The notes under the pieces: model-generated | Told to the model about the DNA's origin: nothing | Seen by the model: the letters and a program-made list of their open reading frames with translations, nothing else | Database searches by the model: none | In this document: one piece after another, positions 1 through 60,185 of the stretch | Layout: every line of letters starts with the position of its first letter | How positions within the stretch are numbered: the first letter of the stretch is position 1 | Translations under genes and position numbers: made by a program | From: Guillardia theta CCMP2712 | Lineage: Eukaryota; Protista; Cryptophyta | Direction of reading: 5' to 3' | NCBI RefSeq assembly: GCF_000315625.1 | Contig: NW_005434449.1 | Location: 3,273-63,457 of the forward strand | Length of the DNA stretch: 60,185 bases

Positions 1-21
1 GTCGCAGGAGGAGGAGGTTGG

Positions 22-78
<57 letters not shown>

Positions 79-2147
79 CAGCTACCAACCCAAGTAGGAG
101 TAGGAGGAGGAGGGCATCTTGCTTTGGGAGCACTTGTAATGCCACAGGAGCCGTCGGCCTGGGGGAAGTTGGTGCATGCTCAAGCAAGGCTGCAGCAGCA
201 GCGGGAGGAGGTTGAAGGAGAGATTCAACGGCAACAGCTGCAGCTGCAGAGCAGCGGGTTCGACAGGGAGCAGTGGATGGAAAAACTAAGGATGCATCGA
301 GAACAGCTGCAGCAGATGATGGGAAAGAGACCATTGGATCAAGGTTCTCAAGTTCACCTCGACCAGGAACCAAGAGATCAGCTAGGGCAGTACAAGAACC
401 GTCGCCCTCGTCATAAACGTCGTCAACAGGGGCAGGGGCAGCAGGGGCAGGGGCAGGGGCAGGGGCAGGGGCAGCACTTTCCCGCTCGTCGCTTCCAGCA
501 GCAGCAGGGCGGAGTGGAGGGGGCGGGTAACGGGAGGAAGCAGAACGGGAAGAAGAGACGGGTGGGCGATCTACATGGAGCTGAGCAGCAGCAGAAGTTC
601 GTGCGAGGATCCCCCAAGAAACTCCAAGGGAGTCCGGGCGGAGTCGGGCTAGACGAGGAGGACAAGGCAGGAGCTTCCAAGTTGCAGGGACGGGAACTGA
701 ACCCACTGGAGGGAGGGAAGGAGAAAGCGGAGGATGAGGAAAGACAGGACAGGGACAGGGTGCAAGAGGTACAGGTTCAGCCGCACGATCAGCACGGGGG
801 CGGTGAAATGTCAGGTCAACATAGTAGGGAAGAAACAGATCAGGGGCAACGGAAAGTTCCTGTTGTCATGCCGTACACGGCAGGGAAGGAGCCGCAGGAG
901 GATGTGCAGAAGCAGAGAGAGCTAGCACAAGCAGGACAGCAGGAACAGCAGGAACTAGAAACGCAGCAGCAGGGGCAGCAGCAGCAGCAGAAGGAGCGAC
1001 ATGAGCAACAACTGCAGGATACGCAGAGGAAGGAGTCGGAGCAGTCACAACGGGAGGAGGAGCAACGACCACAGCAGCACCAGCAGGAGGAGGAGCAGGA
1101 CACGCAGCAGCAAGGGCAAGAGAGCTTGTTCCAGCAGCAGCACGAGAAGGAGCAGCAAGAGCAGCAGCAGCAGCCGACGAAACACCAGCAGCAGGGAATA
1201 CAACGGGAGGGGGATATGGCGGAGCAACCACAACCGCAGCAGCAGCAGGGGCAGCAACAGCAGCAGCAACAGCAGCAGCAACAGCAGGAGGAGGAGGAGG
1301 AGGCGCAACAGCAGCAGGGGCAGCAGCAGCAGCAGCAGCAGCAGGGACAGGAGGGACAGAAACTGGGTTGCGAACAATCAAAACATAACGAGTCAGAGGA
1401 ATCAGAGAGAGTTTCAAGTGAGAATGCATCAGCCCCTCGTGAGAGCAACGAGCATCGGCCTAGAGGGATGGGGTCGAAGGTGGAGGAGGAGCAGGAGGAT
1501 AACAATCTCTCTCGAGATCAGGAACAAGGAGGACAGGAGGAGCTGGGGCAAGAGGAAGGGAAACGAGAGGAAGTGAACGAGAAGAGGACAGCGAAGGAGG
1601 AAGAGGCGCAGGCAGTAGGAAAGGAGGGGCCCTTGCATCCCAGCCTGCATGCTGTACAGCCACCGCAGCCCCCCGTCCTCCCCTCTGCCTTGGTCAGCTT
1701 CGGAGGTGCCGCCCTGCGCGCGGAGGAGAAGGAGAAGAGGCTGAGGGCGTTGAAGAGACTGCGAGACGAGAACGAGGAGGAGCATGTGCGACTTCTGGTG
1801 TGACGGAGGACGAGGAGAGTGAGAATCGACTGACGATCATGGCAGGGGGAAGCAGCACGACTGAGCAAGTTGTTGGAGGAGAAGGAGGAAGTAAGGATAG
1901 AGGAGTTGCGAGGATGACGGGGGATTGGGTGCGGGGTGGGGGGGGGGCTGTTACGAGGACGAGGAGCAGGAGGAACATGAACAGGGGCAGGGCAGGGGCA
2001 GGAGCACGGGGCTGGACTGGGGCTGATCTCTCACTTTACTCGCAGTCTCTCCGGGTCCTTCAAGATGTGCTCAGCCGAGCTCAGCGACGGCAGGAGGAGA
2101 GCCGGGGGAGGCGCCGCGTCCTCATGACTGCATCTTCTCTCCGCTGA
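1..2147 (+). CDS. 3' part of a Q/E/G-rich low-complexity protein (5' end outside window); probable intron 1798-2045
   Basis: Frame 1 is open from base 1 to 1803 with polyQ/E tracts. GT at 1798 and a CTGAT...CGCAG acceptor at 2045 join VRLL to SLRVLQDVLSRAQRRQEE, stop at 2147. No recognisable domain. Confidence 0.55.
25..75 (+). repeat. (CAG)17 microsatellite (polyQ)
   Basis: Directly visible. Confidence 0.95.
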
Positions 2148-4943
2148 GCCACTCGGCCACCACCGTCTCCGGGCTGAGAGGAGAAGAGCAGCGTCAAGAG
2201 AGAAAGGGAGGGGGAGGGCGAGAGGAGAAGGGGGTGGGGGGAGCAGGGAGCAGGAAGAGAGGGTGGGGAGAAGGAGGGGGAGGGGAGGGGAGAGGAGGAG
2301 GAGGGGGGGGAGGAGAGAGGGCAAGGGTGAGAATGATAGAGAAGAAGAGGGTCAGGAGGAGGGGGAGGAGAGGAAGAGGAGGGAGATCTACCTCTGTGCA
2401 TAACGGAGGATAAAAGGATGCTGAAGCAGTTGCTCGCACGTCCCTCTACTTTGCTCCTGCCGGCCATTCAGAACCAACGACAACTCTTTCCTCTCCCTCT
2501 CCCTCCTCCTTCCCCCTTGTCTCCCCTCCTCCCGCCTTGCTCCCCTCCTCTTTCCCCCTCCGGCTCTCATCCCTCCCCTTCCTCCTCCTCCTCCTCTTCG
2601 ATAACTTCGAGTCCACTTACCTGTTTGTGCAAGCAAATGGCCACGAACTCGTTGAACTCAGCGGAGTACTCAGGTCCTGAGGAGCAATCAGGACGTAGCT
2701 TGTGGGGTTGAGAAGGGAGGGGCTGGGGCTGGGGCTGGGGCTGGGGCTGGGGCTGGGGCAGGGGCAGGGGCAGGGGCAGGAGGGCAACCAGGAGAAGGAG
2801 GGTTCTGGTTGAGGATGGTGAGGACAAGGTCGAAGTATCTGTAAGGGCGTGAGAGGATAGAAGAGGTTCAGGAGCAGCAGACTTCATGTCCGGTCGAACG
2901 TTGTAGGGATATCTGGTAACGCCTTTCAGTAATCTTCCTCCTCCCCTCCCCTACCCTCATCCATTGACTTCATTCCCGCCTCTCCCTCCACATCGTTCTC
3001 TCCCCTCACCCTCCTCTCCCGTCCCTCTCCCGTCCGCTTCCTCTCTCTTCTTCACTTCCTCCAGCTCTTCCTCGACTTACTTTCCGAGAACGCACTCAGT
3101 CGCTATCAGGCCAACGGCCCACACGTCAGCAGGGAAGGAGTAGCGCTTGCCCTGCAGGAGGAGGAGGAGGAGGAGGAGGAGAAAGAGCAAGACATGTCAG
3201 ACTACCAGCCTCCCCCTCTTCTCAGTACCTGCATCCTCTCTGGGGACATGTAGATGGCGGTTCCTGTAAACGTCTCCGCCTGTACTGGATTATCCACCCA
3301 CACTGCTCCACCCTCTCCCCATCCTCCTCCACAACCACTTGCTGCCCTTCCTCCCCCTCCCTCGTCCTTCCGTCCACCTCAGCCTCCGTCAGACTTCCAC
3401 CTTCCTCTCTCAACCTTCCTTCCCTTAGCTCCTCCTCTCTGTCTCGGCTGCTCAGCCTCACCTGCGCCATAGTATTGTCCATGGCTCGCGAAATCCCAAA
3501 GTCCGCGAGCTGGCGGCAGCGACTTACAAGAGAAGGAGGAAAGGGGAGCAAGAACCTTGACGACACCAGAGGAGTGGAGGAGGACGTTGCCAGGCTTCAA
3601 GTCACGATGAATGTTGTGTCTCTCCTGCCAGTCACATCACGACAAGATGGCGAAGAAAAGGAAAAGGAGGAGCAGCAGGAGCATCAGGAGGAGAACGAGC
3701 AGCAGGACTAGGAGGAGAAGGTGAGAGGCACGGGGGGGGGGGGGGGAAGGGAGGAGGAACCTTGTGGAGGAAGTGAAGGCCTTGCAAGATCTGACGGGTG
3801 ATGATCGAAACAACTTCCTCTGTCGGCTGCAGGACTCGAGGTTGAGCAGGAGGTTTGGAGCGAGGGAAGGGCGTTACCTTGGGGCAGCGCTTCAAAGCTG
3901 CATCAAGACTGCAACTTCACGTTATCGCCTGTCCCACACGCACGAGCGAGCACCTTCCCGCGTCCATCAATTCCATCGCTATGTACCTGCCCAGCACTGT
4001 CAGCTCCTTGTGCCTCATCCCAAGACCTGCTCGTCCTACATCACTGGGTCGCTCCAAAACGCGTCGTAGAACTCAACAAGATTGGGGCAGACCCCCCTGA
4101 GCCAACCACGTCACGAGAATCGAAGCTCGTGGCATCAAGCCACCTGCTCTGAGCGCCTAACAAAGTCTTCAGCTCGGTTATCATCTGTTCGCATTTCCCT
4201 TTGTCGTTGACGTTGATGGCTGAGGAGCAGGTCAGAATGCAAGAGCTGGAGCACAACACGAGTGGAACCTTTCAAAGCAATCTGTCGTTGAGTGGGGAGA
4301 TGCAACGCTCGTCGGACCTGCTGCCTGTCACAAGACATGCGGAGGAGGGTAGAAACAGCATACAGTGCCAGAAGCTCCTTCTCCGAGCGCCTTATCATCG
4401 AGCTACGAGTAGCTCAGTTCCACCTCATCCTCATTCTCCTCTACTCATCGTCCCCCTCCCGTCCTCCTCCCCCTCCCGCCCTCCTCTCCTCAGAACCTGG
4501 AGGTCGCTCATCTGTAGCGTGGAGATTGGACCTGACTAACAGTCAGACTCGCTACATGACTTCGCAGCAGACGCACCAGACCCGGCTGGGGTCTGTTGGA
4601 TCCCAGTGGACTTGACTCTGCAGAGAGGTCAAGCTAGGGAAAGAGGAAGGAGCAGGGGGGGGAAGAGAGGGAAAGGGGGAACGAGCAGGCGAGGGAAAGG
4701 GGAACGAGCAGGAACGCACTTAAAGTCATCGAGGTTGAACGTTCCGCTTGCTGTGATATCGAAGGTGTTCGACCTCGCCCCACCACCCAAGATGCCCTTC
4801 AAGCAGCAGCTTGTCAGTCCACCAGTCGTCCACCCCTCCCTTACTCCCATCGCCTGAAATTGCCCTCCTCTCTTCCGCGCGGAACATACCTCACAGCCTG
4901 CTTCCGATCCAACTGCGAGACCGACCGTAGGCTTCTTCGGCAT
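2122..4943 (-). CDS. MAP kinase kinase (STE7/MEK family), multi-exon
   Basis: Exon peptides IALK, ITELKTL, QILQGLHFLHK, HRDLKPGNVLL, LADFGISRAMDNTMAQ-AETFTGTAIYMSPERMQ (T-x5-T activation loop), YSFPADVWAVG, EFNEFVAICLHK, EQLLQHPFI, separated by GT-AG introns. The last exon is inferred. Confidence 0.9.
2718..2779 (+). repeat. (GGGGCT/GGGGCA)n hexamer microsatellite in a MAPKK intron
   Basis: Directly visible. Confidence 0.9.
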
Positions 4944-7081
4944 GTTGATCCCTAGGAAGCGTCAGATTACAGAAAGGCATGAAGGAAAGTTGCAACAAAG
5001 ACTCCTGCTTGCAGCACCTTCCCAAGCCTGTTGCCCTTCTACTCCCTCCCTCCCTCCCTCCCTCCCTCCCTTCACATTCCTACTCCTCCATATCTTCTGT
5101 TTCCTTCATCTGACCGCTTCATCCAATCACCCTCTGTCTGATGTATTCATGACCCCTTCGATCCTCGCATCTCCTCGACTCCTTACGTCTCCTCCCCACT
5201 CTCCCTTGCGATCATTTTCTTGGTCTCTGTTCTTCCCCCTCTGTTCTCTGCTCCTCTCCTCCTTCCTTCCTCCTACTCTCTCTGTTCTCCATCACATCTC
5301 ACTCTCAGCATCTCCTCCGCCCCTTGCCCTTCCCCGGCCTTCTCCCTCCCCTCCCTTCCTCGTCCCTCCTGACGCTCCGCCGACGCTCTACATAGCGATT
5401 AGCCCTCAACTCTTTATCGTAAGCCAAATATCTCTTAATTTAGACAATTTGTATGTAATTAACATGAATATCTTTTAAAATACACGATAATTCGGCTAAT
5501 TGGCAGTATATTGAAATAGCTGACAGCCTCCAGGCTCTAATAATCAAGATCGATTCCATATTAACTGATATATGTCTAATTAATATAATTACCTGTTAAC
5601 ACTGGTTTGTTATACTACAAATATCCAACATCCGGCCGGGCATCGCTAAAGACTCAGTGACTCTGACCGGCGCCCGGGCCGGCCCGGCTAGAGTCCAACG
5701 AAAAGCTTGATAAACAACAAATTTACTTCAAGTTAGAGTTGACCAAATTGAGCGCAATTCATGATTCACCGGGCTGAGCTTCCGAAGTTCGTCCAATGAT
5801 GAGCCACTACTGTGACATCATCCTCAGTAGTGAACTTCTCACGTCGTGCAGCCTCAGGCTGGCGGCCGCCGCCCGGGCGCCCGGCCCGGCCCGGGCCGCC
5901 GGGGCCGGCGCTGCCGGAGCGCCGCGCCGAACCGTTGGAAGTTTGTCTGTTGGCGGCGCGGGCCCGATGAACTTGCCTACTTTGAGCTCCTAGCAAGCGG
6001 TCACACCCCACCCCCTAAAAGGGGTCAAGATATCGGTAATATCAGGGGGTACTCTGCACCCCCTCACGTCCCCCTGACCCTGGTTTGACTCACTTCCCCT
6101 AGTAAATACTACCCTACCCCTGGGTACTATCGTATCCACTTCCAGTACCCCATCGTTCGTAAGGGAGGTACACCCCGCTATGACCAGGTATGATTTCCTA
6201 AGACCGGCCTAGCGATGAGCCTTCTTCCTTCACCCCTACCTACCCCCGCCCTGTAGTGTACACCCCCCTATAGTTTACTACCCACCAATATCCATATCAC
6301 TACCCTACCTTTGGTCACTTATTGGAGCCTACATCCCCCGGCCGAGATTTCCATGAGAAAATGGGAGCAGGGAGTGACGGGGGGCATTGGAGGGAGAGAA
6401 TGGACGGATGTGCAAGATGAGAGGGAGGAGAGAAGGCTAGAGATGTAGACAGACCTTGAGAGACGAGGTTAGCATGTTATCAGGTAGACACTGAACAGTT
6501 TCATTGCGAAACTACATGCAGAGGTACTATCTAGGACAAGACATCTGCGAGGGATAATAAGTGGTGTAGAGATTATATCGTGACAAGACCTTACCTGGAC
6601 AGATAACGTGAAAAAGCTGACTGAACAAAAAGATAGGAAGAGAGAAGGTGGAGTGTAATAGAAAGGGTGGGAAGGTTCTTGTGAAGGTAAATCAAGATGA
6701 AGGTCGGAATTATGTTGATTAGTAGACCTTTCGAGATCAAGGCATCAACACCGAGGGACAGAGGGTGCAGAGGATTAGGGGAAAATTTCAGCTTTGGGAC
6801 ATTCTGAAGCGAGCTGGGGAAGGTATCTTTGTTGGTGTCCTCCTTTCAATCCCTTGAAAGTCCTTCTAGGAACTGATTCTTTCGATGTCAGAAAAAGGCC
6901 TGCCCTCCCTCCCTCCCTCTTTCTGTTGGGATCAAGATACTCCGAAATCACCGGATGTAAACGGGAGAGCTTTCTTTTGACCTTCCTGCCCCCATCGTTT
7001 CCTTGAGCCCCTCCTCCACGTACCTTCTCCTCCGATAAAGCAAGCGTTGCTGCAAGCGGCAGAAGTAGCAACCGAGTGAGA

Positions 7082-9877
<2,796 letters not shown>

Positions 9878-9904
9878 GAGGGGAGGGAGAGAGGGAAGAC
9901 TTAC

Positions 9905-12333
9905 AGAAGAATTCTCGTCGATGAAGAAAGTTGAGAGAAGAGTCTTAGAAATTGAACATTCCTCCATAATGATCTGCAGTTTCTCTAAATTTACCGGGCG
10001 CTGTATGAAAAGCTCCCTGTAATCCCTCTTATCCTCCCTTTCTCATCCTCTCCTCTTCTCTTTCCCCTTCATCTCTTTCCCTCGCTTCCCCTTTCTCCCC
10101 TCGCATCCTGTCCTGTCCTGTCCTGTCCTGTCCTGTCCTGTCCTGTCCTGTCCTGTCCGGTCCGGTCCGGTCCGGTCCTTTTCCCACAGCGCTCGGACCT
10201 TAGACTGGTCGTGGAGGGAGATAGCATGCGACATGTCGGAGAAGTTCGTCCGCTTGACCTCGACCATCGCCTCCTCCAATCCCCGCACTCCAGACCCCGG
10301 AGCATCAGGGCCGCAGTCCATCGCCGCTGCCCTGCAGGACCAGGTGAGTTGAGGAGCAGGAGCAGGAGCAGGAGTACGGGGGCGGGGGGTAGGTCGAGAA
10401 GGAGGAGGAGGAGGAGGAGGAGGAGGAGGAGGAGGAGGAGGAGGAGGAGGAGGAGGTGGTGGTGGTGGTGGTGTGGTGGTGGAGGAGGAGGAAGGGATTC
10501 GCTCACGAGACGAGGCAGCCCAAGAGGATGCAAGAGGCTCGATTGTCTGCGAGCAGCGCATCCTTGCACCGCAAGCGCCTGTGCTCCCATATGACAGGCC
10601 CACCGTCCTCCCCGATGGCTTCTTGGAACTGGAGGAGGGGTCAGAGGAAGCAGCAGCGAGGAGGGAGCAGCAGTACCTGAGCCTCCAGGTCGATCTTGTC
10701 CTCCGTCACCGTGAAGATCTCCTCGAACCTCGGATGCAGAAGCTTCCCAGCTTGCATGACATGCTTCTCTGCCTGATCCGAAGAGATCATACGGGAAGAA
10801 GAGCTGAGGAACAGAGACAGAGAGGAGTAGAGGAGCATGGGGAGGGAAGGAGGAGAAGCAGGAGGAGGCGAGGAGGAGCTGGGGATGGTCAAGAAACCTC
10901 TTGGTATTCTCTCGTCGAGTTGTCAAGGATGCCCCAGACATCAGCGTCGAGCGATCGCAGGTCCTCCTGCGCGGGGTGAGGTGCGCAAGGTCCAGCAGAC
11001 GCCCGCCAGCACCTCCAGCTTGGGGTCCCACAGACGAGGATGCTGAGCCTCGTCTCCAGCTGCGGTCAACTCATCGGCCTGGCAGGAGGGTGAGGGGAGG
11101 GGGGCGTGTCAGGACCTGCACCTGCTGCAAGTGCGACGAGAACTTCCTGTTGGCCTCGCTCAGCTCCCTGAACCTCCCGGCAAACTCTGAGCCCTCCAGG
11201 TGGCCTATCCCCCCGATCTCGCTCGAGTTCAGCAGGAGCACCGCGTCTGAGGTGGCAGCTACAGCATGCAGGCCCCCCCCGCGGATGACGCATCCGTTCA
11301 CTTGCCACCTTCCCTGCACGATGAGGGTCGCGAAAGGCTCGTCCTGCACCCCCCCTTTGCCTGCGACGAGGACTGCGAGTCAGGAGGAGCAAGCACGAGT
11401 GTCTCCTTCTCCTCACCTTCATACGCCTCCCCGTCGCGTTCTGTGCCATCGCAACGGACTCGAATCGGCCGCTCGTTCGCCTGCCCAGCAGGACCGCCAT
11501 CCACAAGAGCGGGCGAGGAGAGTCCAGCCCGAGGACCGTCAGGTTCTTGAAGTTCAAGCTGGAGTGAACGAGGAGGCGCGAGACGTTGTGCGTTCCTGCT
11601 TCGATCCCCACAGTCCCGTTGCTTCGTACCTCCACTCTCAGTCAGTCCCCAGCTACGCTCACAGCTCCAGCAGCTCTCCCACCTGGAGCAGCGCTTGTTG
11701 AAGAGACGCGATCTGCGACGGCACACGCACCAAGCTGGGATGCAGTTGGCCATGCTCCTCGAGGTACAAGCGCTCAAGGGCTGACGAAATGGAGGCATCG
11801 GAGACGTTGCTCAAGTCAGGAGACTCGGTGGTGAGCCATCGCTCTAGGGTGCGTTGAAACTGCATGTAATTCTCCTTGGGCACATGCAAGACAGCTTCAA
11901 AGAACCTCTGAACATCCTCCGGTTCGAGATGAGAGGTGTTCTTGTCCGGCTGGTCTACCATGCCATAATAAATCACACTCTGAGCAAACTTGGCGTTGTC
12001 AACATCGTCGGAAAGATACCACTCTCGACATCTCTGTACGATCATGTCCTTGATTTTCTGTTTCTGTTGAGGAGTTGCACGCGTTCTCAGGAATTGCTTA
12101 AAATCCATGTTTAGATCAAGTTCGGAGAGGTGATCGCAGTTTTCCTCCCCTTCTTCCATCAGTTCATCTTCCATCCCTCCTCGCAGCCTCATCATCAACT
12201 TCCTTCCTCCTCCTCCTCCTCCTCCTCCTCCTCTGCCTGCTGGAAGCTGCCATACTTTACCTCCTTCCCGTCCACGAAGTCCGTGACCTTGAATCAGGGC
12301 GGTCACAATCACGATAGCCCAGCACACTCTCAT
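9905..12333 (-). CDS. Signal-peptide protein with RLRGG leader motif and a probable right-handed beta-helix (pectin-lyase-like) C-terminal region, multi-exon
   Basis: Hydrophobic N-terminus MRVCWAIVIVTALIQGHG. Later exons WQVNGCVIRGGGLHAV, LLLNSSEIGG, VEVKRTNFSDMSHAISL and IIMEECSIS show beta-helix periodicity. The 3' end is uncertain. Confidence 0.6.
10107..10177 (+). repeat. (CCTGT)n/(CCGGT)n pentamer microsatellite, intronic
   Basis: Directly visible. Confidence 0.9.
10401..10491 (+). repeat. (GGA)n(GGT)n microsatellite, intronic
   Basis: Directly visible. Confidence 0.9.
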
Positions 12334-12768
12334 TTCCTCCCACTGGTCGGGACCTTCACGATTTTATGGTCTTGAATCAAATTGTTTGTCGAATCCTGCA
12401 AATTGTCTCAGTCCGTCTCAACGCTAGGATAATGATAGATAGCGATTCTACGACGAAGATCTCTACCCCCCCTCCTCTTCATGTTCGATCACCCAACTCC
12501 TCATTGAACCTCTCAACGTTTCTTTTATTATTGCCCACGTATTTATACATTAATACATGATGGTTCTTGTTATCTTCTACCACCATTATCGTCCTCATCA
12601 TCGTCATCGTCATCGTCATCGTCATTATTATCATCGTCGTCTCCAGCATTTCCATCATTATCGTCTTCATCGTCGCCATTACTACCGTCTTCATCATCTC
12701 ATTCTATATATTCATCCCCATCAATTATTCTATCTCCATCAATTATTCTATTTTTCTATCAATTATTC

Positions 12769-12915
12769 TATCTCATCTCATCATTATCATCTTATTCTAT
12801 ACATCTCATCTCATCATTATCATCTTATTCTATACATCTCATCTCATCATTATCATCTTATTCTATACATCTCATCTCATCATTATCATCTTATTCTATA
12901 CATCTCATCTCATCA
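12769..12915 (+). repeat. 33-nt AT-rich tandem repeat (~4 copies) within an (ATC)-rich low-complexity tract
   Basis: Unit ATCTCATCTCATCATTATCATCTTATTCTATAC is repeated. Confidence 0.9.
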
Positions 12916-15259
12916 TCGTCTCATTCAATACATCTTATCCCGCTTTTCTCGTCTTGCTTGTGGTGCCCTATCTTCAGGGATTTTTCTATGTTTTACACCA
13001 TTTCGCCTTTTTTTTTCACACGGTCAAGTTGCCGGCCGGGCCGCACTGCGGCACGGGCGGCAGCGCCCGGGGCCGCACACCGTGGCACCGTGGCACGCCC
13101 GGGGAAGCCGCCGGCGCACCGTGGCACGCCCAGGAGTTCCGACCGAGACTCGGATGATCCGATCAACATTTAGTGAAAGATCCGATGATCAGTACGAGGA
13201 GAATCAGGAGAGTCGAGGAGGCTTGACCCTGACACTGTCGCACAGGCCAAAGCTTGAAGGACAATTCCCCCGCGCCACTGACTCGGGGATGATGCGGCAG
13301 CGATGTCGCTGTGGCCGCCGCCGAAGGAACTTCGGAGACGGCGCATACCGGAATGCATCCGCGATGATAGCAGCCGCAAGGACAGGGAGGCCAGGCTTGA
13401 GCTGTGACAAAAGATCCCGGAGTCCTGGACCGGATCATGCATCCGGCGGCGTTTCAAGTTTCAATTTTGCAAGTCGGATCACCTGAGACGTACTGCGAAG
13501 GTCTTTGGCGGGACGTGCTGAGCCGCGATGATATGCATTACGATGCCCTCGGACCTTCCGCTGTGCTGCCGGTGACCGAGCGAGGCCCAGTCCGGTGTCA
13601 AAAACATGTGACATGCTGAAGTCCAGGATTAACCCATGCCATCCGCCTCCAGTAGCCTGCCGCTGACGGTTCCGGAAGCTCAAAGTCCCCTCATGGCCAG
13701 TGCAAAATGCGCTGCGGCGGCGGCCGCGCTGCCCAGCCGACTACGGACTATACTACGGCGGTAGTACTGTGACGGTACTACTAGTAGTTAGTAGCCTTTT
13801 ACTCAAAGTTGAGTACTACTGAGCCGCCTAGTCGGTACGGCGTAGCACCGCCGCCGGGTCACAGTCGGATCAGTAACGGCGGAATCAACGGTCCGAGTTA
13901 GTTTCTGGCAGATAACCGGTGTGTGAAACTGTAAAAATGAGGGTGGGGTAGTGAAAGCTGTCAAACTCGCGAAGCTATCAGCCGGTAGAGTCTGTGAGAA
14001 AGGGTGGGGTAGTTTTTTACTCCAAACAGGGGGTAGGGTATAATTTGGTAGGAGCTAGCAGGAATAGAAGGGTCTGAAGCATCTCGGAAGTTTTAAATCA
14101 CAGATGGGGTGTTCATTTCGATTTTGCTAGTGTGGGGTGGGTATTCTCTCTAATTTAATCAGTATCATTTATTTTTACTTAATATATTTTGTAGTAATTA
14201 AGAAAAACTTTACAGGGGTAAGGGGTGGAAATTTTGTCCCAGTAACAATCGAGATGAAAGATTACCGCGAGTTGGCCATGAATGCAACAGGGGGTGGAAA
14301 AGGCTAGCAACATGGGGTGGAGGGTTCAAGAGTCAGGAAAGGAGTGGGGTGGGTGGTTGCCTGGAAGCGGCGGGCAGCATGTCGGGTCTGCCAGGGAGGG
14401 GGGGAGGGGGGAAGGGAGGAAGGAGGAGGAGGAGAGAGACTGAGAGCGTCTCGATGTGAAGCTGTCATAGACCTTGATTGACTGCAAGGGTTGAAATGCA
14501 GAAATGTGCCGGCAAAGTCAAGAGGACCGGGAGCTTGCCTATCATCCCCCCTGCACAGCGATGATTTGAGTAGGTTGCGGACAGTGAGGAAAGGAGGATG
14601 AGACCAAGTCAGAGGATATGTAAAGACGGTTTAAGAGAGGGCATTGGAGAGGTATTCGATGGCAATCACTGTAGATCTGCTGCCTCTGTTGGGGTGGAAA
14701 GTCACGGTGCATGTTAAATGTGACAAAGCAGTGGTCAGGTCAAAGTTGTGAAATTTTTTGTTATCCCAGCAATCCCGCTTGTGGTTGAGAGCTTGGATGA
14801 GCTAGACTTCTTCTCACATTACGGTGCATGGTCAGGTAGCTTGATGGGGAAGATGTTATACGATAGAGGATGATCTTTGACACCGCTACAGAGCCCTTTC
14901 CCTGAATGTCAGGATGCACTGGAAAGTGGATGCATTTCTTTCTCTTCGCCTTCTATTTCATTCTCCTTGAAAACATCATCATAGATTCATGTGCTAGAAC
15001 GTATCCCGTGTATCATTTCAATCACGAAGAAATGGAAAACTCTGTTCTCTGCACCTCGATTGATGCACCTCGATTGATCGATTTTCTCCCTCAGGATAAT
15101 TACTTGGGGCTTTGCAGAGAGAACCGCTCTGCAAATCGCGTCGCTGAGGAGTGATATTCTATGGCCTGAGACAATACAATCTAACTTCTGGTTGTGAATT
15201 GAAAGTCTGATACTGCTGAATCGCAATCAAGGACCAACAGCCACGAAGCTTCAAAAACA

Positions 15260-18200
15260 ATGAGTGAAGATCTAGAGGCGATGAACGAGCCGATCTCTAG
15301 CAATTCAGATGACGAGTCATCTCAGTGATCGAATCTGCTGCCCTAACTCAAGCTGACTTGCTTGCAGGAATATGGAATCGTCGAGTATGTACGTGGGACC
15401 CATTCCCAAGCCACGAGCTCCCAAGTCTAGTCACTACCGAGGAGTCAGCAAGACAGTTCGAGGTGATTGAAACTGGCATGGGGCTGAGCTCGTCTTTACA
15501 GCCTTGGCTTGATAGGGAAGTGGCAAGCTCGTCTCTGTGTGAACTCTACACAAAGAAATCTAGGATGCTCATTCAAAACGCCCGAAGATGCTGCTCGTGT
15601 GTGGGATGCCGCTGCAATCTTGCATTTCGGAACGGGTATCAACCCACAGATGTTGAACTTTCCTGATGAGTAATGCTGCTCTTATTGTTGTAAAGTTGCA
15701 ATCTCGACTGATATCTGCCATAGGTATAAACCGAATAATCATGAACACTATCAGAACTTCTTGATATCAGCGGGAGCACTCACTTGCGGGATCCGTTGGC
15801 AATCGGCTAAGGTTTTCTCAATGTATGAACAGTACTAGAACTGAAACAAGAGCAGGATCTCAATGAAAAGGATGGAATGCCTCGTGACGCTACACTGGAA
15901 GCAGCTTCATCACATCCAGTGAACGGTGAGACTATCCGCTCGTCGTCGGGATTGTTTGCTAAGTTTACACTTGGTAGTTTCTTACACAGCAGTTCCTGTC
16001 GTACAAGCGTACCCTTCCCAGGCAGTCTACATCTACCCGATGGGATCATATTCTTGTGCTCAGTCTGTCGACTATGATCTTAGGCCGTCCGAGGTGCAGG
16101 TGTACTTGATCGACGCTCCTGCTTTACCTCTGATCTTTGTTCACGTGTCGTGCAGTCAAACGAAGGACCTTCACCAGAACCAATCGAAAAACCTAACAAG
16201 AGTCATAAAACCAATTCACAGCCAACGTCCACCAAGATTTCAAGGCTGCAGCCAGGAGAAAATTTGGAAGCTGTCAACGAACAGGAGTTCTGCCCTGAAG
16301 GTAAGAGAGATATTCACTGCTGTACTGCCCTCACATCATCTATCTAGAGACACACATATTGCCAACCTTAAGAGGGGCGTTGGTCGATCCTGGTTTTGTT
16401 CCAATTTGCGAAGACGACTACGATGGAAGTGGGATGTTGGGATGGAACGAGTTCCAAAGAGCTTTTCGAGGTGAATCTTGGCTCGACGATCTTGAATTAG
16501 TTTCAAGGGTGACCATCTGATAGGTCAAGGTGTCCCCATGTCAAACTTGCAGCAGATGTATCGCTCGTATAAGAGAGGAGCCGAGGCTCCCATCAAGGAA
16601 CATTATCCCGACGTTGACCTGAGAAGAGCAGAAGAAGAAGCTGCTCATATGAGGTCTTGCGACTCACCATGTGCTCGTCCGTCCTAATTGCATGCAGGTC
16701 GATGATGGCGAATGGACTTTCACAGTTCCTCGACACTCTCGACGAGTATGGGCTGAAAGATGAGATGTGATCTTATCCTGTAAAGTTGCGAATCCCATGA
16801 CTGAGGTGACCAGTTTGGCCAACGAAGAATTGTTACGAGGAAACTTCATTGCTACAAATTGGAATGACTTCCAGAAACTGTGATCCAATCTTGCCTCTGT
16901 TTCCGATGAAAATGACTTCAATGGTGTATAGGTTTAGAGGAAGGGGAAGGCCGATGAATGAATTGCAAGAATTGTACAAAAAGTACAAGAGCTACGTCTT
17001 GAGAGAAGATTCATCGCCTGTCCAAAAACAGATAGAAACACAGAACGAAAAGAGTTTCACAAACAAAATTTCGAGAGAGAATGATCCGGCTGGAGTCGAG
17101 AGAGGATCTGTTGTTGAAATCATTAACAAAGTACCAAACAATCAGATCCAAGAATCCAGATTGGAAACTTTAAGCGAAGCACCTGCAAACACCCATTTGT
17201 CAGCCATTGAGAATGCAAGGGAAGAAGCAGAGAATGGGTAATTCAAATTTGCGCATTGCGACTGAATGTTGTTACGAGTTGATAATCTTGCTCAGGCTGC
17301 AAGCAACTACATTTCAAGACAACACCCTACAAGTTCATCACGGAGACAAGCACAAAAAGAAGCACTTCATTGAGATCGGGGCAGATCATGGGTTATGCTC
17401 CATCTGCAACGGAGAGACAGAATCCGACCTGTGGGTGGAATGCGATGAGTGTAAAGCCTGGCAACATCAGTTGTGCTGCGGGTAGACACCATTTGCCTGC
17501 CTGTGGTCCTTTGCTCACTTGAATTCCTTAGATACTTGTCAGAGTTAGACATTCTTGAGCAGCATTTCTGCGACGAATGTCTGGAAAAGAAGAACTCTGG
17601 GCAAGGAAATCCTTCCCAAGGGGGTGCAGATGCACAAACTCAAGAAGACTTGGACGATGAGGGAGATGTATCAGATGACGCCGGAAAGGGAGTGGATCGA
17701 TGGCTGGTTTACAGCTCTCAATCAGGGCTTTTCACTACTCATTACACAAGTGTCAAGTACAAGTGCGAAGAATTTGAAAAGAAACTCGACGGATACGAAT
17801 GGCGTCAAGGAAGAAGAGTGATTGATGTCGACCTTGCAGTAGCAGGTGAAAAGTGTCAGGCGTTGCTGTTCCAGGTCGAGAAAGAGAGTGGAATGTGAGT
17901 TGGAAAGTTGATTTCACCTTTAAGGCCCTCGTTCAAGAAACTATGTTGATCGGAAGGCTGCGTCTGCTGGTGAGCTCTGAAGGAGGTCCAAGTGCCGTAA
18001 CCATCTGAAACTGCGGTAGGTGCGAGAGAATCTCGTCCTTGGAGGTTTGATTCAGATGCAAACGACATTCTGCATCTACAAGATTATGAGGAGGCGTCGA
18101 GACAGCCTTGAACCCTCGAGAGAATTTGAGCCCTCGACTTTAAAAGTTCCTATCTGGCCGTCGCAGGACTTCCGATACGTCCGAGACTTGTTTCTCTCTC

Positions 18201-19440
18201 CGAGAGATCGACTGCTCGTCACCATAGGGCATGTTGTGCCCAGCGAGCTAGTTGACCGAAAGAAGTTGAACGAGTTGTCGTTGCTGTCTGTGAAGCCTCT
18301 TGTGCAACTTGTCGCACAGGACGAGATGATGAGAGAGCTGAGGATGAAGATGAAGATGCATCTCCAAGGATTGAAGCGGCCAAGTGCAAAACACGCGGTA
18401 GAATTAGCATCATCGTGTGTGCATGAAGGAGAGCAGAAACGAAAAGTTGACGAGGTAAGCGGGGGCTTGGATGAAGGAGAGAATTCTGCCAAGAAACTTC
18501 GACATGTCTCAAGAGCAGAAGACGGGAGCTTTATTGGAAAAGTCTCCATCCCCAGCAAGGTGATCCATCTCGTCTCATCGCGTCTCTTGACATTTCCCAG
18601 CTTTCTGGGGAGGCAGACGATAAGATTGTTGAGCTGGGACGTTTTGAGAGCGAAGAAGAGGCGGCCGAGGCTTGCAATACTTATCTGTCAAAGTTCCCTC
18701 AGCAGCGAGTGAAATCGCTTCTCTTCTCTCCCGTTGGCAGTTCGTGTCTCGACCAGCAGCGTCGCGAGGAGAAAGGCGAAGGAAGGTGAGCAAGAGGGAG
18801 GATGGCGTGAGAGATCTTGATGCCTTCCTGCTGCAGGCAATCCGTATCAGCTCCTTCCCAGCTCGGGGGCGATAGGCCCAGCTGCAAGACGGGAGCACAA
18901 GGCAGAGTCTCATCAAGTTGTGTCCTCAAGCTGCTCAAGCCCCTCGTTAAGGGATGCCCGACGCTGCTGGTTCAGCTCGACAGCGGACGGCAGGAGGGAG
19001 GAAGCGCGTGCCAGACCTCCTTGTGGGAAGAAAAAATGTTCGAGCTCGAGCTAGAGGACGAGGAGAGTGAGCAGGAAAGCAACGAGGAGGAAGAAATTTA
19101 CTGTAACACCAACACCAGCAGTACCGGGAACGAGCAAGGCACTGCTTCTCGGAGGCCGCTGGAAGATGATTCCTGCGGCGTCAAGGCGACGTCCAGTTCC
19201 GACACAAGCAAAGAGGACGAACGAATCGCGCGGGAGCTCGCGCAGCATGTCAGGCAACCACTCGCTGAGCTGCAGCCATCGGCAAGCGAGGAGAAGGCGA
19301 GAGCCTCAGGCTATTCCCAGCTGCTCCTGGAGTGCAACAGCTGCCATTCGATATGTGGAGTCGCTAAGGATCAGCTGGGCAAGACGCTGGAGTGTCCAAT
19401 CTGCAGGCAACGCTTCCGTGCTTGCTCGCCTCGCGCGTGA
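15260..19440 (+). CDS. PHD-finger protein with C-terminal CxxC..CxxC zinc ribbon, many short introns (may be two genes)
   Basis: CSICNG...WVECDECKAWQHQLCCG...HFCDEC is a C4HC3 PHD finger (17390-17585). The C-terminus reads ECNSCHS...LECPICRQRF. The start codon is tentative. Confidence 0.65.
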
Positions 19441-19522
19441 GCTTGTCCTGGCGGCCTGCAGGCGTTTCATAGTGTTATAACAAGATGTTTACAAGAAGAT
19501 GTGAGCCGCTGCTGCCGGAGGC

Positions 19523-20914
19523 TCATCGGGACTGGCGGCTCAACCTCGGGGCATTTCCCTTGGACACGAAGAGAAGAGCTGAACCGCAGCCGATGCAGTA
19601 GAGGACTCCACACATCATGATTCCCACGTAGCCTATAAAGGCATAGTGCTCTGATCCTGGCTGATACCCCAGCCATGCTAGCAGAGGTCCAGCTACACAG
19701 GGGCCGAACATCGTTCCAAGGAAGGCAGCAACGCCCCACAAGGCGAGATCCTTGGCGCCGTCGGACTCCTGCAAGCAAACGTCACGCCGGATGCTTGTCC
19801 AAACAGACGAGACCTGCGAGGGGAGGCACTCAACGGCTAGGGCGTAGTCCACTGAGATGTAGATGCCGTTCCCAGCCCCATAGCAGATGCCAAGCAGGAT
19901 GACCATGCTGTACGTGTCCACAAAGCAGTAGCCGATGTAAACTAGTGCCATCACCGTCACTGCTGTATAGATGGCTGGCTTTCGTCCAGTTCGATCTGCA
20001 AGAGTTCCGGCAACAAGACTGACCAACCCTGACGATCCTTGTGAGACTATGCAGAGGATCGCAGTGCAAGACTTTGCGTTGTCGACAACAATCTGCTCTG
20101 TCATGACATCGCGCAAATAGTACAGGATGTAGATTTGCACTGAAACTGCCATGTAGTAGAACATTCGTGAAATGAACACCCAGAAGAAATCTCCGTGCGA
20201 AGACGGAGAAATCAAGTAGGCCGAGCGGACTTTCTTCCAGTCGATCTCAGAGCTTGCGCAGTCATGCCTCCTCTCATTGGCCGCGTACCATGTGAGAGGG
20301 GTGCAGATCGCGAGGGTTACAGCGTACAGGAAGTAAGCATGCTCCACTGGCAGGAGGAAGCCGATGCAGATCAAGCCAACCACAGCGCCCATGGCTGTGC
20401 ATCCTCCCATGATACCTGAGCACACGCTCATCTGATCGGCAGGGATCATGTCAGAGACAAGGCCGGTGAAGCCTGTGTAGGCGACGTTGAGGGCGAGGAT
20501 AGCGATCAAGAGAAGGAACAAGTAGACGAGGCCCCAGCCCATGCTCCTTGCGAGGTACAGGCATCCTACCATGCAGAAGAGAACCCCGTTCCCGGCCAGC
20601 ACGAAGGGCATGCGCCTGCCCATCGAGTTTGTGCTATGGTCTGATAGATACCCGGCGAAGGGCGAGACCAGCTGCGACACTCCAGCAATGCCGAGCATGA
20701 CGGCGAGGTAGATGGCGTGCTGCTGGGGGAACATCTTCAGTGCTTCTTCGGGTAAGACAATGACGCCGACAGAAGCGTAGAACAATCCATAGCTGAAGGC
20801 GTGAGCATTCAAAGCTAATATTTTCCAGAGACTGACATGCTCCTCCTCCTCTGTTCCACCGGTCATCTTCACTTCATAAATGGGCAATTCCTTACCAGCT
20901 GCTTTCCGACGCAT
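19523..20914 (-). CDS. Major facilitator superfamily transporter (12-TM, sugar/GPH-like)
   Basis: MFS motif A twice (GYLSDHSTNSMGRRMPF; GTLADRTGRKP) and about 12 hydrophobic helices. The ORF includes a probable in-frame 45-nt intron near 19769-19813, and an upstream exon near 20950-21050 is possible. Confidence 0.9.
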   Translation of the reverse strand: MRRKAAGKELPIYEVKMTGGTEEEEHVSLWKILALNAHAFSYGLFYASVGVIVLPEEALKMFPQQHAIYLAVMLGIAGVSQLVSPFAGYLSDHSTNSMGRRMPFVLAGNGVLFCMVGCLYLARSMGWGLVYLFLLLIAILALNVAYTGFTGLVSDMIPADQMSVCSGIMGGCTAMGAVVGLICIGFLLPVEHAYFLYAVTLAICTPLTWYAANERRHDCASSEIDWKKVRSAYLISPSSHGDFFWVFISRMFYYMAVSVQIYILYYLRDVMTEQIVVDNAKSCTAILCIVSQGSSGLVSLVAGTLADRTGRKPAIYTAVTVMALVYIGYCFVDTYSMVILLGICYGAGNGIYISVDYALAVECLPSQVSSVWTSIRRDVCLQESDGAKDLALWGVAAFLGTMFGPCVAGPLLAWLGYQPGSEHYAFIGYVGIMMCGVLYCIGCGSALLFVSKGNAPRLSRQSR

Positions 20915-22597
20915 CTCCTGAAGCCCGCCTCTGTCCCCCTCCTCATCCTCGAGAGTTCCGTAAGAAGCTCTTGGCCTGAGTTAATGTCAGTGTCTTCATC
21001 CCGTTTCACATCTTCGTCATAATCCCTTCTGTGATTCCCGAAACAACGTAGCACTTAGCCCTATTTTCTGTGGTCGCTTCTAAATATATTTTTGTTTCCG
21101 TTCTTTCTCATTCCTTGAAGCTTGCTTCTCGTGGTCTACACTTCAGTTCCACTTCTTCTTCTCCATCCCATCTTCCTTTATCTTTCTCTTTCGCTTCGGC
21201 ATGCTGCATTTCCGCACAGTCGACATTCATCACTCACATTTTGATTTATCTCGCCATCTCGAAATAGCGACGATTGAATGACCCCTACCCCTTCTATTCC
21301 ACTTCTGGACCCCCAGGTCCCATATACCTTCTGACAAGCTGCACCCTGTCGGACTAGTCGAGTCGGGCCCGGGCCGCTCTCATCAGTTCCGCCGAGCCGG
21401 CCGCCGGGCGGGCCGGGCCCCGTACACTGACTGCCACTCCGGCGGCCCGGCGTGTCGGCACGCCTGAGGGCCTTGGTCCAGCCGCGGCGTGTGCCGCCTG
21501 GGCGGCCGGTGAGGGCCAGTGTCAAGTTTACTTATCAAGGATCAGCAAGTACAGTAGTGGCATCATGGTACACAATTATTAGTCAGGAGAGGTCGCCTCA
21601 GGAAAAGACATAGAAAAATGAAAAGGACAGATAATATGTCACTACCCAATTGGATTGCTGTCTCTTCTATGTATGCGGTTGGTGGTATATGGTGGGTAGT
21701 TGAACTTCTTCGAGGGGGTGGGGTAGAGGTTGAACGACTATTTCCGGCGCGACATGTTCGATCAACTTCGCAATCAGTTTGAGGTAAGCGAGGAGAAGGA
21801 GGAGGATGGAGATGTGGACAAGCGAGGAGAACGAGGATGATGGGGATGTGGACAAGGAGGGTGGGGACGAGGATGATGGGGATGTGGACAAGGAGGGCAA
21901 GGACGAGGACTCTAAAGGAGAACAGAACGAGGAAGGCGAGGGAGATTGGAAGTACGAGAAGGAGGAGGTAGAGGAGTGGAAGCAACCGATTGTTAGACAG
22001 ACTTGGTTTACATGATGTAGTACAGGAACAAGAAGACTCGTGGTTGATGATAGACGTGCTTTGTGTTTTTAAGAGCATCTGCATGACTTTCGTAACACCA
22101 TTGATGATAGCAGATGGACTGTCAAGAGGCTCGCGTTCAACCCACAACCATGTTGGATGGATGGACTCAACTACCCAACAAGTATACGTCCCAGCTTCAG
22201 AACGAAGGAAAGAATCGCATGAATAGAATGTGAGACTGCTAAACTGTGAACTCATCGATGACGCATCTTCAGGTTGACCATGTTTACCGCCTAAACGACG
22301 AATCTATGACCATCTATTTAAAATAAACAACATGCTACTGTACACCCACATTCGGAGGCATGGCTGTCATCTGCTGATTCTTTTGCCTGGTCGTTTCCAG
22401 TCTATCACGTTAGAGTTGGTCACTGTTGACTGCCCGGACGCGTGCGATATCGATGCTTCTTCACGTACCGAGCTGCCAAAGCCATCAGAGGCAGGAGGCG
22501 ACAACTCACCTCGCACCTGACTGATTTAGGAGGCGTGTGAATGCTGAGCTCAGGAGCTTCTTGGCTGCAAGCAGACGCCAGCAACGCCTGCAGGGCC

Positions 22598-25500
22598 TCA
22601 GCGACACAAGAACATGCGACTTCGATGAGTCGACCATCTTGATTGCAGCGAGCGCAGAGGCAGGTTTAGGAGCCTAGATGCCGTCACTGAAGAACAAGTC
22701 AACACCCGAGGGTCACCTCGAGCAGCCAAGCTTGACTCGATGAGCCCCTCCGCCGCGCGTGCTGCATCATCACTCACGTTTGGCAGACCGGGGCAAGAGA
22801 TTACCTTGCTGGCTCCAATGGCCTGAATGGCGCAGCTGAAAGGCGAATCAAGAGCTGATCGAACCAGCTGCTCGCTGTTGCTTTCTGCCAAGTCCAGGAT
22901 CGAAAACCCTCGTTCATCCATCCACATCTTTGAAAGCCATTACATGAACAGAAAATGCCGTCCTCCTCCTTTCTTCCCTCCTTTCCTGCCTCTCTCGTTC
23001 CCTCCCTCCTTCTCTCCTGCTCTCCCTGCCTCTCATTTTGCCTCCCTCCAGTCTCTCTTACCGCCCTTGCTCCTGGTAGCAGACAAACAGCCGCTTTCTG
23101 TGTCAACCATATCTGAAGTTGTCAAAAAAGTCAGCAATACCACAAGCATGTCAAACAGATAATGAGAGGGCCACATGTCAACCATGTCCAACAGAACATG
23201 AGAGGGGCATATTCTCAAGTCTCCGCACCTGCGAGCTCTTCTCGCTGTGCCGTATGAGAGTGAAGGGGTATCGCTCTTCTATCAACCAACGCCCAAACGT
23301 GCTGGGAGCACGCGTAGACGAGTGGCTCCAGAGCGAAGCGAGTTCGTCCTGAGCCTGCCAAGAGGGGAGGGAGCGAAAGAGGTAGAAACGCGTCGTCGTT
23401 CTTTCCACTTCATTGACCCCTGTAGGAGAGAAGAAACCGTCTTTCTTCCAGATCGTTCCGTCGGCACTACATGAGCAGATGCCGACGTCCTGAGAGCAGG
23501 TCAAGTTTGACAAGTGGCTAGACTCTGACACACCTGCGAAGCTCTGAAGCGAAACTCCCCCGCACTGTTTGCCGGGACCTCGATGGTACATCGAGCTGAG
23601 AAATGAATGAAGGCGAGGAGATCCTTTGAGAGCTGAACGCCTGCTTGCCCCTTGCTGTGCTGAAAAAACCACGGGAAATTGCTCATGTTCCTGTGGATCG
23701 GCTTCTCCTTTCTGCCTCTCTCCTCATCCTGCTCCTGCAGTGCACATCGCACAGCTTCAAGGGAGGAGCGGCAGAGGGACGAGGACGGCAGCACTCGAAA
23801 CAGCTCTCTCTGAGCGTGCAGGGCAGAAACAAAGTTATGTGAGATATGGCGTACAGGAGGCTTCTTGGTGCTTGTCAAGTAGTGGTCGGCCACCTTGCCT
23901 CCAGCGAGACATCGCTTGAGCAGCAGGTACACATCGCGCATCAAGCGAACGACGAGGAAGCTTGCCATGGCAGCGCTGAACGCCAGGAAGTTGAATAAGA
24001 TCGCAGCAGCCAGGCCCTCCAGGAGGTCTTGTCGCGGAGGGACAGCAGCTGCGAAGGGCTGAACCTGCTTCGGGTCTTGAAAGACGACCACAACGAGCAG
24101 GGCCAAGATGGAAGAGATGAGACAAGACGTGGAGCTCAAAACTTCAACCCAGTTCACCAGGTTGTTCTCATATGGCCGCATCATCATCAGGGTGAAAAAC
24201 ACAAAGTTGACCACCAGGTAGAGAATGGCATGGATGCTGGGAGCGAGCTGGAAGAAAAGGAGCACTAGGACCATAAGCATTTTTCTTGCAAGAACCACCA
24301 ATTCGAACCATCCTCTCGTCCTTTGACAGTGCGAGATGAGAGGAAGGAGGCAATCTAGGGAGAACAGGTAAGTCACTCTCTCCAATCCGATCAGCTTGGG
24401 GAGAGCATATCTGAACTGCAACTGCACAAGCACTCCATCGGTAAGGTACTGCATGTCGCTGCTTGCGATCCCAACCACAGGAATAGAGATATCTTGAAAG
24501 ATGGCGAAGTTTTCAGTGTTGACTACTGGGGAGAAGGCTCTGTTTTTTTCGTTGACAATGATCACAGCGACAGCGCCTGCCTCTTGTATTCTCTTCACTT
24601 TCAACAAGGTCGACTCATGCTGCTCCCCTCGCCCGCGGAACACCATGGCGATCTTTCCGGCTATGGTCTCTTTGTTGAACAGAAAGTGCTGGGCGAAGAG
24701 AGGGTCGACGCGGTACACCTGCTCGCGAATCTCTTGCCTGGTACCGTAGGAGCTCCACAAGAATCTCATGCTCCTTCTCCCTTGCCGAGACCGATACCGA
24801 CGGTAGACATCTGCGACATGCGCGACAAGAGCGAGGGCAAGGGTGGAGGGCACCAGGACTGTCAGTCCCAAGCCCGCAAACCCAATCAGAATCCATTTGC
24901 GAAAGATGTCCAGTTTAGCAACAAATTTCTCGAAAGCATGCACTTGTCGATGAAAACGACGATAGGCCTCAAACTGTCTCAGGAAACCAACATGTCGCCG
25001 TCTTGCCCAGCCAAGGGTTCTGGCCATGCGGCTCAACCGCTTCTTCTGATACTTCTTAGTCTCCACAAAGTTCACTAGGGATGAAGCTTGGCATTGTTTG
25101 GCACGAGAGCATGACTGCTGCTGAGCAGAAAAGCACTTGACTTGAAGCTCTGACCTCTCCAGGGACCTTCTCATCTCGATCAACCTTTGCTTGAGCAACA
25201 TGACTCTCTCCTCACAACAGGCGATGGCCTCCTCCAGCTGTTCTTGATAATGTAACGCCCTCTGCACTTCTTTCTTCCTCCCCTTTGTCCTCTCCTGCTC
25301 CTCAATCTCAACAAAATTCTCCAGCTCTACTTTCGCAATCTCGTGTACTTCTGTCAAGTTTTGGATCTCCAGCTCAAGCTGAGAAATTTGTCCTACACCT
25401 TGCGACCTCTTGAGGCCGAGATCTTCGTCTTTGCTGTTACCGAGGTTGAAAACCTGGAGCACCCCGGACGCATCCACGTCTCGTTTGAGTCCCAGCGGGA

Positions 25501-28500
25501 GGCAGACGAGGGCGACCGGCAGAGCGACGAAGGCCAAGAGCAGCACGAGCTCGCTCAAGAGAGACTGCAGGGCATGAGGAGCAGAGTCGCACTCCAGGTA
25601 GGGATAGCTTCCCAGCACTCGCCGAGCTCCTGGGCTTGAGCAATTGTTCCATCGGTCATACAGCAGCTCGTCGCGGTTGGCCAGGCACGTGCAATCAAAA
25701 GGCTGGGCGATGCTCATGAGCCAGGGCAGAGCCGACCAGTGAAGCAGCCATGCCGTGAGGTTGAACAAGCCCTTCTTGGCCCTCCCGCTCCCAACGCCTG
25801 CAGCAATCAGACCAGAGCAAACTAGCAGCGCTGCAGGGAAAAACAAGAGTACAGCGTGACTGTACTGCCAGAACTTGTCGATGTCATGGATAAAACACGT
25901 AGGAGACATGAACATCGTCCGAAAACTGAGCACATGCAGCACATGCAGCACATCATTGTACTGTGCAGGCCAAAGAAACCTGATCGCCATGGAAAGATCT
26001 TGAACTTGTAGAAATGTGAGGAATGCTTTGAAGCATGTCACGAGTACGTCATCGTCGAATAGAGAGAGTGCGAGCAATACGACAACTAGAGAAGCTCCGA
26101 CGAACGACACCAACAGAAGCATGTCATTCCACCTCCCTGGACAGGCGCTACACTTGAAGTTGAGAAGGTCAGGAAAGAATCCCGAGGCGCACTCCTGACA
26201 GAGAGCGCCGCGATAGCCTTCCAGGCATCCGTTGTGGGTACCTGGGAGGAGCCGACATTCCCCCTTCGATCGATCCACCTTGGTGCAAGCGGCTTGGCAG
26301 CTAACTTCATCAGGAAACACTGTTCCGTTGGCGAAGCCGGGCCCGGAGAGGCACTGAAACCTCAGCCACCTGCCACTACACCAGGCAGGCATCGGGCAAG
26401 CGAGACACTGAGAGGGCCCAGCAGCCCCTTGAGCTGCCTGATACGTCCCTTGAGGACATGCCTGAGCCACGGACCCTCCCGGGCAGAAGAAGCCAGGCGG
26501 ACAAGTCAAGCATGCTGTTGTGCGACTCTGCCAACGCTTGAGGTAGTCGTCGTAGACGTGCACAAAGAAAGAGTAACTTCCGTCCCCGCACTCCCGGCAG
26601 CCATCCGCTTGAGACAGAGCCCCTGTCACAGGCCCCACGGAGCCTTGAGGACAGGAGGAGCAGGAAGTAGAACCATACGAGGACGAGAAGGTCCCTAAGG
26701 GACAATCTCTGCATGCCGACTGGCTCGACACCGAGTAAGTGCCAGGATTGCACAGCGCGCAGTCTCTCTCGCCGCAATTCACAGAGAACTTTCCAGCTGT
26801 ACAAGTTTGACAAACTCCAGAAAACCAGAAGCTTCCGGGCTCGCAGTTGATGACACGAAAGGGAGCGGATGAAGCAGATTGTTCTTGCATGGAAACAGGA
26901 GCGATGCTCACTCCCTGTGATGAGAGAAAGACAGCACTAGAGTTCTGCTCTTGCTTGGGATTGCGAATGATGAATGAAAACGCGTTGCTACTTCCTCCGT
27001 GTATGTTTGCTTGAATGTTCAAATACAGGTTGCTGTTCGTGATTGTGGCATGTGACTGGAGGGGGTTGTTGAGAAGCCAATCGAGGTTGAGGTTCGGCTG
27101 ATCGCATTGCCCGTAATCGTTCATTCGGGTCCAACTTCCGTTGGTTCTTTGCAACTTACCAGACTCGTCCAGGAAAGCCTTGGTAGAGTTCGTTACGCAC
27201 CCCCAGCACAGCGTCTTGCCATCCCATGTTGTTCCGCAGGTGTGAAACTTTCCAGCAGAGACTTGAGTCCAGCTGTAACCCTGCGGGACGTCGCACTGGC
27301 CATAGTTCACGTCTGGGCTGTTCCAAGCAGGGCAGTACGAGGGATTGCACTGACAACCCCAGCAGAGGATCTGGCCAGCTCCGGTCACCCCACATGAGTG
27401 GTACTCTCCTACTGACACTGCCTGCCACTCTTGCACCTCAAGAGGCACGTTGCACTGACCCTTGTCAACGTTGTCGCCGATGCTCGTCACCCCGATCGTT
27501 CGTCCCAGTCGATCTCTTCCACCACAACCCCAGCAGAACACTTTCCCTTCCAGACTCACGGCGCATGTGTGCCATATCGCCGTGCTGACTGCGCGCCATT
27601 GGTACGTTCCCTGACCAGGAATCGGAATCACCTGTCCGACGTTGACGGCGCTTTTGTTCTGCGCTCCCCAGCAGTAGAGCGAGGTGTCGTCAAGGATGCC
27701 GCACGTGTGGTAAGTGGCAGCGGAGATGGAGATCCAACTTCGAGCTGCGAGAAACGGAGGCAGGTCACACTGTCCCTCCCCGTTGTACCCCCAGCAGTGA
27801 GCTCTCCCCAAGTCGCTGATGCCGCATGTGTGCTGCTCTCCCGCCGAGATCGTGCTCCATTTGGCTCCAACCTTGAGGTGGGTGGCAGGTGGAGAGTAGA
27901 AAAATGGATCCACCAGTTGGCACGACCCCTTGCTCCTGAAGCAGCAGGGGGCGCATGCAATGGAGGAGCCTTCAGGATAGAAGACCAAGTAATCGCACGA
28001 CTCATCATGCTTGCAAACTTCTTGGCACTCAGACACAGTGCTTGCTCCTTGGATGAGGGCACTGTGGTTCTGAAAGATTCCGGAACAGTACTGGTCAGTT
28101 GCGATGGTTCTGAAGGTGTACGGAGAGCAGTCTTTGCACACGCAGTTGACGCTGGAGGAGCATAGGGATGATTGGTTGTTGGTGTTGAATCGAAGTCGGT
28201 TTAGCACTTGGTTGCTGAACAACCAGTCGCACCCCTTAGGAGAGCTAGGAGCATCCACTGAGATGATGAGCGAGTTGGAGGAAGTCAGCCCAAGGCTTTC
28301 CGCTGCTTTCAGACATTCTTGCGAGTCATAAATGAAACGACAGCCATTGGAGATACAGGATCCTTGTGCGTAAGTGTTGTAACAGAGGTTGTTTTGACAG
28401 CTTGTCGCTGTCGATGAGATATGAAGTTTCTGAATGACTTCGCTGCTGAAGTTTGTTGACTTGCAGTTGCACAATGCTCCGTAAAATGTGGGGCAGTTAC

Positions 28501-31500
28501 AGGATTGACCCGGAAAGTTCAGCTGCATGAAGGTGTTGCTTCCCCAGCAGTTTCCCACGTTCTTGGAGTCCACACCACAGGAGTGATGGGAGGAGAGCGA
28601 TAGCGTTCGCCAGGATATGCCAGATGGGACAACGCAAGAGCCATTCCAGAATCGAGTCCAGGAGGACCTGGGAAAGAAGACAACACCCTGCGAAGTGGTT
28701 TGCTGGGGGATGGAGTAGGGGCCCTGGCGACGAGAAGAGACTTGATGGATCAGGACCCAGCTGCCTGCATCGGTTGGGTCGTTTGAGGCTTCGAGCCGCC
28801 ACTCTGTGGGGTCGGTTTCTTGCTGACTGGGAGAAGTCATCCACCTGTAGCTGCAAGAGGCGTCAGCGTGTCTCTCAGCATGTTTTTCCGCACCTGTCCA
28901 CAATGACTGGCTCGCCGAAGTCAAACTGCAGTGGCTGCTTGCTTCTATCGATCCACATCGTTTGCGAATCTCCGTCGATGACCGAGGCAGCAAAGAAGCC
29001 GAGTGGGTTGACGCCTGCTGGATTTGTAGCCGCAGCTACTGGCAGCTGAAGGTTTGACCTGAAGAACTGGATCTCTGCCATACTGACTGTGCGACCCCCG
29101 TTTCTTGTGCTGAGAGTGACGTACCGCCAGTAGCGAGCTGAGTAGTCGCAAGTCCAGGTCTCGACGTACTCGGTGAACTGACGCTTGAGCGACTGACCCC
29201 AGCAGATGGTCGACGAGTTGGAAAGGATCCCACACGTCTCCGTCACGCCGCATGAAACGGTTTGAAACGACAAGGCTGAGATGGACACGCTGCCTTGCTC
29301 TTGGTGCAGCTGAGAGATGGCGGAGGAAGACAGTACCAGCCGCGTGCCGGTGTGAGCCACAAGCTCGGCGTTCAAGGCCGGGTAAGCCAGCACAACAGCC
29401 CCCGTTGCCCTCGTGAACTTGAGGCAATCGTTAAAAATGCTCTTGTTTGAACTCGCAGAGTTGCAGATGCAGTTTGGGTTGCTGGAATAGAAGAGAGGGT
29501 CAGAAACATAGTTCACTCCATGATTCACAACTTGTAGCAGAACAATCGCATTCGTCAAGAAATCGACAGCAGTCACCTTCGCTTGAAACCCTTCACCTCC
29601 TCCTCCTGTGGCAAGAATGACTGTTGATCTATCACAACCCAATGTGCCGCCTCGCACTGACATCCAGGTTATCGTGTTTTCCTGAGCACATATCTGCAGC
29701 TCTCCGTTGGCATTCGGTCCGCAGGAGGTCGGAGTAGGATAGTAGAGAGTGACAGGCTGAGCTGAGCGATATCCTTGTCCTCGGTCACTCACCTTGGCGA
29801 TGCTCCAAGAGGCTACGCCACCACTGGGGTCGGTCTTGAAGGAGGCAAGAAACCCTCCGCCTCGGCTCCCAAGGATCCGCATCACTCCGTCAGTGTAGCC
29901 TGTGCCGTTTTGAACCACTCGGATGGTCGACACACTCGAAGTTTGCAAGTACGTCTCGCAGCCTGAATCATCCACTGCACATCCAGCGGAGTAGAAGATG
30001 TCAAGAGGGATTTGACCATAGAGGAACCCACTTCCTGCTTGAAGAATCTTGATTCCATTGAAAGCCCCATTCTCATCTGTGACCGCCGAAGCTAAAAATG
30101 CGCTTCCACTTCGGTTTTGCAAACTTAACCTTGCTGGTAGGTAATGTTCTCCTGCTGATCTAATCTCGATGTTTTGAACGGCAGTGTTGTACTCAGCATT
30201 TACACTCATAGTTACTCCAATCATGTTCAGCGAATCTTTGCAAGATGAGCTCTGGCCTATGACAGCTCTTGTAAAGGCTATAGGAACACAATCCAAACCG
30301 AAATGATCGAATCTTGTGTACCCGGGTAGACAAAGACAGTCCAAGACAGACTTGCTCCCTCCACAAGACCCATAACAGATGCCCATTTCAATTCTTGCTC
30401 CTGAATTTGCAGGGCATTCAAGGCAAGACGACGATTGGTAGCTTGATTGGTAGCGTCCCCTTGCGCACTGGTCACAGCTCGTTTGTTTAGAGGATGCAGC
30501 GAATGTCCCAGGAGCGCAAGGCTGGCAGAGGGAGGCTCCGTCTTGACTCGAGAACGTTCCATTTTGACAAGGCGAACAAGTTGTAGAGCCTGTCTTAGGT
30601 GCAAACTTCCCAGCTTGACACAGTTGACAAGCAGTCACCCCTGAGACGTTCGAAAATGTCCCCGAAGCGCAAGGTTGCGACGGGCTGGCACCAACACAAG
30701 ACGAGCCAGGAGGACAGAGGGTACAATTAGTGGCCCCAGGATCAGAGTAGAAACCTGGTCGACACGGAGCTTGATCACTATCGCCTAGGCAGTAGTAGCC
30801 CGCCACGCACTCCAGGCAAGCTGTCTGTCCCTCTAGTGACGTGTACGTCCCTGCTACGCATGCCGTGCACGAGGTACCTCCACATGCCTGGGAAAACTTT
30901 CCGACCTGACAGGCGGAGCAGCTCCGATTTCCGTCTTGTATCCAGGTGCCAGCCTTGCAGATCAAAAGCGGCATCGTGAATGGCAAAGAATGAGAGACAG
31001 GGGCGAAGTCCATGGCAACGGGGTAGTTGGTATTGACACCCGAGTCCCCTGCTACGTAAATCTGAATTGAAGCTGGCTGCTGTGCAGAGAATGAGTTCTG
31101 GACTGGAAACGAGAAAGAGACGATCTTTGAAGATTCGGTGACAGCAATTGTGTAAACCTGAAGCTGTCCGCCAACAGCTTGAAACAAACTATGATTGCTG
31201 AAAACCATCCATGTGTCACGCAGCAAGAAGATGGTCGTGCCAGGATTGTGAGCAGACACTAACGATGCCTTTGTTCCACGGGTTACTTGAATGGCAGAAA
31301 TCACAAAGGCTTGAGGATGATCGTCGAAGAACGCAGTTGAAGCAACCGAAGCGATATTACCTTGTTTCTGGTACGAACGTATCTCAAGATATACAGATGC
31401 ATTTGGAAAATACATGTACATGTATTCGGCAATATCAAAGCTTGGAGTGATAGCAAAAGAAAGGTTAAGATCGTACTGTGAAAGCTTCATTGCGAATCCT

Positions 31501-32222
31501 TTGGCATAGAAGATTGAAGTGACTTCAACTATTTCATCATCAACCAAAGCATATTGTGTAGAAGATGAATTCGGAAAGAAAGAAAGAAATGAGCTGATGT
31601 TCTCCAAGTTAAAAATTGTTTGGGTCGTGAAAGTCTGTTTGTTGACACTGCCATACGCGCTTCCGTCTACGATGTAGTTCGCTATCACCCTGTACATCAA
31701 GCTCCCCTTGTTATGCGGAGACGCGGCAGTGCCGGCCTGTGCTCTGAGCACATGCATCTCTTGCATGCAAGAAGACAGCACAAGAGATGACGGAGCGCAT
31801 CCGCTGCCCAGGAGCAATTCGACCATGACGACTTCATCTTCCAGCGCCAACAAGTCGCCAACTTGTATACCAACCGCAACCGCGTTGTCTACTGCCATAA
31901 TGGTCGACGAGGCCACCACGTCCGAGTACAGGATTGCAAACCCAGAGAAAGACTTGGCTTGATCTGAGATCCTGATAGAACTTCCAGGAACTGAAACCTG
32001 TTCGATCCCATACATGTCAACCCCGGTGCTTGAGCCTTGCTCATTTGATGGCGGATGAATCGAATTGCTTGTTGCAAGAGTGACAAACAAAGCATTCTGT
32101 GCTCCTGCGCATGCTGTCTTCTGAGAAATGTTCTTTGCTACAAATGAATTCTGCAAGGAACTTGGAAGGCACAAGAGAAAAACAAATGCGAAAATATGTG
32201 GGAGCCATGCATAAAGAGGCAT
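22598..32222 (-). CDS. Giant (~3000 aa) membrane protein: signal peptide, GCC2/GCC3 (ephrin-receptor-like) Cys repeats, discoidin/F5-8C-like domain, RCC1/BLIP-II repeats, multi-TM region with coiled coil and PA domain
   Basis: ORFs 28875-32222 and 23501-28993 are joined by a short GT-AG intron near 28851-28896. Motifs: CxxCxxGxF repeats; ISAGEQHTCGI..CWGYN..GQ (RCC1); YWRYVTL..VSMAEIQFF (discoidin-like); IAGKIAMVFRG..KVKRIQEAGAVAVIIVN (PA); WFELVVLARKMLM. The 3' exons below 23700 are approximate. Confidence 0.8.
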
Positions 32223-32467
32223 GACGTTGTCCCATCAAGAACTTCACATGTTTCACTCTTGCACTTGTTGAGAAGAAACTTTCGCCTCACTCACGCCTCA
32301 TCTTCTAGTGATACCATCCCTGTCTTCGCTCCATTCCATCCCACCATGAAACAAGGCTTCATCTAAAAAACGGGCCTAACTCATCCAACGAAGTGAAGCC
32401 ATGCCAAAGCTAGCTGGTACGCTAATTATGCTCCAGTCTGGCTCCAGTACCCCTGCTCCAGTCCAGG

Positions 32468-32653
32468 CTCTAGTCTCAAGCAGACCTAGCGGGCATGCCC
32501 TGCTCTAGTCTCAAGCAGACCTAGCGGGCATGCCCTGCTCTAGTCTCAAGCAGACCTAGCGGGCATGCCCTGCTCTAGTCTCAAGCAGACCTAGCGGGCA
32601 TGCCCTGCTCTAGTCTCAGGCAGACCTAGCGTGCATGCCCTGCCCTAGTCTCA
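32468..32653. repeat. 35-nt minisatellite, ~5.3 copies
   Basis: Unit CTCTAGTCTCAAGCAGACCTAGCGGGCATGCCCTG at 32468, 32503, 32538, 32573, 32608. Confidence 0.95.
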
Positions 32654-32708
32654 GTACTGCTTCAAAAAAATAGAATGTACATTCATTTTAGACAATATGC
32701 TAATTGCT

Positions 32709-34834
32709 TCACTTATCCTTTTCCCAACGCAAGAAGGTGTCGATCCTTTCCAAATCATTTTTGTTGAATTTTGCGGGCATTCCACGACGAATCATTTGAT
32801 TCATCTTGTCTTGCATGATTCTTTTCTTCTCGTTATCAAGAGACATGAACGATCGCTGAAGAATAAGTTTTAGAGCATTCTTTGATCGCCCATCATAGAC
32901 CTGCTGATTCGATGCGCTACTCATACCACGTGAAGATTCATCTGAATCAAGCTGCGAACATGTCAAATGAAGCACCGCATGCATTGTAGGTTTTCTCAAT
33001 TCGTACAGAACATGACGGTATGGGACTGTCCGATCCGTGTTCATCGGAACTATCCTCGCAACTACTGCTCAGAATATGTCAATTCAAGTTCGCGATCAAA
33101 TGCAAAATACAATGGGAGTTCATCTGGGAGCGAATCCAGTGGAGTAGAAGGTTTGTACCAGTAGAGACCTCGAAAACATCTGCAATAAAATTCAAAACTT
33201 CGTCAAGGAAGCGTGTCGTACTCTGGAGCAATGCTGGCATGCCCATCTCCTGCAGGAAATTCTCGATTATGATGAATATTTTCACGGAGGTCAATTCCTG
33301 AAGGTCTGTAGATCGGATCAGACTTTTCAACCAGCAAGAAAAGGAGCAAGATGAGCTCACCTATCATCATTTGCCCATACATTACTACCATAATGCGTGC
33401 AGTGATGCATCTTCAAGAAAGATTTCTGAAATCCTCAATCATAAACTTCTGTCACTTAGACTTCCTGCCACCTGTATTTCTCCGCGTACAGAAAATGTTG
33501 CCACACCACATTGCTTGATAACACAGTTAGATAGTCTTAGTCTGCCGCTGTTTGGTGTTCTCGGTCCTGCATCTGTAAATTCATCCCACAAAAAGGCGAC
33601 GCCATCATGGGAGTGGAACACGCAGTCTTCAGCCACTACCTCGGCGCTATCACTAAGCTAACAATGAAGGTCAGTTTCAACTTTGATGTCGTCAACCTAC
33701 CTTAAGAGCACTTCCTGCAATGTAATCATACTTATGCACTTCAGTGAACTCTATCGAGCAACTTTTCAGCACACAACGTGCCTGCCTTACGACACTGACA
33801 GCTCGGACAGCTTTGCATAGTCTGCCGTCATAAGCATATGCCAGGGCCCCGCCAACAGAGCATTCAATCAATCGGACATTTGAAATTACATCGCACCGAA
33901 GCGATGTGCCCCCGGAACTGCGGATCTCACACTTCTTGAAGCTCCAGCTCGGCCCTCGTACCGAGATGGCACAGACGCTTGTTGTGGAATAAAAAAAATA
34001 GTCTGCAGCTGGTTCAGGCAAATTGTTTTCTGCGTTGTTTAAGAGTGCCAGCACCATAGGACCATTGAATTCCCCTGTTGTATTCTCACCGAGCACAATC
34101 TGACCTGAGATTTTTGCTCTCGGATCTGAGAGAATTCTCAAAAATCCGTAACCTCTGACCTTGACCTTCTCAATTTTCGATCCCTTGCTTCCTAGCTGAT
34201 CTGCTTTGCGGCAAATATCCTTCAATTCTTTGAAGCTGCGAGCGCCTGTATGTGGCAAACTAGGCTTCCGTGGCAACCACAGCACCTCATTGGATAGCCA
34301 ACACACTCCCCTCCACGTGTGCCAACCTCGTTCTCCACCCTCCCATGACCGGAAAGTTTCATCAATAGCACGTATATACACAATGTCGTCATGGCGAACA
34401 TTCAACAACACACAATCCCTCAAAGTTCGAAAGGTCGAAGGAACTTCAAGAATCACATGTTGCCTCCCTTCTTGTTCGAAGGCTGCAAGGTCCCTGAGAA
34501 TCACACTAGCGTTGTTTTCTTGCCCTTTCAACAAACATTGGTGAAGGACGCATGCTTCTCCATAACGACATCCCTCTTCCCTCCTACTATCACAGGGCCA
34601 TTCGGATGACGAGTCAGAAAGATTCAGCAAAACGGAATTAGGGTTTGAGCTAGAATCCGAGTCATGAAGTATGTTCGATTCTTCCGCTGATATCGGGGGT
34701 TTCTGAGCCCCAAGGGTGGTAACAGGAGGAACATTCAGAGTCTCAGCACTGTAAGCAAAGAGGAGGAGAAGGAGGGGGGAGGGTTGCAGGAGAAAACGAC
34801 TTATTGTCAAAAGCGTCCTCGCATACCCTATCAT
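32709..34834 (-). CDS. Signal-peptide protein with probable right-handed beta-helix region, multi-exon
   Basis: 380-aa first exon with hydrophobic leader. Periodic segments FKKCEIRSSGG, VRLIECSVGG, VLKSCSIE, VAEDCVF, LRLSNCVIKQCG. Downstream exons run to a stop at 32709. Confidence 0.6.
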
Positions 34835-35583
34835 CCCGCCATCGCGATGGATACGACCATTCCACGACCGTTATGAACAGTTATTAGGCTGCCGTTTAAA
34901 ACCAGTTTGAGACTGGGGGTAGGGTGATGATTGTGTCAAGACCCGGGCCCATGACCCCTGGATTCCTCTGCAGTTTTGAGGAAAATCCCAAGGGAGGGTC
35001 ATGAGGGGTGTAAAACCAGCAGATGTGGTGGGGTGGGATGTACCTTTCAAAAAAGGATCAAGGTCGAAGAAGATAAGCGAGGAAGGAGGACATGATGGGC
35101 GAATGTTGTCATGACGATCGTAATGAGATTACGACATGACGAGACGATTATTGTAAACTTGCTCAACTCTTGCCTAGTTTTGCTCGATTGGGCGGAAACA
35201 TCACCCGAGCGGATTGAGAATCGACATTCGAGTCTCATGGAAAACAGTTTGTGCAAACGTAGAAAGAAAGCAAAAGACGATATGGAGTTTGAAGATGAAA
35301 CCAGAATGGAAGAAAAGAGTTCAATAGGTGGTAGAATGAATTCGCATTTTGAACTTGGATTGAGGACAAGAAGGGAAACTTCATAGAAGATTGTTGTAGA
35401 CGCAGAGGAGTATTGCAGACGAAGAAAGAATTAATCGTTTCCATGAATTCAGCTCATATTGTCATGAGTATTGCAGACGAAGCAAGAGTTGATTGTTTCC
35501 ATTGTGCAGATAATATTGTCATGATGAACGCGAGTGTCGGCTCGACGGGAAGGAGTGGTGTTTGGTACGAAAGCACTGAAAGC

Positions 35584-37470
35584 ATGATGGAGAGCCGTGG
35601 ACTGAACGCGCCGCATCTCAACCTCTCGACCTCGCAAAATCGAGGAAACCTTTATGATGGCAGGGTGCTTGATGCAGAGCCAATGAATATGCCTGATTTC
35701 AACATGCGACAAGTAAACGTTATCCTTGGCTTAAGCAGAGAGTAACTTTCGTGTTCAGGTTTTTATCCCTCGAAATATGTCTTCGAAAGGACCAAGTGGA
35801 ATTGGCATTCGTTTCTTGAAAGAAGGAAACGAAGTTGGTCCATATACAGTCACATACGTGGACCCGCAGGTTCAAGCAAGACGGGGCACAAAGGCTCTTC
35901 TGAATTTCCTTGTAGGGAACTGCATTTCAAAGTCAGAAAGTGAAGGTTGGAGATCTCATCCATCAGGTGCATAACAATGGGTTGCAGGTGCTCGTCTGAC
36001 TTGACTGCTGTAGGTCGATGGGATTCTCGTCTACGATCTTATGCCAGATGAAGTGACGTCAAGAATCTTGGGGCCGCCCGGATCATTTGTATCTTTGACG
36101 ATATCAGACCCGCCTGTCATTCTTCCCTCCGTCTCTCCTCGAGACATACAGACAAGGCTTATCCCATCCGAGCCCAAGTCGCAAGCTCCCTTGCTAGATG
36201 TGACTGCCTCGGCAGCTTCCAAATCGCAATGGGAACAGCAAATCAAGATGAGGGAGGAGAATAAAACCTCTACTGACATCATCAACCCTCAGTGTAATTG
36301 TACTGAATATCAGATAGTCAATTTCTTTTGCAAAATCATTTGCTTATTTGCTGCAATTGCTGGTGTGGTTATGGCCGCTGTAAATTACAACTTGTGTGAT
36401 ATCAATTATATTGAATCAATTGTGACAGGTTGCGCTTTCACGTTGCCACAAAGATGGATGCTTCACTCCAAAAGTTGAGGTGCGCAAGGATTCAGTCGTG
36501 AGCTCACTTTCACTAGACTGCAGAATGTCACATCCTCTTCCTGGGATTATCTCAATCAACTTGCCTGGTCGGGAAGCTGCCTTACGGGCAAGATGCAGTC
36601 ACCCATAAACATTGTGACATCTGACGCGAAATGTATTACTTCAAATGCGATGGACACCTCTCACACGAATGTAGATGACGCAACTCAACGCATCACTGCC
36701 AGTCAGATCGTCGACCTCAACCCTTGTCAGCTGAGTTTCCATGTTGAACCCTCCGTGCCTAACAGTTTCCAATAGACGTTCCAAGCTTGGTACGAGGTCA
36801 AGCTGGTGTGCAGCTTTTTAATAACTGCCTTCAGACGACCGGAGTAAGAATCTGATGTTTGTTTCTGGTTTTGTAGTACTGATTTCATCAAAGCTGGAAG
36901 CCTTCTACACTTGGAATGGTGCAGCATACAGGATTGAAGAAATGACATGGCACACACCAAGTGAGCATCAGATCGACGGCAAGAGCTATCCAGCTGAGCT
37001 GCAGCTGCTCTACAAGACTCTGGAGGTGAAGCTGAATTCGTTTGTGCTGCACCATGAGAAACTGAGCAGGGCAGTTATGCGATGCTCATCGTCCTTGTTG
37101 TTAGCGGGTCGTCAACTCCCTCCTTCATTCGAGATGCTATTCCCAAGTTCCCAAAGACACAAGCGGATGGCCAGCGGACCATCAACTTTACCGCTCAGGA
37201 TGTGCTGACACAAGTTGGTCTTTCTGTGAATTCAACACTTCAGACCTACTCCTACGTAGGTAGCTTGACGCGTCCACCCTGGTGAGTTCACTTTGTCATC
37301 ACAATGACACTGACTTTGCTTGTTGCAGTTCAGAGGGAGTGCGGGTGTTTGTACTTCAGAGTACGATAACTATGAGGCAAGACGATGTCGATCTAATCCG
37401 ATCCATTACGGGGTCCACTAGCCGTACGTTGCAAGCTCTCAACAGCAGGATTGTGTACAAATCCAGCTAG
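35584..37470 (+). CDS. PDZ domain + transmembrane helix + alpha-carbonic-anhydrase-like domain protein, multi-exon
   Basis: PDZ: SGIGIRF..VKVGDLIHQVDG..ILGPPGSFVSLTI. TM: IICLFAAIAGVVMAAV. Alpha-CA: WDY..C..GKMQSPINI, WHTPSEHQIDGKSYPAELQL, YVGSLTRPPC-SEGV, RTLQALNSR. The start is tentative. Confidence 0.82.
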
Positions 37471-37639
37471 TCCTGCTGCGATTTGCGCACTAAACTCAGT
37501 GAGAAGAATAAGTATGCTTTTGGGTTTTGTGCTCTTATTGTTGATCATGCAACAGGAAATGATCTCATGCATCTGGATAATAGTATAATGCCCTGTGATT
37601 TATTATTCTAAGCACCGCAGCGATGTGAACCGAACGTGA

Positions 37640-39080
37640 TTGACATTCATGATTCAGTTCAATCGTTTTTTGAGGAAATCAACATCAAAACGTCTTCACA
37701 TCTTTCCGTCCAACATCGCCTGCAAAATGTCTTCGGCAGTTCTAGTTTCCTTAGCCGTTGCCTTCTAATTAAACTGTTACAACTTTATCTCCTTCCAATG
37801 GTGTGCTCTACCTGTCCACCCTTGCCACTGAAGAAGTCTGACAGCCCCTTCTCCTCGATGATCGCCTGCGATATTTCAAATTCACGTGAAAGGGAGCCAT
37901 GTCACCTTGATCTGAGCAGCGTCGCCCTTGCCCTCAAGCTCTCTTTGCTTCTTAACCTCTTCTTCATACTTTGCCTAGTCACCTCGTTAGCTAAGAGCCA
38001 TGTCGAGATAGCAAGCTGACTTGATTCTCAGCCTTCTTCCTCTTGAATTGAGCGGCAGGGCCCTCAAGCTGTCAGCGTGTCAACGGGAAGGGCCAAGACC
38101 TGGTCGGCAGCATCACCTTCTCTCCGTAGATGTTCTTCCCCTTTGCCTCTCTCTTGCGCAAGTCCTCCTCAGTCAGACGCTCTCTGTCCTTGAAGGCCTA
38201 AGATCGCAGCTGTTACGACAACCCTAGTAAATGCTGATGCCGCTCACATTCGAGGTCTCCGCGAATCCCTGAAGCTGCTGGGGATCTTCAATTACGACAT
38301 CCTGCACAACTCCTGTAACATGGCAGTGTGAGGGATAAAGACACAAGGCTCTTATGCAATGCTTGCTCACCGGCTGGAAGTGCGTCCTTGATGAACTTGG
38401 CTACATCGTCAAAGACCATCTGACGATTGTGCCAGAAGTTCCCCGTCAACCTCAAGGTCAACTCGCTGCCCGTCATCTTCACAAACTCGACGTCGCCTAC
38501 AACTCCTTCACTGTCGGTGCGCACGTATCTGATCTTTTACCTGTAATTCCCGCCCTCTGCTTGCTCTCTGTCGTTCCAAGATACTTGGCAATGGCCTCAG
38601 ATTCACGAGCCTTGAGAAGTGCTTCCTTCACTCCAGCCTCAGGATTGGATTTGTCGACTTCGATCTTTGTTCTCATGTCACCATCCAACAGGAGGAGAAT
38701 TCTTTTCAATCAACCTTGATCGTCTGTTTCTTGTCATTCGAGCTTCCCCATCCTTGCCATGAAGTCTGCGTCGTTCCCAGCTGAACACGTCGGTCGGGAG
38801 AAAGGTCTTCACGTTCCCACCTGTAGCCAAATCAGAGGGAGGAAGCAGTGTAGCACGAAATTACCTGTTATTACAGCTGATTTTGGAAACAAACAAACTC
38901 CTAGCCTGAGGCTGCCTTGCTTGGGCTTCAACCAGTGCTCGCCCGCTCTGAGTTTCTTGTCACATAGGATAGACATTATGAATCACGTTTCTATACCACA
39001 GTTGCTGTGCGAGTATGCAAAGAAGGAAGATATGCATAGGCAACTGAAGACAGGCAAAATCTGTAATAGTGTCTCAGTTT
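37640..39080 (-). CDS. Hypothetical multi-exon protein with a NifU-C/Fe-S-scaffold-like fold segment
   Basis: Exon GVVGDVEFVKMTGSELTLRLTGNFWHNRQMVFDDVAKFIKDALP resembles the NifU C-terminal pattern. It is flanked by short GT-AG introns, and both ends are uncertain. Confidence 0.45.
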
Positions 39081-40218
39081 ATCATGAAACAAAAAGGATG
39101 CTCCCTCACAAACATATCTGACTCAACAAAAACTCTGTTTGCTTCGATCAAGTCTTGCATCTGACAACCCCCCGCCACCTACCCCCTTGCACCCCTTGCA
39201 TATCTCAAACGCCATTTCGTCTTTTGAATTCATCGCATCGAGCTCCTAGTTTGATCTATCCTTCTCATCGCTTCCCTCCATTACCCGATCAAAACGCGCA
39301 GGTGCATGGCGGCCGCAAGTTGTTCCTGACGAACGCGGGTGAGAGGCCGAGAGGGGGTAGGTGGTCTAAGGGGTAGCATGTTGTGGGAAATTCACCCCCA
39401 AGGAGCCCAAAGCAAAGTAGGTGGGGTGATAGAAGAGTTGTACCTGTGAGGGGTAGGTAGTGGATTTTAGTCAGAAGGAAAATCTTTTAAATTCTTTCTG
39501 CTTATTTCAAGTGATAAATTGCTTAAGTCACCGGCTAATTCCCATCAGAATCTGTTTATTTTACAACTTTAGAGTTAAGTTTAAAATTACGTTTTAAAGT
39601 CAAGCGGCCGGTCGACCCTCCAATGAGGTCTAGACCCCTACCGTGTACCCCCACCACACTGTCGAAAATCCCCCACCCCCCTTCACAAGCGACCAATATC
39701 TCTATAGAACTACCCCAGCCAAACATGACCCTTGCCTCAGCACCCCCCACCCCCTGAAACCCGCCGCTCTTGCTAGTCTCCACAGCCGCCGGCCCAAAGC
39801 CATGCTGGTGCGTCCCCTCCGTGTTTGACGTGCATGATAACCCCGCGACTATCCGTCTTGACTGGGCCTTGTCGGAGCATGCGCCCGCCCTTGCACCGCT
39901 GCTGCTCTTCTCTTGTACCCGAGCTGTCGCCTTCTCCGTCTTGTGTTGAACTTTTCAGCCTGATCAGTGTTTCCCAGCCCCCATCTTGTGACCTAGCTCT
40001 GTATTGCATGGCTTGCCTCTATCATTCCTCAGCTCTCATATCCCGATAGCGCAGACATTGGAAGCTGATAAGTGTAAACAATACTGTCACTTCGCTTCAG
40101 AGCTATCAGTTCTTTTTCTGTTTAGTCTTTGTGTAATTTCCATTTCCGTTTTGAAATTGACCGTGCGTTGACAGACCTACATGAGAGAGATTTGATTTTA
40201 AACTGGAGGACGAAGACG

Positions 40219-42072
40219 ATGAAGAGCATTATTCAGACCATATTTTTGCTTTTTCTTGTCGCAAAATGCGATTCGTTTCAAGTTCTTGGTCCTGGTCAAC
40301 ATTGTTCATTACGAGGCAATTCATTCCGTACATCGCACAATTATTTGGTTTCAGCGCCATGTAAAAGAGAAACGATCCAGAGCCTGAGAACCGACATTTG
40401 TACCAAATTCTTGTCTTGCACAGCTTTATCGCTGTCTACCCGCGATGAAAGTCAGCATTCAACTACATCGAACTCGATTTCATCAGGATTTGATGGAATA
40501 TTGAAGCTACCGTTCATTAAGGCTGTCATGAACTTTGCCAAGTGGCTTGTTTTTGCTCTAAGATCTGTCCTTCTTGTACGGCTCACATGGATCCTTCACG
40601 TAACTTCAAAATTCAAGAAAATGCTTTTGGATCCCCGATATAGAATGGTGACCATCCTTTCTTCATCCTGGTTTTCTGTGTTTGATGGTAATGTTTGTTT
40701 GTGAAGGGTGGTGTTGGGCATAAAGGATCAGAAACTCTGTCAGTAGAGCAGGACAAGAGTTTGTCAAGCCACAAACATTCGGAGTCAGGCCCTGTAAATC
40801 ACGAGCTACAGCAAGCTTCCTTTTGGGCACAAAGCCCTGATACAAGTGTGCATCATGCATTTGCCTCGTTTTGGAAAAAGGTGTCGACGATTGTTTATTA
40901 CGCATTTTTCAATTTGTATTCATCACATTTGCAGATGGATGACATGGAAAAATTAAACATCGAGGCAGAATTTCGGGAAATGAAGGTTGATTTCAAAACC
41001 ATTCTTTTATACAACTGAAAACGAAAAGGAAAAGAATGCGGAATTCCAAGCAAAGCAAGATGAAATGCTAGCAAGCATTAGTGGGGTGCACTTGTCTGTA
41101 AGATTTGACTTGAGTTCCGAGGATGGTTTTGAAATTTGTGTGCAGGTTCTAGATTTTGTCGAGCGTGGAGGACTCCCGCCTTCTGTCGAATCTTTGACCG
41201 CGTGGCTTGAAATTCGCGATATCGACACATCTTTATGGGGGCAGGGAGAAGCGAAGACAGTTCAAGAGTTCTTTCATGAGGTATACGATGCTTGACGCCT
41301 TTGGTCGCTCACAAAATGCTCGACAGCTGTGGGCGGGGGAATGTGAACCTTTGACAGAGTCAGCAGAAAGAGTGATATCTGTTGTTAAGGTATGGATGCC
41401 AGGGTTTTACCTCGGAATGTGAAAAATGTTTTTTTCACTCAGGTTCGAATCCTCGATCATGATGAAGCGGGAACTTGGCAGCTGTATGAGACTAAACAAA
41501 AACTATGCCGAGATGGGAGAACACGACCAAGGAATCGCCCCCTAGCAGAGAAGAGGGTACAGTGAGAGACCTCAAGATGCGTTGCAAATTCATTTTGTTC
41601 TCAGCGTCCGGAAGAGTCATCCTTCGATGCGGCAGTTCGGGGGGTGAAGGAAGAACTTGGATCATCGATAAAGAGCACCAGCAGAATTGTAGTGAAAGAG
41701 GACAGGTTTACTTAACAAGCTCATTGCTGTCGCTGTCTCTCTCATCTCGTACCTGCAGTTTACAAGAATGGACCGAAAGGAGAATGTCCAAAAGCTTTCC
41801 AGGTCTTTGCAGCTTGCGTAGTATGTTTTTGATCTGGTTTTAGGGCTGGAAACAGTCTACAAGCTGTCGCAGGTAGACGTGGAGGTGGAGGGCTTGTCGC
41901 GAGCAGCAACTGGAGACACTTTCGAGACAGAGGAAACCCCCGAGCTCTCCAATGGGAAGGTGACTGATGTCCTGAATGATCTTCTGCTCCTCAATACTTT
42001 GACAAGGTGCACACCTGGACGTGGATACCCAGCGGAACGGTTGACTGGTCTCCTGTCGCGGTGCATGAGTAG
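40219..42072 (+). CDS. Nudix-fold-like protein with bipartite (signal + transit) leader, multi-exon
   Basis: MKSIIQTIFLLFLVAKCDS-F leader followed by an S/R-rich segment. Conserved-looking blocks WLEIRDIDTSLWGQGEAKTV, RPRNRPLAEK, AAVRGVKEELG (Nudix-box-like), SKSFPGL, VHTWTW. Confidence 0.7.
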
Positions 42073-42358
42073 ACGGGGAGGGTTTGATATGAGGGCGTGT
42101 GCCCTTGTCTTACATGCGATCGCATCTTGTATTAAAAGTTTTGGTTGGAATTGCTTACTACTACTCAAATGGGAACTAAAAGAAGATGTGTACCAGGCGG
42201 GTAATAGGAAAATGCGGTGAAGAAAATCAACTGGCAGACGCTGTTGTCAAAATATCTATGAGCCTCTTTCCTCGGTATTTCTCATGAAATGGATCAAAGT
42301 TCTGCAGCAGAGGTTTTCTTGTTCACGATACACTTCCTCTGTTACAACGTGCAACATT

Positions 42359-43082
42359 TCATTGATCTTTCTTCGCTTCTTGTTCTGGACCATCAAACCT
42401 GGGCTTTGAGATGGGATTATTCTTTTTCCCAGATTCCCTTGTCAAGACAATTTCTAAAATTTCAGGAGTTTCATCCGCATTTGAGTCGTCCTGGTTCGTT
42501 ACTTGATCGTCGTCATCGGTCGAGTCTTTGATCTCCTCGAATCTCGAGGTTTTAGTCGCGTCTTCCTTCAAAGATTCCATTTGCTTTCTTCTTCTTTCCT
42601 GTACTTGTTTGTCTTTCTCGACCTCTACGAGAGCTTGTTTTAGCCCCCGCACCACCTTCAGGGTCACTTTGCTTCCTACAGGCCCTCGAATGATCTGCAC
42701 ACTCTGTGCCTCTTTCACTGGCAGACCGTCGACTTCCTGGATACAATCTCCCATCTTCATTCCCGCTTTGTCACCTGCCATATCTTCGACCACCTAAGCA
42801 CAGCATCAACAGAAAGAGGTCATCGGAAAAACAAACAACCTCAACAACAACCCATCCTATCTCCTTGTTCTCCACACGAAGGCGAAGACCGACAACACCT
42901 GCAATTTTTTGCATTTTGTTGTGCCTCTCGATTTTCTTGTACATCATATATGCAGAAAACAGCGCAAGCATAGAAGTGAATGAATTGCCCCTGACAAATT
43001 CGAAAGTATCTTTGCGAAATCCGTCATCAACATAAAGGCCAATGCACACCATCAGAACAATGGCAAAGACCCTTACGTCCAT
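42359..43082 (-). CDS. Membrane-anchored PDZ-domain protein (one short intron ~42797-42850)
   Basis: N-terminal hydrophobic segments; GVVGLRL..AGMKMGDCIQEVDG..IIRGPVGSKVTLKVVRG is a PDZ domain. Confidence 0.8.
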
Positions 43083-43597
43083 GGTAAAGCAGTGAAGTTT
43101 GGAGATTAAAAGCTGTCACAATTCAATTAGTGAGAAGTTATGCATGGAACGTGCAGTAAGACCTAAACCCTAAACCTTGAAAAAAAATCAGCTGACTGTT
43201 GATACACATGAATGACCTAAAAATCCTTAAATCCTTGGTAAGTTCCACTTGGATATCTATTATTCTTCAACTCTTTCGTTCTTCCTTCCTCCTCCGTCAA
43301 ACTAAACCCCAATCCCCCCTGGAGATGTTAATCTTTGTAATCGAGGGCAGGATCAAGGGTGCTTCATTTCGCTGCTGACGCAAGACAATAGCGTAGGTAC
43401 TAAAGTTTTACTTAAATTGGCTCTGAATTCAGACATTATTACTACACATTTTTTTAGTTGTAGTCTAGGGATTAGCCGGGGTTCAGAAGCACGGCTGCCA
43501 TATGGGCCAGCCAAGTCGGGCCGAACTGCCAGGTCACGAGATCCCTGTTAGTCGGACTAGAATAGAGCACGGTGATAACAAGCCATGCAACCTACCT

Positions 43598-43897
43598 AGC
43601 ATTCTAGAGAAGGTAGGACTCCGGGAGGCAACCGAAGGCCGCTCGGAGAGGCAACTCAGGGTCTTCTGACTGAGGCTGAGGAAGCTGAAGGGAGGCCCAT
43701 GAGTAGTTGGCGGCCGAAGGCCGAGGGGAGGAGAGGCAACTCTTCCGACCGAGAAGGCATCAAGGATGCAGAAGAAGCGGCAGGCCGCAGAGACGACAAG
43801 CGGCGATCAAGATCATCATCAAGTCGACGGCGGCATCGGGTCACAAGAGAGTCTTGTTCGGAGATCGCAAACATGATCCAAAAGATCGCAAACATGA
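43598..43897 (+). pseudogene. Degenerate, rearranged relic of the telomeric element (3' repeats followed by ORF fragments)
   Basis: Aligns by eye to the 76-nt 3' repeat (ACCGAAGGCC, GGAGAGGCAACTC, CTGACTGAGGCTGAGGAAGCTGAA) and to ORF sequence GATCAAGATCATCATCAAGTCGACGGCGGCATC. Confidence 0.85.
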
Positions 43898-43898
43898 T

Positions 43899-43938
43899 TT
43901 TAGGGTTTAGGGTTTAGGGTTTAGGGTTTAGGGTTTAG
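43899..43938 (+). repeat. Telomeric tract (TTTAGGG)5 TTTAG
   Basis: Directly visible; G-rich strand on + implies the chromosome end lies to the right. Confidence 0.97.
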
Positions 43939-44084
43939 TGCGCCGTTATTTTCGGCAGCGCCGTTATTTTCGGCAGCGCCGTTATTTTCGGCAGCATGGC
44001 TCCTCGTCAGGTGTAGGGGAAGCCGCCAGGGCGCCAAGGAAGCTGCAAGCGAGAGGTTTGTATACTTCAAATAGCTTTCTAAGT

Positions 44085-46230
44085 ATGGTTCTTCAGTATG
44101 ATGAAAATGTTCGCAACCTGCTGTATCGGAGATCATGCCAATACACGCAGAGCGGACTTGTGGATGCCTCTGTCCTCGAAGCTGATCTCGTCGAGAGGGT
44201 GAAGAGCTTCGCGAAGCGTTATCCGAACAGCAGGACAGCCCAGGCTTGCAAGGCTGTGGAGGGATGCACCCCCGACGCTATCGCAGAAGCCATCCGCTCG
44301 ACATGTCAGCAGGCACGACGTGAGCTTCTGCAAGAAGCGATGGCTGGATGGAGTGACGCATCCAGAGAGTGGTTTATGCAGCAGATTGAAGAAGCCAAGA
44401 AAGAGAAGGTCGAGACATACACCGCCTCAGCAGGCAACGAGGTGACTTCCTTCATCTCCATGACTCTCCTGGGCATCTCCTCGGTGTATGTCAACCATGA
44501 AGAAAAGCTGAAGAAGAAATTTGAAGACTCGGATCGGACTGATCGTAGACTCAGTGCAAGAGAGTAAAGCAATCATGTGGAAGGCTCCGTATAGACCCGA
44601 GATAGCGAGTGCTGAGGAGATCCCGGTGACTGTTTCCTTCCTCCGCAATGCACAAGCGGAGAAGCTCTGGCAGGGAAGAGAGGACTTCGCGATCGATGGT
44701 CGCAAGTTCACAGCTGTACATGTGAGCATCGTGCACGATCGATCTTTCAAGATTCGAGCCAAGAGAGGACCCTGGGGCAAAGGGGGCAGCTTGGCAGAGC
44801 TGACTCACCTGCTAACCTTGGGCGGCATGACAACGGCTGAGATAGCTGCCGTCTATCGCTATCAGCTGCTGCGCCAGTCCCTGGCAGCGGTACAGCTCCA
44901 GCCGCTGGCAGGCATGCTGGTCGCTGGGGCGCCAGGACAGCAAGTCCACAAAGGCTTAGGTCAGAAAGGCTTCGTCGCTGTAGGGGCCAACGTCATCTGG
45001 AGACAGAGGGAGGTGGAGTGGATCGTCTCCTCGAGCTGCCCAGAGGCGAATGATACAGCATTTCGAGCTTTCCGAGAGAGCGAAGCGATGGAGGGAGTAC
45101 ACCTGACTCTGTTCAGCGAGGACCCGAAGATCAGAGAGGCGCTCGCAGTCGAGTTGACAGCGGATCGCTTTGTGTCCAGAAATAAGTTGAAGAAGGCATC
45201 AAGACTGCAGAAGAAGGCAGGCGGCAAGGACGGCAAGGAGATCAAGATCATCATCAAGTCGACGGCGGCATCTGGTCGCTTCACGAGGAAGGAGATGGAG
45301 GGGCTGTGCAACGGCGGCAACACGTCTATCGCAAGAGTCAAGAGAGTCTTGTTGGAGATCGCTAACAGGCTCGAGATCAACGTTGAAGGCATCGACATGG
45401 AGGAGGATTTGAACACCAAGTCCTGGAACGGGTCCAAGCTATGCATCCTCCTCGGCTCCACGGAGGATGCTCGACGCATGATGAAGGAGCTGCCCTTCTA
45501 TCTCGAAGGCGCAGCAACCAAGCTCGAAGCAGTCGGCTTCGACAAGGAGCCTGAGGCGGCTGGTCAGCGGGGCACCAGCGACGCAGCGCAGCGACAGGAG
45601 GAGAGCGAGGGAGAGTGGCTGGAGTTTACAGACCTGGAGAGGATCACAATGGAGGCAGCATCTCCGTCAAGCCAAGAGGACATGCAGCTCGTCAGCGAGC
45701 TGTCAGCAGTCATCGAAGATGCAGCTTCTTTGAACGAGGCGGGGACGAGCGAGCCGATCAAGCTGGTCCTGGACAAGGCCGTTGGCAACCTCCACGACAC
45801 GTTCTACTCTCCGGGGAGCCTGGAGTTCATGTCGCTGGGAGAGTGGGCGAAGATGCCAGAGGAGCAGGGAGTTGGGCGCAACGTTCTCAAGGAGAAGCTG
45901 GGGAAGTGGCTGCAGAGCAAGCGCTGGACTCGCGTGCAAGGAGAGAGCAAGAAGGCAAGGAGGGGCAGCGCGTTCTCGCCACGGGCAACGGCAGCTGCTG
46001 AGCTTGAGCAGGAGGCGGAGAGCGACGACATAGAGCGTCGATCTCTTAGCTTCCTGTTCATAGCACTGAGTAAATTCGCAGAGATGCATGTGCTGGCCTG
46101 CTCGCTGAAGGTGGACAAGAAGGACCGACTGCGAGTGGAGATGAGGGAAGATGACGAAGAAGAGGAAGACATGGAGGAAGAGCAAGGCGAGGGCGAGGAA
46201 GAAGACGGGGCGAGCCCGTACCGAGCTTGA
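44085..46230 (+). pseudogene. Frameshifted copy of the element ORF
   Basis: Split into ORFs 43938-44567 and 44521-46230; also has a 6-nt in-frame deletion relative to the other copies. Confidence 0.85.
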
Positions 46231-46260
46231 GCTGAGCTCAAGGTAATGAGAGAAGGTGGA

Positions 46261-46468
46261 GGCGACCGAAGGCCAAGGTGAGGAGAGGCAACTCTCCTGA
46301 CTGAGGCTGAGGAAGCTGAATGGAGGAGGAGTAGGGGGCAACCGAAGGCCAAGGTGAGGAGAGGCAACTCTTCTGACTGAGGCTGAGGAAGCTGAATGGA
46401 GGTAGAGTAGGTGGTGACCGAAGGCCAAGGTGAGGAGAGGCAACTCTCCTGACTGAGGCTGAGGAAGC
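46261..46468 (+). repeat. 76-nt tandem repeat x2.7 in the element 3' UTR (present in every complete copy)
   Basis: Units start at 46261, 46337 and 46413. Confidence 0.95.
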
Positions 46469-46649
46469 CAAGAGAAGACAGCAGAAGTACAGAGTAGAAA
46501 GACGCCTCAGAAGCAGGGTTCGCATTGTAGGCCGTGTACTCCCAGTGCTCGAGCGCCTCTTTAGACTAGGATCAAATTGCATAAGCCCACAACGAGGCCG
46601 AGCAACATTCTAGCATTCTAATAAACTCACATAATAATAATAATAATAA

Positions 46650-46667
46650 TAGGGTTTAGGGTTTAGG
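46650..46667 (+). repeat. Telomeric spacer tract
   Basis: TAGGGTTTAGGGTTTAGG. Confidence 0.95.
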
Positions 46668-49334
46668 AGCAGGCCGTTATTTTCGGCAGCATGGCTCCTT
46701 GCCAGGTGTAGGGGAAGCTGCCAGGGCGCCAAGGAAGCTGCAAGCGAGAGGTTTGTATACTTCAAATAGCTTTCTAAGTATGGTTCTTCAGTATGATGAA
46801 AATGTTCGCAACCTGCTGTATCGGAGATCATGCCAATACACGCAGAGCGGACTTGTGGATGCCTCTGTCCTCGAAGCTGATCTCGTCGAGAGGGTGAAGA
46901 GCTTCGCGAAGCGTTATCCGAACAGCAGGACAGCCCAGGCTTGCAAGGCTGTGGAGGGATGCACCCCCGACGCTATCGCAGAAGCCATCCGCTCGACATG
47001 TCAGCAGGCACGACGTGAGCTTCTGCAAGAAGCGATGGCTGGATGGAGTGACGCATCCAGAGAGTGGTTTATGCAGCAGATTGAAGAAGCCAAGAAGGAG
47101 AAGGTCGAGACATACACCGCCTCAGCAGGCAACGAGGTGACTTCCTTCATCTCCATGACTCTCCTGGGCATCTCCTCGGTGTATGTCAACCATGAAGAAA
47201 AGCTGAAGAAGAAATTTGAAGAGATCGGACTGATCGTAGACTCAGTGCAAGAGAGTAAAGCAATCATGTGGAAGGCTCCGTATAGACCCGAGATAGCGAG
47301 TGCTGAGGAGATCCCGGTGACTGTTTCCTTCCTCCGCAATGCACAAGCGGAGAAGCTCTGGCAGGGAAGAGAGGACTTCGCGATCGATGGTCGCAAGTTC
47401 ACAGCTGTACATGTGAGCATCGTGCACGATCGATCTTTCAAGATTCGAGCCAAGAGAGGACCCTGGGGCAAAGGGGGCAGCTTGGCAGAGCTGACTCACC
47501 TGCTAACCTTGGGCGGCATGACAACGGCTGAGATAGCTGCCGTCTATCGCTATCAGCTGCTGCGCCAGTCCCTTGCAGCGGTCCAACTCCAGCCGCTGGC
47601 AGGCATGCTGGTCGCTGGGGCGCCAGGACAGCAAGTCCACAAAGGCTTAGGTCAGAAAGGCTTCATCGCTGTAGGGGCCAACGTCATCTGGAGACAGAGG
47701 GAGGTGGAGTGGATCGTCTCCTCGAGCTGCCCAGAGGCGAATGATACAGCATTTCGAGCTTTCCGAGAGAGCGAAGCGATGGAGGGAGTACACCTGACTC
47801 TGTTCAGCGAGGACCCGAAGATCAGAGAGGCGCTCGCAGTCGAGTTGACAGCTGATCGCTTTGTGTCCAGAAATAAGTTGAAGAAGGCATCAAGGATGCA
47901 GAAGAAGGCAGGCGGCAAGGACGGCAAGGAGATCAAGATCATCATCAAGTCGACGGCGGCATCTGGTCGCTTCACGAGGAAGGAGATGGAGGGGCTGTGC
48001 AACGGCGGCAACACGTCCATCGCAAGAGTCAAGAGAGTCTTGTTGGAGATCGCTAACAGGCTCGAGATCAACGTTGAAGGCATCGACATGGAGGAGGATT
48101 TGAACACCAAGTCCTGGAACGGGTCCAAGCTATGCATCCTCCTCGGCTCCACGGAGGATGCTCGACGCATGATGAAGGAGCTGCCCTTCTATCTCGAAGG
48201 CGCAGCAACCAAGCTCGAAGCAGTCGGCTTCGACAAGGAGCCTGACTCTGAGGCGGCTGGTCAGCGGGGCACCAGCGACGCAGCGCAGCGACAGGAGGAG
48301 AGCGAGGGAGAGTGGCTGGAGTTTACAGACCTGGAGAGGATCACCATGGAGGCAGCATCTCCGTCAAGCCAAGAGGACATGCAGCTCGTCAGCGAGCTGT
48401 CAGCAGTCATCGAAGATGCAGCTTCTTTGAACGAGGCGGGGACGAGCGAGCCGATCAAGCTGGTCCTGGACAAGGCCGTTGGCAACCTCCACGACACGTT
48501 CTACTCTCCGGGGAGCCTGGAGTTCATGTCGCTGGGAGAGTGGGCGAAGATGCCAGAGGAGCAGGGAGTTGGGCGCAACGTTCTCAAGGAGAAGCTGGGG
48601 AAGTGGCTGCAGAGCAAGCGCTGGACTCGCGTGCAAGGAGAGAGCAAGAAGGCAAGGAGGGGCAGCGCGTTCTCGCCACGGGCAACGGCAGCTGCTGAGC
48701 TTGAGCAGGAGGCGGAGAGCGACGACATAGAGCGTCGATCTCTTAGCCTCCTGTTCATAGCACTGAGTAAATTCGCAGAGATGCATGTGCTGGCCTGCTC
48801 GCTGAAGGTGGACAAGAAGGACCGACTGCGAGTGGAGATGAGGGAAGATGACGAAGAAGAGGAAGACATGGAGGAAGAGCAAGGCGAGGGCGAGGAAGAA
48901 GACGGGGCGAGCCCGTACCGAGCTTGAGCTGAGCCCAAGGTAAGGAGAGAAGGTAGGAGGCGACCGAAGGCCAAGGTGAGGAGAGGCAACTCTCCTGACT
49001 GAGGCTGAGGAAGCTGAATGGAGGAGGAGTAGGTGGCGACCGAAGGCCAAGGTGAGGAGAGGCAACTCTTCTGACTGAGGCTGAGGAAGCTGAATGGAGG
49101 TAGAGTAGGTGGTGACCGAAGGCCAAGGTGAGGAGAGGCAACTCTCCTGACTGAGGCTGAGGAAGCCAAGAGAAGACAGCAGAAGTAGAGAGTAGAAAGA
49201 CGCCTCAGAAGCAGGGTTCGCATTGTAGGCCGTGTACTCCCAGTGCTCGAGCGCCTCTTTAGACTAGGATCAAATTGCATAAGCCCACAACGAGGCCGAG
49301 CAACATTCTAGCATTCTAATAAACTCACATAATA
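46668..49334 (+). mobile_element. Telomere-associated element, copy 2 (intact)
   Basis: Same organisation; short (TAA)2 tail. Confidence 0.88.
46780..48927 (+). CDS. 715-aa element protein, ORF1/Gag-like with RRM-like segments and acidic tail
   Basis: Uninterrupted ORF from the first in-frame ATG; near-identical in all copies. Confidence 0.8.
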   Translation: MVLQYDENVRNLLYRRSCQYTQSGLVDASVLEADLVERVKSFAKRYPNSRTAQACKAVEGCTPDAIAEAIRSTCQQARRELLQEAMAGWSDASREWFMQQIEEAKKEKVETYTASAGNEVTSFISMTLLGISSVYVNHEEKLKKKFEEIGLIVDSVQESKAIMWKAPYRPEIASAEEIPVTVSFLRNAQAEKLWQGREDFAIDGRKFTAVHVSIVHDRSFKIRAKRGPWGKGGSLAELTHLLTLGGMTTAEIAAVYRYQLLRQSLAAVQLQPLAGMLVAGAPGQQVHKGLGQKGFIAVGANVIWRQREVEWIVSSSCPEANDTAFRAFRESEAMEGVHLTLFSEDPKIREALAVELTADRFVSRNKLKKASRMQKKAGGKDGKEIKIIIKSTAASGRFTRKEMEGLCNGGNTSIARVKRVLLEIANRLEINVEGIDMEEDLNTKSWNGSKLCILLGSTEDARRMMKELPFYLEGAATKLEAVGFDKEPDSEAAGQRGTSDAAQRQEESEGEWLEFTDLERITMEAASPSSQEDMQLVSELSAVIEDAASLNEAGTSEPIKLVLDKAVGNLHDTFYSPGSLEFMSLGEWAKMPEEQGVGRNVLKEKLGKWLQSKRWTRVQGESKKARRGSAFSPRATAAAELEQEAESDDIERRSLSLLFIALSKFAEMHVLACSLKVDKKDRLRVEMREDDEEEEDMEEEQGEGEEEDGASPYRA

Positions 49335-49349
49335 AGGTTTAGGGTTTAG
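49335..49349 (+). repeat. Telomeric spacer tract
   Basis: AGGTTTAGGGTTTAG. Confidence 0.9.
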
Positions 49350-50249
49350 AGCGCCGGTTATTTCAGGCACCATGGCAGCGCCGGTTATTTCAGGCACCAT
49401 GGCAGCGCCGGTTATTTCAGGCACCATGGCTGCACGCGTGGTGTAGGGGAAGCTGCCAGGGCGCCAAGGAAGCTGCAAGCGAAAGGTTTGTATACTTCAA
49501 ATAGCTTTCTAAGTATGGTTCTTCAGTATGATGAAAATGTTCGCAACCTGCTGTTTCGGAGATCATGCCAATACACGCAGCGCGGACTTGTGGATGCCTC
49601 TGTCCTCGAAGCTGATCTTGTCGAGAGGGTGAAGAGCTTCGCGAAGCGTTATCCGAACAGCAGGACAGCTCAGGCTTGCAAGGCTGTGGAGGGATGCACC
49701 CCCGACGCTATCGCAGAAGCCATCCGCTCGACATGTCAGCAGGCACGACGTGAGCTTCTACAAGAAGCGATGACTGGATGGAGTGACGCATCCAGAGAGT
49801 GGTTTATGCAGCAGATTGAAGAAGCCAAGAAGGAGAAGGTCGAGACATACACCGCCTCAGCAGGCAACGAGGTGACTTCCTTCATCTCCATGACTCTCCT
49901 GGGCATCTCCTCGGTGTATGTCAACCAAGAGGAGAACCTGAAGAAGAAATTCGAAGAGATCGGACTGATCGTAGACTCAGTGCAAGAGAGTAAAGCAATC
50001 ATGTGGAAGGCTCCGTATAGACCCGAGATAGCGAGTGCTGAGGAGATCCCGGTGACTGTTTCCTTCCTCCGCAATGCACAAGCGGAGAAGCTCTGGCAGC
50101 GAAGAGAGGACTTCGCGATCGATGGTCGCAAGTTCACAGCTGTACATGTGAGCATCGTGCACGATCGATCTTTCAAGATTCGAGCCAAGAGAGGACCCTG
50201 GGGCAAAGGGGGCAAACTTGGCAGAGCTGACCCACCTGCTACCATTGGC
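49350..50249 (+). mobile_element. Telomere-associated element, copy 3 (partial, ends at assembly gap)
   Basis: 3x 27-nt 5' repeats and the 5' part of the ORF. Confidence 0.85.
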
Positions 50250-50349
50250 NNNNNNNNNNNNNNNNNNNNNNNNNNNNNNNNNNNNNNNNNNNNNNNNNNN
50301 NNNNNNNNNNNNNNNNNNNNNNNNNNNNNNNNNNNNNNNNNNNNNNNNN
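50250..50349. other. Assembly gap (100 N)
   Basis: Run of N. Confidence 1.
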
Positions 50350-50383
50350 ATCGTTTTGCTTGCAAATGTCAGATCCTAAAATA

Positions 50384-53251
50384 GCGCCGGTTATTCCAGG
50401 CAGCGCCGGTTATTCCAGGCAGCGCCGGTTATTCCAGGCAGCGCCGGTTATTCCAGGCAGCGCCGGTTATTCCAGGCAGCGCCGGTTATTCCAGGCAGCG
50501 CCGGTTATTCCAGGCAGCGCCGGTTATTCCAGGCAGCGCCGGTTATTCCAGGCAGCGCCGGTTATTCCAGGCAGCGCCGGTTATTCCAGGCACCATGGCT
50601 GCACGCGTGGTGTAGGGGAAGCTGCCAGGGCGCCAAGGAAGCTGCAAGCGAGAGGTTTGTATACTTCAAATAGCTTTCTAAGTATGGTTCTTCAGTATGA
50701 TGAAAATGTTCGCAACCTGCTGTATCGGAGATCATGCCAATACACGCAGAGCGGACTTGTGGATGCCTCTGTCCTCGAAGCTGATCTCGTCGAGAGGGTG
50801 AAGAGCTTCGCGAAGCGTTATCCGAACAGCAGGACAGCCCAGGCTTGCAAGGCTGTGGAGGGATGCACCCCCGACGCTATCGCAGAAGCCATCCGCTCGA
50901 CATGTCAGCAGGCACGACGTGAGCTTCTCCAAGAAGCGATGGCTGGATGGAGTGACGCATCCAGAGAGTGGTTTATGCAGCAGATTGAAGAAGCCAAGAA
51001 GGAGAAGGTCGAGACATACACCGCCTCAGCAGGCAACGAGGTGACTTCCTTCATCTCCATGACTCTCCTGGGCATCTCCTCGGTGTATGTCAACCATGAA
51101 GAAAAGCTGAAGAAGAAATTTGAAGAGATCGGACTGATCGTAGACTCAGTGCAAGAGAGTAAAGCAATCATGTGGAAGGCTCCGTATAGACCCGAGATAG
51201 CGAGTGCTGAGGAGATCCCGGTGACTGTTTCCTTCCTCCGCAATGCACAAGCGGAGAAGATAGCGAGTGCTGAGGAGATCCCGGTGACTGTTTCCTTCCT
51301 CCGCAATGCACAAGCGGATGTGAGCATCGTGCACGATCGATCTTTCAAGATTCGAGCCAAGAGAGGACCCTGGGGCAAAGGGGGCAGCTTGGCAGAGCTG
51401 ACTCACCTGTTAACCTTTGGCGGCATGACAACGGCTGAGATAGCTGCCGTCTATCGCTATCAGCTGCTGCGCCAGTCCCTTGCAGCGGTCCAACTCCAGC
51501 CGCTGGCAGGCATGCTGGTCGCTGGGGCGCCAGGACAGCAAGTCCACAAAGGCTTAGGTCAGAAAGGCTTCATCGCTGTAGGGGCCAACGTCATCTGGAG
51601 ACAGAGGGAGGTGGAGTGGATCGTCTCCTCGAGCTGCCCAGAGGCGAATGATACAGCATTTCGAGCTTTCCGAGAGAGCGAAGCGATGGAGGGAGTACAC
51701 CTGACTCTGTTCAGCGAGGACCCGAAGATCAGAGAGGCGCTCGCAGTCGAGTTGACAGCTGATCGCTTTGTGTCCAGAAATAAGTTGAAGAAGGCATCAA
51801 GGATGCAGAAGAAGGCAGGCGGCAAGGACGGCAAGGAGATCAAGATCATCATCAAGTCGACGGCGGCATCTGGTCGCTTCACGAGGAAGGAGATGGAGGG
51901 GCTGTGCAACGGCGGCAACACGTCTATCGCAAGAGTCAAGAGAGTCTTGTTGGAGATCGCTAACAGGCTCGAGATCAACGTTGAAGGCATCGACATGGAG
52001 GAGGATTTGAACACCAAGTCCTGGAACGGGTCCAAGCTATGCATCCTCCTCGGCTCCACGGAGGATGCTCGACGCATGATGAAGGAGCTGCCCTTCTATC
52101 TCGAAGGCGCAGCAACCAAGCTCGAAGCAGTCGGCTTCGACAAGGAGCCTGACTCTGAGGCGGCTGGTCAGCGGGGCACCAGCGACGCAGCGCAGCGACA
52201 GGAGGAGAGCGAGGGAGAGTGGCTGGAGTTTACAGACCTGGAGAGGATCACAATGGAGGCAGCATCTCCGTCAAGCCAAGAGGACATGCAGCTCGTCAGC
52301 GAGCTGTCAGCAGTCATCGAAGATGCAGCTTCTTTGAACGAGGCGGGGACGAGCGAGCCGATCAAGCTGGTCCTGGACAAGGCCGTTGGCAACCTCCACG
52401 ACACCTTCTACTCTCCGGGGAGCCTGGAGTTCATGTCGCTGGGAGAGTGGGCGAAGATGCCAGAGGAGCAGGGAGTTGGGCGCAACGTTCTCAAGGAGAA
52501 GCTGGGGAAGTGGCTGCAGAGCAAGCGCTGGACTCGCGTGCAAGGAGAGAGCAAGAAGGCAAGGAGGGGCAGCGCGTTCTCGCCACGGGCAACGGCAGCT
52601 GCTGAGCTTGAGCAGGAGGCGGAGAGCGACGACATAGAGCGTCGATCTCTTAGCTTCCTGTTCATAGCACTGAGTAAATTCGCAGAGATGCATGTGCTGG
52701 CCTGCTCGCTGAAGGTGGACAAGAAGGACCGACTGCGAGTGGAGATGAGGGAAGATGACGAAGAAGAGGAAGACATGGAGGAAGAGCAAGGCGAGGGCGA
52801 GGAAGAAGACGGGGCGAGCCCGTACCGAGCTTGAGCTGAGCTCAAGGTAAGGAGAGAAGGTAGGAGGCGACCGAAGGCCAAGGTGAGGAGAGGCAACTCT
52901 CCTGACTGAAGCTGAGGAAGCTGAATGGAGGAGGAGTAGGTGGCGACCGAAGGCCAAGGTGAGGAGAGGCAACTCTCCTGACTGAGGCTGAGGAAGCTGA
53001 ATGGAGGTAGAGTAGGTGGTGACCGAAGGCCAAGGTGAGGAGAGGCAACTCTCCTGACTGAGGCTGAGGAAGCCAAGAGAAGACAGCAGAAGTAGAGAGT
53101 AGAAAGACGCCTCAGAAGCAGGGTTCGCATTGTAGGCCGTGTACTCCCAGTGCTCGAGCGCCTCTTTAGACTAGGATCCAATTGCACAAGCCCACAACGA
53201 GGCCGAGCAACATTCTAGCATTCTAATAAACTCACATAATAATAATAATAA
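50384..53251 (+). mobile_element. Telomere-associated element, copy 4
   Basis: 11x 19-nt 5' repeats (50384-50592), ORF with an in-frame duplication-replacement, (TAA)5 tail. Confidence 0.88.
50684..52834 (+). CDS. 716-aa element protein variant (19 aa replaced by a 20-aa local duplication)
   Basis: IASAEEIPVTVSFLRNAQA is repeated in place of LWQGREDFAIDGRKFTAVH. Confidence 0.7.
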   Translation: MVLQYDENVRNLLYRRSCQYTQSGLVDASVLEADLVERVKSFAKRYPNSRTAQACKAVEGCTPDAIAEAIRSTCQQARRELLQEAMAGWSDASREWFMQQIEEAKKEKVETYTASAGNEVTSFISMTLLGISSVYVNHEEKLKKKFEEIGLIVDSVQESKAIMWKAPYRPEIASAEEIPVTVSFLRNAQAEKIASAEEIPVTVSFLRNAQADVSIVHDRSFKIRAKRGPWGKGGSLAELTHLLTFGGMTTAEIAAVYRYQLLRQSLAAVQLQPLAGMLVAGAPGQQVHKGLGQKGFIAVGANVIWRQREVEWIVSSSCPEANDTAFRAFRESEAMEGVHLTLFSEDPKIREALAVELTADRFVSRNKLKKASRMQKKAGGKDGKEIKIIIKSTAASGRFTRKEMEGLCNGGNTSIARVKRVLLEIANRLEINVEGIDMEEDLNTKSWNGSKLCILLGSTEDARRMMKELPFYLEGAATKLEAVGFDKEPDSEAAGQRGTSDAAQRQEESEGEWLEFTDLERITMEAASPSSQEDMQLVSELSAVIEDAASLNEAGTSEPIKLVLDKAVGNLHDTFYSPGSLEFMSLGEWAKMPEEQGVGRNVLKEKLGKWLQSKRWTRVQGESKKARRGSAFSPRATAAAELEQEAESDDIERRSLSFLFIALSKFAEMHVLACSLKVDKKDRLRVEMREDDEEEEDMEEEQGEGEEEDGASPYRA

Positions 53252-53269
53252 TAGGGTTTAGGGTTTAGG
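53252..53269 (+). repeat. Telomeric spacer tract
   Basis: TAGGGTTTAGGGTTTAGG. Confidence 0.95.
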
Positions 53270-56055
53270 AGCGCCGGTTATTTCAGGCAGCGCCGGTTAT
53301 TTCAGGCAGCGCCGGTTATTTCAGGCAGCGCCGGTTATTTCAGGCAGCGCCGGTTATTTCAGGCAGCGCCGGTTATTTCAGGCAGCGCCGGTTATTTCAG
53401 GCACCATGGCTGCACGCGTGGTGTAGGGGAAGCTGCCAGGGCGCCAAGGAAGCTGCAAGCGAGAGGTTTGTATACTTCAAATAGCTTTCTAAGTATGGTT
53501 CTTCAGTATGATGAAAATGTTCGCAACCTGCTGTATCGGAGATCATGCCAATACACGCAGAGCGGACTTGTGGATGCCTCTGTCCTCGAAGCTGATCTCG
53601 TCGAGAGGGTGAAGAGCTTCGCGAAGCGTTATCCGAACAGCAGGACAGCCCAGGCTTGCAAGGCTGTGGAGGGATGCACCCCCGACGCTATCGCAGAAGC
53701 CATCCGCTCGACATGTCAGCAGGCACGACGTGAGCTTCTCCAAGAAGCGATGACTGGATGGAGTGACGCATCCAGAGAGTGGTTTATGCAGCAGATTGAA
53801 GAAGCCAAGAAGGAGAAGGTCGAGACATACACCGCCTCAGCAGGCAACGAGGTGACTTCCTTCATCTCCATGACTCTCCTGGGCATCTTGAAGAAGCCAA
53901 GAAGGAGAAGGTCGAGACATACACCGCCTCAGCAGGCAACGAGGTGACTTACTCAGTGCAAGAGAGTAAAGCAATCATGTGGAAGGCTCCGTATAGACCC
54001 GAGATAGCGAGTGCTGAGGAGATCCCGGTGACTGTTTCCTTCCTCCGCAATGCACAAGCGGAGAAGCTCTGGCAGGGAAGAGAGGACTTCGCGATCGATG
54101 GTCGCAAGTTCACAGCTGTACATGTGAGCATCGTGCACGATCGATCTTTCAAGATTCGAGCCAAGAGAGGACCCTGGGGCAAAGGGGGCAGCTTGGCAGA
54201 GCTGACTCACCTGCTAACCTTGGGCGGCATGACAACGGCTGAGATAGCTGCCGTCTATCGCTATCAGCTGCTGCGCCAGTCCCTTGCAGCGGTCCAACTC
54301 CAGCCGCTGGCAGGCATGCTGGTCGCTGGGGCGCCAGGACAGCAAGTCCACAAAGGCTTAGGTCAGAAAGGCTTCATCGCTGTAGGGGCCAACGTCATCT
54401 GGAGACAGAGGGAGGTGGAGTGGATCGTCTCCTCGAGCTGCCCAGAGGCGAATGATACAGCATTTCGAGCTTTCCGAGAGAGCGAAGCGATGGAGGGAGT
54501 ACACCTGACTCTGTTCAGCGAGGACCCGAAGATCAGAGAGGCGCTCGCAGTCGAGTTGACAGCTGATCGCTTTGTGTCCAGAAATAAGTTGAAGAAGGCA
54601 TCAAGGATGCAGAAGAAGGCAGGCGGCAAGGACGGCAAGGAGATCAAGATCATCATCAAGTCGACGGCGGCATCTGGTCGCTTCACGAGGAAGGAGATGG
54701 AGGGGCTGTGCAACGGCGGCAACACGTCTATCGCAAGAGTCAAGAGAGTCTTGTTGGAGATCGCTAACAGGCTCGAGATCAACGTTGAAGGCATCGACAT
54801 GGAGGAGGATTTGAACACCAAGTCCTGGAACGGGTCCAAGCTATGCATCCTCCTCGGCTCCACGGAGGATGCTCGACGCATGATGAAGGAGCTGCCCTTC
54901 TATCTCGAAGGCGCAGCCACCAAGCTCGAAGCAGTCGGCTTCGACAAGGAGCCTGACTCTGAGGCGGCTGGTCAGCGGGGCACCAGCGACGCAGCGCAGC
55001 GACAGGAGGAGAGCGAGGGAGAGTGGCTGGAGTTTACAGACCTGGAGAGGATCACAATGGAGGCAGCATCTCCGTCAAGCCAAGAGGACATGCAGCTCGT
55101 CAGCGAGCTGTCAGCAGTCATCGAAGATGCAGCTTCTTTGAACGAGGCAGGGACGAGCGAGCCGATCAAGCTGGTCCTGGACAAGGCCGTTGGCAACCTC
55201 CACGACACGTTCTACTCTCCGGGGAGCCTGGAGTTCATGTCGCTGGGAGAGTGGGCGAAGATGCCAGAGGAGCAGGGAGTTGGGCGCAACGTTCTCAAGG
55301 AGAAGCTGGGGAAGTGGCTGCAGAGCAAGCGCTGGACTCGCGTGCAAGGAGAGAGCAAGAAGGCAAGGAGGGGCAGCGCGTTCTCGCCACGGGCAACGGC
55401 AGCTGCTGAGCTTGAGCAGGAGGCGGAGAGCGACGACATAGAGCGTCGATCTCTTAGCCTCCTGTTCATAGCACTGAGTAAATTCGCAGAGATGCATGTG
55501 CTGGCCTGCTCGCTGAAGGTGGACAAGAAGGACCGACTGCGAGTGGAGATGAGGGAAGATGACGAAGAAGAGGAAGACATGGAGGAAGAGCAAGGCGAGG
55601 GCGAGGAAGAAGACGGGGCGAGCCCGTACCGAGCTTGAGCTGAGCTCAAGGTAAGGAGAGAAGGTAGGAGGCGACCGAAAGCCAAGGTGAGGAGAGGCAA
55701 CTCTCCTGACTGAGGCTGAGGAAGCTGAATGGAGGAGGAGTAGGTGGCGACCGAAGGCCAAGGTGAGGAGAGGCAACTCTTCTGACTGAGGCTGAGGAAG
55801 CTGAATGGAGGTAGAGTAGGTGGTGACCGAAGGCCAAGGTGAGGAGAGGCAACTCTCCTGACTGAGGCTGAGGAAGCCAAGAGAAGACAGCAGAAGTACA
55901 GAGTAGAAAGACGCCTCAGAAGCAGGGTTCGCATTGTAGGCCGTGTACTCCCAGTGCTCGAGCGCCTCTTTAGACTAGGATCAAATTGCATAAGCCCACA
56001 ACGAGGCCGAGCAACATTCTAGCATTCTAATAAACTCACATAATAATAATAATAA
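53270..56055 (+). mobile_element. Telomere-associated element, copy 5 (ORF frameshifted)
   Basis: 7x 19-nt 5' repeats (53271-53403), duplication-replacement at ~53889-53950, (TAA)5 tail. Confidence 0.88.
53495..55638 (+). pseudogene. Frameshifted copy of the element ORF
   Basis: Split into ORFs 53468-53947 and 53944-55638. Confidence 0.8.
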
Positions 56056-56121
56056 TAGGGTTTAGGGTTTAGGGTTTAGGGTTTAGGGTTTAGGGTTTAG
56101 GGTTTAGGGTTTAGGGTTTAG
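56056..56121 (+). repeat. Telomeric spacer tract TAGGG(TTTAGGG)8TTTAG
   Basis: Directly visible. Confidence 0.97.
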
Positions 56122-58819
56122 AGGCGCCGTTATTTTCGGCAGCAGGCGCCGTTATTTTCGGCAGCATGGCTCCTCGTCAGGTGTAGGGGAAGCCGCCAGG
56201 GCGCCAAGGAAGCTGCAAGCAAGAGGTTTGTATACTTCAAATAGCTTTCTAAGTATGGTTTTTCAGTATGATGAAAATGTTCGCAACCTGCTGTATCGGA
56301 GATCATGCCAATACACGCAGAGCGGACTTGTGGATGCCTCTGTCCTCGAAGCTGATCTCGTCGAGAGGGTGAAGAGCTTCGCGAAGCGTTATCCGAACAG
56401 CAGGACAGCCCAGGCTTGCAAGGCTGTGGAGGGATGCACCCCCGACGCTATCGCAGAAGCCATCCGCTCGACATGTCAGCAGGCACGACGTGAGCTTCTG
56501 CAAGAAGCGATGACTGGATGGAGTGACGCATCCAGAGAGTGGTTTATGCAGCAGATTGAAGAAGCCAAGAAGGAGAAGGTCGAGACATACACCGCCTCAG
56601 CAGGCAACGAGGTGACTTCCTTCATCTCCATGACTCTCCTGGGCATCTCCTCGGTGTATGTCAACCATGAAGAAAAGTTGAAGAAGAAATTTGAAGAGAT
56701 CGGACTGATCGTAGACTCAGTGCAAGAGAGTAAAGCAATCATGTGGAAGGCTCCGTATAGACCCGAGATAGCGAGTGCTGATGAGATCCCGGTGACTGTT
56801 TCCTTCCTCCGCAATGCACAAGCGGAGAAGCTCTGGCAGGGAAGAGAGGACTTCGCGATCGATGGTCGCAAGTTCACAGCTGTACATGTGAGCATCGTGC
56901 ACGATAGATCTTTCAAGATTCGAGCCAAGAGAGGACCCTGGGGCAAAGGGGGCAGCTTGGCAGAGCTGACTCACCTGCTAACCTTGGGCGGCATGACAAC
57001 GGCTGAGATAGCTGCCGTCTATCGCTATCAGCTGCTGCGCCAGTCCCTTGCAGCGGTCCAACTCCAGCCGCTGGCAGGCATGCTGGTCGCTGGGGCGCCA
57101 GGACAGCAAGTCCACAAAGGCTTAGGTCAGAAAGGCTTCATCGCTGTAGGGGCCAACGTCATCTGGAGACAGAGGGAGGTGGAGTGGATCGTCTCCTCGA
57201 GCTGCCCAGAGGCGAATGATACAGCATTTCGAGCTTTCCGAGAGAGCGAAGCGATGGAGGGAGTACACCTGACTCTGTTCAGCGAGGACCCGAAGATCAG
57301 AGAGGCGCTCGCAGTCGAGTTGACAGCTGATCGCTTTGTGTCCAGAAATAAGTTGAAGAAGGCATCAAGGATGCAGAAGAAGGCAGGCGGCAAGGACGGC
57401 AAGGAGATCAAGATCATCATCAAGTCGACGGCGGCATCTGGTCGCTTCACGAGGAAGGAGATGGAGGGGCTGTGCAACGGCGGCAACACGTCTATCGCAA
57501 GAGTCAAGAGAGTCTTGTTGGAGATCGCTAACAGGCTCGAGATCAACGTTGAAGGCATCGACATGGAGGAGGATTTGAACACCAAGTCCTGGAACGGGTC
57601 CAAGCTATGCATCCTCCTCGGCTCCACGGAGGATGCTCGACGCATGATGAAGGAGCTGCCCTTCTATCTCGAAGGCGCAGCAACCAAGCTCGAAGCAGTC
57701 GGCTTCGACAAGGAGCCTGACTCTGAGGCGGCTGGTCAGCGGGGCACCAGCGACGCAGCGCAGCGACAGGAGGAGAGCGAGGGAGAGTGGCTGGAGTTTA
57801 CAGACCTGGAGAGGATCACAATGGAGGCAGCATCTCCGTCAAGCCAAGAGGACATGCAGCTCGTCAGCGAGCTGTCAGCAGTCATCGAAGATGCAGCTTC
57901 TTTGAACGAGGCGGGGACGAGCGAGCCGATCAAGCTGGTCCTGGACAAGGCTGTTGGCAACCTCCACGACACGTTCTACTCTCCGGGGAGCCTGGAGTTC
58001 ATGTCGCTGGGAGAGTGGGCGAAGATGCCAGAGGAGCAGGGAGTTGGGCGCAACGTTCTCAAGGAGAAGCTGGGGAAGTGGCTGCAGAGCAAGCGCTGGA
58101 CTCGCGTGCAAGGAGAGAGCAAGAAGGCAAGGAGGGGCAGCGCGTTCTCGCCACGGGCAACGGCAGCTGCTGAGCTTGAGCAGGAGGCGGAGAGCGACGA
58201 CATAGAGCGTCGATCTCTTAGCTTCCTGTTCATAGCACTGAGTAAATTCGCAGAGATGCATGTGCTGGCCTGCTCGCTGAAGGTGGACAAGAAGGACCGA
58301 CTGCGGGTGGAGATGAGGGAAGATGGCGAAGAAGAGGAAGACATGGAGGAAGAGCAAGGCGAGGGCGAGGAAGAAGACGGGGCGAGCCCGTACCGAGCTT
58401 GAGCTGAGCTCAAGGTAAGGAGAGAAGGTAGGAGGCGACCGAAGGCCAAGGTGAGGAGAGGCAACTCTCCTGACTGAAGCTGAGGAAGCTGAATGGAGGA
58501 CGAGTAGGTGGCGACCGAAGGCCAAGGTGAGGAGAGGCAACTCTCCTGACTGAGGCTGAGGAAGCTGAATGGAGGTAGAGTAGGTGGCGACCGAAGGCCA
58601 AGGTGAGGAGAGGCAACTCTCCTGACTGAGGCTGAGGAAGCCAAGAGAAGACAGCAGAAGTAGAGAGTAGAAAGACGCCTCAGAAGCAGGGTTCGCATTG
58701 TAGGCCGTGTACTCCCAGTGCTCGAGCGCCTCTTTAGACTAGGATCAAATTGCAAAAGCCCACAACGAGGCCGAGCAACATTCTAGCATTCTAATAAACT
58801 CACATAATAATAATAATAA
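56122..58819 (+). mobile_element. Telomere-associated element, copy 6 (intact)
   Basis: 2x 18-nt 5' repeats, intact ORF, 3' repeats, (TAA)5 tail. Confidence 0.88.
56255..58402 (+). CDS. 715-aa element protein, ORF1/Gag-like with RRM-like segments and acidic tail
   Basis: Uninterrupted ORF. Confidence 0.8.
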   Translation: MVFQYDENVRNLLYRRSCQYTQSGLVDASVLEADLVERVKSFAKRYPNSRTAQACKAVEGCTPDAIAEAIRSTCQQARRELLQEAMTGWSDASREWFMQQIEEAKKEKVETYTASAGNEVTSFISMTLLGISSVYVNHEEKLKKKFEEIGLIVDSVQESKAIMWKAPYRPEIASADEIPVTVSFLRNAQAEKLWQGREDFAIDGRKFTAVHVSIVHDRSFKIRAKRGPWGKGGSLAELTHLLTLGGMTTAEIAAVYRYQLLRQSLAAVQLQPLAGMLVAGAPGQQVHKGLGQKGFIAVGANVIWRQREVEWIVSSSCPEANDTAFRAFRESEAMEGVHLTLFSEDPKIREALAVELTADRFVSRNKLKKASRMQKKAGGKDGKEIKIIIKSTAASGRFTRKEMEGLCNGGNTSIARVKRVLLEIANRLEINVEGIDMEEDLNTKSWNGSKLCILLGSTEDARRMMKELPFYLEGAATKLEAVGFDKEPDSEAAGQRGTSDAAQRQEESEGEWLEFTDLERITMEAASPSSQEDMQLVSELSAVIEDAASLNEAGTSEPIKLVLDKAVGNLHDTFYSPGSLEFMSLGEWAKMPEEQGVGRNVLKEKLGKWLQSKRWTRVQGESKKARRGSAFSPRATAAAELEQEAESDDIERRSLSFLFIALSKFAEMHVLACSLKVDKKDRLRVEMREDGEEEEDMEEEQGEGEEEDGASPYRA

Positions 58820-58886
58820 TAGGGTTTAGGGTTTAGGGTTTAGGGTTTAGGGTTTAGGGTTTAGGGTTTAGGGTTTTTTTTTTTAG
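58820..58886 (+). repeat. Telomeric spacer tract TAGGG(TTTAGGG)7 T11 AG
   Basis: Directly visible. Confidence 0.95.
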
Positions 58887-60185
58887 CCGTTATTTTCGGC
58901 AGCATGGCTCCTCGTCAGGTGTAGGGGAAGCCGCCAGGGCGCCAAGGAAGCTGCAATTCAGGCAGCGCCGGTTATTTCAGGCAGCGCCGGTTATTTCAGG
59001 CAGCGCCGGTTATTTCAGGCAGCGCGGAAGCTGCCAGGGCGCCAAGGAAGCTGCAAGCGAGAGGTTTGTATACTTCAAATAGCTTTCTAAGTATGGTTCT
59101 TCAGTATGATGAAAATGTTCGCAACCTGCTGTATCGGAGATCATGCCAATACACGCAGAGCGGACTTGTGGATGCCTCTGTCCTCGAAGCTGATCTCGTC
59201 GAGAGGGTGAAGAGCTTCGCGAAGCGTTATCCGAACAGCAGGACAGCCCAGGCTTGCAAGGCTGTGGAGGGATGCACCCCCGACGCTATCGCAGAAGCCA
59301 TCCGCTCGACATGTCAGCAGGCACGACGTGAGCTTCTGCAAGAAGCGATGACTGGATGGAGTGACGCATCCAGAGAGTGGTTTATGCAGCAGATTGAAGA
59401 AGCCAAGAAGGAGAAGGTCGAGACATACACCGCCTCAGCAGGCAACGAGGTGACTTCCTTCATCTCCATGACTCTCCTGGGCATCTCCTCGGTGTATGTC
59501 AACCATGAAGAAAAGCTGAAGAAGAAATTCGAAGAGATCGGACTGATCGTAGACTCAGTGCAAGAGAGTAAAGCAATCATGTGGAAGGCTCCGTATAGAC
59601 CCGAGATAGCGAGTGCTGAGGAGATCCCGGTGACTGTTTCCTTCCTCCGCAATGCACAAGCGGAGAAGCTCTGGCAGGGAAGAGAGGACTTCGCGATCGA
59701 TGGTCGCAAGTTCACAGCTGTACATGTGAGCATCGTGCACGATCGATCTTTCAAGATTCGAGCCAAGAGAGGACCCTGGGGCAAAGGGGGCAGCTTGGCA
59801 GAGCTGACTCACCTGCTAACCTTGGGCGGCATGACAACGGCTGAGATAGCTGCCGTCTATCGCTATCAGCTGCTGCGCCAGTCCCTTGCAGCGGTCCAAC
59901 TCCAGCCGCTGGCAGGCATGCTGGTCGCTGGGGCGCCAGGACAGCAAGTCCACAAAGGCTTAGGTCAGAAAGGCTTCATCGCTGTAGGGGCCAACGTCAT
60001 CTGGAGACAGAGGGAGGTGGAGTGGATCGTCTCCTCGAGCTGCCCAGACGCGAATGATACAGCATTTCGAGCTTTCCGAGAGAGCGAAGCGATGGAGGGA
60101 GTACACCTGACTCTGTTCAGCGAGGACCCGAAGATCAGAGAGGCGCTCGCAAGTCGAGTTGACAGCTGATCGCTTTGTGTCCAAG
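58887..60185 (+). mobile_element. Telomere-associated element, copy 7 (chimeric 5' end, cut by window end)
   Basis: An 18-nt-type 5' end is followed by 19-nt-type repeats and a restart of the leader; ORF from 59093. Confidence 0.85.

Follow-up and report, generated by a model that had tools for sequence, protein, structure and literature searches.

At the right end of scaffold C225 (63,457 b) of the cryptophyte alga Guillardia theta CCMP2712 lies what is very probably a stack of copies of a non-autonomous non-LTR retrotransposon, which carries ORF1 only, is specific for the TTTAGGG telomere repeat and would depend on ORF2p provided in trans, with some exchange of blocks between chromosome ends. 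The window, i.e. the whole stretch of 60,185 nucleotides that was analysed, ends where the scaffold ends, and its positions 43899-60185 make up the right end of the scaffold. No published description of this element was found in the literature. The evidence for its mobilisation is comparative throughout, the assembly is a gapped draft and the order of units is given as assembled.

BLAST detected 7 co-oriented copies of ~2.7 kb in the window with 96.9–100% identity (Table 1), in line with the initial annotation, which had counted at least 7 near-identical units running in the same direction. The units differ by 0.7–3.8% and form two subfamilies (a and b) with different monomers. The flanks of the assembly gap are discontinuous and out of frame, the left one stopping at unit position 843 and the right one resuming with the 5' monomers (11 x 19 nt) of the unit that follows. 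Therefore at least ~1.8 kb and a junction, or even whole extra units, are missing, and the junction between copies 3 and 4 lies inside the gap as had been presumed. Two listed ORFs that span the Ns (49488..50384 and 50360..52834) are artefactual where they run into the gap. Unit 7 is incomplete because the scaffold ends inside it.

Table 1. Features of the terminal array and its proximal flank, in window positions. Unit 2 (46670-49335) is the reference copy for BLAST and for unit positions.
Feature	Position	Strand	BLAST span	Details
Decayed relics of older telomeric elements	43484..43898	+		blastn; proximal to the array. 43484-43606, 91–93% identity to L013/L008, 3' region of the CTA-tailed family; 43624-43753, ~80% identity to the 76-nt repeats; 43752-43842, ORF1 fragment, 89% identity to the unit ORF
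Interstitial telomere tract 1	43899..43938	+		(TTTAGGG)5.7
Unit 1	43939..46651	+	43978-46637	18-nt monomers x3.1 at 43940-43995; ORF with ATG at 44085, broken after 160 aa, second piece 44521-46230; 76-nt repeats 46261-46468; AATAAA at 46620; tail 46632-46651
Junction telomere tract	46652..46669	+		2.6 repeats
Unit 2	46670..49335	+	46670-49335	Intact ORF1 46780-48927, 715 aa; 76-nt repeats 48944-49166; conserved 3' module ~49225-49329; AATAAA at 49318; short tail 49330-49335
Junction telomere tract	49336..49349	+		2.3 repeats
Unit 3, subfamily b	49350..50249	+	49411-50248	27-nt monomers x3 at 49350-49430; gap after the first 843 unit positions
Assembly gap	50250..50349			Missing here: at least 1.8 kb of unit 3, and the 3/4 junction
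Unit 4, subfamily b	50350..53253	+	50580-53242	19-nt monomers x11 at 50383-50592; ORF 50684-52834 open, 716 aa, a 63-nt duplication replacing the adjacent 60 nt at 51195-51318; 76-nt repeats 52851-53073; tail 53237-53253
Junction telomere tract	53254..53269	+		2.6 repeats
Unit 5, subfamily b	53270..56057	+	53391-56046	19-nt monomers x7 at 53270-53403; ORF with ATG at 53495, broken after 150 aa; 76-nt repeats 55655-55877; tail 56041-56057
Junction telomere tract	56058..56121	+		9.6 repeats
Unit 6, subfamily a	56122..58821	+	56148-58810	22-nt monomers x2; intact ORF1 56255-58402; 76-nt repeats 58419-58641; tail 58805-58821
Junction telomere tract	58822..58884	+		7.9 repeats, then T-run; junction also on scaffold C289
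Unit 7, chimeric a/b 5' region	58885..60185	+	59026-60183	ORF with ATG at 59093, stop at 60169, 358 aa

All TTTAGGG tracts are on the + strand (exact dimer matches: 17 vs 0 expected) and, as first described, they separate the units at each of the five visible junctions, with 2.3 to 9.6 repeats per tract. Units start with 1 to 11 monomers of 18-, 19- or 27-nt types. These had been called tandem hairpin repeats; the tandem arrangement stands, but the hairpin character is weak (z -2.5 for type a and -0.3 for type b). As for the structured repeats claimed at the 3' side, a 76-nt repeat present in 2.9 copies indeed folds into a stable hairpin with a GCAA tetraloop (z -5.1 and -4.1, 0/200 shuffles being as good). 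AATAAA and then (TAA)n follow in every copy, the tails in the window being (TAA)2-6TA. Neither an LTR nor a TIR exists in the unit, the repeat search giving just the telomere tracts at its flanks and the 76-nt repeats inside it, and its one ORF has no Pfam domain, so no RT, endonuclease, zinc knuckle or helicase domain, which agrees with the absence of RT, nuclease, LTRs and TIRs noted at the outset. The 715-aa ORF assigned to each unit was intact in units 2, 4 and 6, but it was broken in units 1, 5 and 7.

The ORF of the unit is homologous over its full length to the ORF1 of two LINE families, LINE-A and LINE-B (29–32% identity, E 1e-55 to 1e-80), in which ORF1 lies directly upstream of ORF2. 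In the structure model (pLDDT 65), residues 380-484 correspond to an RRM (Z 7–8.4) and the best matches of the whole model are multi-RRM proteins; the unit protein is thus predicted to contain an RRM fold. The ORF is intact in 23 of 27 full-length copies, and a pN/pS of 0.16–0.17, calculated from intact copies only, indicates that ORF1 is under purifying selection. The protein family was found only in Guillardia, Hanusia and a few metagenome contigs; it has been present since the Guillardia/Hanusia split and is matched by MMETSP transcripts.

The initial annotation had suggested looking for longer relatives that share the 3' end and encode RT and endonuclease. Such LINEs, bearing APE and RT, were found at the same ends; in fact, RVT_1 matches concentrate at scaffold ends in the same orientation as the unit. 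One of them (L021:2171-8434) has a 2087-aa ORF with Exo_endo_phos (33.5 bits) and RVT_1 (122 bits) domains by Pfam. Its C-terminal 260 aa resemble the zinc-knuckle and RLE region of the R2 structures 9dou, 9nl3 and 8gh6; the RLE model (pLDDT 57) matches R2 with probability 1.0 and TMq 0.5–0.56, followed by other PD-(D/E)xK nucleases, and motifs of the form CCxxC..H..C and PD..E are conserved near the C-terminus of ORF2. ORF2 measures 2,100–2,600 aa in the autonomous relatives. A LINE-B-like relative from a metagenome (L034) encodes an ORF1 of 713 aa and an ORF2 of 2575 aa with C48, APE, RT and zf-RVT. Using Pfam, this ORF2 alone gave a Ulp1/C48 peptidase domain, neither RNase H nor Peptidase_C48 was detected in LINE-A, and RNase H and C48 occur together with RT only in more distant relatives. 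By phmmer, the partner RT is about equally near to R2 (9e-23) and L1 (1e-18). The domain architecture of the candidate partners, as modelled, is of the Dualen type (APE, RT and an R2-like RLE). The extra R2-like RLE in ORF2 sets them apart from SART-like elements of the R1 clade. The G. theta genome has at least 10 families of telomeric elements, with chimeric elements among them. From these comparisons, the unit would most likely be mobilised in trans by its Dualen-type relatives at the same ends.

A conserved 3' module of ~110 nt is common to the unit, LINE-A, LINE-B and the CTA-tailed family. Its motifs (GGGCC..CCCAxG..TTTAGAC..CTAGCATTCTAATAAAcTCa and then the trinucleotide tail) are also kept in an environmental relative, and the 3' junction register is ...TA|GGGTTTAGGG in all families. 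The unit resembles LINE-A in the 3' box but LINE-B in the tail. An ORF1-only content, a LINE-homologous ORF and the shared 3' module together speak for the non-autonomous, telomere-repeat-embedded non-LTR element proposed earlier. Nonetheless, sharing of the module could result from common descent and polyadenylation constraint rather than from present-day recognition in trans. The 3' box can pair with the G-strand repeat using G:U pairs, and no covariation was seen in the pairs. Raw RNA reads are almost only from the + strand (e.g. 529 vs 1.4) and in three runs (X36, X4 and X11) untemplated poly(A) begins directly after 49335. The unit is transcribed from the sense strand and its mRNA is polyadenylated exactly at the end of the (UAA)n tail.

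Genome-wide BLASTN located the unit at no fewer than 30 scaffold ends rather than at a single locus, on the '-' strand at low and on the '+' strand at high coordinates. Therefore the sense strand runs outward at chromosome ends, and the SART-like orientation initially proposed holds at all of them. On C435 and C134 the 3' end of the unit is followed by telomeric tracts with, together, more than 90 TTTAGGG repeats. Of 27 units, only 1 has its nearest relative in its own array and 26 have it in another, and divergence within arrays (1.66%) and between ends (1.25%) shows no array clustering. Junctions vary in their tails, (TAA)2 to (TAA)8, in their tracts, 1 to 25 repeats, and in monomer number, 1 to 11. 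Among ~45 junctions, the 5' starts are ragged and confined to the first 20 nt, with no deep 5' truncation, a pattern that LINEs do not usually show and that would fit recombinational spread just as well; target-site duplications are indistinguishable within a 7-nt repeat target. The junction between units 6 and 7 is the same as one on C289 in tail, 7.9 repeats, T-run and the first 81 nt, the flanking units differing by 0.6%; therefore recombination also moves blocks between ends. Apart from this shared junction, the comparisons favour independent insertion over local tandem duplication, as argued originally. In addition, head-to-head arrays on C72 and 3'-truncated copies capped by telomere repeats were observed.

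Under the preferred reading, ORF1p would coat its own RNA, and ORF2p from an autonomous relative would recognise the ~110-nt module in trans. A nuclease may then nick the C-rich strand, whose ...CCCTA-3' end would pair with UA in the tail and prime reverse transcription; such priming would yield the fixed ...(TAA)nTA|GGGTTTAGGG junction without poly(A). At the 5' end, a ragged join to the G-rich strand would be made at TTTAG(G). New copies would enter the terminal tract distal to older ones and telomerase, for which G. theta has a TERT gene, would re-extend the end. Erosion followed by healing would leave 3'-truncated copies with repeat caps, and break-induced replication or gene conversion between ends would add some block exchange. 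Perhaps a HeT-A/TART-like division of labour arose independently in this telomerase-positive protist, the RRM protein and the arrays buffering or capping ends and steering the partners, so that the ORF1-only element would be selected rather than a mere parasite, and the 3' RNA box complementary to the G-strand repeat might aid targeting; we regard this extension as doubtful.

A former retroelement that now spreads only by exchange, break-induced replication or gene conversion, seeded by interstitial tracts in the manner of yeast Y' or of MoTeR expansion, would also produce subtelomeric arrays. In Magnaporthe, interstitial telomere tracts break and drive array change by break-induced replication (PMC7367193), and the junction common to C225 and C289, the head-to-head arrays, the chimeric elements and the lack of deep 5' truncations all fit such a process. 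Yet the closest relatives of 26 of the 27 units sit in other arrays, all junctions but one differ in tail, tract length, phase, monomer number and 5' start, sense poly(A) transcripts stop precisely where the element does, purifying selection acts on ORF1 and intact autonomous relatives retain open frames of 2,500 aa. Moreover, Pfam detected no helicase domain of the Y' type in the unit ORF. We therefore give spread by recombination alone a small chance. Selection on ORF1 could instead mean that the host itself uses the 715-aa RRM protein, perhaps to cap telomeres or to handle RNA, the retroelement features being historical. A pN/pS of ~0.17, the 23/27 intact ORFs, an expressed gene (MMETSP transcripts included) and retention since the Guillardia/Hanusia split are what such a subtelomeric gene family would show. 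However, the identical protein family is the ORF1 of autonomous LINEs, selection for a cis-acting ORF1p explains the low pN/pS equally well, and the copies are many, turn over, are in several cases broken and lack a single conserved locus, which makes a domesticated gene very unlikely.

Copying of the RNA onto the 3' G-overhang without any endonuclease, as in HeT-A, Athena or telomerase, could be thought of for an element that is strictly terminal, interleaved with telomerase repeats and able to pair its 3' box with the G-strand repeat via G:U. But priming by the G-overhang on sense RNA would place the antisense strand outward, while the sense strand is outward at every end; the RNA is sense-only and offers no antisense template, the partners carry two endonucleases and covariation is absent from the pairs that the 3' box would form. 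Because of the orientation and the sense-only RNA, end-priming by telomerase is disfavoured; thus, of the two agents initially proposed for mobilisation, a partner LINE now has a candidate but telomerase is not required and has no support, and we hold end addition to be extremely unlikely. Finally, a draft assembly with a mis-sized gap inside the array and a scaffold end inside a unit invites the suspicion that a single- or few-copy gene was collapsed or mis-stacked. We attach hardly any probability to this, given units that are 0.7–3.8% apart, two subfamilies with different monomers and an architecture that recurs at no fewer than 30 scaffold ends and, independently, on a contig from a metagenome.

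Several known systems resemble the stacked, partner-dependent retrotransposon favoured here. SART1 of Bombyx mori inserts at TT|AGG in the telomerase repeat (PMC7265360). With SART1 and TRAS1 (R1 clade), the Guillardia system has in common insertion into telomere repeats at a constant position and orientation, due in SART1/TRAS1 to an element-encoded endonuclease, a dependence on the 3' UTR that is probable in Guillardia, and coexistence with canonical repeats; as in SART, the sense strand runs with the G-rich strand. Unlike them, the Guillardia partners combine APE with an R2-like RLE in an ORF2 of 2,100–2,600 aa, ORF1 is a 715-aa RRM protein in which Pfam found no CCHC knuckles, tails are trinucleotide repeats instead of poly(A), ORF2 is missing from the member sampled most often, and the host, a cryptophyte, has a TERT gene. 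HeT-A, with TART and TAHRE, is likewise ORF1/Gag-only, far commoner than its RT-bearing relatives and dependent in trans, forms head-to-tail arrays at chromosome ends and keeps its coding capacity by selection. This is a functional analogy only: the two proteins are unrelated, and HeT-A has its 5' end outward, no telomerase repeats and a Jockey-clade Gag, whereas the Guillardia unit has its 3' end outward, is embedded in TTTAGGG and coexists with telomerase.

MoTeR arrays of Magnaporthe oryzae are head-to-tail with 0.5 to >20 telomere repeats between copies, and, once truncated terminally, they receive de novo telomeres at seed nucleotides; break-induced replication changes the arrays (PMC7367193). 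MoTeR1 and MoTeR2 similarly form an autonomous and non-autonomous pair with common terminal sequences. However, MoTeRs are CRE-like, have RLE only and point their 5' ends towards the chromosome end, opposite to the Guillardia unit, and MoTeR2 has no conserved ORF, unlike the unit with its selected ORF1. The Dualen/RandI LINEs of Chlamydomonas (Kojima and Fujiwara 2005, cited in PMC9977147 and PMC4640811) have one giant ORF with APE, RLE and RT, and the Dualens described to date, whose target duplications are very long, are either dispersed or centromere-associated. The Guillardia partners share this combination in a giant ORF, and their more distant relatives carry RNase H and a cysteine peptidase. 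They differ from these Dualens by being telomere-repeat-specific; ORF1 and ORF1-only derivatives, both present in Guillardia, go unmentioned in the texts consulted.

To our knowledge, telomere-specific retrotransposons are known from a handful of lineages only, namely insects, Giardia, Chlorella, Magnaporthe and rotifers. In the unicellular alga Chlorella vulgaris, the LINE Zepp accumulates beside TTTAGGG telomeres; it is L1-like, has poly(A) tails and inserts into other Zepp copies, not at a fixed telomere-repeat site, and no ORF1-only partner of it is known. Telomere-specific elements are central to ideas on the relationship between telomerase and retroelements. To their non-LTR members, the Guillardia system would add a new eukaryotic supergroup, the cryptophytes, and a new enzymatic type, i.e. 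LINEs that target the telomere repeat and have both APE and an R2-like nuclease. It would also be the second telomeric element, independent of the first, that is abundant, Gag/ORF1-only and under purifying selection, here beside an active telomerase. With an outward orientation, 3'-truncated copies that telomerase has healed are expected as a distinct mark, and such copies were observed. Two putative site-specific nucleases for the plant-type telomere repeat are on offer. G. theta is culturable and the elements are expressed, which makes the system experimentally tractable. The gene models of 2012 label the ORFs of these elements as dozens of 'hypothetical proteins'.

Seven copies of the ~2.7-kb unit, all in one orientation and 96.9-100% identical in a BLAST search with one unit as query, occupy the window (C225:3273-63457) from 43899 to the end that it shares with scaffold C225. 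The tracts separating them hold 2.3-9.6 TTTAGGG repeats, on the + strand only, and 17 exact TTTAGGG dimers were matched in the window versus none in shuffled sequences; the array of co-oriented units with telomere repeats between them described in the initial annotation was thus confirmed. Each unit comprises 1 to 11 5′ monomers of 18, 19 or 27 nt, a 715-codon ORF preceded by a short one, a 76-nt repeat (2.9 copies), AATAAA and a (TAA)2-6TA tail. LTRs and TIRs were looked for in the unit and none were found, and a Pfam search of its ORF yielded no family or domain, in agreement with the initial description. The repeat structure proposed there was borne out in part: the 76-nt repeat forms a long GCAA-tetraloop hairpin, far more stable than in shuffles (z -5.1 and -4.1), whereas the 5′ monomers are weakly hairpin-like in type a (z -2.5) and without significant hairpin in type b (z -0.3). 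Folding of the whole 150-nt 3′ end was no better than in shuffles (z -0.67).

Units 2, 4 and 6 retain an intact 715-codon ORF, which is disrupted in units 1, 5 and 7. The assembly is a gapped draft. At the gap within the array, window 50250-50349, the left flank stops at unit position 843 and the right flank begins in the 11-copy monomer array of the next unit, so at least 1.8 kb and one junction are missing; the flanks are discontinuous, and ORFs running into the Ns are artefacts. Unit 4 carries a perfect 63-nt tandem duplication in place of the adjacent 60 nt of its ORF, with the frame kept open (716 aa) and 21 residues swapped, which may be genuine or stem from mis-assembly close to the gap. 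Directly proximal to the first telomere tract lie decayed pieces derived from ORF1, the 76-nt repeat and a family with CTA tails, consistent with older insertions positioned inward.

Coordinates of the features discussed (L-numbers are retrieved sequence pieces; G000 is the G. theta genome)
Feature	Location	Strand	Remark
MFS transporter and large RCC1/ephrin-receptor-like/PA/TRP-domain protein	window 19523-32222	-	ordinary cellular genes proximal to the array
Decayed relics	window 43484-43898		
Unit array	window 43899 to end		
AGTAAA and second poly(A) site	window 47255-47273		site at 47273
3′ box	window 49306-49322		CTAGCATTCTAA
Last tail base	window 49335		followed by untemplated poly(A)
Unit 4 duplication	window 51195-51318		
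U6/U7 junction	window 58791-58960		
Same junction on C289	L019 (G000:C289), ~2560-2730	complement	
Head-to-head arrays	L013 (G000:C72:430000-439999), ~1470-3124		
Chimera, LINE-A/unit	L021:~507		
Chimera, RT fragment/unit	L015:4347-6384		
Chimera, ORF1/LINE-A ORF2	L024:105-1673		
3′-truncated capped elements	L003:2775, L007:5968, L008:2008, L009:97, L009:3138, L025:699, L031:2698		

The unit is by no means confined to this locus. Matching proteins assign the genome to Guillardia theta CCMP2712, a cryptophyte alga. Searching the genome (87 Mb, 669 scaffolds) returned unit matches at 97-99% identity in at least 60 places on at least 30 scaffolds (34 of 309 candidates scored), on the - strand where coordinates are low and on the + strand where they are high, and the + copies proved to be at right scaffold ends when checked against scaffold lengths. 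On scaffolds C435 and C134, telomeric tracts totalling more than 90 repeats lie beyond the unit 3′ end, and therefore the arrays adjoin real telomeres. The sense strand of the unit runs 5′-3′ toward the chromosome end, along the G-rich strand. An assembly artefact was rejected, given the occurrence at 30 or more scaffold ends and on an independent contig. Another locus of the genome encodes a TERT RNA-binding domain.

The initial annotation had also suggested a search for longer elements sharing the 3′ end of the unit, and such elements exist. An RT profile search of the genome gave 132 matches, the best of which lie at scaffold ends in outward orientation (lengths checked for part of the RT-bearing scaffolds) and sit in open frames as long as 2,500 aa. 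LINE-A, on C160, has a 2,087-aa ORF with Exo_endo_phos and RVT_1 domains, preceded by an ORF1 homologue, and LINE-B, on C4 and C321, has a 717-aa ORF1 followed by ORF2. Both ORF1s can be aligned to the full length of the unit ORF at 29-32% identity, and it is this homology, together with synteny, that gives the unit ORF the label ORF1. The same layout is seen in a 10.7-kb environmental contig (L034), which opens with a 3′ end resembling that of the unit, then two telomere repeats, encodes a 713-aa ORF1 (83% identical to that of LINE-B) and a 2,575-aa ORF2 with Peptidase_C48, APE, RT and zf-RVT domains, and terminates in a (TAA)n tail followed by telomere repeats. The last 260 aa of LINE-A ORF2 contain a CCHC knuckle and PD...E motifs, kept in the LINE-B-like copies; a model of this C-terminus (pLDDT 57), of modest confidence like that of the unit ORF1, matches the zinc-knuckle and restriction-like-endonuclease region of solved R2 proteins with probability 1.0, the next-best structural matches being other PD-(D/E)xK nucleases. 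In phmmer comparisons the RT is roughly as close to R2 as to L1, and more distant relatives of 2,100-2,800 aa combine RT, RNase H and C48. Judged by domain architecture, the candidate partner LINEs are predicted to be Dualen-type dual-endonuclease elements; PMC9977147 and PMC4640811 ascribe this architecture uniquely to the Dualen group. LINE/Dualen elements have been listed as expanded in all cryptophytes but G. theta (PMC12747079).

These elements share features at their 3′ ends. LINE-A ends in ...TTTAGACTAGAC...TCTAGCATTCTAATAAAATCGA(CTA)n and the unit in ...TTTAGACTAGGA...TTCTAGCATTCTAATAAACTCACA(TAA)nTA, both followed by GGGTTTAGGG, and LINE-B-like copies end in ...GTCTAATAAACTCAAA(TAA)nTA followed by GGG. 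Alignment of six families delimited a conserved 3′ module of ~110 nt, whose last ~35 nt are nearly identical in the environmental relative, with divergence in places farther upstream, and in every family ...TA immediately precedes GGGTTTAGGG. A conserved box present in all families can pair, G:U included, with UUAGGGUUUAG, the G-rich telomere strand, and might help to recognise the target. In RNAalifold, the pairs between the box and the downstream telomere repeat are all invariant and therefore give no covariation evidence for this pairing; one covarying pair was found besides. At the 5′ junctions, by contrast, the boundaries are ragged, with the upstream tract ending variously in TTTAG, TTTAGG, TTTAGGG or GGGTT and the unit start varying within the first monomer. 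At least 10 families can be distinguished, each by its own ~20-nt tandem monomer directly after the telomere tract (L002, L005, L007, L012, L013, L015, L017, L020, L025 and L034). After the monomers come a conserved GGCA(N)CATGG and a very short upstream ORF. Monomer number ranges from 1 to 11 across near-identical copies; the monomers may be promoter monomers or products of reiterative copying.

Raw RNA reads (a 2026 run with the same species label) are nearly all + strand and carry untemplated poly(A) immediately after the last tail base; contigs from two further probable RNA runs have the identical ending. The RNA therefore stops at the element/telomere boundary. DNA copies are without poly(A), from which we infer that reverse transcription starts in the (UAA)n tract. 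A second site, 13 nt past AGTAAA, has untemplated poly(A) in 31 RNA reads, and read depth upstream of it exceeds that at the true 3′ end, which suggests frequent premature polyadenylation inside ORF1 that may attenuate full-length unit RNA. MMETSP transcripts of the unit family come from G. theta and Hanusia phi.

A profile search of 1.84 billion representatives gave 55 matches to the unit protein, those traced being from Guillardia, Hanusia or metagenome contigs, hence no sequence link to a known ORF1/Gag family; a feature search of the ESM Atlas gave no usable match. In the AlphaFold model (pLDDT 65), residues 380-484 are predicted to adopt a canonical RRM fold (Z 7-8.4; rmsd 2.5-3.3 across 76-85 residues), and the best matches of the whole model are multi-RRM proteins such as Prp24. 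LINE ORF1 proteins have an RNA-binding role, which this modelled likeness fits. The ORF is intact in 23 of 27 full-length copies, and the 19 copies that are exactly 715 codons long give a pN/pS of 0.16-0.17.

Divergence within arrays (1.66%) is not below that between ends (1.25%), only 1 of 27 units has its nearest relative in its own array, the two subfamilies are interleaved in the window, and, with one exception, junctions vary in tail, tract, phase and monomer number, all of which argues for dispersal from shared sources and against in-situ tandem duplication; the initial annotation had likewise favoured independent insertion over tandem duplication. The exception is the U6/U7 junction (tail, 7.9 repeats, T-run and the first 81 nt of the next unit), which is identical on C289, between units with ~0.6% divergence and indels, and suggests that a block was transferred from one chromosome end to another, or 5′ transduction. 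In three chimeras, a LINE-A 3′ UTR without its last 160 nt is joined to a unit 5′ end, tail and repeat both being absent, an RT (ORF2) fragment to unit ORF1 residues 605-714 and the unit 3′ end, and the ORF1 of a 59%-identity family to the zinc-knuckle/RLE end of LINE-A ORF2, which suggests that RNAs or DNAs of telomeric elements recombined or underwent template switching. On C72, 17-28 kb from the scaffold end, two telomeric arrays stand head to head with no Ns between them: on one side are a + oriented tail, (TTTAGGG)6 and an ORF2 fragment, on the other units and CCCTAAA tracts in - orientation. The arrangement may go back to an old fusion of two ends, be the palindromic product of a repair event, or reflect a mis-join. 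Taken from sequence comparison, the shared junction, the chimeras and these head-to-head arrays indicate that recombination contributes too.

The analysis shows where the units lie and how they are oriented, the register of their junctions, their homology to autonomous elements, their sense polyadenylated RNA and selection on ORF1. In the best-supported mechanism, ORF2p supplied in trans would carry out target-primed reverse transcription on the C-rich strand, although no insertion event was observed. ORF2p of a partner, with LINE-A and LINE-B as candidates, would recognise the 3′ module; a nick would leave ...CCCTA-3′, pairing with the UA of the tail; the 5′ end would be joined raggedly; and new copies would stack distally, with telomerase re-extending the end. 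The initial annotation had named a partner LINE or possibly telomerase as the source of mobility, and the candidate LINEs with homologous ORF1 favour the former. Priming on the G-overhang, as by HeT-A, Athena or telomerase, is disfavoured, since it would leave the antisense strand outward, whereas here the sense strand is outward, and antisense unit RNA is essentially absent; the wrong orientation and sense-only RNA led us to reject telomerase or end-priming addition. Several elements are truncated on the 3′ side and capped directly by telomere repeats, nearly always with ...A joined to GGG. Given the outward orientation, this is the expected product of terminal erosion followed by telomerase healing; alternatively, reverse transcription was initiated internally. 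The pattern mirrors that of Magnaporthe, where MoTeRs, which have the opposite orientation, form 5′-truncated, healed copies (PMC7367193).

The ORF1-only unit was sampled far more often than its candidate partner LINEs. Telomere-specific non-LTR elements such as SART/TRAS, HeT-A/TART, MoTeR and Zepp are already known; new here are the host lineage, the dual-nuclease partner, the trinucleotide tails and an ORF1-only member under selection. In the literature searched, telomeric retroelements were described neither for cryptophytes nor for the Dualen group.

Finally, 78-88% of unit words are present in many runs labelled as other organisms or as aquatic or lake metagenomes, and the unit protein shares 100% identity with an MMETSP protein labelled “Heterocapsa arctica”. 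These occurrences probably reflect G. theta used as prey, or cross-contamination, of which the telomeric elements could be sensitive markers.
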